From positions 86,182,001-86,246,000 of the forward strand of contig NC_086108.1 of assembly GCF_963921235.1 (NCBI RefSeq): a DNA stretch of 64,000 nucleotides, read 5' to 3'. This DNA is from Mobula hypostoma (Eukaryota). Under the pieces are notes generated by a model. It was not told where the DNA came from, did no database searches, and saw only the letters and a program-made list of their open reading frames with translations. The position numbers were made by a program, and so were the translations under genes. This document shows positions 1 to 64,000 of the stretch, one piece after another (positions within the stretch are counted from its first letter, which is position 1; every line of letters begins with the position of its first letter).

Positions 1-1562
1 TTCAGCTGAATGAGTCATGCCTCTTTGTTCATGGATTCATTGCTGAGTCCATTGGCGTGCAGGAGATCAGATGGCTTGTGAATTGTAAATGGTAATGCAC
101 GGACCAAGAACTCGGGAAAATGAGCTGGTTGCCAAGCAGAGTCAAAAGGGTAGGTGTTTCAGGCACTATTGACTGGATGGGCATCATAAATTTCATCCCA
201 TTATTTGGAAGAAATGATCAACCACAGGTACAAAGGGAACCTTAAGTGTGATACTCTAAAACAATTGAACAAATGGGAGTTACACATTACGTGATGTAGT
301 TTGTGATTTCTCACCCACAGTCATGCAGTTCTTCACTGTTGAATGCCAATTTGTGAGATTGTGTAGAACTATGTGCTTACAACCAATGGTATAAAATTAT
401 TATAAATCATTAACACACATTTCAAGAGCGAACGATTTAGTCAATTTTTTGAGTATTAAACATAATTAAACAATTAATCTTGGCTCCATGCAAATGGACT
501 GTATGACAAATTGGAAGCTTTAATCTTAATTTTAATCATCAGTAAGTCTACGTGTTTCAGTATATGAGCATAGGAAAGTGGAAGCTGCATAAATTTTAGT
601 TACTGCTTGTGTTCAGCCTGTATGCATAAGGTACTCGAAGTTAGATCAAAGGCTTACAACCACAATTAAATAGAGAGGAGATTTTCCCTTTGTAAATGCA
701 TTTAATTTCAGTCCAGCTAAACCACACATTTAGGTTATTGTAATAGCATACCATTTGCTATAGTGGTAGTGGGCTTCAGAAAGTTGCTGCATTCCTCATA
801 ATTCATCATATCTGCATTGCAGTTTACAGCCTGATACATTTGGTTTCAATGTATTCAACCATCATTTTGTAATGCCTAGAAAATTATAAAAAGGCTCCAA
901 TCAATACCAGAAAGATAAATGCAACCCCTCAAGTCTGACCATTTAACAAGTCAGTTTGGTTCAGTGGGTATGAGGAATGGTCTTTAGCATTAAGTTTGAT
1001 GTAAATATCTGAGTAAGTTCCTATTAATATATAAAAAAATTTAGATGCACTCCAAGTGCATTATTGTCATACTTCTGTAGAGGCATAATGCATATTGCAA
1101 AAAACATTGCCCAAACTATACATATTGAGTTAGGATGCAGTTCTAAGCATCCTTTTATTGATTTGGCTACTCTTCTGAGTGATTCTCATAGGAAGAGCAC
1201 CTTGATCATATTTGTAAGGATTAAAAATTGTGTAGGAGACATGTATCTGTCTGTCTGTATTGTAGTTTGTGTTAGGTGTTTATCATGTTTATTATGGGTA
1301 ATTAGTCATGTTGGTTGGGGCATGGTAGTAGATATGAGTTTAGTTATCTATTCACGCTTTGTCTTTAGTTTAGTTTAGTTTGGGTAGAGGTAGGGAGTGG
1401 GCCAGGGGTGATACAGAAACATAGAAACATAGAAAAACTACAACACAATACAGGCCCTTCGGCCCGTAAAGTTGTGCTGAACATGTCCCGACCTTAAAAA
1501 TTACTAGGCTTACACATAGCCTTCTATTTTTACTAAGCTCTATGTACCTATCCAAAAGTTCC

Positions 1563-4300
1563 TTAAAAGACACTATCGTATCTGCCTCCACCACGTTTTC
1601 CGGCAGCCCATTCCACGCACTCATCACCCTCCGCGTAAAAAACATACCCCAATATCTCCTCTGTACCTACTCTCCAGCACCTTAAACCTATGTCCTCTTG
1701 TGGCAACCATTTCAGCCCTGGGGAAAAAAAATTCTGACTATCTACACGATCAATGCCTCTCATCATCTTATACATCTCTATCAGGTCACCTCTCATCCTC
1801 CGTCACTCCAAAGAGAAAAGGCAGAGTTCACTCAACCTGTTTTCATAAGGCCTGCTCCCCAATTCAGGCAACATCTTTGTAAATCTCCTCTGCACCCTTT
1901 CTATGGCTTCCACATCCTTTCTGTAGTGAGGCGACCAGAACTGAGCACAGTACTCCAAGTGGGGTCTGACCAGGGTCCTATATAGCTGCAACATTACCTC
2001 TTGGCTCCTAAATTCAATTCCATGATTAATGAAGGCCAATGCACCGTACGCCTTCTTAACCACAGAGTCAAGCTGCACAGCTGCTTTGAGCGTCCTATGG
2101 ACTCGGACCCCAAGATCCCTCTGATACTCCACATTGCCAAGAGTCTTACCATTGCCATCATATTTGACCTACCAAAATGAACCACTTCACATTTATCTGG
2201 GTTGAACTCCATCTGCCACTTCTCAGCCCAGTTTTGCATACTATCAATGTCCCGTTGTAAACTCTGACAGCCCTCCACACCATTCATAACACATCCAACC
2301 TTTGTGTCATCAGCAAACTTACTAACCCATCCCTCCACTTCCTCATCCAGGTCATTTATAAAAATCACAAAGAGTGAGGGTCCCAGAACAGATCCCTGAG
2401 GCACACCACTGGTCACCGACCTCCATGCAGAATATGACCCGTCTACAACCACTCTTTGCCTTTTGTGATCAAGCCAGTTCTGGATCCACAAAGCAATGTC
2501 CCCTTGGATCCCATGCCTCCTTACTTTCTCAATAGGCCTTGCATGGGGTACCTTATCAAATGCCTTGCTGAAATCCATATACACTACATCTACTGCTCTA
2601 CCTTCATCAATGTGTTTAGTCACATCCTCAAACAATTCAATCAGGCTCGTAAGGCACAACCTGCCCTTGACAAAGCCATGCTGACTATTCGTTAAATATT
2701 ATTATACCTCTCAAAATGTTCTTAAATCCTGCCTCTCAGGATCTTCTCCATCAACTTACCAACCACTGAAGTAAGACTCACTGGCCTATAATTTCCTGGG
2801 ATATCTCTACTCCCTTTCTTGAATAAAGGAACAACATCTGCAACCCTCCAATCCTCCGGAACCTCTCCCCTCCCCAAAGATCATCACCAGAGGCTCAGCA
2901 ATCTCTTCCCTCACCTCCCACAGTAGCCTGGGGTACATCTCATCCAGTCCCAGCAACTTATCCAACTTGATGCTTTCCAAAAGCTCGAGCACATCCTCTT
3001 TCTTAATATCTACATGCTCAAACTTTTCAGTCTGCTGCAAGTCAGCACTGCAATCACCAAAATCCTTTTCCACAGTGAATACTGAAGTAAAGTATTCATT
3101 AAGTACCTCTGCTATTTCTTCCAGTTCCATACACACTTTCTCACTGTCACACTTGATAGGTCCAATTCTTTCACATCTTATCCTCTTACTCTTCCCATAC
3201 TTGTAGAATGCTTTGGGGTTTTCCTTAATCCTGCCTGCCAAGGCCTTCACATGTCCCTTCTGGCTCTCCTAATTTCCTTCTAAAGCTCCTTCCTGTTAGC
3301 TTTATAATCATTTAGATCTCTAACATTACCTAGCTCTCTGAACTTTTGTAAGCTTTTCTTTTCTTCTTGACTAGATTTTTCACAGCCTTTGTACACCACG
3401 GTTCCTGTACCCTACCATAACTTCCCTGTCTCATTGAAACGTACCTATGCAGAACTCCACACAAATATCCCCTGAACATTTGCCACATTTCTTCCATACT
3501 TTTCCCTGAGAACATCTGTTCCCAATTTAAGCTTCCAGTCTTCTGCCTGATAGCCTCATATTTCCCCTTACTCCAATTAAACACTTTTCTAACTTGTCTG
3601 TTCCTATCTCTCTCCAATGCTATTGTAAAGGAGATAAAATTATGATCACTATCTCCAAAATGCTCTCCCACTGAGAGATCTGACACCTGACCATGTTCAT
3701 TTCCCAATGCCAAATCAAGTACAGTTTCTCCTCTTGTAGGCTTATCTACATATTGTGTCAAGAAACCTTCCTGAACACACCTAACAAACTCCACCTCATC
3801 TAAACCCCTTGCTCTAGGGAGATACCAATTGATATTTGGGAAATTAAAATCTCCCATAACGACAACTCTGTTATTATTACACCTTTTCATGATCTGTTTC
3901 CCTATCTGCTCCTTGATATCCCTGTTACTATTGGGCAGCCTATAAAGAACACCCAGTAAAGTTATTGACCCCTTCCTGTTCCTGACCTCCACACACAGAG
4001 GTTCCATAGACAATCCCTCCATGATGTCCACCTTTTCTGCAGCCGTGACACTATCTCTGATCAACAGTGCCACGCCCCCACCTCTTTTGCCTCCCTCCCT
4101 GTCCTTTCTGAAACATCTAAAACTCGGCACTTGAATAACCATTCCTATCCCTGAGCCATCCAACTCTCTGTAATTGCCATCACATCATAGCTCCAAGTAC
4201 TGATCCACGCTCTAAGCTCATACACTTTGTTCACAATACTCTTTGCGTTAAAATAGGCACATCTCAAACCATCAGTCTGAGCGCGTCCCTTCTCTATCAC
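1563..4300 (-). pseudogene. CR1 ORF2 (APE endonuclease + reverse transcriptase), disrupted
   Basis: ORF segments 4145-4399, 3330-4163, 2807-3250, 1994-2659, 1803-2132 and 1563-1796 are separated by frameshifts. Confidence 0.9.
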
Positions 4301-4399
4301 CTGCCTATCCTCCCTCACACACTGTCTACAAGCTTTCTCTATTTGCGAGCCCACCGCCTCTTCCCCAGTCTCTTCAGTTCGGTTCTCACCCACCAACAA

Positions 4400-5344
4400 T
4401 TCTAGTTTAAACTCTCCCCAGTAGCCTTAGCAAACCTCTCCACCAGGATATTCGTCCCCTAGGATTCAAGTACAATCTGTCCTTTTTGTACAGGTCACAC
4501 CTGCCCCAAAAGAGGTCCCAATGAACCAGAAATCTGAATCCCTGCCCCCTGCTCCATTCCCTCAGTCACACATTTATCCTCCACCTCATTCTATTCCTGT
4601 ACTCACTGTCGCGTGGCACAGGCAGTAATCCCGAGATTACTACCTTGGCAGTCCTGCTTCTCAACTTCCTTCCTAACTCCCCGTAGTCTGTTTTCAGGAC
4701 CTCTGTTCCCTTTTCCTACCTATGTCATTGGTACCAACATGTACCACAACCTCCGGCTCTTCTCCCTCCCACTGCAGGATATCTTGGACATGATCTGAAA
4801 CATCCCGGACCCTGGCACCTGGGAGGCAAACTACCATCCGAGTTTCTTTCCTGCATCCACAGAATCGCCTGTCTGACCCCCTAACTATAAAGTCCCCTAT
4901 CACTGCTGCCTTCCTCTTCCTTTCCATACCCTTCTGAGCTACAGGGCTGGACTCTGTGCCAGACGCATGGCCACTGTTGCTTCCCCCAGGTAGGCTGTCT
5001 CCCCCCAACAGTACTTAAACAGGAGTACTTATTGTCAAGGGGTACAGCCACAGGGGTACTCTCTTCCCCTTCCTTCTCCTGACTGTGACCAATTTGTCTG
5101 TCTCCTATGGCCCCGGTGTGACCACCTGCCTATAATTCCATTCTATCACCTCCTCACTCTCCCTGACCAGACAAAGATCATCAAGCTGCATCTCCAGTTC
5201 CCTAACGTGGTCCCTTAGGAGCTGCAGCTTGACATACTGGGTGCAGATATGGCTGTCCAGGAGGCTGGGAGACTCCAGGACCTCCCACATCTGACACCGA
5301 GCACAGAAAACTGACCTCACACATACACTACTTCCTTTCTGCAA
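4400..5344 (-). pseudogene. CR1 ORF1: zinc finger/leucine zipper plus SGNH esterase-like domain
   Basis: ORF 5105-5344 has CxxC...HIC and LLRDHVRELEMQLDDL. ORF 4694-5008 has AVIGDFIVRG, CLPGARV and VVVHVGTND. The frame is broken. Confidence 0.8.
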
Positions 5345-6179
5345 TTAACACAGGTAGATCTACCTCGCCTCGTTACCGCTTAAAGCCCGTTGAGCCAAAG
5401 CCCTATCACTCTGCCACCTCTCACTCTGCTGGCCGCTGGATATGGCGGTCTTCTTTTTAAACTTTTCCTGCTTTACTGACTGACATCATGCGCCTGCGCA
5501 GTCTTGCCTCTCTTTTACCCCAAGTAGTAAACCTGCCTTCACTCTGGAATCCTCAGCTGTTCACCTGCAACCTTCTTGCTCCAAATCTTTTTGTTGACCA
5601 TTTGACTATGCTTTAATACTTTTGAATACATTTAAGAATGCTTGGCTTAAGTACGTTTAAATACTCTAAGACTGTTAATTTCATTATTTCACCATTTCTA
5701 GTTTTTATCATTTCAAGATTGTTTGTTTTGCTGGTTTCTTATTAAAGGATCAAATGTACTGTCTTGACTTTACAACTTCGTTGGATAGCGTGTTAACTCT
5801 ATAGAGTGTTAACTCTCCCGTGCTTTGTCTGAGTGGTTTTGGTTTGTTTAAAAGTAACTGCTACAAATAGGACCTTTACTCTTCAAAATTACTTAAAATC
5901 TATGCGATTTTCTAGTTATGTGAGAAGAAACAAGTTAATATTAGCAAAGGCAAAATGATAGGCTGTTATTTATGACTAGATCTCTTCTTGAAACCATCTT
6001 TGAGGTCAGTGTAATTAGGTTTTATATGTCAATAATCAGCTACTATGGAGTACAATGTCTGTTCAAACAGAGCCCCTGCCCTCCAATATAGAAATGAATG
6101 ATATGGTAATTTAGAAATTTGAGGAAAGATGTTTGCAGGGCTGTGTATTTTTTGAGTCTCCCCTCTATTTAAGTTCATA

Positions 6180-6590
6180 CTGAGCATTGTTTTTCTTCTC
6201 AAATAATCAATGACTCTCATCATCCAGGTCATTGCCTCTTCTTGCTACTACCATCAGGCAGAAGGTTTAGAAGCCTTAGGTCTCATACCACCAGGCCCAG
6301 GAACAGTTATACCTTACAACAATCAAGCTCCTTAACTGGTGTGGTTGACTTCAATCACAACTACCCTGAACTGAGTCTACAACCTATAGGCTCACTTTCA
6401 AGGACTCTCTACAACTCATGCTTTCAGTATTATTTTCATTTACACTGTCTTGCTTTGTACAAACAGTGTATATATTTTCATAAATTTGATTGTATTTTCC
6501 TGTAAATGAAAGCAAGAAGGCTAATATCAAGGTAGTATATGGTAAATATACTGTATGTACTTTAATAATAAATTTACTTTGAACTTTGAA
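6180..6590 (+). mobile_element. Rex1/Babar-type LINE 3' fragment
   Basis: LLPSGRRFRSLRSHTTR..NS C-terminal motif, followed by a 3'UTR ending AATAAATTTACTTTGAACTTTGAA. Confidence 0.7.
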
Positions 6591-7274
6591 AGATTATTTG
6601 AAGCAGGATCATTTCAATATTTATGCTTTCATTGAAATGCTATACATGGAGTGCAACTTATTGGGATTGATAATGCAAATTCTAAATTTAGACTGGCTTT
6701 CTGCAGGGTGAAGTCTAGGAATTTTACAAAGGACATAGAAAATTTCCCTCTAGATATTAATATTGAAGAGAAGATAAATTTCCCATTCATAGAGATATAT
6801 TTTTACATTCTTTTGAAGCTGTTCCCAGAGTGAGACTTGAAACCACAATCTTTTGACATAGAGGTGAAAAATCTACCACTGAGCAACAGCTGGTGTCTCT
6901 ACTTTGGTGGTATCTTCTGATGTCCTCACCAAAACAATTCATAGTTATGTACTCCATGGGCGAGGAATTGAAAAAATGCACTATCAAAAGGAGAACTGCC
7001 TAGATCTGGCATAATTAAAATTTACTTTTAAGGAATTCTTTCTCTGAAACTGTAGTTGAGTATGTTCCTTTGTCAGTACTCCCTTCAGTTTAATTGCATA
7101 AAGCCAGCCTGTGACCTCTTGAATTAACTTTTTTAAATTGCTGTCATTACCAAAATGTCAGCTGGAGGAATCAGAAGAGGGCAAGTCAAGAGTTTGAAAG
7201 ACACAGTTTTATTAAAACCATAATGTAAAGAAAATGTGTGTATCAGACTCATAGGAGGAAACACAGAGGGAACG

Positions 7275-7835
7275 TGGAGTCACAGGAGATTGCAAATGCT
7301 CAAACAAAGTATCGGATAAACTCAGCAGGTCAGGCACCATCCCAATGCAGGGAAATGGATGGTTGACATTTCAGATCAAGGCCTCTGAAAGGTGTTGTCT
7401 GAACAGAAAGGTAGAGGGAAGAAGAGCTTGTTAAGTGGGGGCAGGTGGATGGTGGACGGCTGATAGGAAAATGGGAACGGAGAGAGCAGGAATAACACTG
7501 GAATCGGGGGCGGGGGGGATGTTGGTGGAAGGTTACTTTGATGAGCTGGATCTGATGGAACCTAATAGGAGAAGATAGTGAAGTATGGAATAAAGGGAGG
7601 GAAGTGAGGTGGGCAGATAAGAGTAATGTGGGAGGGGAAGCAGAGAGTGAAGTGTGTGGGAGATGGGCAGATGGAGAACGGGGTAGAACTATTACTCCAC
7701 CTCTTCCTGTACCTGACCAGCTCACTTTATCTTTCATTCCAGATGAAGGGACTTGACCTGAAACGTTGACTGTCTAGTTCCCTCCATAGGTGCTGCCTGA
7801 CCTGCTGAGTTCATCCAGTGCTCCAAGCGTTCATA
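7275..7835. mobile_element. Pair of inverted Penelope-like terminal fragments
   Basis: AACTCAGCAGGTCAGGCACC at ~7319 is the near reverse complement of GCTGCCTGACCTGCTGAGTT at ~7792. A degenerate CAGATGA...GAAACGTT hammerhead-like motif lies at ~7740-7770. Confidence 0.6.
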
Positions 7836-8289
7836 GAGAAGACATGTGTTGCTCTGGTGAAAGGATAGATGGTGATTATGTGAAGGGAACTTAGCCTGGT
7901 ATCTGAGTGCAGAAGGATTTGCCCCATCTGATGAATGAGGAATGTGTCCCATGTGAGTTTGTCCTGGAAGACCATCATTTTAAAAGTGTGTGAAATAATG
8001 TACATTATTGTCCGTGATTTAAGGAAGCAATAGTATTATCTTGTGCCAAGGGCTATAGAGAGCTTGAATTCCCTTTTACTGGGCATTCGGGTGTGGGTAT
8101 GGCTCAGTTGGACAGTTCTGTTGTTATCTCCAGTCTGTTTCCTTTTGATATTTGCTATGGTGGTGTCTTGGCAGCTTCTCTCACACCACAAGATATGATC
8201 ACCATACTGGGCTGCACTGTCAGTCAACCATTTTCTCAGAGCATTTGCAACAACATGGAGAATGTCATTTTGAGATAGAGCATCCATTG

Positions 8290-8845
8290 TGTGAGACATC
8301 GGTGAGACCGCCCTTGCGAATTCTGTGCAGTTTTGGTTACCCCATTAATGAGAAGATATCATTAAACTGGAGAGTGCAGAGTGGATTTACAGGGGTACCA
8401 TCAGGACTCAATGGCCCGAGTTATCAGAAGAATTTGGGCATGCTAGAACTTTATTTCTTTAAATATCAGAGGTTGAGTGGTGACCTTACAGAATGGTATT
8501 AAAGACTGAGCACAATAGGTATGGTGAATGCACATTGTTTCTTTTCCAAGGGAAGGAAAACTAAATAGTAAGTGCAAAGGTTTAATCTGAAAGGTGAAAG
8601 ATTTAGAAAGGTGCTGAGTAGCAACTCCTTCACACAGAGGGTGGTGAGAATGTGGAATGAACTGCTAGAGGAAGTGGTGATGCAGGTGCAATAACAACAT
8701 TTAAAGTATATTTGAATAAGTACGTGGATGGAAAAGGTTTAGAGGGATATGGGCCAAAAGCAACTAGCTTAATGGGCACCATGGTTGGCATGGATGAATT
8801 GTGACGAAGGTCCTGCTTCCATGTTGTATTACTCTATGACTATAT
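8290..8845 (+). mobile_element. CR1 3' fragment (old)
   Basis: Degenerate VRPxLE..VQ..FT region, CR1 3'UTR and ACTCTATGACTA tail. Confidence 0.7.
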
Positions 8846-10058
8846 GAATTAATGCAATCAATAAACCAATCGTAATATTCAGGACATGCACATATTAAGG
8901 AATCATTGGCACTGCAAATATGCTTGCCATTTTAAACACAACTGCAATCTTATTCCACCTCTGAACTGCACCACCATCAAAAGGTTAGCTATGCTGAGTG
9001 GGATTAGCATTCCTTTTTAGTAGGGAACATATTTCTCAAACATGAATGTAATTTAAAAGCGTTATTTTGACTGAAATAGTTCTTGTTCTTGTAGATTTAG
9101 AACTAACCTTCCAGTGACATTTACACACTTTTGCTGCGATAATGTAATTTTTAGTTCAGTTTGGTAACATCTGAAGTAAAAAATTATGAAGCCAGCCAGT
9201 CCAGGAGATAATAGTTCTTTTCGATCTCTGCAATCTGAGGATCTGTATGAATTTGATTGAGTAAAAAATGCAAAAAGAAGGATAACATAATTGCACTGGG
9301 AATAATGGAAAGAGTTGCAAAAGAAAGCAATACCAGATGAGTTATTGCTTAACAGTTGCTAAAATCTCATTAAAATACGGGGAATAACTGAGTCAAAGCT
9401 GACTAATCAAGATAAATGGGTGAGTTGACATGTATATTGTGATGGACCGAAACAGAACAGGCATCAGTAAACCTGTTCAGATGATTTGACGGTAATAGTT
9501 AGAGCTAAAAAAAAACTGCACAGTGGAAATCCAAAACAAGAACAGAAAATGCTGGAATTATTCTATGATGCAAACAGCATCCATTTGTACAGAAACATAG
9601 TCAGCATTTCAGATTAAGGACTTCTTGGCAGAAACAGAGAAGTAGGAAGACTATATGATACAGAGAAGTAAAGGCATATTTGTGGAGGGGAAAAGAAAGG
9701 AAGATTAAAGTTCAAAATTCAAAGTTCAAAGTAAATTTATTACTAAAGTATGTATATATCACTGTGTACTATCCTAAGATTCATTGACTTACAGATATTC
9801 ACAGTAGAACAAAGAAATAACATAGAATTGATGGAAAACTACACACAGACAGATATGCAACCAATATGCAAAAGACAATAAATTGTGCAAATACAAAAAG
9901 ACAAACAAAATGATAATCATCATAATAATAGCAATACATAAATTGATAAGTCATAAATAATATTGAGAACATGAGTTGAGTTGTAGACTCCCTGAAAATG
10001 AGCCCTAATGTTGTGGAGTCAGTTCAGTGTTTGGTTGAGAGAAGTTATCCACTCCAGT

Positions 10059-10172
10059 TGTCACAAAAAACTGTGGGTCAATTGTTTAAGAAAAATAATG
10101 AGATGGTTTGAGTCACAAAACTAGATTGAGGTGCTTTTATTTACCTCAAAACAAGACAAAAACTGGGAAAAA

Positions 10173-10217
<45 letters not shown>

Positions 10218-11046
10218 TATCCACCCTCAGACTAAAGACAAAAGAAAACTAACTCCAAAGCCTTGGTAACCTGAGGCTTATAACTGTTAAGCCCCTCCCC
10301 CCTAGACCAGCCAAAGCTAATTAACTCAATTATCCAATTAAAGATGGTATCCTCCACCATCAGCACGCCTGTGCAGGTTGCTGCTGCCTCTATACGAGAT
10401 AGCTCTATGCAGCAGCTCTGGTTCAGACCCAGTCACTATTACTGCTGGGGATGAGTGTTTTACCGAGTGCGCCATGTGCCGTCCGTAGTCAGCGACGGAC
10501 CTTCTTCACATTACCACCCTCCTCTCCTGCAGCGACAATGTTTGGCAGTCTTGACAGGAAGTCCGCTGTGATGTTCTCCTTGCCTGCTTTGTGCCGCATA
10601 CAGAACCTCAAAGGTTGAAGTTCCGGGTACCACCTAGTCACCCTGGCATTCCGGTCCTTCATTGTCTGGATCCAGGTCAGGGCTCTGTGGTCTGTCTGGA
10701 GGTCAAACTCCCTCCCAAGAAGGTAGTACCTGAGGCTGTCCAACGCCCACTTGATTGCCAGACACTCCTTCTCGATTGCGGAGTACCGGGTTTCACGGGG
10801 CATAAGTTTCCTGCTTAGATATAACACAAGACGTTCCTCACCTGGCTCTCCCTGAGCCAGTACTGCCCCGATGCCTACACCTGAGGCATCCACCTGCACC
10901 AGGAAGCGGCGTTCAAAGTCAGGACTCTGCAACACAGGGGAAGAGCATAATTTCTCCTTCAGGCCCTGGAAAGCACTTTCACACTCCTCACTCCACAACC
11001 GAGTGCGCCATGTGCCGTCCATAGTCAGTGACGGGCCTTTGTCACA
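10059..11046 (-). mobile_element. Internally deleted Ty3/Gypsy LTR retrotransposon (Gmr1-like domain order)
   Basis: TG...CA ends with a 5-bp TSD CCAGT (10054-10058 and 11047-11051). The 3' LTR is 10059-10510. A 48-bp stub of the 5' LTR at ~10999-11046 repeats 10463-10510. RNase H (VDASGVGIGAVL, YSAIEKECLA, TDH, ADFLSR) runs directly into the PPT GGAGAGGAGGGTGG. Confidence 0.85.
10176..10209. repeat. (TA)n microsatellite inside LTR
   Basis: Seen directly. Confidence 0.95.
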
Positions 11047-11220
11047 CCAGTAATGCAGCCTGATAATTGAAGGGTAATAATTGTTCCTGAACCTGGTGGT
11101 GTGGGTCCTAAAACTCCTGTACCTCATTCCTGATGGCAGCAGAAAGAGGAGAGCATGGCCTGGCTGGTGGGGGTCCTTGATGATCGATCCTGATTTATTG
11201 CAACAGTGCACCTCGTAGAT

Positions 11221-12510
11221 CAGAATCAGAATTAGAATCAGGTTTATTATCACCGGCATGTGATGTGAAATTTGTTAACTTAGCAGCAGCAGTTCAATGC
11301 AATACATAATATAGAAGAGAAAAAAAAAATAATAATAAATCAGTAAATGAATTACAGTATAGTATATTGAATAGATTTTAAAAAGTGCAAAAAACAGAAG
11401 TACTGTATATTTTAAAAAGTGAAGTAGTGTCCAAGGGTTCAATATCCATTTAGGAATCGGATGACAGAGGGGAAGAAGCTGTTTCTGAATCACCAAGTGT
11501 GTGCCTTCAGGCTTCTGTACCTCCTACCTGATGGTCACAGTGTGAAAAGGGCATGCCCTGGGTGCTGGAGGTCCTTAATAATGGACACTGCCTTTCTGAG
11601 ACACTGCTCCCTGAAGATGTCCTGGGTACTTAGTAGGCGAGTACACAAGTTGGAACTGACTAGTTTTACAACCTTCTGCAGCTCCTTTCAGTCCTGTGCA
11701 GTAGCCACCCCACCCCCCCACCCTCAAAACCAGACAGTGATGCAGCCTGTCAGAACGCTCTGCACGGTACATCCCCATAGAACTTTATGAGTGTATTTGT
11801 TGACATTTCAAATCTCTTCAAACTCTGAATGAAGTACAGCCACTGTCTTGCCTTCTTTATAACTACATCGAGATGTTGTGACCAGGTTAAGTCCTCAGAA
11901 ATCTTAACACCCAGGAACTTGAAACTGCTCCCTCTCTCCACTTCTGATCCCTCTATGAGGATTGGTATGTGTTCCTTTGTCTTACCCTTCCTGAAGTCCA
12001 CAATCAGCTCTTTCATCTTACTGAAGTTGAGTTCCAGTTTGTTGCTGTGGCACCATTCCACCAGTTGGCATATCTCACTCACGTTCGCCCTCTTGTCACC
12101 ACCTGAGATTCTACCAACAATGGTTCTATCGTCAGCAAATTTATAGATGGTATTTGAGCTATGCCTAGCCACACAGTCATTTGTATATAGAGAGTAGAGC
12201 AGTGGGCTAAGCACACACCCCTGAGGTGCACCAGTGTTGATCGTCAGCGAGGAGGATATGTTATCACCAATCTGCACAGATTGTGGTCTTCTGGTTAGGA
12301 AGTCAAAGATCCAATTGCAGAGGGAGGTACAGAGAACCAGGTTCTGCAACTTCTCAATCAGTATTGTGGGAATTATGGTATTTAATGCTGAGCTATAGTC
12401 GATGAACAGCATCCTGACATAGGTGTTTGTGTTGTATAGGTGGTCTAAAGCCGTTTGGAGAACCATTGAGATTGCATCTGCCATTGACCTGTTGTCGCGA
12501 TAGGCAAATT
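11221..12510 (-). mobile_element. Rex1/Babar LINE, 5'-truncated
   Basis: ORF 11750-12616 has [35 protein letters not shown] and FKFLG. The tail is (TTCTGA)n at ~11221-11240. Confidence 0.88.
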
Positions 12511-12944
12511 CCAGGTCTGGTGAGCAGAATTGGGACAGCACTGTGCTCAATGGTAGACAGGGCTTTAACTTATGATGGACTGAGCTGTATTGATTACCTT
12601 TCGTAGGTTTTTCCATTCTTCAGCACTGATATTTCCATACTAGACCGTGATGCAACCAGTCAGTATACTCTCCACTGTGCATCCTTAGAAGTTTTTCAAA
12701 GTTTTAGATGGCATGTCAAATGCCAGACAGGAGATGCACTCCCTTTGTTCACGCGCACATTGGGCAGGAGGCCAAAGACAGAATTCAGAAAGAGAATTAA
12801 AGTGAAAGTTGATTGGAGGTTCATGTTTACCTTTTGGACTGATGAAATGTTTAGCAGAGCACCAATCTAATCATCATTAAAAGATGAACTTTATTTGTCA
12901 CGTGTACATCGAAATATACAGTGATATGTGTTGTTTGGTGTTGA

Positions 12945-14393
12945 AAAGGCAATGATAATCCTAGTGCCGAAGAAGAGCAAGGTGGCATGCCTGAATGACT
13001 ATCGGCCTGTGGCTCTGACATCAATTGCTATGAAGTGCTTCGAGAGATTGGTTATGGCACACATCAACCACAGCCTACTGGTCAACCAGGACACCTTGCA
13101 ATTCGCCTACCGGAGCAACTGGTCAACGGCAGATGCCATCTCTTTGGCCCTACATTCCTCCTTAGAACACCTGGAGAATAAAGACGCATACGTAAGGCTC
13201 CTCTTCATTGACTACAGCTCTGCCTTTAATACCATCATTCCAAGTAAACTGATTCCTAAGCTCTGGAACCTGAGTTTAGCACTCAGATCTGCAGCTGGAT
13301 CTTCAACTTCCTCACAGATAGGACCCAGGCTGTAAAAATAGGGGACAAGCTCTCCTCTACAATCACTCTGAGCACCGGTGCCCCACAAGGCTGTGTACTC
13401 AGCCCCCTGCTGTACTCACTGTACACCCATGATTGTGTAGCCAAGTTTCCATCAAACTCAATATATAAGTTTGCTGATGACACAACAATTGTAGGCCGTA
13501 TCTTGGGTAATGATGAGTTTGAGTACAGAGAGGAAATTAAGAACCTGGTGGCATGGTGTGAAGACAATAACCTATCCCTCAACGTCAGCAAGACAAAGGA
13601 ATTGGTTGTTGACTTCAGAAGGAGTAGCGGACATCGGTGGTGTGCAAGTGGAACAGGTCAAAAGCTTTAAGTTCCTCGGGGTCAATATCACAAATGACCT
13701 GACTTGGTCCAACCAAGCAGAGTTCACTGCCAAGAAGGCCCACCAGCGCCTTTACTTCCTGAGAAAACTAAAGAAATTTGGCCTGTCCCCTAAAACCCTC
13801 ACTAATTTTTATAGATGCACCGTAGAAAGCATTCTTCTGGGGTGCATCACAACCTGGTATGGAAGTTGTCCTGTCCAAGACCAGAAGAAGCTGTAGAAGA
13901 TCATGAACACGGTGCAGCACATCACACAAACCAATCTTCCATCCTTGGACTCACTTTACACCACACGCTGTTGGAGCAGTGCTGCCAGGATAATCAAGGA
14001 CACGACCCACCCAGCCAACACACTTTTCATCCCTCTTCCCTCTGGGAGAAGGCTCAGGAGCTTGAAGACTCGTACGACCAGATTTGGGAACAGCTTCTTT
14101 CCAACTGTGATAAGACTGCTGAACGGATCCTGACCCAGATCTGGGCCGTACCCTCCAAATATCCGGACCTGCCTCTCGGTTTTTTTGCTCTCCTTTACTT
14201 TCCATTTTTCTATTTTCTATTTATGATTTATAATTTAAAATTTTAATATTTACTAATTTTTCCTATTTCTAATATTTTTAATATTTAATATTTGTAATCC
14301 AGGGAGTGGAAAGCACAGAATCAAATATTGCTGTGCTGATTGTATGTTCTAGTATCAATTGTTTGGAGACAATAAAGTATAAAGTATGAAGTA
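12945..14393 (+). mobile_element. Rex1/Babar LINE, 5'-truncated, frameshifted
   Basis: [47 protein letters not shown] and LPSGRR motifs. The tail is AATAAAGTATAAAGTAT. Confidence 0.9.
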
Positions 14394-14809
14394 TATATTA
14401 AGTTTCATCATTGGAGTAGACGCACTGGATGGAGAAAGTGGAAGAGTGGAATGGAAAACAGAACGGAAGTAGATATAATTGAGATAGCTGTAGGTGTTGG
14501 GGGATCTTCTAATGGAATTTGGTTTCTACCCTATCCCCTTAGATAAAAATAAATATGTCAGAATTGGGAAGGAAATAGTTAGCTCTGGATCATGTAAACT
14601 TAGGGCTAGGTGGAAAATGAGAGTTTAGGCAATGACTTTTATTTCAATTCTGTAAGAATGTAGGAAACAGTGGCAATGCAGAATGGGGAAGGAGCTGAGG
14701 GAAGGAGTTTGAATAGGACTGAAATAAACACAGTTCCATCAATGCATAAGAAGGCAGGCTTAGCCTGGGCTTTTGTGAATTTTAAATGGAAAACATGTGA
14801 ATAAGTTCA

Positions 14810-15209
14810 CAAACACAAGGAATTCTGTGGATGCTGGAAATTCAAGCAACACACATCAAAGTTGTTGGTGAACGCAGCAGGCCAGGCAGCAACCCTAGGA
14901 AGCGGTACAGTCGACATTTCGGGCCGAGACCCTTCGTCAGGACTAACTGAAAGAAGAGCTAGTAAGAGATTTGAAAGTGGGAGGGGGAGGGGGAAATCCA
15001 AAATGATAGGAGAAGACAGGAGGGGGAGGGATGGAGCTAAGAGCTGGACCGTTGATTAGCAAAAGGGATATGAGAGGATTATGGGACACGGGGGGGGGAG
15101 GTGGGGCATTAGCGGAGGTTTGAGAAGTCAATGTTCATGCCATCAGGTTGGAGGCTACCCAGACAGAATATAAAATGTTGTTCCTCCAACCTGAGTGTGG
15201 CTTCATCCA
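14810..15209 (-). mobile_element. Younger Penelope-like element 3' end (GIY-YIG C-terminus + pLTR)
   Basis: The minus strand encodes DEATLRLEEQHFIFCLGSLQPDGMNIDFSN. A 12-bp TSD TGAATAAGTTCA lies at 14798-14809 and 15210-15221. Confidence 0.85.
14907..14947 (-). ncRNA. Minimal type I hammerhead ribozyme motif
   Basis: Minus strand reads UUAGUC-CUGACGA-A-GGGU(CUCG)GCCC-GAAA-U-GUC-GACUGU. The core boxes, stem II and stem I (AGUC/GACU) are present; stem III is minimal. Confidence 0.75.
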
Positions 15210-15471
15210 TGAATAAGTTCATTGGCTTAAGAAAGCCTTCTTCAAGTGAAGGAGACCTGGTTAGGTGTCCTTTCAAGAAGGAAGAGAAGGAGCCTCAGTC
15301 TACACTGGTGCAGGATGAAGGTTATGGAGTCATTGAGCACAGAAACAGTTTTTTTGCCCCAAATGATCCATGCGAACCAAAATTCCTATCTAAGATAGTC
15401 CCAATGGCCTGTGTTTGGCTCATATCTCTCTCTTTTCCTATTCATGCATCTTCCCAAACACCAATTAAATG

Positions 15472-16205
15472 TTCAAAGGTTCAAAGGTCCAATTTAATGT
15501 CAGAGAAATGTATACAATATACATCCTGAAATGGCTTTTCTTCACAAACATCCACAAAACAGAGGAGTGCCCCAAAGAATGAATGACAGTTTAACGTGAG
15601 AACCCCAAAGTTCCCCCCAGCTCCCCCCTCCTGCACATAAACAGGAGTGAGCAACAATCCCTCCTCCCCACCCACTGGCAAAAAAAAGCAAAGCATTGGC
15701 ACTGCCACCGAGCACTCAGGCGTGAACAAAGCAATAGGAAAGAAACAGACTTGCAGTTACCCCAAAGACTTGGTGTTTCTCCTGGCATTCAACATACCAC
15801 AGGTTCTCTCTGGCCATATAAGGGAGAAGGAGGTGTTTCCATTTTCCCAGCGAGCAGGGTGATATTACAAACAACTCTTTGGTTTACTATGTTAAAAGTC
15901 CGTTACGTCGCTTTTATGAGCTCTGTGCCTGAAGATTGCAAAGATCTCAGGTCTTCGGGCACACAGCAGTAGATTTTCTGATTCCCTTGATGACACACAG
16001 GTCTCCTGCCGTGACACCGACCCTTGATCCGCCCGTCTCCAGAGCCCTGTGATCTTAGGCTTCCAAATCTAAACCGGACTCTCAGGCCTTCAAAACAACC
16101 CTGAAAGTGAAAAATAAAGGTATTAAAGATGGAAATAGAGCTGTTTCCAAAGATGCAAGCAAAAGAGTTGCTGTTTAGCGCCAGCTTAACTTCGCTTCGC
16201 CTTCC
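15472..16205 (-). mobile_element. Non-autonomous retroelement (no ORF; LINE-like tail) inserted in a CR1 3' fragment spanning ~15325-16380
   Basis: Homologous to 34480-35342. The tail is CCTTTGAA repeats and the 5' end is GGAAGGCGAAGCGAAGTTAAGCTGGCGC. Confidence 0.6.
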
Positions 16206-18967
16206 AAAGTTAATGTTGATGTACCTGCCTCAATTATTTTCTCTAGCAGCTCATTCCATAGACTGAAACTTCTCTATGTGAAAGTGTTGATCCTTAGGAT
16301 CCTATTAAATCTCCCCCCTGTCATATTAACCCTATGTCCTTTAAGTTCTTAGTTCCCCAACCCTGTGAAAAAGACTGTGCATAAACTCTAACTATATGTG
16401 TAGAGGATTCAATGTCCATGGTGAAAATGGCAGCAAAAAATTATAAAAATAGTGTTGGGTAACAGAGTTTCATGGACGTATGAGGGAAGTGACTGGGCAC
16501 AGGAAGGTAGGAAGGAAAAATTATGTTCTGAGACAAGTCCACCAGGACAGTTCTGCCTCTGGTTCTTGGAAAGAAACTTAAAGCTAGTTGCTCCCAGATA
16601 GAGGGCTGTATGGGCTGGCCATGGAGGAATTAAAATAAGGGGCAAAAAACATCTAACTGGAATGAGTTAACGACAGTGGAAGGAGCCAAACCAGATGTCT
16701 TTGTTTTTGCCATGTAGTTGAAAGAATGGTGGTTGCCATTTTGTGAAACTGCTTTCCAGTCTCCATTTTATGAAATATCTTGTGAATTGTTTTTTCTCAG
16801 GAATAGCTGTATCAAGGCAGTTTAAAGTGGACCCAATAAGGATCATGATAATCTGCTGAACTAGAGATTATTTCCAAATATAAAGTTATTAGTGATATGT
16901 TCTTTGTTAAGATAGAACATACAAGGTTATCAATAGGGCAGTCTGTATCTGACCTGAGTAACCCAATACTAAGAATTGGTTGATCTGCTCTGATTCAGAA
17001 CAAAGACACGTTAATTACAAGTTGTTAGAAGGGCAGTAAATGATGCTGGCTTAGACCAGAGCCGATGGAAAACTGACACAAATTAGCCAGGTAGACCAGA
17101 GCCAATGACATTGAAACACAGCACGTGAATAGATAACGAAATATTAATATTAATGCAGGTCTTCCAATTCAAAGCAGTAAGAATGCTGGAAACTAATTAT
17201 TACAAGGAAGACAACCCCACCCTCCCCATGCCCAGGGCTGGGAGAAGGATCAATTGATTGGCCAATGGGAGATCCCCTATTTCTGTGTTATAAATAGAAG
17301 TTATCTGTGTGTATAATGGAAGTAGAACTCATGTTTTAAATTGTTGGCCTGGGATCAATATAGTTACATTGATATTGGGCAGAAACAATAAAGTGCAAGA
17401 TTTGACTTAATTAACAATTGTGTAGTGAAATGTCTAACCTAGATCAGTTGATAATAGGTCAAGTTGAGGCTGGAAGCTATGGAGGCAGGTTTTCCAGAGA
17501 AAATGAGATCAGTGGTTCTTGGGGAGACAGTGGCCCAGAAGGAGGTATGAAGCAATGATTTTTGACTTTTGTGATATATAGGTCAATTCAACAAACCTCA
17601 ACAGCACTGCCCTTAGCAGTAGGTTTCTGATGATATTGGGTTGAATGTGCAGAGTGCTGCAAGATAGGAAGATCAGAGTGAATAACAGCAATGGGAAAAC
17701 TGGCATGGTCAATACTCTGTTGAGAGCTAGTGATGAATGGACTTACAGAAAGTAAGAGGATCAGAATTTATTGAGGCAGGAGAAAGTATATGCAGTCAGA
17801 ATGGAGAATCCTGGTCAAAGAAATGGACAGGGAGCTGAAGACAGCTGAAGAAAATAACAATATCATATTGAACTCGGAACTCATTACGTTGGGGCCATGG
17901 AGAGGTAAAGCCGAGGCCTCTGCTAAGCATTCAGAATAAGACAGAGCATGATCAAAAGGCATAGTGAAAGCATAGCTGGGCATGGAACTGGCAGAGAGAT
18001 GAGGTCAGAGGAAAGCAAAGGAGAAGAAGGAATCAGAAGAGTAATAGAGTTCACGAGTCATTAAAGTTGGTGAGCTTTGATGCCTGGAAAGAAGAAAACA
18101 AGATTATTTTTGTGAAGAAATGTTGACTGTGGAAAAGTGCAGAGGTGGGCCAAGACAACCTTGACATACAGTGAGTCCAGGCAGTGGGAGTGAGAAGCAA
18201 AGAACATGCATATGTTGGCACATGGCATTAAGAATGGATCTCAGGATATTTTGAGATCAGTGATTAGAGAACCACTGGAGAGTTTGAACATACAGTATCT
18301 GCCACTGTGGATCCATCTAAAATGTTCAGATTGAAATTTCAGCTGGAAGCTATGTTGAATAAGTTGAAACTAAAGACATTTAAGAAAATTATACAAGGTC
18401 CTTGTCTTGTAGTGTCAGGCTGTTGCTTGTCTTTAGATGCGACTTGACCTGCTGAGTGCTTCCAGCATTTCTGTTTGGTTCGCCTTGGCCTTCACTTCTC
18501 ATGAAACATTAACAGAGGCATATTGAACAGTCACTCAGCTTTTATAGCATTAGCTTCAACAGTTTCAGATCATGACCTTTCTCCCCACAGACTGTGATAT
18601 AACTAACAGTAGTGATCACTGGTCTGGCACAAATGTTTTGTGTCTCCGTGCTGTTGTTCTGGATCTTTATTTAAAAAAAAAATCAAAGTGTCTTTCAAAG
18701 CCCTATTGTATAGCAGCAACAAATTTGTCGGGATTTTCTTTCACCTTAAAAGTTATTAATTTTACAAGTGACCTCGAGAAAATATCTATTCTGGGGAATG
18801 TTGACCCCATCAATAACAAATTAAGTTCTCTTTGTTTGTCTTGTTAAAGAGATGTCAAGGTTCATTGAAGTACTTCTGATTTTTTAAATATCATTGATTA
18901 GATTGTTTGTTCTTCATAGTTTTTACTTACATTTGCTTTTCATTGATTTTAATGAACACAAGAATTA

Positions 18968-20695
18968 TAAGAAACATAGGAACATAGAAAACCTACAGCA
19001 CAATACAGGCCCTTCAGCCCACAATGTTGTGCCGAACATGTCCCTACCTTAGAAATTACTAGGCTTATCCATAGACCTCTATTTTTCTAAGCTCCACGTA
19101 CTTATCCAAAAGTCTTTTAAGCAGTGGTCCCCAATCACTGGGCCGCGAAGCATGCAGGGGTGCAGTGGTGGCCGGGACGCACCCAGCACATCTTTAAGGA
19201 AAAAGCATAAATAAACAAGCTAATTAATTAGGTGCTGCTTGGCACATAAATGTCGGCCAGATCAGAGGTGATTGCCAATTCCATAGAGCAAGTGAAATCG
19301 GCAATCGCTTCTGATCTGGGCTGACATTTACATGTCGGGCGGCACCTAATTAATTAGCTTGTTTATTTTGGCTTTTTTCTTAAAAATGTGCTGGGTGCGT
19401 CCCGGCTACCACTGCAACACTATATGCTTCGCAGCCAGGTATCGTTCCGCGGCCCGGAGGTTGGGGACCACTGTCTTAAAAGACCCTATCATATCCGCCT
19501 CCACCACTGTTGCCGGCAGCCCATTCCATGCACTCACTACTCTCTGAGTAAAAAATTTACCCCTGACATCTTCTCTGTACCTACTCCCCAGCACCTTAAA
19601 CCTGTGTCCTCTTGTGGCAACCATTTCAGCCCTGGGAAAAAATCTCTGATTATCCGCACAATCAATGCCTCTCATCATCTTATACACCCCTATCAGGTCA
19701 CCTCTCATCCTCCGTCGCTCCAAGGAGAAAAGGTCAAGTTCACTCAACCTATTTTCATAAGGCATGCTCTCTAATCCAGGCAACATCCTTGTAAATCTCC
19801 TCTTCACCCTTTCTATGGCTTCCAAATCCTTCCTGTAGTGAGACGAACAGAACTGAGCACAGTACTCCAAGTGGGGTCTGACCAGAGTCCTATATAGCTG
19901 CAACATTACCTCTCAGCTGCTAAGTTCAGTTCCATGGTTAACGAAGGCTAATACACCGTATGCCTTCTTAACCACAGAGTCAACCTGCGCAGCTGTTTTG
20001 AGCATGCTATGGACTCAGACCCCAAGATCCCTCTGATCCTCCACACTGCCAAGAGTCTTACCATTAATACTATATTCTGCAATCATATTTGACCTACCAA
20101 AATGAACCACTTCACATTTATCTGGGTTGAACTCCATCTGCAACTTCTCAGCCCAGTTTTGCATCCTATCAATGTCCGGTTGTAACTTCTGACAGCCCTC
20201 CACACTATCCACAATACATCCAACCTTTGTGTCATCAGCAAACTTACTAACCTATCCCTCCATTTCCTCATCCAGGTCATTTATAAAAATCACGAAGAGA
20301 AGGGGTCCCAGAGCAGAGCCCTGAGGCACACCACTGCTCACCGACCTCCATGCAGAATATGACCTGTCTACAACCACTCTTTGCCTTCTGTGGGCAAGCC
20401 AGTTCTGGATCCACAAAGCAATGTCCCCTTGGATCCCATGCCTCCTTACTTTCTCAATAAACCTTGGCATGGGGTACCTTGTCAAATGCCTTACTGAAAT
20501 CCATATACACTACATCTACTACTCTTCCTTCATCAATGTATTTAGTCACATCCTCAAAAAATTCAAATAGGCTTGTAAGGCACGACCAGCCCTTGACAAA
20601 GCCATGCTGACTATTCCTAATCATATTATACCTCTCCAAATGTTCATAAATCCTGCCTCTCAGGATCTTCTCCATCAATTTTACCAACCACTGAA
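18968..20695 (-). mobile_element. 5'-truncated CR1, same family as 1412-5583
   Basis: High nucleotide similarity to 1420-2770 with the same RT motifs. Interrupted by the MITE at 19122-19473. Confidence 0.92.
19122..19473. mobile_element. hAT/Charlie-type MITE with long internal palindrome
   Basis: TIRs CAGTGGTCCCCAA ... TTGGGGACCACTG with a degenerate TTAA-containing TSD. An internal inverted repeat spans ~19160-19415. Confidence 0.8.
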
Positions 20696-21024
20696 GCCTA
20701 CAGGTTCTCAAGCTTCAATAAATTTTAATCAAAAAGCAACTTTTCTTCTTCTTTTTCTGATGTCAGCCCATGTGTGACAAAATAGATTTAGTTCAAACAT
20801 ACTTGAAATAAGTTAAAACAAAATGTTTCTCCAAAATGATCTCTATGTCTGTGGGGGTGGCTCTCTGCAAAGGTTGCAGTCAACAGAAGGCTGATGAAAT
20901 GTAATCTCCACACCAAACTTTGAAAGTCACCATTGTTTTCAATTTCCAGAAACTTAGCAAGTTGTATTAGTTATATGGATAGATAAAGCTGCTATATTTC
21001 TATTATAGATTAATTATGTTGCAA

Positions 21025-21535
21025 GGTATTTGTCAGAGCACACTTGGACTATTGTGAGCAGTTTTGGGCCCCTTAACTAAGAAAGGATGTGCTGCCATTG
21101 GAGGCTATCCAGAGGAGTTTTACGAGAATGATCTTCAGAATGAAAGAGATAATGTATGAGAAGAGTTTGATGATTCTGGGCCTGTACTCAATAGTGTTTA
21201 GTAGAATGAGGGGGGATCTCATTGAAACCTCTTGAATATTGAAAGGCCTAGACAGAGTGGACATGGGGAGGATGTTTCCTGTCGTGGGCAAATCTCAAAA
21301 TAGAAGGATGTCCCCTTAGAACAGAGATGAGAAAGAATTTCTTTAGGCAGAGGATGGTGTACTGTGGAATTCAATGCCACAGATGGCTGTGGAGGCTAAG
21401 ACACTAGGTATATTTAAAGTGGTGGTTGATAGGTTCTTCATTAGTAAGAGCATGAGGAGAAGGCAGGATAATGAAATGGCAGAGCAGACTCAGTGGGCCA
21501 AATTGCCTAATTCTGCTCCTATGTCTTATGGTGCT
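21025..21535 (+). mobile_element. CR1 3' fragment
   Basis: HLDYCEQFWAP..RKD-type coding and a 3' end CCTAATTCTGCTCCTATGTCTTATGG. Confidence 0.8.
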
Positions 21536-21544
21536 ACATGAAAC

Positions 21545-21968
21545 TCAGAGTTATGTAGCACAGTAACAGTCCCTTCAGCCTATCAAATCCACATTGGCCA
21601 TCAAAAATCCACTCACCCTAATGCAGGGGTTCCCAACCTGGGATTCACTGACCCCTTGCTTGACGGCATCGGTCCATGGCTAAAAGCAGGTTGGGAATTC
21701 CTGCCCTAACGCTACACTATTCTATTTTCCTTCCTCACAGATAGTACCACTCAACTACATCAGGGGTGCAATCTACAGTGGTCATTAACTGACCACTTGC
21801 CTATCTTTGTGGTATGGGAGGAAGCCAGATATCCAAGGGAAATCCAAATCCAAGAAGTCACCAGTAGGATGTATTATCTCCACACAGGGAATACCAAAAG
21901 GATAGGAATAAACCCAAGGCACTGGAGCTCTGAGGCAGCTGTTCCACTAACTGTGGCACTGTTCCCCA
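21545..21968 (-). mobile_element. Degenerate tRNA-derived SINE (HE1/V-SINE-like)
   Basis: Similar to 54203-54478, with a tRNA-like head at the right end and a CR1-like tail at the left. Confidence 0.55.
21624..21703. mobile_element. 80-bp hAT MITE
   Basis: TIRs CAGGGGTTCCCAAC / GTTGGGAATTCCTG with an 8-bp TSD CCCTAATG / CCCTAACG. Confidence 0.85.
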
Positions 21969-22994
21969 TTGAATTGATTATAGAGGTGAAGACAAGAGTT
22001 ATCATTGGAATAAAACAAGGAAAGATGATGATATTGGCCATGAATCAGTAAATCCCCTGTAATATATGTTCATGAGGATTAAGGGGCAGAGTAGGTATGC
22101 ATAGAGTTGTGTGGTTAACATTGAGAAATTCTTCTAGGAGGCATGGATGCTGAAAATTTGAAAGAAACACTTAAAGCATAGCAGTTGTGCACTGGCGGTT
22201 GCCACTAACCCCAAGAAGATGGCTGCATTATTCTTTCTGCCTTGCTTACACTCCTGCCAAATGGGCTGATTTGTTGTGCCAACCCTTCAGACACAAAGCC
22301 TCAAAGCCAGGCAGCATGTTGATGATTGTTATTAAACATTCTGTTCACTGCTTGGAGTTCCTCCCGGCTTGGCAACAACAGATGATTGTTTCCACAGGAA
22401 TCCAACAAAATCAGCAGCTGAGGCGAAGCAGAAGGTTGGTCCAATGCAGCTCTCTCAGGGACAATTATTTCTGGCACTGCTGTTCAGTGCAGGAAAGCTG
22501 CTTCTACATTTAGAGAAGTATGGTACTTTTAATTTAATACAGCAGGTTCGATATTAAAATTTTCTGCATGCAATTGCTACTTAACTGCAACATGTGGAAT
22601 AATGACATTCCTCTGCTCAGCATATAATCAAATCAATTATCTGTTCAAAATAAACTATTCCAATTGTTTGGCCCCCACTGATATTCCAGATGCTTCATAC
22701 CTAAGAACAATGTTAATGCAAGGTTAAATCTTAGCAATTTAAAATATATGAATTATTTTGTTTCGTTGTATGTGACCTTTCGCCATTATGTTATGCAAGT
22801 TAATTTTTCAGTATGATTGTATAATGCTCAAGTGGGATAAGATTGTAAATCTAAATATTCGAATCATAGGGATAAAGGCTTGAGTAGATCTGGCACCTAG
22901 TTCGTTTATGTTTCTAACACCAGATCTGGCTGGAACATATCAATGTGTTGACTGTCATTCTGCTCTTCTGAAAATGCACACAACTCCATGATCT

Positions 22995-25110
22995 TACAAA
23001 GTACAAAGTAAATTTATTATTAAAGGACACATACGACACCATATACAGCTGTGAGATTCATTTTATTTCAGCCATACTCAGTAAATCCAAAAAACAATAG
23101 AATCAAGGAAAGACTGCATCCAACAGGATGCACAAGTAACCGATGCGAGAAAATCAACCGTGCAAATATAAAACAAAAAAAGATATAAGATATCATAATA
23201 ATAAATATCAAAAACATGAGATTAAGAGTCCTTGAAAGTGAGTCCGTAGATTGTGGAACAATTCAGCAAAGGGCAAATGAAGTTGAGAGAAGTGAGTGAA
23301 GTTATCCCACAGGTTCAAGAACCTGATCGTAGAGGAGGAATAACTCCTTAACCTAGTCGTGTGAGTCCTGAGGCTTCTGCACCTTTTTCCTGTTGGCAGC
23401 AGTGAGAAGAGAACATGACTTGGATGGTGGAGGTCCCTGATAATGGATGCTGCTTTCCTGTGACAAAGCTCGTGTAGATATACTCAATGGTGGGGAGGAC
23501 TTTACCCGTGATCGACTGGGCCATATCCACAAATTTTTGTAGGATCTTCCATTCAAGAGCATTGGTGTTTCCATACCAGTCTCTGATGCGGCCTGTCAAC
23601 ATATTCTTCACTACATATCTGTAGAAGTGTGTCAAAGTTTTAAATGTCATGCCAAATCTTTGCAAACTTCTAAGGAAGTAGCTGTGCTGTTGTGCTTTCT
23701 TCATAATGACACTTACATGCTGCGCCTCGGGCAGACCTTCTAAAATGGTAACACTGAGGAATTTCAAGCTGCTGACCCTCTCCACCTCTGATCCTCTAAT
23801 GAACACTGGCTCATCCACCTCTGGTTTCCTCCTCCTGAAGTCAATAATCAGCTCCTTGGTCTTGCTGACATTGGTTGGGAGAGTGTTGTTGTGGGACGAC
23901 TCAGCCTGATTCTCAATATCTCTCCTAAATGCTGATTCATCACTACCTTTGATTGGAACAACAGTGGAGTTATCAGCAAATTTAAATATGGCTTTGGAAC
24001 TGGCCTCAGCTACATGGTTATAAGTGTAAAGCAAGTAGAACAAGGGGCCAAGCACGTAGGCTTGTGGTAAACCTGTGCTGATGGAGATCATGGAGAAGGT
24101 GTTGTTGCCAATCCAAACTCAGTGGGGTCTGCAAGAGAAAAAGACGAGGATCCATTTGCACAAGGAGGTACAAAAGCCAAGGTTTTGAAGCTTATTGATA
24201 AGCTTTGAGGGAATGATGGTATTGTATCATCACTAACCACTTAATCACAGTGTATGTAAATGCTACTGTACGATAGTCCATGAGATAGGTTACCACGTGC
24301 TTCGTAGGCACCAGTGTAATTGAAGTCTGCTTGAAACAGGTGGGTAGCTCAGATACTAAAGTGAAAGGTTAAAGGTATCAGTGAACACTCCAGCCAGTTG
24401 ATCAGCACAGGTCTTCAGTACTCAGCCAGACACCCCGTCCGGGCTGGATGTTCACCCTCCTGAAGGATGTTCTCATGTTGGCCTCAAAGTCTGAAATCAC
24501 AGGGTCATCGGCATCTGTGGGAGTTTGTGAGGTTCCTACATGCTTTGACGATCAATGTGAGCATAGTAGGCACTGAGCTCATCTGGAAGTGACGCCCTAT
24601 TGCCACCTATGCCACTCGATTTCACTTTGTAAGAGGTTATAAATTGCATTCAAACCCCGCCACAGCTGTTGAGCATCTTCAGGAATTCAAGTTTAGTGGA
24701 AATTGCCACTTCACCCATGAGATGGCTTTCCAGAGATTGTACCTGAACCTGTGTATCTTACTTGGTCAACAGCCCTGAATGTTTCTGATCTGCCCCTCAG
24801 TAGACTGCGGATCTCATGTTTCATCCAGGGCTTCTGGTTGGGAAATCTCTGAATAGGGACACACTTATCTATGACTGTTTTCATCAAGTATGTGACAACC
24901 TCTCAGGAGTCCATTCTCCATTCCTTTTTACCTCCACATTGCATCTATCACAGTCCACCAACTTGAAACAATCCCATAGCTCCCCCTGTGACCACCTCTT
25001 TGTTGTCCTCATTTCTAGAGCCTTGCTCTTTAGCCTCTTATCAAAAAGGCTCAGCAGAGGTTATACTTCTAATGCCAGCTCAGGAAGTACAACCTGCCTC
25101 AGGAGCTGCT
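22995..25110 (-). mobile_element. Rex1/Babar LINE fragment
   Basis: ORF 23348-24091 has TGLPQAYVLGP, KFADN and [14 protein letters not shown]. The tail AAAGTACAAAGTAAATTTATT lies at ~22998. Confidence 0.8.
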
Positions 25111-25119
25111 GATTCAATT

Positions 25120-25635
25120 CTATTCAGGAATAATCCAGTCTGTTCTCTGTTCGTCCATCACTGTCTGGTTTGGATCAGCTACCAAACAAGACAAGAATAG
25201 ACTCCAAAGAACCATCAGGGCTGTAGAAAGGATTATTGGTGTGAAGCTGCCCTCAATCCTGGACTTATATGCATCTAGAGTCAGGAAGCGAGCAAGCAGC
25301 ATCATTGTAGACCCATCACACCCTGGACATCACCTGTTCCAACTCCTTCCTTCTGGTAGGTGCTTTAGATCACTGTATGCCAAGACAAATAGGTACAAGA
25401 ACAGTTTCTTTCCATATGCCATCAGTCTTATGAACACTTGAATTTTAGTCTATTATAAACAAAGTCCACCTGTACATACACAGGTATACCTCATTGTATA
25501 TAGTTCACAATTATTTGCACTATTGTTTTGTTTACTTTTTGATTCTGTACAGCGAGAGCTCAGGGAAATCAGCATCAAATTCCCTGTATGTGTCCACATA
25601 CTTGGCGATAATGAAGGATTCTGATTCTGATTCTC
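25120..25635 (+). mobile_element. Rex1/Babar 3' fragment
   Basis: DPSHPGHHLFQLLPSGRCFRS..KTNRYKNSFFP coding and an (ATTCTG)n tail. Confidence 0.8.
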
Positions 25636-26412
25636 TGTCTCTATGCAGGTTAGAGGACAGCCAAGTGATCAGGTTTCCTGAAATAAGCTCTGGCCATAGA
25701 ATTCTTTATCAATAGTATAGCTGTGGTCAAGTGTGTTGGGACCTCTGGTGCTACAGATTATATTCTGATAGTAACTGGACAGAGATTTCTTCAAACAAAC
25801 CTGTTTGAAATCCCTGATTATAATGTGAAATGGGGTGGACAAATTCTAGTTTGATGATGGCAGCATGCAGTGCCTCTAGTGCCTGATTATAGTTGACCAA
25901 TGGTGGTATGCAAATGTCATCAGGATCTTCCCATAGATTGAAGATAATCCCTGGTTTTTCTTCATCACTTGATTAAACCTCTGCACATTCTGTTCCACAT
26001 CATGTGATCTACTTAACAATATTTGCTAAATCTGTGATAAACTGTTCAACTTTCTCTGTTCCTTATCACCTCCACATTGCATCTATTCCACAATTTCTTG
26101 GCCCAAAAAGCCAACCCTCCTCTCAGAAACACAGATCACCCCAATCTATAAACCACATTTTCTCACTTAGCTTTCCACTTTGTCCACTGTTAGTTAACCA
26201 TTTTCATGAGTAATTCCACCACCATTAAACGGTTGACTATCTAACTTTCTCTCTGATCTCATGCAAGAAGATATTATCCACACTCCATCACCCACCTCCT
26301 CAAAATGCCTTTATCTCACTGAGATTGGACGCCTTTAGCTATGCAACAACTTCTCTTTTCCACTCAGCAATTTTACCCCAGGACTCCCACAAGAACCTGT
26401 CCTTGGTTCTCG

Positions 26413-26640
26413 TAGATACAAGAGATTCTGCAGATGCTGGAAATCTAGAACAACACTCAAAAAAAGCTGGAAGAACTCAGCAGGTCAGGCAAAAGCTATG
26501 GAGGAGAATAAACAGTTGGTATTTTGGGATGAGAAATCCTGATGCAGCGTCTCAACCCGGAATATGTCAACTGTTTACTCCCCTGTGTGGATGCTGCCCA
26601 ATCAGCTGAGCTCCTCCAGCATTTCTTGTGTGTCATCCAT
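26413..26640. mobile_element. Inverted pair of Penelope-like terminal fragments
   Basis: GCTGGAAGAACTCAGCAGG on the left arm against CAGCTGAGCTCCTCCAGC on the right arm. A degenerate CTGATG hammerhead remnant sits at the inversion point, ~26535-26570. Confidence 0.6.
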
Positions 26641-26921
26641 AGATCTTTCCTGCTTCTCATCTTTATGTAGCTTCTTGACAACATTATCCCCAGAAAGAAG
26701 CCATAGAGGTGAAATGTCACCTCTTTTCCTACATTCCGATCATTGACATGCTTGAATTAGACCTCTGTATATCAGTCTATGGGCTTTGCATTCTGTTGAT
26801 TCCAACTTTCAAAGCTTCCCTCCGACTTTGTTCCTCAATGCTGACTGTTCCTTCAATGAAGTAGTCTCCACACTCTGGAGTTCCCTTCCCTCTGCCTCTC
26901 ATCTCCTTTTATTGTCTTTCA

Positions 26922-27281
26922 GCTGAGTCCTGGGCTCAGCTGGCTCCGGCTGACAGCACCTGGTATGGGCCCCTATACAGGGTTATGGATCCCACTGCCT
27001 CGTGGATATCTTCAGGAGAAGAGAAGGCTGAGGAGTAAACCCTACACAAATCCAGAGTGGACCCCCTAAGGCGGTTGGACGACATATCATGTCACCTCGC
27101 GGCAGTTCCTGCAGCCAAGCTGATGCCAAATGTACCACTTCGCATTCCTTTGGACCACATCCGTGAGGCCGAGAGGGGGACCTTGATGTCTGGGCAGCTC
27201 AGGATCTCCATATTTATCACCTAGGTCTGCGTCCCAGAACGGGCGCATCCACTGTCTACTTAGACAGAGCCATGATATGAC
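26922..27281 (+). mobile_element. Bipartite non-autonomous RTE element (LINE 5'UTR fused to LINE 3' end)
   Basis: 26930-27235 matches the reverse complement of ~51940-52260. 27236-27273 (GGGCGCATCCACTGTCTACTTAGACAGA) matches the reverse complement of ~47738-47775. A 10-bp TSD TTGTCTTTCA lies at 26912-26921 and 27282-27291. Confidence 0.9.
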
Positions 27282-28518
27282 TTGTCTTTCATCAAATTCA
27301 AGCATCTCTGGCTCTGCATTCATTTAAACTTTAGAGACTCATCTAGGGCATTTTTCAATGACTAACTGATATTTTCATAGACATCAGAGAGTTGTATGCT
27401 GTCCAGACACAAAATAACTAAAGTCTTTCCAAATGGAAATTCACTGATGGGTTGTCACCATTGCAAGCTGTTAATGGCAGAACAAAGAATAAAATGTAGA
27501 ATTTCTGAGGAGTGTGACACACTTTGTTGCTGGAGGTGAAAGCAGAGATGTTCGTGTATTTTGAGGGAAATGGTACTTGAAGAGAGGCAGAAGCAGGACT
27601 ACGGAGAAAATGGGATTCATTTTGTAATTTCATAATGAGCATCTGGGCACAGCACAATGGAGCAATGGCATGATAAGCTGGCTCTTGCCATTGGAAAGTG
27701 TTTCTAAATCAATATAATCCTGAAGAAAAGATTACTATATAGCTACTACCAATTATTTTGACAGCCTTAAGTGTCTACATATTTCTGCATCTAACTGTCT
27801 GAGGTTAGCCAACCTCATATGTTAATTATCTGGCCCCAGAGCTATGAATCACAGGTTCTAGCCCTGCTGTAGGACCAAAACAGATAAGCTGCACTGATAC
27901 TTCAAAACTAAGGGAAAGCTGTTATTAGAAGAGACATTTCTTTGCTTAATTGCCCCCATCAACATTAGCTGGTTGTTCACTTGCGATTTTGTGAACCATA
28001 AATGAGAAGAGTACTTAGTTTTATCAATTGACACTACCAGCCATCATCAGCAAGATATCAGCTTCTAACTATTACATCATTATTGCATCTTTTGAATGAA
28101 CAATGGCATTAATTGTGGCTTTTCCTCCACCTGCAGCGTCAGGAATGCTCACTGGAAATGTCTCGTCTAGCTTTACTCCCACACAATGCCTGCAGCAGTT
28201 GCCATGTTCTAGAGAGATCACCTGTACAGATTTCTGGTGAAGCTGATGAATTATTATATATCAAGTGTCACAGGGGCACTGCACACTTGATTGCTTAACT
28301 CACCACGTCAGCACACTTTGATCTTACCAATAAAATAGTTCCGAGTCACAAATGTGTTTAATTCATGAAGAAAATATATGCATTAATGACAAGGCTAGTA
28401 TACGTGTAATCATCGTTCTAATCAACGCTGGCAGGAGAGCAGACGTCGATACAATTGAATTGCTTCCTGGGCCAAATCGGAGGCGTATTTAAAGTGGAAT
28501 TACATGACCTTGGTCAGG

Positions 28519-29005
28519 AGTCAGACCACTTTATTAGGTAGACCTATACCCCTGCTCCTTAATGCAAGTATCTAATCAGCCAATCATGTGGCAGCAACTC
28601 AATGCATAAAATGTCATCAAGAGGTTCAGTTGGTGTTCAGACCAAACTTCAGAATGGAACAGGAATGATGGAAGTATTTTTAGTATCTCGGAAACTACTA
28701 ATCCCTAGGGCTTTTCATGCACAACAGTCTCTACAATTTACAGAGAAAGGTTTCGAAAACAAAAAAACACATCCAGTGAGCAACATTTCTGTGAGCAAAG
28801 ATGCCTTGCTTATGAGAGAGGCTGGAGGAGAATGGCCCGACTGCTTCAAGCTGATAGAAAGGTGACAGTAATTCAAATAACCATGCGTTACAACAGTGGC
28901 GTGCAGAAGAGCATCTCTGAATGCACAAGTTAAACCTTGAAGTAGATGGGCTACAGCATGAGAAGACCTTGAATAAGCGATAACTAATAAAGTGGTCACT
29001 GAGTG
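28519..29005. mobile_element. Tc1/mariner-type non-autonomous DNA transposon
   Basis: Inverted termini ACCACTTTATTAG ... CTAATAAAGTGGT. Confidence 0.65.
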
Positions 29006-29149
29006 AAGATTGGTCAGGAAGATATGCATAATTCCTTTCCTAAAGGATATTACTGAGTCAAATATAATATTCCAGGTCACCAATGCCATAATTCATCCTA
29101 GCTTAATATATCAGTGTTACTTAGGGCCACTGCTGTTTTAATGTTTACT

Positions 29150-29990
29150 AATGATTTGGGCTTTTGCGTAAAAGGCAGAATTTCTGAATCGGCAGATGAC
29201 TGAACACTTGGAGGCATGGTGGGCTGTGAATTGGAGAGCAATAGACTTCAGCAGGTATAGAGAAACTGCTGAAACGGCTACTAACAGGGAGATAAAATTT
29301 AAGGCTGAGCAATGTGATGTATTACATTTAGGTAGGAAGAATGAGATGAGGCTACATAAATCAGATGGCATCATTCTAAATGAGGTCAATGAACGGAGAG
29401 ATCTGTGGGGTACATGTGTATACTGCAGTTTGTCAAAAGTGGAAATGCAGGTATAGACAATGAATAAAGAAACATAAAGTATCCTGGGCCTTTTCAATAG
29501 AGGCATAGGAGTACAAGACAAAGAAGACATGATGAACTTTTACAAAACAGTTGATTATTGAGCCCATTTCTGGGGCGTACATTTTAAGACAGATGTGAAG
29601 GGTTTGGAAAGAATGAGGAGTAGGTTTACCAAAATTACTTCAGGAATGAGCCACTTATGTGATTGGAGTGGAGAAGATGGTAGATAGTTCTTGCAACAGA
29701 GAAATTTGCAAGTGCATGGGTAGGTGGAGAGAAACAATTCCAATTGGTGGAGGAGTGAAGAACCAGGGAATATGGAATGAAGAAAATCGGCAAAAGAAGC
29801 AAAGGTGACATAAACAAATAAATTACAAAATGATCATTAGGACCTAAGATGCTCTGCCTAGGATAGTAACAGAGACAAATGTTCATTAGGGAGCAGGATA
29901 AAATATCTGGAGAAGGAAACTTACATTCAGCAAGCACAGATTTAATAGGTCGAAGGGCTTCCTACCATACTATAACCATTCTGAGATTCT
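29150..29990 (+). mobile_element. Old CR1 RT/3' fragment
   Basis: Degenerate ADDT and CDVLHLGRKN motifs followed by a CR1-type 3' end. Confidence 0.6.
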
Positions 29991-30023
29991 CTGAATTAAC
30001 TGAGTTTTAATTTCCCAGCTGCC

Positions 30024-30785
30024 ATGGTCAGCTTTGAAGTCACATGGTGTAGAAAAATGAGGCTAACCCTACCATACATCAGTAATATTTCTGAAAAGAC
30101 AACAAGACTGCTCCAACCACATGGATTAATGATAGCACACAAACCCAGCACAGCCATCAGAGCACTTATCTTGGGACCTAAAGATCCAACAGCCCACATG
30201 GAAAGAACAAAAATAATATACCAAATCCAATGTGGAGACTGCCCCAAATGCTGTGTAGGACAGATGGGGAGAAAACTATCCATGCGTCGACATGAACTTC
30301 AGCTAGCTGTAAGAAGACATGACCCTCTGTCACTCATCTCAGTTCATGAAGACCAAGATGGACACAATTTCATCCGGGAAACTACAAAGGTCCTGGCAGA
30401 AGCACAAAACAAGAAATCAAGAGAATTCTTAGAAGCTTGGTTCTCAGTGGAAGACCTTATTAACAGATGTATTGAACTGGGTGCAATTTAGAAACCTATG
30501 CATCTGTGGGATGAGTGGCAGGCGCCCGAGGAACCAATGCTCACAATGGGCGATAATCAGGGATATAGGCCAGTGGGGATTACTCAGCTATCCCGTTGGC
30601 CGGGACCTAGCGGAGACTAGCAGCCAGTGCAACAGCCATTACAATCAGAACAATGAGTTGGACCAATATAATCATGAGAGCTCCGTAGAAACAACACTCA
30701 ACTGTGCACAGATGATGTCACCTTGACTGATGATAATACGTTTTTGACATAACCTCCAGACTCAGCGAACAACCCTACAAACACA
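30024..30785 (+). mobile_element. Penelope-like element 3' part: GIY-YIG endonuclease remnant plus pLTR
   Basis: ORF 30024-30491 reads LTLPYISNISE...KDP...IIYQIQCGDCPKCCVGQMGRKL..R.HE...REFLEAW. A degenerate hammerhead-like CAGATGATGTCACC lies at ~30709. Confidence 0.85.
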
Positions 30786-30863
30786 AGTATGATATTGCTT
30801 TTGGAGCAGGGTAATGTAATTGGTGGAAAAGGCACATAATTCACAACCGCGGTCATTGAGTTG

Positions 30864-31022
30864 TCTTACTATCTCTTCGTTCAGTTAGTCCTGACAAAGG
30901 GTCTTGGCCTGAAACGTCGACTGTACCTCTTCCTATAGATGCTGCCTGGCCTGCTGCATTCACCAAAAATTTGTATTTGTGTTGCTTGAAATTCCAGCAT
31001 CTGCAGATTTCCTCGTCTTTGC
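30864..31022 (+). mobile_element. Penelope-like terminal (pLTR) fragment inserted in the Gypsy LTR
   Basis: Reverse-complement match to 14810-14960. TSD GTCA(T/C)TGAGTTG lies at 30852-30863 and 31023-31034. Confidence 0.8.
30884..30925 (+). ncRNA. Minimal hammerhead ribozyme motif (core mutated)
   Basis: UUAGUC-CUGACAA-A-GGGUCUUGGCCU-GAAAC-GUC-GACUGU. The G>A change in the CUGANGA box is consistent with CpG decay. Confidence 0.65.
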
Positions 31023-33477
31023 GTCACTGAGTTGGGGTTCACTCTAAGAGGTTGGTCTGATGTGATGACTATTATGTGAAAATCTGTTACCGAGCTTTTT
31101 GTGTTCAGTGTTCAGACTACAATAAATGAGTTGCTGCAATTTCTCTTAATCATAAAATCCTTCAGGTAGTTTTATTTGCGAAAACTTACATTGGTGACCT
31201 GATGCTGTAGGACAATTCTAGAGTTATTGAACATATCGACTAATGCAGTCACTTTGAAACTGCCGGCGTTTTGGGAGCAAAATAGTGTTGCTTCACTTAT
31301 ACAAGCTGAGGCCCAATTCATGCTGCAAGAAATCACTGCCAACAACATCATATATTTCTGAGTAGTAACATTGCTCAGCAACTCCACAGCTGTGAGAGTG
31401 TCGTGTCTTCTAGAATACTTGCCTGAAAAAGATAAATGCTGATAGCTGAAAACTGACCTTTGACAAACCTGTGGACTATAGGAGTCTGAGTGTACCAAAC
31501 AGTTGCTCTCCTTGCCCCGCCTTGCTGATGCTAAGTCTTCGGAGCTAATGGACCATGTGCTGTCTCTCCTGGGAAATCACCATCCGTGTTTTATTTTTAA
31601 AGAACTCTTCATGCAGCAAATGCCTGATCAAGTTTGCATAGCAGTTGCTAATGCACCCATGAAGGATTATAGGGTGCTTGCTAAGATGGCTGATAGTCTA
31701 CACTCAGCTAGGCAGCAGTGCATAATTCCTCCTCCTTTCCCTGCCTTAATAAGCCCGGTCAGCAAGGCCCCCAACATAAAGACACCAGTGGTTGCGAAAC
31801 AGATGAGGCCGGGCCTGTATTTTTACCACGTTTGCTTTGGTATGAATGCTAGGAAGTGCTGATTGCCTTGCAGCTTCGACAGTGCCAGTGCATCAGGACA
31901 GATTCTGGCTGCCGGGGTTGTCTACTGTTCATTACGGACAGCCTTTCAGAGTAATGCTTCCTGTGTGACATGGGGGCTCAAGTGAGTCTGCAGCCAACAT
32001 CACCTACTGATGAGAAGGCAAAGAGCGTTGAAACCTTGCTGGAGGCCACCAATGACAACAGGATCCAGGCTTACAGTACACATCTGGTGACACTCTCTTT
32101 CAGTGGGCAATGTTACACATGGGACTTTGTCCTGGCTAAAGTGGTTAGACCTCTGCTTGGTGCAGGTTTCCTGTGTCCCCAACGACTGTAAGTCGATCGT
32201 AAGAACTGCCAGCTTGTGGATGTCAAGGATTTTGGGTCATTACCCTGCTGCCCCAGTAAGTTCCCCACAACGACTCTGCCAAGCGCATGCACCACTACAT
32301 GTGAGTTTACTCGAATGCTCGGCAAAATCCCAAACCTCACCAAGCTCACATTCTCCACTGCAGTCACAAAACATGGGGTCGAGTACCACATGTCCACAAA
32401 TGGCCCGTCAGTCCCCACCTGCGCAAGTAGACTGGATCCAGAACAGCTGGCAACTGCGAAGACTTGACATTGTACACTGGTCAAATAGCCCTTGGGCTTT
32501 GCCCCTATACACGCTCCCTAAATCTGATGGTGGTTGCCAACCATGTGGTGATAACTGAAGCATTAATGAGGTCATCACTCCCGATTGTTCTATATATCCA
32601 AGACTTCAGCAAGTTAATTTTTTCCATAGGCAATCTAATTAGGGAGCACCATCAGGTACCTGTATGCTTGGAGGACATTCCCAAAACAGCTGTGAGAACC
32701 CCACTTGGCACCTTTGAGTTTCTGTGCCTGCCATTTGGGTAAAAAATGCAGTACAGAAATTCCAACAGCTGATGAACACTGTATTAAAAGATTAAAACTT
32801 TCCTTTTGTTCACCTGGATGATGTACTTACCGCTGGTGCATCCAAATCCGAACAGGTATCTCATCTTCACACACTTTTTGAGTGCTTAAGCCAACATGGG
32901 TTGATTATTAAAACTATTTAATGCCAGCTTGAGTTGTCAACTATTGACATTGGCGGCCATTGCATCTCTGCAGAAGGAGCGATAACCTATCCCATCAAAA
33001 GTAGACCCTATTACGGATTTCCTACCACCCCGCACTATAAAGAAACTAGAGGAGTTTTTAGATATGGTGAATTTTTATCACCACTGCTGAACTTACGCTC
33101 CCCCTCTAGATGGTGCTTAAAGGCAATACCCCTAATCACGTACTTGACAGGTCAGCAGACATGAATAGAACCTTTGATGATACCAAATCAATTCAACATT
33201 ACCGGTGCGATTCTCCAACGTGCCTATAGCCAGTATAACTGACCTTCGGACTATGCAGTGGGTGCTGTGCATGAACAGCTGTCAGCCAGTCACCTTCTTC
33301 AGCTGCCAGATCTGTGCCCCCGAAAGAAAGTACAGCACGTTTGAATGTGAGCTTCTCGGTCTCTATCTGGCTGTCCGTCATTTTTGTTTTCTTCTAGAGG
33401 GTCACCATTTCACAGTGTTCATTGACCACAAAACCCTCTTCCCAATTCTGTTCACCAGATTTGGAATATCTCACAAA

Positions 33478-33590
33478 TACGATGCCAATAAAAATTATTC
33501 CCGCCCTTGGAAGTTTTCATAATTTATTGTTTTACAACATTGAATCACAGTGGATATAATCTGGCTTTTTTTCACACTGATCAACAGAAA
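33478..33590. mobile_element. Tc1-like terminal fragment
   Basis: Shares TTTATTGTTTTACAACA.TGAATCACAGTGGAT with 55305-55520. Confidence 0.55.
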
Positions 33591-34479
33591 TAGTGGGATG
33601 AAATTCTGTTACCGAGATTTTAGTGTTCAGTGTTTGGAGTACAATAAATGAGTTGTTATGGTTTTTCTTAAACATAAAATGCCTCATGCCATTTTATTTG
33701 CAAAAACCTACACTGGGATTGGTATGGGTTTATTGTTATCACATATACCAAGATACAGTGAAATGTCTGACTTGCTTACAGTTTATACTGAACAAAGCAT
33801 TACACAGTGAACTGAGCTAGAATAAGGTGAAACAATAACAATGCAGAATAAAATGTAAAACCTACCAATGGAATGTAGTACAGGTAAACAATAAAGTGCA
33901 AGATCGTAACAAGGTAGATTGTGAAATCAACAGGCCATATTATTTTATAACAGGTCTGTATGAACAACTAGGTTGAAGCTGTCCTTGAGCTGGATGGTAT
34001 GTGTTATCAGGCCTTTGCATTTTCTTCCTAATGGGAGAGGGCAGAGGAGAGAGTGTCCAAGGTGGGCAATGTTTCTCAATAAATATTGAATAATTTCGAT
34101 AAATTTGAGAAATGGAAAACACATGATAAGGTGCTGTAAGTTTCTGCCATGTACGTGACCTTAGGTTTGCTGTTGTTGCTTGGCCTCCATTTAAACACTG
34201 CCTTCATCTTAAAATTCTCAGTCTTGCACTGAAATCCTTCCAGAGCCCCACTCCTCCCTATTCCAGTTTTCTCCATCCCCATAATCCCAAGATCCTCCAG
34301 TTCCAGCCCTCTGATTACCCCGCTCCTCCTAGAGCAGCCAAATTTTCATTTGTCAAAACCCTAAGTTATGGGACCTCCTTTCTAAACCTATCCAATCTCA
34401 TTTTCCCTCTTTAAAGAGTTCTTTAAAACCTAAATCTTTGACTCAACTTTGGTCCTTTGTCTTAAACTCTTCTTTAATT

Positions 34480-34960
34480 GTTCAATAGTTCCATTTAATA
34501 TCAGAGAAATGTATACAATATACATCCTGAAATTCTTTTCCATGCTGACATCCATGAAGACAGAAGAGTGTCCCAATGAATGAATGATAGTTAAGACATC
34601 AGAACCCCAACCCCCCCCACTCCCCCTCTCATGCACGGGCAGCAGCAAAGCAACTATCTTCCCCCACCCCCACCCACCCCTGCAAAAAAGCATCCGCACC
34701 ATCCACCCACCAAGCAAGCAATAGCAAAGCCCCCAGTAAAAAGCATAATCTGCAGTTCAGCAAAAACTAATCGTTTATCCAACAATTTGACATGCCACAG
34801 ACTCACTCTCTCCCTAATAAAGGGAAAAAGAGGTGTTGACTTTCACAGTGAGATGGGAGACATAACAAAACAATTTGCTGATTTATAGTGTTAAAAGTCT
34901 GTTGCACCACATTTTATCTGTGATCTGTGTCCAGAGAATTGGCAACAATCTCTCACCCAC

Positions 34961-35009
<49 letters not shown>

Positions 35010-35342
35010 TGCATGATACACAGCTCCTGACAGCTTATCTGCTGTCCTGATGTTCCATTATCTCCCGCGACATTTCAGTCAGCAGCACCGGCTTAGAATT
35101 AGCCTGTCCCCAGGGCTGCGAAACCACGGAACCCTGATTGCGCAGTCGTCTTCTAGGCGGCATCCTGGGGATATCAAAAGATGGCCGGTCATGAGCCCCC
35201 GGGAGCGGATCACACCACCGCAAAGAACCAAAGTCTGAATGTAACTCCAGGTCAGGGTCTTCACCCTGAAAGGAAATAAAAAGTGACATCAAAGACGAAC
35301 ACAAAGAAGTCACAATTTAGTGCCATCATAACTCCGCCTCCA
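34480..35342 (-). mobile_element. Non-autonomous retroelement related to 15472-16205
   Basis: Shares the CATTTAATATCAGAGAAATGTATACAATATACATCCTGAAAT 3' end. The 5' end on the minus strand is GGAGGCGGAGTTATGATGGCAC. Confidence 0.6.
34965..35006. repeat. (GA)21 microsatellite
   Basis: Seen directly. Confidence 0.95.
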
Positions 35343-36064
35343 CCTATGTCTCCTGCCCATCCCCAACATCTTCCACTATACATACCCCATTTCTTAACTT
35401 CAACGTACCATAGCATCTTTCCTTGTCTCTATTTGTCCATCTATCACTCTCTCTCTGAGAAAATGCCTCAGGCACGAGAGTCTCTGAATTTTCTGCCGCA
35501 GGCCCATACCCAAATCATTAGCTTTCTGCACGAATACTCTTTCGCTTGCCTCCCGAGATGCCAACGAGTTTCTTGGCCACCACATAAATGCAGGTCATTA
35601 TTGTTGTTTTCAGCGTTGATGAATCCATTGCAGAGCTGGCTGTCAGTGAACTGGGATGTCTAACCAATGATAATGGGTAGAATTTATGATCAAAAGATCT
35701 TTTAAGTGCTATCAGAAACCTCACACTCTCACAGGTCCCATTCTTCCACATCAACAGTAAAAATACCTATCAACTTGCAGATTTTATCCAAGAGCACATT
35801 AAACTTGAAGGAGTAACACACAGAAGTGTTTATTGTCCAGTGACATTTTAAAAATGAGATTACTGTTTGCTGGAAGTCTGTTTGTCAGCGGCTTGACATA
35901 CAGAAACCTGCATTAAATAAACTCCTTTATCAGTGGGGAATTAATTTTAATGTTTAGCAAAACAAGGAACACTGAGACCGGTAAACAAAAGAATTTATTT
36001 TTACACTCTCAGGATATCCCAAACGGCATCACAATCAATGAATTACTTCCAATATATTGATACT

Positions 36065-37505
36065 GTCATCACAAGATCTCAAGACAAAGGAGCAGAAGTA
36101 GGCCATTCGGCCCATCGAGTCTACTCCACCACTCTACCATGAGCCAAATTATTCTTCCATCTAGTTCCAATTTCCGGCTTTTTCCCCATATCCTTTGATA
36201 CCCTGACTAATAAGATACCTATCAATCTCCTCCTTAAACACCCTCAATGATCGGGCCTCCACAGCTGTATGTGGTAACGAATTCCATAAATCCACGACCC
36301 TCTGGCTAAAAAAATTTTTCCTCATCTCTGTTTTAAATGGGTACCCTCTAATTCTGAGGCTGTGGCCTCTTGTCCTGGACTCACCCACTAAGGGAAACAG
36401 TCTTTTTCACATCTACTCTGTACAACACTTTCAACATCCGAAAAGTTTCTATGAGATGTCCTCTCATTCTTTTATACTCTAATGAGTACAGTCCAAGAGC
36501 CAACAAACGCTCCTCATATGTCAGCCCCTGCATTCCAGGAATCATCCTCGTAAATCTTCTCTGAACTCTCTCCAACATCAGAACATCCCTTCTAAGATAA
36601 GGGGCCCAAAACTGCACACAGTATTCCAAATGAGGTTTCATCAGTGCCCCAAAGAGCCTCTTCAACACCTCCTTACTCTTATACACTATTCCTCCCGAAA
36701 TGAATGTCAATATAGCATTTGCTTTCCTTACTGCCGATCCAACCTGGTGGTTAACCTTTAGGGTATCCTGCACGAGGACCCCCAAGTCCCTTTGCACTTC
36801 TGATTTTTGAATTTTCTCCCCATCTAAATAATAATCTCCCCAATTATTTCTTCTTCCAAAATGTATAACCGTACATTTCTTAACATTGTATCTCATCTGC
36901 CATTTCTTTGCCCACTCTCCTAAACTGACCAAGTCTCTCTGCAACCTTTCCGTTTCTTCAACACTTCCTGCTCCTCCACCTTTCTTGGTGTCATCCGCAG
37001 ACTTAGCCACAAAACCATTTAGTCCATAATCTAAATCATCGATATACATTGTAAAAAGAAGCGGCGCCAACACCGACCCCTGCGGAACACTGCTAGTAAC
37101 CGGCAACCAATCAGAATAGGATCCCTTTTATTCCCACCGTTTGCTTTCTGCCTATCTGCCAATGCTCCATCCATTCCAATACCTTTCTTGTAATTCCATG
37201 GTCTGTCATCTTATTAAGCAGCCTCTTATGTGACACCCTATTGAAAGTCTTTTGAAAATCCAAATACACAACATCCACAGCCTCTGCCTTGTCAATCTTA
37301 TTTGAGATTACCTCAAAAAATTCCAATTGGTTGGTGAGGCAGGAACTTCCCTTCATGAAACATGCTGGCTTGGGCTTATCTTGTCATGCACCTTGAGGTA
37401 TTTCATAACCTTGTCCTTGAGGATCGACTCCAATAACTTTCCAACTACCGATGTCAGACTAATAGGTCTGTAATTTTCTTTTTACTACCTCCCTCCTTTC
37501 TTAAA
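36065..37505 (-). mobile_element. CR1 LINE, 5'-truncated
   Basis: ORFs 37111-37356, 36381-37106 and 36161-36388 carry YLDFQKTF, VPQGSVL, ADD and PHLEYCVQFW. Confidence 0.9.
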
Positions 37506-38379
37506 CAGTCATAATGTAGAAAACAATGCTTCATGCTCCCCTTTAAATTCGTTACATCTGATACAGACTCCAACTGTTTGAACTCAGAAATATGTCATAA
37601 TAATCCAATTATCCAAAGTGTGCCTCCTTGCATCACTTCAAATTTATTTTGTTTTCCAGAACAACGAGCCTTCTGGTCTTCACTAACTGAGAAGATGTTG
37701 TGCAGTTTCTTCTCCACTGACCTTTGAAACCGACAAAAGCAAGTTAACATCTTCACTGACGTTCATTTCTCCCCACCAGGGAAAGACTCATTCTCTTGGC
37801 CTTTGCTGAAACTGTAAGTAGTTTGTAAGGGAGAAAGAATAATAACCCGTCCAAAATCCTGTTACAAGTCTCTTTCAAAACATCGCCATCTGCGTCTATG
37901 AGGAGCAAGTGTCCCATGCACTTTGAACTTTGAAAATTGAGCATAAGAACACAAAAAAAAAAACCTGTGTTAGGCAATTGGCTCCTTGAGCAAAGAAAGT
38001 AGTTGTGGTGCTTCGAATTTGAGAGACAGGCCTGCATGGTGGAAGAAGCTTGGAAGTGAAGTAGGGGTGGGGAGAACAGTGAAGCTTACAATTCCTCCAT
38101 TCTTTGTTTAAATATGATGATGGCTGATCCAGTCCAGGCCTCAACATCACGTTCCCACTCTCTTCCCATACCCCTCAACTTCTTTCTAGTTCAAAGACCT
38201 GTCAGTCTGTGCCTGAACATAATTGTTGACGATTCCTCCACAGCTCCATGGCATTGAGAAATCCTAAATCACAATTTTCCGAGAGAAGAAATTCCTCATG
38301 ATCTCCATTTTAAGTATGACACACTTTGTTTTGAAACCATGCTTCTGAGTTTCCGAAAATTCCAGAAGAGGAAATTAAA

Positions 38380-39150
38380 GACCATAAGACCATATGAACA
38401 GAATTATGATATTTGGCTCAAAGAGTCTGCTCTGCCATTCAATCATGGCTGATTTATTCTCTGACCCATTCTCCAGCCTTCTCCCCACATCCATTGAGGC
38501 CTATATTACTCAACGCATCAACCTCTGCTTTAAATATATCCAATGACTTGGCCTCTACAGCCATCTGTGGCAATGATTTGCACAGATTCACTATGCACTG
38601 GTTAAAGAAATTCCTTCTCCTCTCTGTTCTGAAGGGACGTCCTTCTATTCCCACTACTGGAAACATCTTCTCCATTTCCAATCTGTCTAAGCTTTTCAAT
38701 ATTCAGTTGGTTTCAATGAAATCACACCTCAGTGTTTTAAACTGCAGTGAGTACAGGCCCAGAGCCATAAAATGCTCATCATACACTTTCATACCCAGGA
38801 TCATTCTTGTAAACCTCCTCTGGATCCTTTCCAATGCTAGTACATCATTTCTTAGATTTGGGGGCCAAAAACTGCTCACAGTACTCTATATATAGTGTGA
38901 TCAATTCCTTATAAAGGCTCAACATTGTATATTTGCTCAACACCCATTCAACGTGCACTCTGTCAATCACTTTCAGATTCTGAAATCTTTCAATAAGATC
39001 ATCTCTCATTCTTCTATTTTCCAGTGTGTATAAACCCAAATTGCTAATGTGTCAACACCTTCACTTAATCTTCTGTAAACTGCCTTCAGTGCAAGCAAAT
39101 CCTTTCTTAAATACAGAGACTAAAATTGTATGCAGTCTGACTAATGCCTC
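38380..39150 (-). mobile_element. CR1 3' fragments
   Basis: ORFs 38454-38699 and 38845-39039 are CR1 C-terminal pieces. Confidence 0.75.
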
Positions 39151-39204
39151 ATTAAAATTTGCATCTGAATTTCCCTACTATTGTACACCACAGTTATTGC
39201 CCAT

Positions 39205-39546
39205 TTGTGGATAGTCAGAGGCTTTTTCCCAGGGCTGAAATGACTAACACGAGAGGGCACAGTTTTAAGGTAGGTACCAGTTTTAAGGAAGTAGGTACTG
39301 AGGAGATGTCAGGGTTAAGTTTTTTATGCAGAAAGTGGTGAGGACACAGAATGGGCTGCAGGTGACAGTGGTGGAGGCGGATACGATAGGGTCTTTTAAG
39401 AGACTCCTGGACAGGTACATGGAGCTTAGAAAAATAGAGGGCTATGTGTAACCCTAGGTCATTTCTGAAGTAAGTACATGTTCAGCACAGCATTGTGGGC
39501 CAAAGGGCCTGTATTGTGCTGTAGGTTTTCTATGTTTCTATGTTTC
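39205..39546 (+). mobile_element. CR1 3' end, same family as 1412-5583
   Basis: Reverse-complement match to ~1420-1745 with a TTTCTATG tail. Confidence 0.85.
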
Positions 39547-40154
39547 TTTCCAACTGTTTGTCCACAGACGATGCATCTCTAACCTTTTCAGGCTTTTCAT
39601 ACCTTCCTCATAACTTGCTAGCTTTCTCTCTCATCAGCAAATCCAACTACAGTACATCTAGTTCCTTCTTTCAACTCATCAATATAAATTGGCAATAGTT
39701 GAGGTCATATGTCTGATCATTATTTCACACCATCGATTACTGATTATCAATCTGCAGTTGATCTATTTATCATGTCCCTATTTATTTATTCATTTTCCTC
39801 TCAGTCAGGCATGGAATCTTCATCCTTCTCTAAAGCCTGTCTTCCTCACTGGAATCAACCTTTCCTGAGATTTGTTTTTTTCCACTACCATCCTACCACC
39901 TTATACTTTAATCTATTTCCTCAGCCTGCTTTACCCCACTCTGTTCTCATTCTCTTGTAAATTAACTTAAAACACAAGAAAATAGGAAAAGAGTTGACCA
40001 CGTGGCCTTTCTAACCTGCTCTACCATAATATGATCATGGCTGAATCTTCCCATACCCTATGCCATATTTCTTCTGTGCAAGTTCCCCATAGCCTTTAAT
40101 TCACTTTTCCAGTCTATATTTTCTGAAAAAGTATTTACTCTCTCTTTACAAAGA

Positions 40155-42613
40155 TAGGTGGAGGGAAGGCAGTTTTGAGGAATTAGAGAGGCTACAGAGG
40201 AACTTAGACAGACTAGGAGAATGGGCAAAGAGTGGCAGATAGAATACAGTACTGAAAGTGTGTGGTTGTGCACTTTGGTAGTAGGAATGAAAGGATTGAC
40301 TGTCTTCTAAATAGAGAGAAAATACAAAAATCTGAGGTGTAAAAGGATTTGGGAGTCCCTGAGCAGAATTCCTAAAGGTTAATTTGCAGGTTGAGTCTGT
40401 GGTGATGAAGGTAGATGCAATGCTCACATTCATTTCAGGAGGACTAGAATATAAAAGCAAGGACATAATGTTGATACTTTATAAAGCACTGGTGAGGCCT
40501 CACTTGGAGTACAGGTGTCCCCCACTTTTCGAATGTTCGCTTTACGAAACCTCACTGTTACGAAAGACCTACATTAGTACCCTGTTTTCGCTTTCAGAAG
40601 GTGTTTTCACTGTTATGAAGAAAGATAGCGCGCGATAAAAGGCAGCGCGTGCCCCGAGCAGCCGCTCTGCCCTGGATTCGGAACAGCATTGCTTAAGCAC
40701 GTTGCATTGAGCAGCCGTTAGCAAAATGAGTTCTAAGGTGTCGGAAAAGCCTGAAACAGTAAGGGTGTTACACTTAGCGTAAAACTAGACATATTTAAGC
40801 ATTTTGATCGTGGTGAACGAAGTAAGGACAAAGTGAGTTTGGCTTGTGGAAGCTGACGAAGATGATGTTGAAGAAGTTTTGGCATTCCATGACCAAGAAC
40901 TGAAAGATGAAGAGCTGATGCAATTGGAAGAGGAAAAGATAACAATTGAAACCGAATGCAGTGGAAAACTGAACGTGAAGCAACTGTGTGAGATTTTCAC
41001 TGCAATGATAAAGTATGACGTTAATTTTGAAAGGGTACGCAGGTTTACGGGATATTTGCAGGATGGTTTGAGTGCTTAAAAACAACTGTATGATAGGAAA
41101 ATGCGTGAGGGTCAGCAGTCAAGCAAGCCTTCCACATCAGCCACAGCAGACGACGAACCTCGACCTTCGACATTGAGGCGGGCAGTCATAGGAGAAGATG
41201 AGCTGCCTGCCCTGATCGACGATGAGATGATACCCTCGTGTCCCACCACCCCAACCCCCGGGCCCCAGACAGGTACTGTACTGATTCGCGGAAAATGCAG
41301 CAGTAACCGGGAGGCACACAGCACATCTTTAAGAAAGAAGCCAAAATAAACATGCTAATTAATTAGGTGCCGCCTAGCACGTAATTGTCGGCCCAGATCA
41401 AAGACGATGCAATTGGCAATCGCCTCTGATCTGCGCTGACATCTATGTGCCGGGCAGCACTTAATTAATTAGCATGTTTATTTCGGCTTTTTTCTTAAAG
41501 ATGTGCTGTGTGCCTCCCGGCTACCGCTGCATCCTTCGCGGCAATGTATTGGGTTGGCGGCCCAGAGGGTGGGGGCCACTGCACCACCCAACCTGCGGCG
41601 ACTCAGTCTAACACACCATCAGTGTGCTCGCCGCTGTTTTCCCAATTCCGGTAAGTGATACTACACTGTATATACATTATTTCTACCTTATAGGCTGTGT
41701 ATTTTTACGTGTTATTTGGTAGATTTGGCAGCTTCATAGTTTAAAGGTTACTGGAGAGCGCGTTTATGCCAACAGCGCATGCGTGAGGTTTTCTGCCGAG
41801 AGTGCTTGCGTGAGATTTTTGCTACGGAGATCTGTGCAGGCAATCGTTGTAGAGAAGTATTTCTACTTTATATAGGCTGCGTATTTATCATATCATTCCT
41901 GCTTTTACTATATGTTACTGTTATTTTAGGTTTTATGTGTTATTTGGCATGATTTGGTAGGTTATTTTTGGGTCTGCGAACGCTCACAAAATTTTCCCAT
42001 ATAAATAAATGGTAATTGCTTCTTCGCTTTACGCCATTTCAGCTTACGAACCATTTCATAGGAATGCTCTACCTTCGGATGGCGGGGGAGCCTGTATTGT
42101 GAGCAGTGTTGGGCCCCTCATCTTGGAAAGGATGTGCTGAAACTGGAGAGGGTTCAAAGGAGATTCACATAAATGATTCCAAGATTGAATGGCTTGTCAT
42201 GTGAAAAGTATTTGATGGCTCTGGGCCTGTATTCACTGGAATTCAGAAGAATGAGGGTGACCTAACTAAAACCTATCGAATGGTGGAAGGCCTTGATAGA
42301 GTGGTTGTGGAGAGGATGTTTCCTATGATGAAAGTCTCTAGGATCAGAGTACACAGCCTCAGAATAGAGAGGTGTCCTTTTAGAATGGAGAGGAGAAAGA
42401 TTTTTTTAGCCAGAGAGTGGTGAGTCTGTGGAATTCATTGTCACAGGCAGCTGTGGGGCCATGTCTTTATGTATATTTGTAACTCTCACAGAAAGGGTAC
42501 GGGGAGAAGGCGGGAGGTTGGGGCTGAGAGGAAAGGTGTATCAGCCAGGATGAAATGGCGGAGCAGACTCAATGGGCCAAATATCCTAATTCTGCTCCCA
42601 TATCTTATGGTCT
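40155..42613 (+). mobile_element. CR1 3' portion interrupted by a Tigger element
   Basis: VRPHLE-Y|CEQ is split exactly at the TA of the Tyr codon by 40512-42094. Confidence 0.85.
40512..42094 (+). mobile_element. Tigger/pogo DNA transposon, internally deleted
   Basis: TA TSD and TIRs CAGGTGTCCCCC ... GGGGGAGCCTG. A CENP-B-like HTH start (KGVTLSVKLDI.KHFDRGERSKD) is joined to an acidic C-terminus (EDDVEEVL..HDQEL.DEELMQLEEE). No DDE domain is seen. Confidence 0.85.
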
Positions 42614-43086
42614 TTAAATATCCCCAATTATAGTGCCTCCATAATTCACTGCAGTAGAGATTTCCAGCAATTTTTCCAGTCTCCAGAGGAAGTGGTGCCT
42701 ACACACCTTAGTTTTAAATGACTGCTGTCAATCTTGTAACTATGTCCCTTCATTTGAAATTCTCCCACCAGTGGAACCATGTCAACATCTATCATATTAT
42801 ATTACCTAAGGATTTTATATGCTTCAATGATATTAGCCCTCATTCTTCTAAATTCTAGAATATGAATTTAATTTCTATAACTGTTCATCATAAAACAATC
42901 CTTTCTACAAAGAAATTAACTCGTGTAACTCTTTTGAATGGCTTGCAATGCCAGTAAATCCTCTCTTAACTAAGAGGATGAAAATAGATCACAGTACTCA
43001 AGGTGTGACATTATCTACTACCTGTACAATTGTTACTGTGTGTTCTTATTTATAAACTAACAACTTTAAGGTGAATAATCTTAAAG

Positions 43087-43167
43087 CAGGGGTTCCCAAT
43101 CTTTTTTAATGTCATGGACCCCTACCATTAATTGAGGGGTCTGTGAACCCCAGGTTGGGAGCCCCTG
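43087..43167. mobile_element. hAT MITE, same family as 21624-21703
   Basis: CAGGGGTTCCCAA ... TTGGGAGCCCCTG termini. Confidence 0.8.
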
Positions 43168-46100
43168 ATACAGGGTGAGAGCTTGCGGCAGTCGATGCGC
43201 AAGAGAAAATCTCTGGTGGACAGCCAGGCACAGTCCCCAGGCTGGAGTAGTCTGGCTGGGTGCCGATTGCAGTTAGCCTGGTGGTAGTAGGTGCAGTTGG
43301 CAGCTAGTGTGGTCCTCCATGCCCTCTTCCAAGCACTTTGTCATCGGTGAAGCAGGGACATAGCAGATTGGAACTCAACTATTGGCTACTCCACTGGGAG
43401 TACTGATGGTTAGTAGCCATGAAGAACATCAAAGCATGCCATACTTGTGGCACGGGGGAGGGGTGTAGATTGTGGGACAGTTCAGCCGAGAGCAACTATT
43501 TCTTCCACGTGGATGGGTTAGAGGGGGCAAAGCATCACAGAAACTTCTCCACGTGCTGGTTGGCTCTTTCTGACTGACAGCTGGACTGCCGATGATAGCC
43601 AGAGGACAAATTCACTGAGGTGCAGAGAAGGGAACAGAAGGCTCGCCAGATGCGGGAGATGAATTGTGGGCCCTGCATTGACTCAGTGTCCTGAGGGAAA
43701 CTGTGAGGGTGAGCTACGTGTTGAAGAACCAGGTTCGCCGTCTCAGTGGTCGACAGAACTTTGGGGAGGACAATGAAGTGGGCCTCCTTGGAGAACTGGT
43801 CCACCACTGTCATGATCAGTGGAAGGTGGCAAACCTGTGACGAAATCCATGGCGATGTGGAAGGATGGTTGTCGAGGGACTGATTGGAGCAGCAGTCGCC
43901 CAGAGGGCCACTGGTTGGATTAATTAGACTGGGCACATTGAGAAGCACTGTGCTGGCACACAGTACATCTGCGATCACCAGAACTGGCATTGCAGAAAAT
44001 CCAGGGTCTGTCGTATGCTTGGATGGCCAGAGAGGAGTGAGGATTGAGGAGTAAGCCTACTGGAGTGTCTCAGAGTGCATGGCCACCGGCACTTACATGT
44101 GGTCGACTAGAGCAGGCTCATTTGTAGGGCCTAGCGGATTTGGTTCTCAAGATCTCACATGATCAGGACATGGATCTGTGAGGTTGGAATGGTGGGCTGA
44201 GGTTTGATCTCCATTTCAGCTGCGTCGAACTGTTTTGTCAGTGCATCTCCCTTAGTGTGCTTGGAGTTGGGTCAGTAGGGGATGGCTGTTTTGTTTTGTA
44301 ACTCCTAAACATAAAACTAATTGAAAGAAAAGCAGGGAGCTGGGGGTAACGTGTATGTTTAGTTTTTATTTTTAGTGAGGCTTGCAGATATGGCATGATG
44401 GTGTAATGATGTATGCCATTCACATACTTTTACATAAAACCCATAATAAATTACGTAAACATCAAAGAATGCTTAATCAAATAATATTACTCAAATATTA
44501 CTGAAATATTAAATACACAATACTCCTCCTTGCTTACATATAAACTCCAGCTCAGTATAGAATGCATCTCACCTCAATTATGTAATGTATTGTTCTCTTG
44601 TCATGTTGTAGATATAACATATATTAAATACAACTTCTATATGTATAAGCATCCACAGCATAGTAACATTTAAATTGTCCCATTCAGTTGTCAAGTTTTA
44701 ATCACTCAGGAGGCTTTCTTACTCTTTGGGATAACATCTTTCCTACTTGGCAGGTGAGAGTTGTGTCGTTGAAACCATCTCAGGTTCTGGGGCCTCCTCC
44801 TGGGTTTTCTGCGATGTCAGTTCTGGTGTTGTAAGAGTTGACTCTGGCAATGCAGAAAGAGACTCTAACAGCTCTGGACAACATTCTTCTCTAATGATTG
44901 ACTCTGTTCTCCTCAACTGATTGATGTGTCGTCTCCAGATGACCTCGGGTGTAATCTCCACTGTGTTGGAGAGTGGTCCAGTTCTGTCTTTAATCTTTCC
45001 AGGCATCCATTTTGATCATCTCTGTAGTTCCCTCACGAGGACTGCTGGTCCAGGAGTGAAACATCGAATCTGCTTGTTTGAGAAGCCCTCAACTTATCTC
45101 AGCTGTTTGTCCTGAATACTCTTTCTGAGATTGGGTCTGAGCAGAGCACAAAGGATAACCATGAGCACAAGGGACAACCCAGGAACAGCATAGCTGGTGA
45201 GTCGTTGGTTGTAGAATGTGTTGCATGATGATATGCAAGGAAGAAATTGGCGAGCTTTTGATTCAGTGATGGTGATGTGTGTTCTGCTGATGTTGCTTGC
45301 AGTGTGTTGTTTAGACTTTGAACAAACCTTTCCATTGAGCCATTTGTAGCTGGGTGGTATGGTGTCAATATAATAAGTCTTAATCCGTTCATTTTCAGGA
45401 ACGACTGAAATTGTTGCACAACAAACTGTGGCCCATTGTCACTGACTAAGTATTCTGGAACACCAGTCCTTGAAAAGAGGCTTCTCAACATGACAACAGT
45501 TGAAAAGCTGCAGTGGAGGCTATTGAGAACACTTCTGGTCACCCTGTAGCTGCATCCATTATTACCAAGAAGTTTGTGCCCATCAATGGTCCAGCAAAAT
45601 CCACATGAATCCTCTGATACGGCAATGCAAGCCATTCCCAGGGATGACAAGACCCCTTTGCATCTCCTGGATGTGTTGGCATCACAGACAATGCGTAGTG
45701 AGCTGCTTGATCTGCTGGCTGATTTATCCCAGGCCACCAGACAAAGCTTTGAGCCAATTTTTTTCATCTTGAGCACACCTAGATGACTGGCATGTAGTTC
45801 CTCCAACACTTTAGCTCAACATCTCTCAATCCCCATAGAAGACAAACTTTGTTCAAGGGCAAATTCACCTTGGCACTGATAAAGATGGGGGAACTGGAGT
45901 TTTTGCTCCATGTTCCAGTAATTTTTGGGTGGCCGTGTAGACCTGAGACAGTGTGGGGTCTTTTCTGGTTTCCCTTTGGATCATCTCTGCTGTAATAAGA
46001 AGACTTTCAATTTGCATTGGGGAGAATACATTAAGAAGAGTGTCCTCTTTTGAAAATGTCTCATGTATTTCCTTTTCCAACAGTAAATGGGACAATCCAT

Positions 46101-47109
46101 TAGCATTTCCATGATTACTTATCCTCTTGAATTTGATCTTGTAATTGTGTCATCCAGGAAACAGAGTCCAGCTCCGCACTTGAGCTACTGCTGTTAGTGG
46201 AACACCTTTTTGTGGATTGAAAATGAACACGAGTGGTTGATGGTCAGTAATGAAGGTAAACTCTCCTATACAAATACTGGTTGAAATTTTTCACACCCCA
46301 AACCAGACTCAGAGCCTTCTTGTCAATGTGTGCAGAATTTTTCTCTGCAGCAGTAAGGGAATGTGATGCAAAGGCTATGAGACATTCACTTCCATCGCTC
46401 ATAACATGTGACATGACTGCTCCTATACCAGAAGGTGAGGCATCATTGGCAAGCTTCACCAGATGCTGTGGATCATAGTGTGTAAGTATAATGTCTGACG
46501 TCACCATTTCTGTTACGCTTTCGAAAGCCACCTCACACTGCTCTGTTCAGTGGCATTTCTTCCTGATCTGAGGTAAAGAGTTCAAGTGGTGGAGCACAGT
46601 TTCAGGTTTGGCAGGAATCTGTTATAGTAATTGACAAATCCTAAAAATAACTGCAACTTTGAAATGTCCTTTGGCCTTAGGGTATCCACCACTGCTTGAA
46701 TTTTCTCAGCACACTTGTGTAATCCTTGTGCATCAACAGTATGACCACAATAAGTGATGCTTAGTGTAAATAATTCACATTTGTTGCACTGCGCTCTAAC
46801 CTATAACCTTCTTCTCTTTTTAACACCATATTGAGATTTTCGAGAGGTTCCTTGTCATCCTTACTGGTAACACTGAGTGCCTGGGCAGCCTTGCATCACC
46901 TGGTCCATAGCTTTCTGCTAGAGTGCAGGTACAGATGCTACTCCAAAAAATAAGCCTATTATAGCAATAAAGCTCATTGTGAGCGTTTATGGTGAGAAAC
47001 ACTTCGGATTCTCCTTCCACCTCCGTCTGTAGGTAGCCTTCAGCTGTTATTTTGCTGAAGGATTTCCCTCCAGAAAGGTTTGCAAAGGTATCCTCTGTCC
47101 TGGGCAGAG

Positions 47110-47688
47110 TGTGAGGCCCTCCATGAGTCAGGGTTGACCATGGATGTTGTGTAACAGCTGTCTATGTGTTATGCAGCCCAGGGCAGTACCATATGGAGAG
47201 AAAGATGTTGCCCATGCAGCAGGCTTCCCCTCTATATGCAGCTGATGAATCCAAAGAAACTGTAGAGACTGATACAGTTTGGCACCAACAGCGTCGCAGG
47301 AGATGCCAGTCAGTGTTGAACTCAATGGAGGACTGCCTCAGTGACTCCAGCTCCAGATTTTTCCTCGGGTTTACTTCTGAGGCCTTCCTCATGAGTGGGT
47401 ATAGCCACAAGGCAGCAGAGGTTTCAGCTCAGAGTTTTCCTTCTCCTAGATGAACTGCAAACAATGGCTGATGAGCCCCAACTGCCTGAAGTGATTTGTT
47501 TTACGACACCAGTAACCCACTATTGCCCCTTCTCTGTAAGTTGAAATGTTTCTGTCAGGCTTAGTAGCCAAACGATACATGAAGGCCAGGAGCTGAACTT
47601 GGTTGTCAGAGGCTATTTGAAACACATGCCTTTTGGGAGCATTTAATTGGTAGTGGAAGCTTATCCCCCAGCTATATCTTAAGGAACC
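47110..47688 (-). mobile_element. Second bipartite non-autonomous RTE-type element (different family)
   Basis: 8-bp TSD GGGCAGAG at 47102-47109 and 47689-47696. It shares a GAAGGC..AGTAAACCC......AAATC...GGA...CT.AGGC.GT motif with the RTE 5'UTR, and its 3' end CATCCATGGTC..GAC..ATGGAG resembles the RTE 3' end. Confidence 0.75.
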
Positions 47689-47842
47689 GGGCAGAGGGTA
47701 TTGATCTACTTTCAGTACTGGGTTGCTAATAATAATAATGGCTCCATCTGTCTAAGTAGACAATGGATGCGCCCAGTTTAGGACTCAATTGGATGTGGAA
47801 CAGCGTCGGCTGTGGCTGAATAAGACGATTCTTGAGCAGCAG

Positions 47843-50800
47843 TCAGTCCTTGGCACAGCTGCAGCACACGAAGGCTGATGGCTGCGGCTGGGTAGTCACT
47901 GCCTCAGCTTTCCTTCTCTCTCTTCTATCCGACCACAGTCGAGTTCGTTTTTCCTCTGCATTGGTAATGCCTGTACTTACAGCCTGTCGCCAGGTGCAGC
48001 GATTTGCAGCTGTCTCTTCCCAAGTGTCCTCCCTGATATCAGCAGACTTCAGGTCACGTTTACAAACGTCCCTGTAGCACAGCAGTGGGCACCCTATGGG
48101 CCGGGATCCTGCGGCAAGTTCTCCGTATAGGATGTCCTCAGGGATACGGCGGACGTGGCCAAGCCAGCGCAGTCGTTGCTGTGTGAGAAGGTCACACATG
48201 CTTGGCATGCCGGCCTGGTCCAGGACGTCATTGTTTGGCACGCGGTATTTCCAGGAAATGCCCAGGATCGGACGCAAGCATCGTAGGTGGAAGCTGTTGA
48301 GACGGTGCTCTTGGCGCGCATAGGTTGTTCAACTCTCGCTGCTGTAGAGAAGAGTACTCAGTACGCTGGCTCTGTACACTGCAGTCTTGGTGGCTGTGGT
48401 GAGCTTCTTGTTTCTCCACACTCTCTTTGACAGCTTGGCCATAGCAGCGGCTTTCCCTATTCGCCTGTTGAGCTCTGGATCAAGGGACAGGTTGCTGGAG
48501 ACTGTCGATTTTAGGTAGGTGAATTCATCGACCGCTTGCAGGGTGTGGTTGCCGATGCTGATGGTGGGGGCTTCGCTGACGTCCTGGCCCATGATCTCTG
48601 TCTTCTTCGGACTGATGGTGAGGCCATACTCTTGGCAAGCATGTGCCAGGGAACTGACTAGCCTCTGGAGACCAGACTGTGTGTGTGACGTCAGGGCGGC
48701 ATCATCAGTAAAGAGTATCTTCCAAATCAGGACCTGACGCACTTTGTTCTTTGCTCTGAGGTGTGCAAGGTTGAAGAGCTTGCCGTTGGACCTAGTGTGT
48801 AGGTACACTCCGACATCAGATGTCCTGAAAGCGTACAACAGTACGAGGGAGAAGAAGATCCCGAAGAGCATCGGGGCAAGGATACAACCGTGCTTCACTC
48901 TGCTTTGGATGGGGAAGGGCTCTGAGGATGATCCATCGAATTGTACTGTCCCCTGCATGCCGTCATGGAAAGAGGCAATGAGATTTAGCAGCTTTGAAGG
49001 GCATCCGATCTTCTTCCAGAATGCAAAGAGGCCTCTCCTGCTACGCAGGTCAAAAGCCTTGGTTAGATCGATAAGGGCATCGTACAAAGGCTGTCTCTGT
49101 TCACGGCTCTTCTCCTGTAGCTGCCTGACTGAGAAGGTCATGTCGATGGTGTATCTCTCTGCTCTGAAGCCACACTGGGACTCAGGGTAGATACGTTCTG
49201 CCAGTGTCTGCAGTCGCTTCAGAACCACTTGGACAAACACCTTGCCAATGGTGTCGAGCAGGAATATGCCTCTGTAATTGTTACAGTCGTTGCAGTCTCC
49301 CTTATTCTTGAACAATGTGATGATGTTTGCGTCTCGTACGTCTTGAGGAACTGATTCCTCCTCCCGGCACTGGCAGAGCAGCTCGTGAAGATGGCTTAGG
49401 AGCACTGGTTTCCCGCACTGGATCACTTCTGCAGGGTTTTCGTCTTTGCCTGGTGCCCTGCTGTGAGCAGGCGAGTTGATAGCCTTGTTGAGTTCTTCCT
49501 CTGTTGGGGGTAGGTCCACCTCTTTCATGACTTCTTCAGGAATGCGACACAGAGCGTCATAGGAAGTCATTCCTGCCTGTGGCCATCAAACTTTACAACT
49601 CCTCCCTTGGAGGGTCAGACACCCTGAGCCAATAGGCTGGTCCTGGACTTATTTCCTGGCATAATATACATATTACTATTTAATTATTTATGGTTTTATT
49701 ACTATTTAATTAATTATGGTGCAACTGTAATGAAAACCAATTTCCTTAAGGATCAATAAAGTATGACTATGACTATGACAGGTAAAGCAGGGATACTGGC
49801 AAGGGCTGACTCAGTGACCAAGTTCTCAGTGGAGTACAGGTTCTGCTAGTGCCTGGCCCACCTCTCCACCTGCTTGGCACGGCCTTTGATGACTTCACTG
49901 TCCTTGGACTTGAACGGAGCGATCTTGCTAACGGTGGGCCTGAAGGCTTTCTTCATCCCCTCATACATGCCTTGTACATTGCCACTGTCGGCGCAGGTCT
50001 GGATGTTCTGGCACAGATTCTGCCAGTAGACAACTGCGCAGCGTCTAGCCGTCCTTTGAGTATTGTTTCTTGCCATTCTCAGTGCAGTGAGATTCTTTTC
50101 TGACGAGTCTCTTTTGTAGTTGATCAGAGCTTCTCTCCTGGTATCAATGACAGGTTCCATCTCAGACAGGTGAGATTCAAACCAGTCTTGGTTTTTCCTC
50201 TCCTTCTTCCTGAGGGATGACATGGCGGTGTTGTAGATGGTGCCACAAATGAATTGCCACCTCTCCTCCATGGTTGTGGCTGTATTTGCTTTGAAAGCCT
50301 GTTCCATTTGGTCGTTGGGTTTCGTGTGAAGTTCTGGGTTCGCTGCCTTGGCAGTGTTGATGTGTGGGCATCCTTTCTGCTTGGTGTGGTGGATCTTCTT
50401 TGGTTTCAGTCGGACTTTGCTGCCCACCATGGAATGGTCCATGACGCAGTCTGCACTGTGTAAGCTGCGTGTTAGAAGCACACTGTTGAGGGCAGCTCTT
50501 CTGGTGATGATCATGTCCAGCTGATGCCAGTGTCCGGACCTTGGGTGGCTCTAGGAGACTTTCTGGTGAGGTTTGTCTTGAGGAACGTGTTGGTGATGCA
50601 CAGCTTGCAATAGGAGCAAAACTCCAGCAGTCTCTGGCCGTTGTCGTTCATCTTGCCAAAGCTGAAGTGTTCGAGGCAGTCTGGCCATGAGCTGTGGTCA
50701 GATCTGACTCTAGCATTGAAATCACCAAGCAGAGTGATGTGTGCAGATTCTGGTATTTTGCTGATGGTAGCATCAAGGTCCTCGTAAAACTGATCTTTTG

Positions 50801-51236
50801 TTTCTTGAGGTGAGCCCAGCATTGGAGCGTAGACACTCAGGATGTTCACTTTACCTTTAAAAGGCTGAGGGAAAGGATGCATTCTGCCGGTGGGAGGAAC
50901 TATCATGGATAGCAGGCTGTTCTTGACAGCAAGGCCGACGCCATGTAGTTGGGGCTCCTCAGCTGGTCGGCCCTGCCAAAAAAAGGTATAGTTCCTCTCC
51001 CGCAGCACACCGTCTGCAGCGAGCCTGGTCTCTCGCAGTGCTGCTATGTCGATGTCCAGCACCCTCAGCTCAGAGTCAGTGATCACTGTTTTCCTGCTGT
51101 CGTTGATCTGCTGCGGGTCGTCTGAGAGGCCAGGGCACATGGTCCTAACGTTCCAGGTGGCCAGTCGCAGGACTGGTGGTTTCTTCTTTCTTCTCTGCGG
51201 TTTGCCTGGTGCAGTGATAGCCATCTGCTTTTCCAT
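47843..51236 (-). pseudogene. RTE endonuclease-reverse transcriptase, frameshifted and interrupted
   Basis: LATWNVRTM, VYAP, GDFNARV, NYRGI.LL, PESQCGFR, IDLTKAFD, LFTDD, FTYL and RLRWLGHVRR appear in four ORF pieces. Confidence 0.92.
49561..49779 (+). mobile_element. Rex1/Babar-type 3' end inserted in the RTE ORF
   Basis: AT-rich insert beginning RKSFLPVAIKLYNS and ending AATAAAG(TATGAC)3. Confidence 0.8.
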
Positions 51237-51456
51237 GCAAATCTAAGCTCCAAGCACCCACTGAAGCAGACAGACAGTGGCGAATCAGCACCCAATTGTC
51301 CGGGGGCTGCCTGGATTGAGGTGGGCGATAGCTGATCAGTCAGATGCAGTGACCTCTCCCACCGTCGGAGGCAACCTGTAGTGCCCGTAACCTACGCCAA
51401 TCAGGTTGGACTTATAGCTCGTAACTGCTGCCTCCTGTTTTGGTTTTTCTGCTTTG

Positions 51457-51959
51457 CAGCGGCACCGGAGTGGCCTCCCCGGGACGCAGACCTGGGTGAC
51501 CCCAGCGGCACCGGAGTGGCCTCCCCGGGGCGCAGACCTGGGTGACCCCAGCGGCACCGGAGTGTCCTCCCCGGGGCGCAGACCTGGGTGACCCCAGCGG
51601 CACCGGAGTGTCCTCCCCGGGGCGCAGACCTGGGTGACCCCAGCGGCACCGGAGTGGCCTCCCCGGGGCACAGACCTGGGTGACCCCAGCGGCACCGGAG
51701 TGTCCTCCCCGGGGCACAGACCTCGGTGACCCCAGCGGCACCGGAGTGGCCTCCCCGGGGCACAGACCTGGGTGACCCCAGCGGCACCGGAGTGTCCTCC
51801 CCGGGGCGCAGACCTGGGTGACCCCAGCGGCACCGGAGTGGCCTCCCCGGGGCGCAGACCTGGGTGACCCCAACGGCACCGGAGTGGCCTCCCCGGGGCA
51901 CAGACCTGGGTGACCCCAGCGGCACCGGAGTGACCTCCCCAGGACGCAGAGCTGGGCGA
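51457..51959. repeat. 46-bp GC/CpG-rich tandem array (10 full units + 1 partial) in the RTE 5'UTR
   Basis: Unit GCGGCACCGGAGTG(G/T)CCTCCCCGGGGC(G/A)CAGACCTGGGTGACCCCA starts at 51459, 51505, 51551 ... 51919. Confidence 0.97.
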
Positions 51960-54202
51960 TGAATATGGAAATCCTGGGCTGCCCAAACATCAAGATCCCC
52001 CTCTCGGCCTCTCCCTCTCGACCACGGATGTGGTCCAAAGGAATGCAAAGCAGTACATTTGGCATCGGCTTGGCTGCAGGAGCTGCCAGGAGGTGATGTG
52101 ATACATCATCCAACCGCCTTAGGGGATCCACTCTGGATTTGTGTAGGGTTTACTCCTCAGCCTTCTCTTCTCCCGAAGATACCCACAAACCAGTGGGGAC
52201 CCGTAACCCAGGATAGGGGCCCATACTAGGTACTGTCAGCCGGCGCCAGCTGAGCCCAGAACTTGTGTAAGGCAGGGTCATCACGCCCTGTAGTAGTGAC
52301 ATGTGGAGCTACTACCCACTACCCAAACTGGGTTGATGGTGTCCTTAGAACCACCACAGATCCTGACAGACCAATATTTCTTCAGTACTGGGACCACTGG
52401 CATTGCCTTTGGGCCCCATTCAACCTTGGAAAGGATTCCTTCACCCGCCATATGATTTAGCTCACTGATTAAATTGTCATGAATAGTTTAAGGAACCGAT
52501 GGGTTTTGCAAAAATTGGGTGTGGCATTTTAACTTAGCACTATTTTACCCTTGGTATGTTTGAATTTTCCAGTGCCATCCTTAAAAACTGCTGTGGCATC
52601 ATCCAGTACCTTTCTTAATTCATTTTCAGTTGACTCTTTTGTGGGGGATGTGGCATGTAAATAGTGAATGGATCTTCAATCAAGTTGTAGTTGTCTCAGC
52701 AGTCACAGCCCCACAACATTGGCCCTCCTGTTTTTATCACGCACAAGCCCAATGTGTCTTGTTGGTTGTTGTAATTCACTATTATGAATGTCATTCCCAC
52801 AGGAGTTATCTTTTCTCCAGTGTAAGTTCTTTCTTAGTTGAATATCTTCAGACTTCAGTTCGATGTATTTGAAATGCTGCTCAATTTCATTTTGAGGAAT
52901 GACTGAAATAGCCAAGCCAGGGTCCAATTCCATCTTAATTAGTTTGCCATTTACTTCTGGTGTAAGCAATATTGCTTGTCTCCTATTAGCTTTCACATTG
53001 TAAATCTCAAGGCTTTATCAGATTTTTCATCAACAGCATGCAGATTAGTACTCTTTTAGAAAATGCAACTTGACTTTTTATCTTTTTCTCTTCCCTTAAC
53101 AGTCCATTCATTTTTGTCTGCCCGATATGCTCTTTGTATATGTCCTACTTTATTGCATTTTCTGCAAGTTTCATCTTTAAATTTGCATTGGTTTGGTGTA
53201 TGTGAGCCCCTACCGCAGCAGTCATGTAATTTATCCAGCCACGCAGGCTCTTTATATTGTGCAATTTAGTTCATGCTCACTTATGTTCCCGCTTGCAATT
53301 CATCTGCAACTCTGGCTGCTGTTTCCATGGACGCAACAATTTCAATTGCCCTTTTAATTGTGAGTTGTGCTCAGTCAGGAGCTGTTTTTGAATGCTTTCT
53401 TGTAAGATTCCACAAACTTAATGATCTCTCAGTGCATCATTAAGCCCATCACTGAACTGACAATAGTCAGACAATTTCTTCAGTTCAGCCATGTACACTG
53501 AAATGGACTCCCCTTCCTTTTGATTCTGCTAATGAAACCTAAAGCATTCTGTAATCAACAATGGTTTCAGTTCTAAATGTTCCTGTATTACCTTCATGAT
53601 ATCATCAATGCTCATTTTGGCTTGTTTGGTTGGCACAGAGACACATTCAAGCAAAATGAATGGTCTTCCATCAACTGCACTCAGCAAAAATGGCACTCAT
53701 TTCTTATTGGCTATTTCATTTGTTTCCAAATACTACTTCAAAATATTGTTTAGTATACAATATCCATTTATCTCCAGTGAAATCCAACATCCCTATCTTT
53801 CCAACGTAGCCAGGTATTTCTGCTTTTTCTTAAATTTACATTCATTATCACCCCCAGTAATCATTATGAACCCATGAAATTCTTCCATTTTCAGCATTTT
53901 TTTAAACTGGACCAACTCTGTCCTTTTCCAAAGAGACACTTGCTGCACTTTTGTTTAATTCAACCATCTCTCTCCACTTGAAAACCAAAAACGCACTGAG
54001 CTTCAACAGAAAGGTGGCCATCTTGGATTTGTTTTAAAACTCACTCATTGCCACTGTTATGTTTTGTAACTCCAAAGCATAAAACTGGAAGAAAATCGCA
54101 GAGCTGAGGATTATGTATATGTTTAGTTTTCACTTTTAGCAAGGTGTGATGCGGTGGTGCAATGATGTACGCCATTCATGTAATTTTACAAATAATATGA
54201 AC

Positions 54203-54478
54203 CTTATTTATGTATTGATTCAGATACAGCATGGTATAGGCCCCTCTGGACCTAGCAACCCCTGATTTCCCCCAAGTGTAATCACAGGACAATTTACAAT
54301 GACCAATTAATCTACCACCCATTTCATCTTTGAACTGTGGGGGGAGACTGGAGCACCTTAAGGAATCCCATGTGGTCACAGGGAGAATGTACAAACTCCT
54401 TACAGACAGTGTTGGGAACTGAACCCAGGGCCCTAGTACCGTAAAGAGGTGTGAATCACTATGCTACCATGCTGTCCC
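54203..54478 (-). mobile_element. tRNA-derived SINE (HE1/V-SINE-like) inside the Gypsy 5' LTR
   Basis: Absent from the partner LTR. The minus strand has A/B-box-like GGTAGCATAGTGA and GGTTCAGTTCC, and a core GGAGTTTGTACATTCTCCCTGTGAC. Confidence 0.75.
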
Positions 54479-55304
54479 TATGTTATGTAAACAACAAAGA
54501 ATGCTTAATCAAACAACATGTTTACAATATTACTCAAATGTTAGTGAAATATTAAATACACAACAATGGTGAAGGTGAATTGTTCACAGAAGAGGTCCCA
54601 GTGAGCCTGACAAGGATTGAGTTGACAGATCTGCTGAATGGATATGAGGTTCTGGTGGTCAGTCCTGATTAGGAAGGGCTCGGTCCTTCCCATCAGTGAA
54701 TGTCTCCATTCCTTCAAGGCCCATTTGATAATGAGTAACTCCTTGTCTCCTACTCCATAATAGGGCTGTGTAGAACTGAGCTTGTGTCTTCCCATTCGGT
54801 TCTTGTTAGGAAAAGATGGCCCCAGCATCCATGTCAGACGTGTCCACATCTACTGTAAAAGATCTGGAAGTGGTCGGATGGCTGAGAATGGGAGCAGTGG
54901 TGAAGTGTCTCTTGAACTCCTTGAAATGATGGTCCATAGCAGCAGGCCAGGTTTTCCGTGAGGCAAGTGATTTGGTGAGGGAAGTGAGCGGAGTGGCAAT
55001 TTGGCTGTAGCTCCTGATGAAACAGCAGAATAAGTTGGTGAAGTCTAAGAAGTGCTTCAACTGTTTGAGGGAGCGAGGTCAGGGCCATTCAACGAAAGCA
55101 CGCATTTTCTCTAGTTCCTTGATTATGCCTTGGGTAAAAGGATTTAACCCAGGAAGGAAATGACTGGAGTGTGGAACTAGCATTTCTCCAAGTTGCAGTA
55201 CAGGTGATTTTCAAGGTGATGCTAAAGGACTGAATGGATGTGACAGATGTATTTTTGGGGATGCTTGGAGAAGATAAGGATGACATCAAGGTAAACAAAC
55301 ACAT

Positions 55305-55520
55305 ACAAATGCCTAAAAAAAAATTCCCCCCCCCAGAAGTTTTTATGTTTTATTGTTTTACAACACTGAATCACAGTGGATCTAATTTGTCTGTTTTTGA
55401 GACTGATCAACAGAAAAACACTCTTTTGTGTCAAAGTGAAAACAGATCTCTACAAAGTGATCTAAATTGATTACAAATATAAAACACAAAATAACTTATT
55501 GCATAAGTATTCACCCCACT
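55305..55520. mobile_element. Tc1-like terminal fragment within the outer Gypsy RT
   Basis: Similar to 33478-33590; ends in GCATAAGTATTCACCCC. Confidence 0.6.
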
Positions 55521-56984
55521 GTTCCTATGTAGTATGTCTCGGCGGATCTCATTGATGAAGGCTTGGAAAATGGCTGGTCTTTTGGAAAGTGCACAAGACT
55601 CATTGTCTCCAAGTACTTGTAGTGGCCGGTGGGTATTATGAACTCCATCTTCCACTCATGCTCCTGGCAGATTCAGATCAGTTTGTAGGTGATGCATAGT
55701 TCCAGGTTGGTGAAGATCTTGGCCTTGCAAAGTGTTTTGAATGTGTTATCCATTTAGGGGAGAAGGTATTGTTTCTTAACTGTGATTTTGTTGAGTCCAC
55801 AGTAGTTGATGCAGGGACGAAGACCCTCATCCTTCCTTCTGAAAAGAAGAATCCTGCACCAGCTGGGGACTGGGATTTTCAAATGAAACCATGCTACAGC
55901 AATTTAGCGATGTAATCATTCATGGCTTAGGTTTCAGGAGGGAGGGAGAACAATTGGCCTCGGGAATTGGTGGTGCCCAAGAGGAGGTTGATTCCACTGT
56001 GGTGTGGTCTGAGGTATCAGGGTGCTGGACTCTCTTTTACCGAAGGCAATGGCTAAGTCATGGTGTTCCTGTGGGAGTTTGTGAGATAGACGGTTTTCTC
56101 CATCTCCACAGATTTAAGGGGAAAAGTCACCTGAGGTTGCAAGCAGGTGGGTGCCCAACTCATCAGTGAACCGAATGACCAGGTAAAGTCAGGGGGAGAG
56201 CCAGGGGTAACCCAGGATGACAGGAGTGTTGAACGAGTCAATAACAAGGAATTGGATGGACTCGCGGTGCTCTCTGATGCTCATGCGCACATACCATGTG
56301 CACGCTCTGACCATCCCAGACCCCAAGGGCCATCTGTCAGTGGCTGTGATGGAGAAGGGGTGTGAGATAAGCTTGGTAGGGAGTCCAAGCTGCATACATA
56401 GAGTCTGGTCCAAAAAGCTGCCAGCCACACGAGAATCCACCAAAGCCTCCTGTGTGCGCCGAGCCGTTGGGGTGTGGCTGAGGACAAGGAGAGTGAGTTG
56501 GGCTATGATGCTGGAATGAGGGGCCAGGGAGCTTACCAGAAAGAAGGCCCTTCATCTTTATCTGGTGTATTTACATTTAGAGCACTAGATTCAGATCTAA
56601 GTTTCTCATCCTGAAATTGATTCTTTATTTCTACCATGCTCGGATTAATATTTGAGGGTATTTGTTGCAATGGCATTATTTATTAATCCTGAGATTTTGC
56701 ACAATAGCAGATCTAAAATAACTATCTCTCTGGTTGATATATTCTATTAATTTGTTCTCCATGCTTCTCTTACCAGTCTGACGTGTTCCAGCCATATAAT
56801 GTCTTGATAGTTGCAGTACAATGCTTACAGGCCCATTATTTCTTGATTGATAACCTGTCTTATAGTATTACTGCTGTCCCAGGGGCCTATGCATTCCTTC
56901 CTCTTAATCTTACTATTTCTTCTCTTCACACGATCTGATTCTTCATTGGGAGCTTCTGAGCCAATATCATTCTGCATGAGTAGC

Positions 56985-59900
56985 GAAAGATTGAATACTG
57001 AAAGATATATAGTGTAGATGTGGATAGGATGTTTCCATTAATAGGAGAACCTGTGACCTAAGGCTTTAGTATACATGGGACTTACTTTAAAACTGAGATT
57101 AGCAAGAAATTATTCAGCCAGGAGGCGATGAATCTGTGGGATTCATCGCCACAGTGAGTTGTGGAGGCCAAGTCATTTCATGTATTGAAGACAGAATTGG
57201 TCATTAGTAAAGGGTTATGTGGAGAAGAGAGAAGAATGAGATGGGAAAATTCATGATTGACTGAAGTCATGATTGAATGGTGGAGTGGACTCAATGGGCC
57301 AAATGGCCTAATTCTGGTCCTATGTCTTATAGTCGTACAGTATGTCTGACTGCAATGATCTCATTCTATAATAACAGATCTTCCTACTATCTGTTTTCTT
57401 TTTATGTATCCTTCCAAAATGTCAATTAGTCCTAAATATTCAAATTTCCAGCCTTGGCCATCTGGCAACAATACCTGGCTAATGGATCTCAGATCATACC
57501 CATAAAAATAGACTCATACTTCTCCTTTGAATGTAATACATAGGCACTGACTGTGATATGGTATTTTTTTTTTGAAAGATTGAGCTGAGAATATGATAAT
57601 TTAGGTCTAATGACCTGAACGTAAAATAGCAGCATAACAGTCTAGTCTATGGCTGATTTTGAACAATGGAATTTTGGTGTGTTGGCTTCAGTGCAGGAGA
57701 AGTATAGGGAAATTAAAGCATGATAGATAAGCAAACAGAAAGAGTTCAAAAGAAAGAAAAAGCATATGACAGATGCAAGTAATTAATGCGCCAGGCTGAT
57801 TAGTGGGAGCTTAGAGGGAAAGCTGAGAAAAGGAAAGATGTGTGACAAAGGGAGTAAAAGGAAAAAGACTGACAGTGCAGATAAAAGGTAACCCAAAAAA
57901 AAATATTTGATAATTTCACGAACAGGAAAAGAAGTGTTATAAGAGAAGTGGGGATGATCAAAGACCTAAAATGAAAATTACTCTTGGAGCCAGAGGGCAT
58001 GGCTGAGGAACTAAGAGAGTCTTTATATCCGCCTTCACAAAGGAGAAAGATGCATCTGGAGCCTCAGAGAAGGCAGATGTAATTGAAATTCTGGATGCAT
58101 TAATAATTTAATAAAGTAGCGGGAGTAGAAACGCTATGTGCAGGGAGTAGATAAATCACCTTGTTCAGATCAGTGATGGAGAGAATTCTAGATACAATAA
58201 CCTGGGACAGAAGTAGCAGTTAAATGGACGAGTGTGGATTGATTACAGAAAGTCAGCATAGGCTTGTTATAGCAGAGTAGGCCTAAATAATTTAATACAG
58301 CATTTTTGATAGAAGAGTTGATAGAGTTAATGAGGAAAATATAGTTAGTATGGAATATAATGGGCTACAAAAAGAACTTGAACAGTTGTCACAAAATTGG
58401 CTTATCACCAAGACAGAAAGCTATGCAATATGAGGCACTGTAGCAGACTGGGTATTAGTCTGGTTGCAGGCCCATAACTAGTAGTGTTCCACAGAGATCA
58501 GTGCTCAGACTTCTGTTCTTGTTTGATATATATACACGTTACTTATGAATAAATAAAAGATCTTAATCAGTTAGGGAAGCGGACTGATGAGTTACAGATA
58601 GATCTCAATACAAATAAGTGCGAGGTGAAAATCTTCCTTTTGGAATGACAGACGACCATACAACTTGTACCATGTACGGTAGGGTCAGGCAGTGTAGAGG
58701 TGCAGAGGAACCTTATCAGTATGAGTGCATAGCTCATTAACAGTAACATCACAGGTACACAGGGTGATGAAAAAGGCATTTGGCATGCTGGGTTTCATCA
58801 GACAGGGCACTGAGTGTGGGAGTAGGGACATCATGTTGCTGTTGTATAAGACATTGTGAGACCACAATTTGACTACTGTCACTTCGTTTTAGGAAAGAGG
58901 GGGTTAATTTGAAAAGACTGCAGAAAGGATTTACCAGAGTATTGCCAGGACTAGAGGGAAAAAGTTACAGGGAGAGTTCTGAGTTCTGGAAATGATCTTA
59001 TTTACAGACAGTGTTTGATGGGTGCCTGATAAAGGACCCACCCATAAGTTAAGGATGCATAGAGTTGACGGTAATGTATAAGCATGGATTGAGTATTGGT
59101 TAATTGAAAGGTAGGTAGTTGGGAAAAGTAGGTGTTTCTCTGGTTGGCAGCCAATGGTGAGTGGTTGTGGGGCCTGCAACTCTTTATGATATAGAGTACA
59201 TTGATGATTTGGAAGAGGGGGCAGAGTGGAGTGTATCTAAGTTTGCTGATGACACTATATTGTGTGAAAAAGCAAACTGTGCAGAAGATGTGGAGAATCT
59301 GTAGAGAGATATTTATGGGTTAAGTAAATGGGCAAGGGTCTGGCAGGTGGAGTACAATCTTGGCAACTGCAAGGTCATTAATTTTAGAAGGAAAACTAGA
59401 TCAGATTAACACTTAAATGTTGAAAGATTGCAGCATTCTTTTCTACAAAGGGTCTTGGAAGTGTTTGTGCATGAATCAAAGATGGTTGTTGATTTTCATT
59501 GCTTGACGGATTGAATTTAGGAGCAAGAAGTTGATGCTGCAACTGTAGAGGGTACTGCTGAGATTGCACCTCGAGGACAACATACTAACTTTGAAGGTAG
59601 CGCAGAGGGAGTTACCAGGTAGATTCTGGAGAAGAGGGGGTTAGCTTATGATTCCATAACCTGGGGCTTTATTCGCTGGAAGAATGAGTGGGAATCTGAT
59701 CGAAATATATAAAAATATGAAAGAGATAGATAAGATGGAGCTAGGAAAGGTGTTCCAACTGATACATGAGACTAGACCCAGAGGACATAGCCTCAAGATT
59801 CAGGGAAATAGTCTTAGGACAGAGCTGAGGAGAAACTACTTTCTCCCCCCAGATAGCACTGAAACTGTAGAATTCTCTGCCCAGGGAAGCAGTGGAGACT

Positions 59901-62230
59901 ACCTCTTTAAATATATTTAAGGCACATTTAGATAGGTAAATTAAAGGTTATGGGGAAAAGGCAGGTAGATGGAGCTGAGGTCAGGCCAGATCAGCCATGA
60001 TCTTACTGAATGGTGGAGCAGGTTCCAAGAGCCTGATTGCTTTCTCCTGCTCCAGTTTCTTTGTTCTTATGAAAGGTTGACCAGGCTAGGGCTTCATTTC
60101 TTAGAATGTAGAGGAATGAGGGGCATCATGATAGAAATGTTTAAAATTATGAGAGACATAGGGAAGGTACATGGTAATCGTTTTTCTCCAAAACTAGTGA
60201 GTATAGATTTAGAGTGGAAGGCAACTCTCTTCATAGAGTGCAGAGAGTGAGTGGAATGAGCTGGAAGAGGATGTGGTTGAAGCTGGTACAATATTATCAT
60301 TTAAGGAGCATTTAGTTAAGTACATGGAGGGGTGAGGCTTAGGAGATATTTAGGGTGAATGCATGTAATTGGGACTAACTGGGTAGGCACTTTGGTTAGG
60401 CCATGCATCTGTTTGTGTTGCTCCATCACTTTTGACTCTCAATAACATGGATAAAAATATAGATGGGATGCTGGTGAGTTTGCAGACAACACAAAGATTG
60501 GTAGCGTTGTGGACAGTAAAGAAGATTTTGAAAGGCTACAGTAGAGTATAGATCATTTATACATATGAGAGGAGAAATTGCAGATGGTGTTTAATCTGAG
60601 CAAGTATGAGGTGCTATACTTCAAGAGCTCAAATATAAGAGAAAATTATACAGTTAATAGCAGGACACCTAATAGCATTGATGTACAGAGGGATCTTGGG
60701 ATCCAAGTCCATTTCTCCCTGAATGTGAACACAGGAGTAAATAGGTTGGTAAGAAAGTGTTTGGCTTGCTTCTATTTGTCAGGACTTTAAGCATAAGGGT
60801 AGGGAAGTCAGGTTGAAGCTATATAAAATTTTGATTGGGCTACATTTGGAGAATTGTGTGCAATTCTGGCTGCACCATTGCAGGAAAAGTGTGAAGGCTT
60901 TGGAAAGCAATATAGAAGAGATTTACCAGGATGCTACATGGATTAGAAAGTGTAAGTGAAAAGGGAAGGTTGACCGAACTTGGGTGCCTTCTCTGAAGTG
61001 TCAGCAACTGAGGGAAGACGTGACTGTAACACAAAATTATGAGAGGCATTGATGTGGTAGACAATCGGAATTTCTATCCTGAGGTGGAAATGTCAAATAT
61101 TAGAGGACATGCATTTAAGGTGAAGGATGAAGGTTTAAAGGAGATGTGTGAGAAAAGCTTCTTACACAGAGTGGTAGGAGTGCTGGGGTAATAGTGGAAG
61201 TTGGTATGATAGTGATATTTACAAGGTTTTTAGATTGGCAGATCAATGCGTAGAAAATGGAGAAATATGCATCATGGGTAAGCGGAAGAGATTTAGTTTG
61301 ATTCAGCATCACATTTGGCACAAACAGCTTAAGCCAAAGGATCTGTTCCATGTTCTATGTTCTATGGATCAAAAATGATCAAAGAAACACGAAGCAGAGT
61401 AGTTGTAGAAGTTTCTTTTTGTCATGAATAGTGGATTTCTCCTGGGGTCAATGATAGAATCTCTGCTTTTCTAAATATACAAAAGAACTCGTCATGGGAG
61501 CATGAGGCAGAATTTTCAAACTTCTAGATGACACACAATTTGGAAGCAGAATGAATTGTGAGGAGGATAGTAATATACTTCAAACAGTTGTAATCAGGCT
61601 GGTGAAACAGCCAGTTATCTTGAACATAAAACATAATGCTAGGGAATCTGAGCTGTTACATTTGGTGGGAAGAATGTGAAGTGGAACTATAAACCAGAGA
61701 ACATAATTCTAAAAAGGATACCAAAACAGAGGGACTTGCAGAACTCATTGAAAGAGGTAGGACAGCTTGAGAAAGTGATAACAAAGGATTACAAAGATTT
61801 TTCCAGGAATGAAAGAGTTATCATACAATGAACATTTGATGGTTTTGGGCCTGAACTCGCTGGAATTTAGAAGGATGGGGGGGGGGTGGAGGTGGGATCT
61901 CATTGAAACCTTTTGAATGTTGAAAGGCCTAGACAGAGTAGATATGGAAAGGATGTCTCCCATGGTGGTGCAGTCTAGGACAAGAGCGTACAGCCTCACA
62001 GTAGAGCGGCGTCCATTAAAAATAGAGGCGCAGAGAAATTTCTTTAGCCAGTGTGTGGTGAATTTGTGGAATTTATTACCACAGACAGCTGTGGAAGCCA
62101 GGTCATTGGGTGTATTTAAGGGAGAGCTTGACAGGTTCTTGATTGGACACATCATCAAAGGTTATGGAGGGAAGGCCAGGGAGTGAGGCTGAGGAGGGAA
62201 AGTAAAGATCAGCAATGATTGAATGGTGGA
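56985..62230 (+). mobile_element. Cluster of old, same-orientation CR1 fragments
   Basis: Repeated degenerate SKFADDT and CKVI.F motifs, with CR1 3' ends at ~57330, 60070, 60440, 61365 and 62230. Confidence 0.7.
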
Positions 62231-62243
62231 GAGGACTTGATGG

Positions 62244-62936
62244 TGTCACTTAACTACTCATTTCAGTTAACTTCCCTTTCCCCGTGTTCCACCGGGCTCC
62301 TTGATTAGGGCACCTGATCTTCTTCCAAACCGGCAAGATAAAAACCCCGGCTTATAGCTACTCGGTTGTGGTTCATCACCGTAGCCAGGGCAGCAATGAA
62401 TATTCCGAGCCGCAAAGGATAAGGGACCGTCTTCATGAGCCTCTCCGTGTCAAGATTCATATTGTCTGTTGTGTTTGTTTTTGTCATCTCGTGTCCAGCT
62501 GAGTGTTGCTGGCCGTTTTGCCGCTACTCTGAGCTGAGATGCGAGTGGTCTGTCGTTGTTTTGTTTTGAAGGCTTAGAGTCCCAGTTCAAGTCAAGGCTC
62601 CGAGTCCCGGTTCAAGTCAAGGCTTCGTGTCCAGTCAAGTGATTGCTGGCCATTTACTGCTTCATGAGCTTCTCCATGTCAAGATACGTATTGTCTGTTA
62701 TTGTTTTGTTTAGTCGTCTCATTTCCAGCTGAGTAGGTCCGGCCGTTTGCTGCTACTCCGAGTTGAGAATTCTGTCTCTTCGTGTCCATTCCAAGTCCAG
62801 GCTCTGTGTTCCAGTCAAGTCTAAGTCCAGGCTCTGTGTTCAAGTCAACTCCAAGTCGGTCTCCGTGTCAAGCCTCTGTGCCTGTGTCTTGCACTTGGGT
62901 CCGCTTCCTCCGCTTCCTCCGCCGTCCATTGAAACA
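62244..62936. mobile_element. Solo LTR inserted in a CR1 3' end
   Basis: TG...CA ends with a 5-bp TSD GATGG (62239-62243 and 62937-62941). It contains a ~108-bp direct repeat and CAAGT-rich short repeats. Confidence 0.85.
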
Positions 62937-63081
62937 GATGGGCCAAATGGCCTAATTCTGCTCCTATGTCTTACGGTTTAAAAGCAGATGGGATTCAAAG
63001 TTTGTCAAAAAGTATGGAATTTAAAATCTAGAAAGGTTTAAGGAAAGACATAAAGGCCTTAAATAGGATGCAGAATAGATT

Positions 63082-63398
63082 TCAGAATCGGAATCAGGTT
63101 TATTATCACTGACATGTGATGCGAAATTTGTTAACAGCAGCAGCAGTTCAAAGCATTACATAATATAGCAGAGAATAATTAATTAATTAACTAAATGAAA
63201 ATATAAATAAATAAGTAAATTTATTACAGTATATGTATATTGAATAGGTCTTAAAACATGCAAAAAACAGAAATACTGTATGCTTAAAAAAGTGAGGTAG
63301 TGTGCAAGGGTTCAAAGTCCATGTAGCAATCGGATGGCAGAGGGGAAGAAGCTGTTCCTGAATCACTGAGCGTGTGCCTTCAGGCTTCTGTACCTCCT
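63082..63398 (-). mobile_element. Rex1/Babar 3' end, same family as 11221-11530
   Basis: Direct nucleotide similarity (GAATCAGGTTTATTATCAC...CAGGCTTCTGTACCTCCT). Confidence 0.85.
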
Positions 63399-64000
63399 GG
63401 CATACTACCAGATGACTGGAAAATTGCACATGTTACTCTGCTATTTAAGAAGGGCGGGAGGCAGCAGAAAGGAAACTATAGAACTGTTGGCCTGACATCA
63501 CTGGTTGGGAAGTTGTTGGAATCGATTATTAGGGATGAGATGACGGAATACCTGGAGGCACATAACAAGATAGGCCAAAGCCAGCATGGTTTGCTGAAAG
63601 GAAAATCCTGCCTGACTAACCTACTGCAAATTTTTGAGGAAATTACAAGCAGGGTAGACAAAGGAGATGCAGTAGATGTGGTGTACTTGGATTTTCAAAA
63701 GGCCTTTCAAAGGTGCCGCACATGAGGCTGCTTAACAAGATAAGATCCCATGGAATTATAAGGGAGTTACTAGCATTGGTGGCTGATCGGCAGAGAACAG
63801 AGTGGGAATGAAGGGATCCTGTTCTGGCTGGCTGCCGGTTACCAGTGGAGTTCCACAGGGGTCAGTGTTGGGACTGCTGCTTTTTGCGATGTACATCAAT
63901 GATTTGGACTATGGGACTAATGGATTTGTGGCTAAATTTGCCGATGATACAATGATAAGTGGAGGAGCAGGTAGTGTTGAGGAAACAGAAAGCCTGCAGA
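63398..64000 (+). mobile_element. CR1 RT fragment running off the window end
   Basis: PDDWKIAHVT.LFKKG, NYR.V.LTS, QHG..KGKSCLTNL, YLDFQKAF, SGVPQGSVLG and AKFADDT. Confidence 0.9.

Follow-up and report, generated by a model that had tools for sequence, protein, structure and literature searches.

Described bipartite derivatives of RTE LINEs

LINEs of the RTE clade harbor a single ORF with an APE endonuclease and a reverse transcriptase (RT), a short 3'UTR, and a microsatellite tail. Target-primed reverse transcription from the 3' end is established for stringent LINEs. That RTE clades also yield bipartite 5'+3' non-autonomous elements, as stated in the initial annotation of our locus, is equally well established: the part of Kojima (2018, PMC5786205) covered here catalogues the headless families RTE-N1_Lch, RTE-N2_Lch, RTESINE1/2, MAR4_MD, WALLSI3, and Bov-A, which share a 5'UTR piece, a 3' tip of 40–70 nt, and a microsatellite tail and possess neither an ORF nor a Pol III head, so that an element of this kind is not new as such. 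The AviRTE SINEs ManaSINE1/2, GymnSINE, BuceSINE, and MeloSINE (Suh 2016, PMC4844689, covered in part) arose repeatedly after horizontal invasion and are bipartite as well, with a 5'UTR part and 3'UTR tails of ~40 nt, but they differ from our element in carrying heads (tRNA, 5S, GC-rich, 28S) and in their unrelated sequence. As an insertion signature of RTEs, the covered part of Nishiyama and Ohshima (2018, PMC6007223) describes a duplication that begins with T and follows a T stretch at a distance of ~10 nt.

The window, i.e., the whole 64-kb stretch of DNA analysed here, contains a full-length RTE-type LINE together with a short element. Judged from its sequence, the latter is another headless bipartite RTE derivative of the established class, for which a Repbase or Dfam entry outside our comparison possibly exists. 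As in the RTE-N or Bov-A type, an ORF-less 5'UTR part is followed by a 3' tip with a microsatellite tail, insertion occurred as a unit with target-site duplications, and the join recurs in contigs of other loci. In comparison with the headless families in PMC5786205 (in part), our element is of separate origin and of another RTE lineage, and its copy in the window lacks the extreme 5' end that they usually keep; while RTE-N2_Lch is composed of 214 + 70 bp, ours comprises ~312 + 35–45 bp. Among the named LINE segments compared, the closest was positions 134–237 of the 5'UTR of RTE-12_AMi from alligator (PMC5786205, in part), by eye the same domain as 27010–27110, a likeness that covers 104 nt only.

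Literature searches, with Repbase, Dfam, and key older papers outside their scope, surfaced neither 5'–3' pairing in RTE LINEs nor a catalogue entry for this family. In the parts of the sources covered, PMC5786205 made no mention of a 5'–3' helix across the join, and no statement on 5'–3' pairing was found in PMC13295347 and PMC7245038. The broader point would be the 5'–3' helix rule at which the element hints rather than the element itself, as such a rule offers a testable handle on the open question of two-ended RTE derivatives.

Anatomy of the short element

The element comprises 360 bp (26922–27281) between exact 10-bp direct repeats, for which the rough chance is 2e-4, and its previously annotated extent (26912–27291), length, and repeats were confirmed (Table 1). 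Alignment with the minus strand of the RTE resulted in 275/322 identities (85.4%, E 2e-105) between 26926–27234 and 52263–51942, and in 35/41 (85%, E 1e-7) between 27228–27268 and the 3' tip at 47787–47747, in agreement with the proposed composition of ~305 bp from the 5'UTR and ~40 bp from the 3' end. The join had been placed at a GTCC microhomology inside the first 46-bp unit of the LINE; this position is tied for best, though two others score equally (breakpoints after 27233, 27234, and 27237 all reach 35 against that unit). In three runs, the majority letters were C at 27232 (81–94% of depth) and G at 27236 (65–79%), which are those of the 46-bp unit and are not assignable to short or long copies, the contigs possibly including full-length LINEs. 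Splicing as cause of the interior loss was rejected, since no GT-AG was present at the three candidate joins, nor by eye across the GTCC slide.

Table 1. Coordinates of the short element, of the RTE copy in the window, and of complementary arms in published parent LINEs (the latter by eye from PMC5786205, in part)
Feature	Position	Strand	Remarks
Left target-site duplication, 10 bp	26912..26921	+	single copy at the empty site of organism I
Four non-RTE letters	26922..26925	+	precede the start of the RTE match
5'UTR-derived part (RTE 52263 to ~51939)	26926..27237	+	without the first ~63 nt of the RTE
Predicted join-spanning stem, 5' arm	27228..27234	+	taken from the first 46-bp unit; ends in the GTCC microhomology (4 letters)
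Predicted stem loop, 6 nt	27235..27240	+	5'/3' join inside it or at its edge
Predicted join-spanning stem, 3' arm	27241..27247	+	from the RTE 3' tip
RTE 3'-tip-derived part	27238..27271	+	terminal hairpin 27252–27257 / 27262–27267; 4 nt absent after 27268
ATG-type microsatellite tail, short, decayed	27272..27281	+	from the letters and run X9
Right target-site duplication, 10 bp	27282..27291	+	exact repeat of 26912–26921
Full-length dead RTE-type LINE, parent subfamily	47726..52326	-	9-bp direct repeats 47717–47725 and 52327–52335
3' arm in the RTE 3' tip	47768..47774	-	complementary to the unit arm ~4.1 kb upstream
Single endonuclease and RT ORF in three pieces	47846..51140	-	51140–50574, 50574–49774, 49540–47846; frameshift and ~230-bp insertion
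46-bp tandem array in the RTE 5'UTR, 10.9 units, GC-rich	51457..51956	-	each unit with a 5' arm
RTE-3_AMi arms	282–290 with 3855–3863		9 bp
RTE-1_PSi arms	177–185 with 3726–3734		9 bp; one pair swapped compared with RTE-3_AMi
BovB arms	812–821 with 3797–3806		10 bp; one pair swapped in BOVA2
RTE-4_PPo arms			6 bp
RTE-11_AMi arms			5 bp

At the 5' end, the stretch 26920–26927, which includes the four extra letters and the last two of the duplication, is the exact reverse complement of 26935–26942, and 26922–26925 were likely filled in by fold-back where the 5' end was truncated. The RTE itself has another 5' junction of fold-back-like type: its initial letters can pair with its target duplication as a 5-bp inverted repeat (52321–52334). 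Sequence of the RTE 5' terminus beyond 26925 was carried by at least 7, 11, and 6 contigs of three runs among the loose ends listed, unphased with the join. By its letters, the window element is a decayed copy, 5'-truncated by ~63 nt. The terminal 3' hairpin, with a z of -3.2 in the RTE and a stem invariant in 4/4 aligned ends, has lost 4 nt in the window element that are kept in contigs of a related run. Alignment with the ends of L001 (an intact relative, see below) and L002 likewise places this part at the extreme 3' end of the LINE.

Folding of the whole element brought no gain over shuffles (z 0.09), and neither the 5'UTR alone nor the 5' 127 nt (z 1.47) folded better than shuffles. Pairing of 26927–26936 with 27196–27205 (RTE 52262–52253 with 51980–51971) would give a stem of 9–10 bp closing the retained 5'UTR domain, and the 5' truncation of the element coincides with its outer end.

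No tRNA was detected between 26000 and 28000, no Rfam family matched in the window at gathering score, and the element revealed no plus-strand Pol III A or B box. A ribozyme head, known from other RTE elements as HDV-like or twister, was not indicated by Rfam matches up to E 10 apart from two chance lncRNA matches, a search that a decayed or variant ribozyme could escape. The proposal of a SINE-like family without a tRNA head was upheld, on a truncated copy and with its join present at other loci; the window copy, itself truncated, is not to be read as a SINE under the narrow definition, which asks for Pol III and a small-RNA head. In this one copy, the duplication begins with T, and a T4 run is found at -5 to -2 rather than at -10.

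The parent subfamily

Profile search of the RTE revealed PF03372, PF00078, and, under its cut-off, PF14529, and the ORF pieces are colinear with the 1044-aa single ORF of a relative. With this anatomy and a 5'UTR resembling that of RTE-12_AMi, 47726–52326 is assigned to the RTE clade. An AT-rich insertion of ~230 bp (~49545–49775) breaks the ORF.

Between element and window RTE, 34 substitutions were counted at 309 sites, and the RTE contains a 12-bp insert that is absent from the element and from the relative L001; direct descent of the element from the copy at 47726–52326 was therefore rejected. As the LINE holds the run-majority letter at 18/25 listed places, the element must have decayed at 6% of sites or more. 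At 5/25 places both share the minority (derived) letter, at least two of these being non-CpG with the majority letter in L001, and because of these letters, polarised by L001, element and window RTE belong to one subfamily. Mobilisation by this RTE, as previously put forward, hence holds at the level of the subfamily, but the element does not descend from this particular copy. Nor can it mark the minimal cis-sequences, as had been suggested: with a truncated 5' end, decay at that level, and part of the terminal hairpin lost, these cannot be defined from the window copy.

L001 is an intact RTE on a metagenome contig (protein P0001 cluster) with 75–77% nucleotide identity over the length of the window RTE. 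Both have in common the 5' start motif, the 5'UTR domain, the 46-bp unit, the 3' hairpin, and the complementary arms, while L001 differs in its single 46-bp unit, its intact ORF, its first ~120 nt, and its tail repeat; on these grounds it is a relative and not the parent. The nine internal units of the window array differ by 1.6/46 letters with variants mostly shared. Because of this near-identity and the one unit in L001 compared with 10.9 here, the array is likely a minisatellite that expanded locally within the LINE after insertion, and the earlier remark that it is dispensable says little.

The search for relatives with both ends led to eight metagenome loci, of which only L001 had both ends close enough, whereas viral contigs contained one distant locus and genome contigs 14 loci that were fragments or distant, none of these being added to the covariation test. 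The 3'-tip pattern had 0 matches in metagenome contigs. The best protein relatives reached 70–75%, and those that bear a name came from marine invertebrates. Two tiny contigs in bacterial assemblies (L010, 1–609; L014, 1–389) carry RT pieces 73–78% identical to P0001 and probably represent contamination with animal DNA.

Insertion site and the join at other loci

Contigs of four sequencing runs (of 24 listed) were aligned on 26760–27450. One contig of organism I (depth 4.9), on which this empty site rests, links 26886 to 27282 via 34 letters of plain flank and contains one copy of the 10-mer without the element. The site is filled in organism C, where contig 25 goes from the flank to 26953. 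Since organism I has a single 10-mer and no element, the 10-bp repeats are a true target-site duplication, and the claim that the element inserted as a unit was substantiated. Insertion most likely postdates the split from organism I and predates the one from organism C. The element, found in organisms A and C and not in I, is usable as a presence/absence marker.

At least three non-orthologous contigs from three runs or organisms (32 pieces listed of 2451 aligned) span the join with ~11% differences, namely X1 #7 (27145–27268; 13 differences, 2 gaps, depth 8.8), X11 #16 (14 differences, 3 gaps, depth 53), and X9 #30 (20 differences, 1 gap), while the contigs of the window locus itself revealed 0 differences. 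One of the three comes from the window's own species. Each has 31 letters past the join at 27237, just meeting the 31-letter rule, and flanks or duplications lie outside their reach. As non-orthologous contigs cross it, the join is not unique to this locus, which contradicts the outcome that the initial annotation had named as fatal to a family. A one-off deletion at this locus, for which the absence of a second copy from the 64-kb window (comparison of the whole window) could be cited, is thereby largely refuted and has practically no probability left, the ~11% differences occurring in three runs and once in the same species.

The family-specific 5' part reached a summed depth of 13,873–24,650 compared with 10.9–12.6 in the flanks, and in run X1 depth dropped from 6675 at 27222 to 745 at 27236; these depths do not equal copy numbers, as the ends of full-length LINEs also contribute. 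Run X18 (organism I) had depth 0 over the family-specific stretches 26904–27023 and 27240–27263, compared with thousands in the three other runs, and its flanks are ~95% or more alike to the window. The whole RTE family may have entered after the split of organism I, which would fit horizontal transfer, with the reservation that contigs prove presence, not absence.

A second repeat family shares 27096–27212 of the 5'UTR and ends in a GAT-type tail where the homologue of the 5' arm starts. It was found in at least 41, 23, and 15 contigs of three runs among the loose ends listed, with another continuation in organism I, and is possibly a short element built of the 5'UTR only, without the LINE 3' tip.

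A predicted stem across the join

Folding predicted a 7-bp stem with one G-U pair, to which each end of the LINE contributes one arm, and after it the terminal hairpin. The join sits in the loop of this stem, a point absent from the initial annotation. Under a null of random 5'/3' joins, such a stem has a probability of 0.02 with one G-U allowed and of 0.008 with seven Watson-Crick pairs. In L001 both arms are changed at one pair (C-G to T-A) with pairing kept, a single compensatory change that would also be the outcome of two CpG decays. Of 3751 windows compared in L001, none paired better with the 3' arm than the homologous site; it ranked first in 7/20 arm definitions and had at most one better site in 16/20. 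The stem energy of -15.6 is ordinary compared with the best partners of 43 control 14-mers. For the window RTE, with its decayed first unit alone, 6–33 sites outrank the stem partner, and cofolding of the two ends chose other pairings and did not return the stem for either L001 or the window RTE.

Published elements were inspected by eye for at least five consecutive Watson-Crick pairs across the join (null 0.11 per element) in the supplementary S1 alignments of PMC5786205, as far as covered; these are informal counts by eye, and the cases are not independent of each other. Eight of 14 RTE5'-RTE3' SINEs pass this rule (~9 origin groups, 7 positive), namely CoeSINE4, HaSE2_DP, SINE2-1_PXu, WALLSI1, WALLSI1A, SINE2_Gav, SINE-1_Pmo, and SINE2-1_EC, the joins of HaSE2_DP, SINE2-1_PXu, and SINE-1_Pmo being loosely annotated. 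CoeSINE5, SINE2-1_PPo, SINE2-2_ACar (4 pairs), WALLSI2 (8 pairs with G-U), HaSE1, and HaSE3 fail it (6/14). Complementary arms were also seen in five of the six assessable parent LINEs of that source (Table 1), RTE1_LA being the exception. The AviRTE SINE consensuses (PMC4844689, in part) were looked up after the idea had formed: all three compared (6 entries, two origins) display 7, 7, and 5 pairs, their loosely annotated joins being deduced from the description in the paper. The loops of BovB and GymnSINE exceed the length that the null allowed.

Origin of the element

Taken together, we consider it rather probable that the window element is one copy, decayed and 5'-truncated, of a protein-free, multi-copy element of 5'UTR and 3' tip, copied by the LINE's enzymes and born by loss of the interior from the loop of a 5'–3' helix. 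Accordingly worded as a course of events, a LINE of the parent subfamily would have lost its interior, with the 5'UTR and the 3' tip remaining. The 5'–3' helix would form in the LINE RNA, and the founding deletion would fall within its loop, for which two options may be considered. Either the helix brings the ends together and steers a template jump, possibly aided by the 6-of-7-nt likeness around GTCC, or it is needed in cis, and deletions would multiply only where both arms had been kept. The short element would be transcribed from the LINE's own 5'UTR, presumably by Pol II, and copied in trans by the LINE endonuclease and RT via target-primed reverse transcription that starts at the 3' hairpin and tail. 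The window copy would then have been cut short at its 5' end during insertion, with fold-back filler placed there, and would have decayed afterwards.

The same family could also have been founded by plain microhomology or end-joining around GTCC, with the stem being incidental, which we regard as unlikely. GTCC is among the tied best breakpoints, and cofolding failed to pick the stem; moreover, element and window RTE share T at 27232/51944, and GTCC, with 6/7 letters alike, may have been present in the parent subfamily beforehand. Published joins likewise overlap by a few letters, e.g., at 49–56 in BOVA2 (PMC5786205, in part) and 226–231 in SINE1-1_EBu (PMC7245038, in part). However, the chance of the stem is only ~0.02, stems of other letters are met again in unrelated RTE lineages and, with compensatory swaps, in parent LINEs (in the sources as far as covered), and as two sequences that pair with one arm are alike, microhomology would be expected under a helix too. 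A quite improbable variant dispenses with a self-propagating family and lets short copies arise anew whenever, during copying of a full-length LINE RNA, the enzyme jumps from one side of the 5'–3' loop to the other at its base, i.e., at a deletion hotspot in cis. The stem would provide a fixed place for such repeated jumps, the net difference between the spanning contigs and the window copy is 1–2 letters, and GymnSINE and ManaSINE1 have the same arms with different breakpoints (PMC4844689, in part). On the other hand, multi-copy bipartite RTE families are well documented in the parts of the literature covered, and contig X11 #16 spans the join at a depth of 53, suggesting several near-identical copies.

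Finally, the bipartite body could be the remnant of a SINE with a head (tRNA, 5S, or other) whose copy in the window is 5'-truncated. Though truncation has removed the original 5' end from view and most published bipartite RTE bodies (in the sources as far as covered) belong to headed SINEs, the best-supported extension before 26925 is the RTE 5' end itself, in the contigs counted above and again unphased with the join, and we hold this origin to be very unlikely.

Going beyond this locus, the reading with a founding deletion in the helix loop can be extended to the clade, an extension that we offer tentatively and would rather doubt than assert. RTE-clade LINE RNAs may circularise where the 5'UTR pairs over a short helix with the beginning of the 3' tip. 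Compensatory changes would have preserved this helix in BovB, AviRTE, and the present lineage, and it could either belong to the signal for the RTE protein or hold the two ends close enough for the enzyme to leave out the interior. If true, the helix would supply the explanation hitherto missing for the repeated shedding of two-ended parasites by RTE LINEs and hardly any others, and for the need of their SINEs for both ends. A conserved helix kept by each successful deletion would provide a concrete, mutable cause from which breakpoints in further RTE derivatives could be predicted, and a LINE clade noted for horizontal transfer would gain a long-range RNA structure.

Other repeats in the window

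The RTE lies within a decayed Gypsy-like pol region (45102–45815 and the flanks of 47717–52335), with an integrase match of E 3e-6 below cut-off, while the RT-like flanks of the RTE were judged by eye from a motif. A fragment of another LINE is present twice in the window, at 1562–2771 and 19475–20696, the two being 90% alike over 1.2 kb.

Follow-up and report, generated by a model that had tools for sequence, protein, structure and literature searches.

A 46-bp minisatellite probably expanded from the leader hairpin module of an RTE-type LINE after its insertion in Mobula hypostoma

The window, by which we mean the whole stretch of 64,000 nucleotides of Mobula hypostoma DNA that was analysed, contains a tandem array of 46-bp units in the 5'UTR of an RTE-type LINE. 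We consider the array to be a transposon-derived minisatellite, which probably formed by local expansion of a hairpin module of the element's leader after the element had inserted. It is the strongest tandem repeat in the window (51457-51956; period 46, 10.9 copies, 95% matches, score 895 in TRF). The original prediction described about eleven near-identical 46-bp units at 51457..51959, and this description was borne out, with ten full units and one of 43 nt. One of the two readings offered in that prediction was a locus-specific minisatellite expansion; this reading is supported by the contrast in age between the array and the element, and by the single-unit spacing in related RTEs. The features of the element, its surroundings and its array are as follows.

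44800-54000, minus strand: decayed Ty3/Gypsy-type element which hosts both RTE insertions, with gag zinc knuckle, protease-like, reverse transcriptase, RNase H and integrase sequences
47717..47725, unstranded: target-site duplication copy on the element's 3' side, 9 bp, adjoining the (ATT)n tail
47726..47787, minus strand: short 3'UTR and (ATT)n tail, matching the 3' end of the related locus L002
47788..51212, minus strand: single RTE ORF (AP endonuclease and reverse transcriptase; PF03372/PF14529, PF00078; tblastn), broken
49532..49778, plus strand: foreign insertion of about 240 bp that interrupts the ORF, with a (TATGAC)3 tail at its end and approximate boundaries, from comparison with the relative P0001
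51213..51456, minus strand: conserved structured leader between array and ORF, from alignment and consensus fold
51457..51916, minus strand: ten full 46-bp units, the homogeneous and recent part of the array, from TRF and unit alignment
51465..51482, minus strand: hairpin with 6-bp stem and 6-nt loop in unit 1, with a counterpart in every other unit; homologous to the conserved RTE leader hairpin
51917..51959, minus strand: terminal degenerate unit of 43 nt (unit 11), first on the element's strand and aged, from unit alignment
51960..52326, minus strand: unique stretch of 5'UTR, 367 nt, lying 5' of the array and also found in the short copy and in distant RTEs
52327..52335, unstranded: target-site duplication copy on the 5' side; the host reading frame is rejoined across the two copies

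The RTE-type LINE spans about 47726-52326 on the minus strand and is flanked by the 9-bp target-site duplication. A 12-bp direct repeat at 47711 and 52381 was considered as the duplication and rejected, because the 9-bp repeat directly adjoins the tail and brings the host frame together again. Elements of the RTE clade have a single ORF with an AP endonuclease and a reverse transcriptase, and lack ORF1. The element here has the same organisation, with both domains in one ORF and no ORF1, and its relatives are single ORFs of about 1045 amino acids. It also shares with RTE elements the short 3'UTR with a microsatellite tail, the target-site duplication and a bipartite derivative. Its membership of the RTE clade is thus assigned from architecture and from the bipartite derivative rather than from a reverse transcriptase phylogeny. 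Several protein matches of the ORF are named 'craniofacial development protein 2-like', which we take to be the usual label of RTE endonucleases.

Searching with the best relative, P0001, by tblastn gave 68-72% identity over the three long pieces of the ORF. Compared with P0001 the ORF has three stops, changes frame near 50574 and near 47845, and is split by an insertion of about 240 bp. The element had been predicted to be a full-length RTE LINE: it is indeed full length and bounded by its target-site duplication, but the same three stops, two frameshifts and insertion mean that it is not intact. Judged from its sequence, the host copy is full length but dead. The insertion at 49532-49778 includes an internal 26-bp dimer and has no second copy in the window; it is presumably the 3' end of another LINE.

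The Ty3/Gypsy-type assignment of the surrounding element comes from translations recognised by eye, together with a Pfam integrase match below the cut-off. The second RTE insertion is represented by 47178-47690 (minus strand), the 5'UTR of another RTE-type family, which lies in the same LTR-element reverse transcriptase about 35 bp from the tail of the first element and is 67-75% similar to other metagenome RTE UTRs. The 5'-most 65 nt of the first element (52260-52326, minus strand), which are absent from the short copy, begin with a doubled TGGGYAG that is also present at the 5' end of L002. Rfam models, HDV-like and twister ribozymes included, gave no match at E<=1 over 46500-52600, where a decayed or variant form is possible; among ten relatives there was one weak drz-agam-1 match (E 0.29). 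Four UTR motifs had no match in the one supplement of PMC5786205 that is in text form.

Within the array, the ten full units are variable at five columns, three of which are singletons (unit positions 3, 28 and 38). Unit position 17 is G or T, with T in four of the ten, and unit position 30 is G or A, with A in four of the ten, this variant being itself a CpG deamination. The units had been described as differing mainly at a G/T and a G/A site in shuffled order, and this holds, as the order can be written aabbcdcbac. The variants are interspersed and all four haplotypes of positions 17 and 30 are present, which requires either exchange between units or recurrent loss of a CpG. Unit 11 differs from the array consensus at 5/43 positions and from unit 1 at 4/43 (95% CI 2.6-22%). 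At unit positions 17, 28 and 40 it retains the ancestral letter, in agreement with the short copy, the relatives and the loose ends of family contigs, and one CpG that the inner units have lost. A derived base at unit position 22 is common to all units and absent from the relatives and from the family loose ends in sequencing runs X1 and X9. The 46-bp head-to-tail unit is within the 10-100 bp range of minisatellites.

That the array is an artefact of assembly is extremely unlikely. No contig spans it, and the contig comparison covers only two units, which would allow such an error. The interspersed variants in four haplotypes, accompanied by singletons, are unlike the product of repeated copying of one unit, and a unit-to-unit junction is also found in X1, a run whose independence from the source of the window is uncertain.

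The array is unlikely to be coding. Three open frames of 217-245 amino acids cross it and none has a Pfam match; frames of this kind are expected from chance composition, and an element with a single unit would shift frame, so a coding role was rejected. The minus strand does lack stop codons in every frame across the array, as first noted, but this is uninformative: 60% of shuffled units are likewise free of stops (20,000 shuffles of the unit, each repeated in tandem). The array contains no canonical G-quadruplex pattern.

The unit is present once in related elements. In a metagenome scan for related loci the best 80 of 152 were examined; among these 25 match a UTR anchor and eight match both anchors, and in all eight the spacing between anchors is 31-44 nt, compared with 503 here. 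The hairpin module is single in 20/20 related loci chosen for a recognisable module, these being distant families (about 70-85% UTR identity) in short-read metagenome assemblies, which are able to collapse repeats. A comparison of unit number in other copies had been proposed as a check on the array, and these relatives provide it for distant families, with one unit each. The unit is therefore homologous to a segment that is single copy in distant transposon families, as is characteristic of a transposon-derived minisatellite. TRF run over 39 upstream regions of relatives found no homologous array, and unrelated repeats in 13. In two of the loci, L076 and L078, an unrelated 70-bp repeat of 2.7 copies precedes the ORF, which is RTE-like but more distant, by about 381 nt.

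The exact pattern of the unit has no match in either genome contigs or viral contigs. A protein-alignment scan of genome contigs identified 18 related loci, only one with UTR similarity and none in which that similarity reaches the unit; the same scan of viral contigs found no relatives. Four loci (L081, L082, L083 and L086), 66-81% identical to the query, are RTE coding sequences on short contigs that belong to bacterial genome records; they most likely reflect contamination by animal DNA.

The age of the element can be set against that of its units. Parts of the region are present in twenty DNA runs from ten organisms, none of which holds half of its words. Contigs of four of the 24 listed runs were compared over 50300-51548, a stretch that includes two units. 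In X9, four long high-depth pieces (of eight listed) differ from this copy at 54/1088 letters (5.0%). From 37 difference rows, among the 40 of 245 available, the divergence is at least 3%, with 11 of the rows being CpG decays; the remaining three of the 40 were dropped, having been seen in only one or two runs. The element body is thus 3-5% from the family contigs, part of which may be a subfamily difference between species.

In contrast, only two or three changes in the 460 bp of the ten full units are private. Had the units aged alongside the element, 14-23 changes, mostly private, would be expected; three are seen and one of these is the ancestral state (Poisson p = 6e-4 for three private changes at 3% divergence). 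Fisher's test of the units against the element body gives p = 8e-7 for two changes and 1e-4 for all five variable columns; the contrast becomes weak, p = 0.026, if all 11 differences from the consensus are taken as independent. Independent origin of the same G-to-T transversion in four of ten units has a probability of about 2e-6, and the shared variants are therefore taken to have been copied. With so few private changes in the units against 3-5% divergence of the body, most units arose here after insertion; expansion after insertion, the hallmark of such a minisatellite, hinges on this treatment of shared variants. The divergence of unit 1 from unit 11 suggests that their split would be about as old as the element, with a wide interval. 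Taken with the youth of the inner units, this points to an old duplication followed by a recent expansion. Coverage in X9 ends at 51475, and X24, which is guessed to be RNA, has three contigs, none of them on the array; neither blank is evidence.

A different account of the same units is that active members of the RTE family carry several of them, passed on by retrotransposition, and that this locus was homogenised later. In X1 one of the listed contigs continues from unit 2 to a further unit, over a junction with two letters that occur in none of the junctions here, and the coverage of unit 2 is 121 in X1 and 263 in X5. X5 appears to lack the private letters of this copy at most of their sites, and multi-unit copies may therefore exist elsewhere in the family. 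The 3-nt junction that no flank supplies and the split of units 1 and 11 near the age of the insertion would also suit a family-level array, as would AviRTE, which has two copies of a conserved 5'UTR domain (PMC5786205), and the unrelated upstream repeats of L076 and L078. Against this, all 20 relatives have one unit. Coverage of unit 2 could come from single-unit contigs, and one X1 contig does pass from unit 2 to the UTR sequence upstream. The private letters of this copy are seen in X1 at several sites, at about 10-15-fold depth, roughly that of a single copy, so the locus itself may be present in X1 and its junction contig may be of that locus too. The unit-2 contigs of X1 and X5 fit a two-unit family, a variable-array family, or single-unit contigs placed on unit 2. 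We regard a family-level array as unlikely, and even if it were true the ten inner units were renewed after insertion.

Local expansion after insertion would have proceeded in three steps. The RTE-type LINE inserted into the decayed Ty3/Gypsy-type element and later died. A 43-nt piece of the leader, including the conserved hairpin, would have been duplicated with a 3-nt junction found in neither flank; this first duplication appears roughly as old as the insertion and may predate it in the source element. Long afterwards the junction-bearing unit gave rise to ten copies, presumably through slippage or unequal exchange, and the two variant sites would have been copied and reshuffled as the array expanded. 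Unusual stability of the hairpin was considered as the driver of expansion and rejected, as two units fold no better than shuffles (RNA z -0.21; DNA z -0.13 and +0.69). In all likelihood the element gains nothing from the array. It is probably variable in length between individuals and is a candidate VNTR.

No other part of the window has as many CpGs as the array, 40 per 500 bp compared with a median of 5, and the GC content of the array is 76% over 500 bp, above the >50% over at least 200 bp that is used for CpG islands. The ratio of observed to expected CpG is 0.56 (0.557) in the array, 0.49 in the RTE body and 0.31 in the window. CpG islands are also defined by a ratio >0.6. The claim that CpGs are kept in CpG-poor surroundings is thus correct for the count, but the ratio is close to that of the RTE body, and the reading of the array as a CpG island fails at a ratio below the threshold. 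We consider it highly improbable that the array is kept as a regulatory CpG island of the host. Its leading CpG count and the decay of only 4/40 CpGs in the units would suit such a role, but this retention is accounted for by the youth of the array, and its CpG richness follows from youth and composition. The variant site at unit position 30, together with a founder unit that had already lost one CpG, points to a methylated history. The long ORFs of the window that were tested or recognised are all transposon-like. Elsewhere in the window, 40450-42100 has the top CpG ratio (0.86-1.0 per 500-bp segment) at moderate GC, with values up to 1.0 near 41.6 kb, and two more short tandem repeats (25 bp x 3.0 and 30 bp x 2.3) lie at 62569-62857, within a kilobase that is locally rich in CpG.

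A second copy of the same RTE family is present in the window.

26926..27275, plus strand: bipartite non-autonomous copy of the same RTE family, 5'UTR joined to 3' end, from sequence comparison

Its 5'UTR is 85% identical to that of the full-length copy over 322 columns. The 5' part ends inside the unit, before the hairpin, so that the hairpin module is missing, and it joins the 3' end at a 4-nt microhomology within the unit. A 12-nt stretch of the full-length copy's UTR is missing both from the short copy and from the relatives. No clear target-site duplication was found for the short copy. If it moved in this form, the hairpin would be dispensable for transcription or copying, and this argues against a promoter role.

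Such a role was the other reading in the original prediction, an RTE regulatory array analogous to the monomers of mouse L1. In such a promoter each unit would add transcription-start activity. In its favour, the units are arranged in tandem in the 5'UTR of a LINE, are rich in GC (76%) and have a high density of CpG. The units are, however, 46 bp long and internal, lying 367 nt behind a unique 5' end that is fixed by the target-site duplication. The unit is a leader hairpin module conserved as a paired structure, the short copy does without the hairpin, and the element is dead. We therefore consider a monomer promoter very unlikely.

The leader containing the unit has a conserved structure. 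The consensus fold was derived from an alignment of 19 of the 20 relatives and unit 1, L014 being omitted for an insertion. Two elements of this fold fall within the unit: the 6-bp hairpin, and the 3' arm of a helix further upstream. Across four helices 96.6% of cells pair, a value reached by none of 500 shuffles and compared with 28-47% in slid controls; the statistic is somewhat inflated, as the structure was derived from this very alignment of related sequences. The unit hairpin (helix 2) has 97.5% of cells paired, with changes on both sides in two of six pairs, which is modest covariation. The long helix 4, with arms near 51427-51435 and 51367-51375, shows strong covariation, with both sides changed in six of nine pairs. 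The G/T site of the array is a base of the hairpin loop and is also variable among the relatives.

Thermodynamic prediction for this copy, which is soft, gives the hairpin a probability of 0.44-0.68 if a single unit is present, but 0.00 if there are two, and 0.00 in every unit of the whole eleven-unit UTR. In the single-unit relatives the predicted probability exceeds 0.5 in 12/20. The array is thus predicted to disrupt the leader fold rather than to tune it.

The array was said to lie about 220 bp upstream of the ORF. This fits an ATG at 51236, but the conserved start region, marked by GCACC, is about 245 bp from the array. Family contigs mostly differ from this copy at 51222, 51223 and 51234, which removes both upstream ATGs. 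The GCACC-type motif (51205-51212, minus strand) is found in 19/20 of the loci L001-L077, 243-278 nt after the hairpin and directly before a basic N-terminus. There is no conserved ATG at this region, which is consistent with non-AUG initiation. Useful boundary information comes from the short copy, which stops before the hairpin, and from the 20 loci, in which it is retained some 243-278 nt ahead of the start region. Comparison of these copies suggests that the hairpin module may serve the coding RNA, in translation, and not transcription or copying.

A more speculative proposal is that an RTE lineage in this group of animals made a variable-number array out of one hairpin in a structured leader that lacks an AUG, and that the array is carried along by active copies and modulates translation or the handling of the RNA. 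We think this quite unlikely; if it were true, a variable-number hairpin array would parallel the mouse L1 monomers but at the level of RNA. Read as a minisatellite, the array has an ordinary origin and offers little new biology, and it would carry more weight only if it were family-wide. It is nevertheless a neat case in which the leader of a retrotransposon gave rise to a minisatellite and in which dates can be put on both steps, and it might serve as a length marker. No paper on a multi-copy minisatellite in an RTE 5'UTR was found among titles and the starts of abstracts, with few subscription papers covered.

Tandem repeats derived from transposons have been surveyed in human DNA, by authors whom we take to be Ahmed and Liang. 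That survey (PMC3389668) reports that at least 23% of human mini/satellites are transposon-derived and grow by local duplication. The repeats it describes from Alu, L1 and LTR elements resemble the array here in having part of a transposon as their source, a truncated terminal unit, local duplication after insertion and a young homogeneous interior. Here the source differs, being an RTE 5' leader in a non-mammalian genome, and the unit is a conserved RNA hairpin. There is also no flanking direct repeat of at least 5 bp, and the junction has three extra bases.

In mouse L1Md elements (A, Gf and Tf) the monomers likewise form a tandem series within a LINE 5'UTR, and a unique tether lies between them and the ORF (PMC6454616, PMC9022269). 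They are about 200 bp long and lie at the 5' end, where they mark truncation and start sites (PMC6454616). According to PMC6454616 and PMC9022269 they are family-wide, with three to four on average in the youngest subfamilies, and are active as promoters. The array here differs in its 46-bp units, its internal position, its occurrence as a single unit in distant relatives and its location in a dead copy.

RTE-clade LINEs share with the element here a single APE and RT ORF, a conserved 5'UTR and a short 3'UTR with a microsatellite tail. Bipartite non-autonomous derivatives of such LINEs are known (Kojima 2018, PMC5786205). These derivatives, 5'UTR joined to 3'UTR, have their counterpart in the short copy, which lies in the same window as the full-length element.
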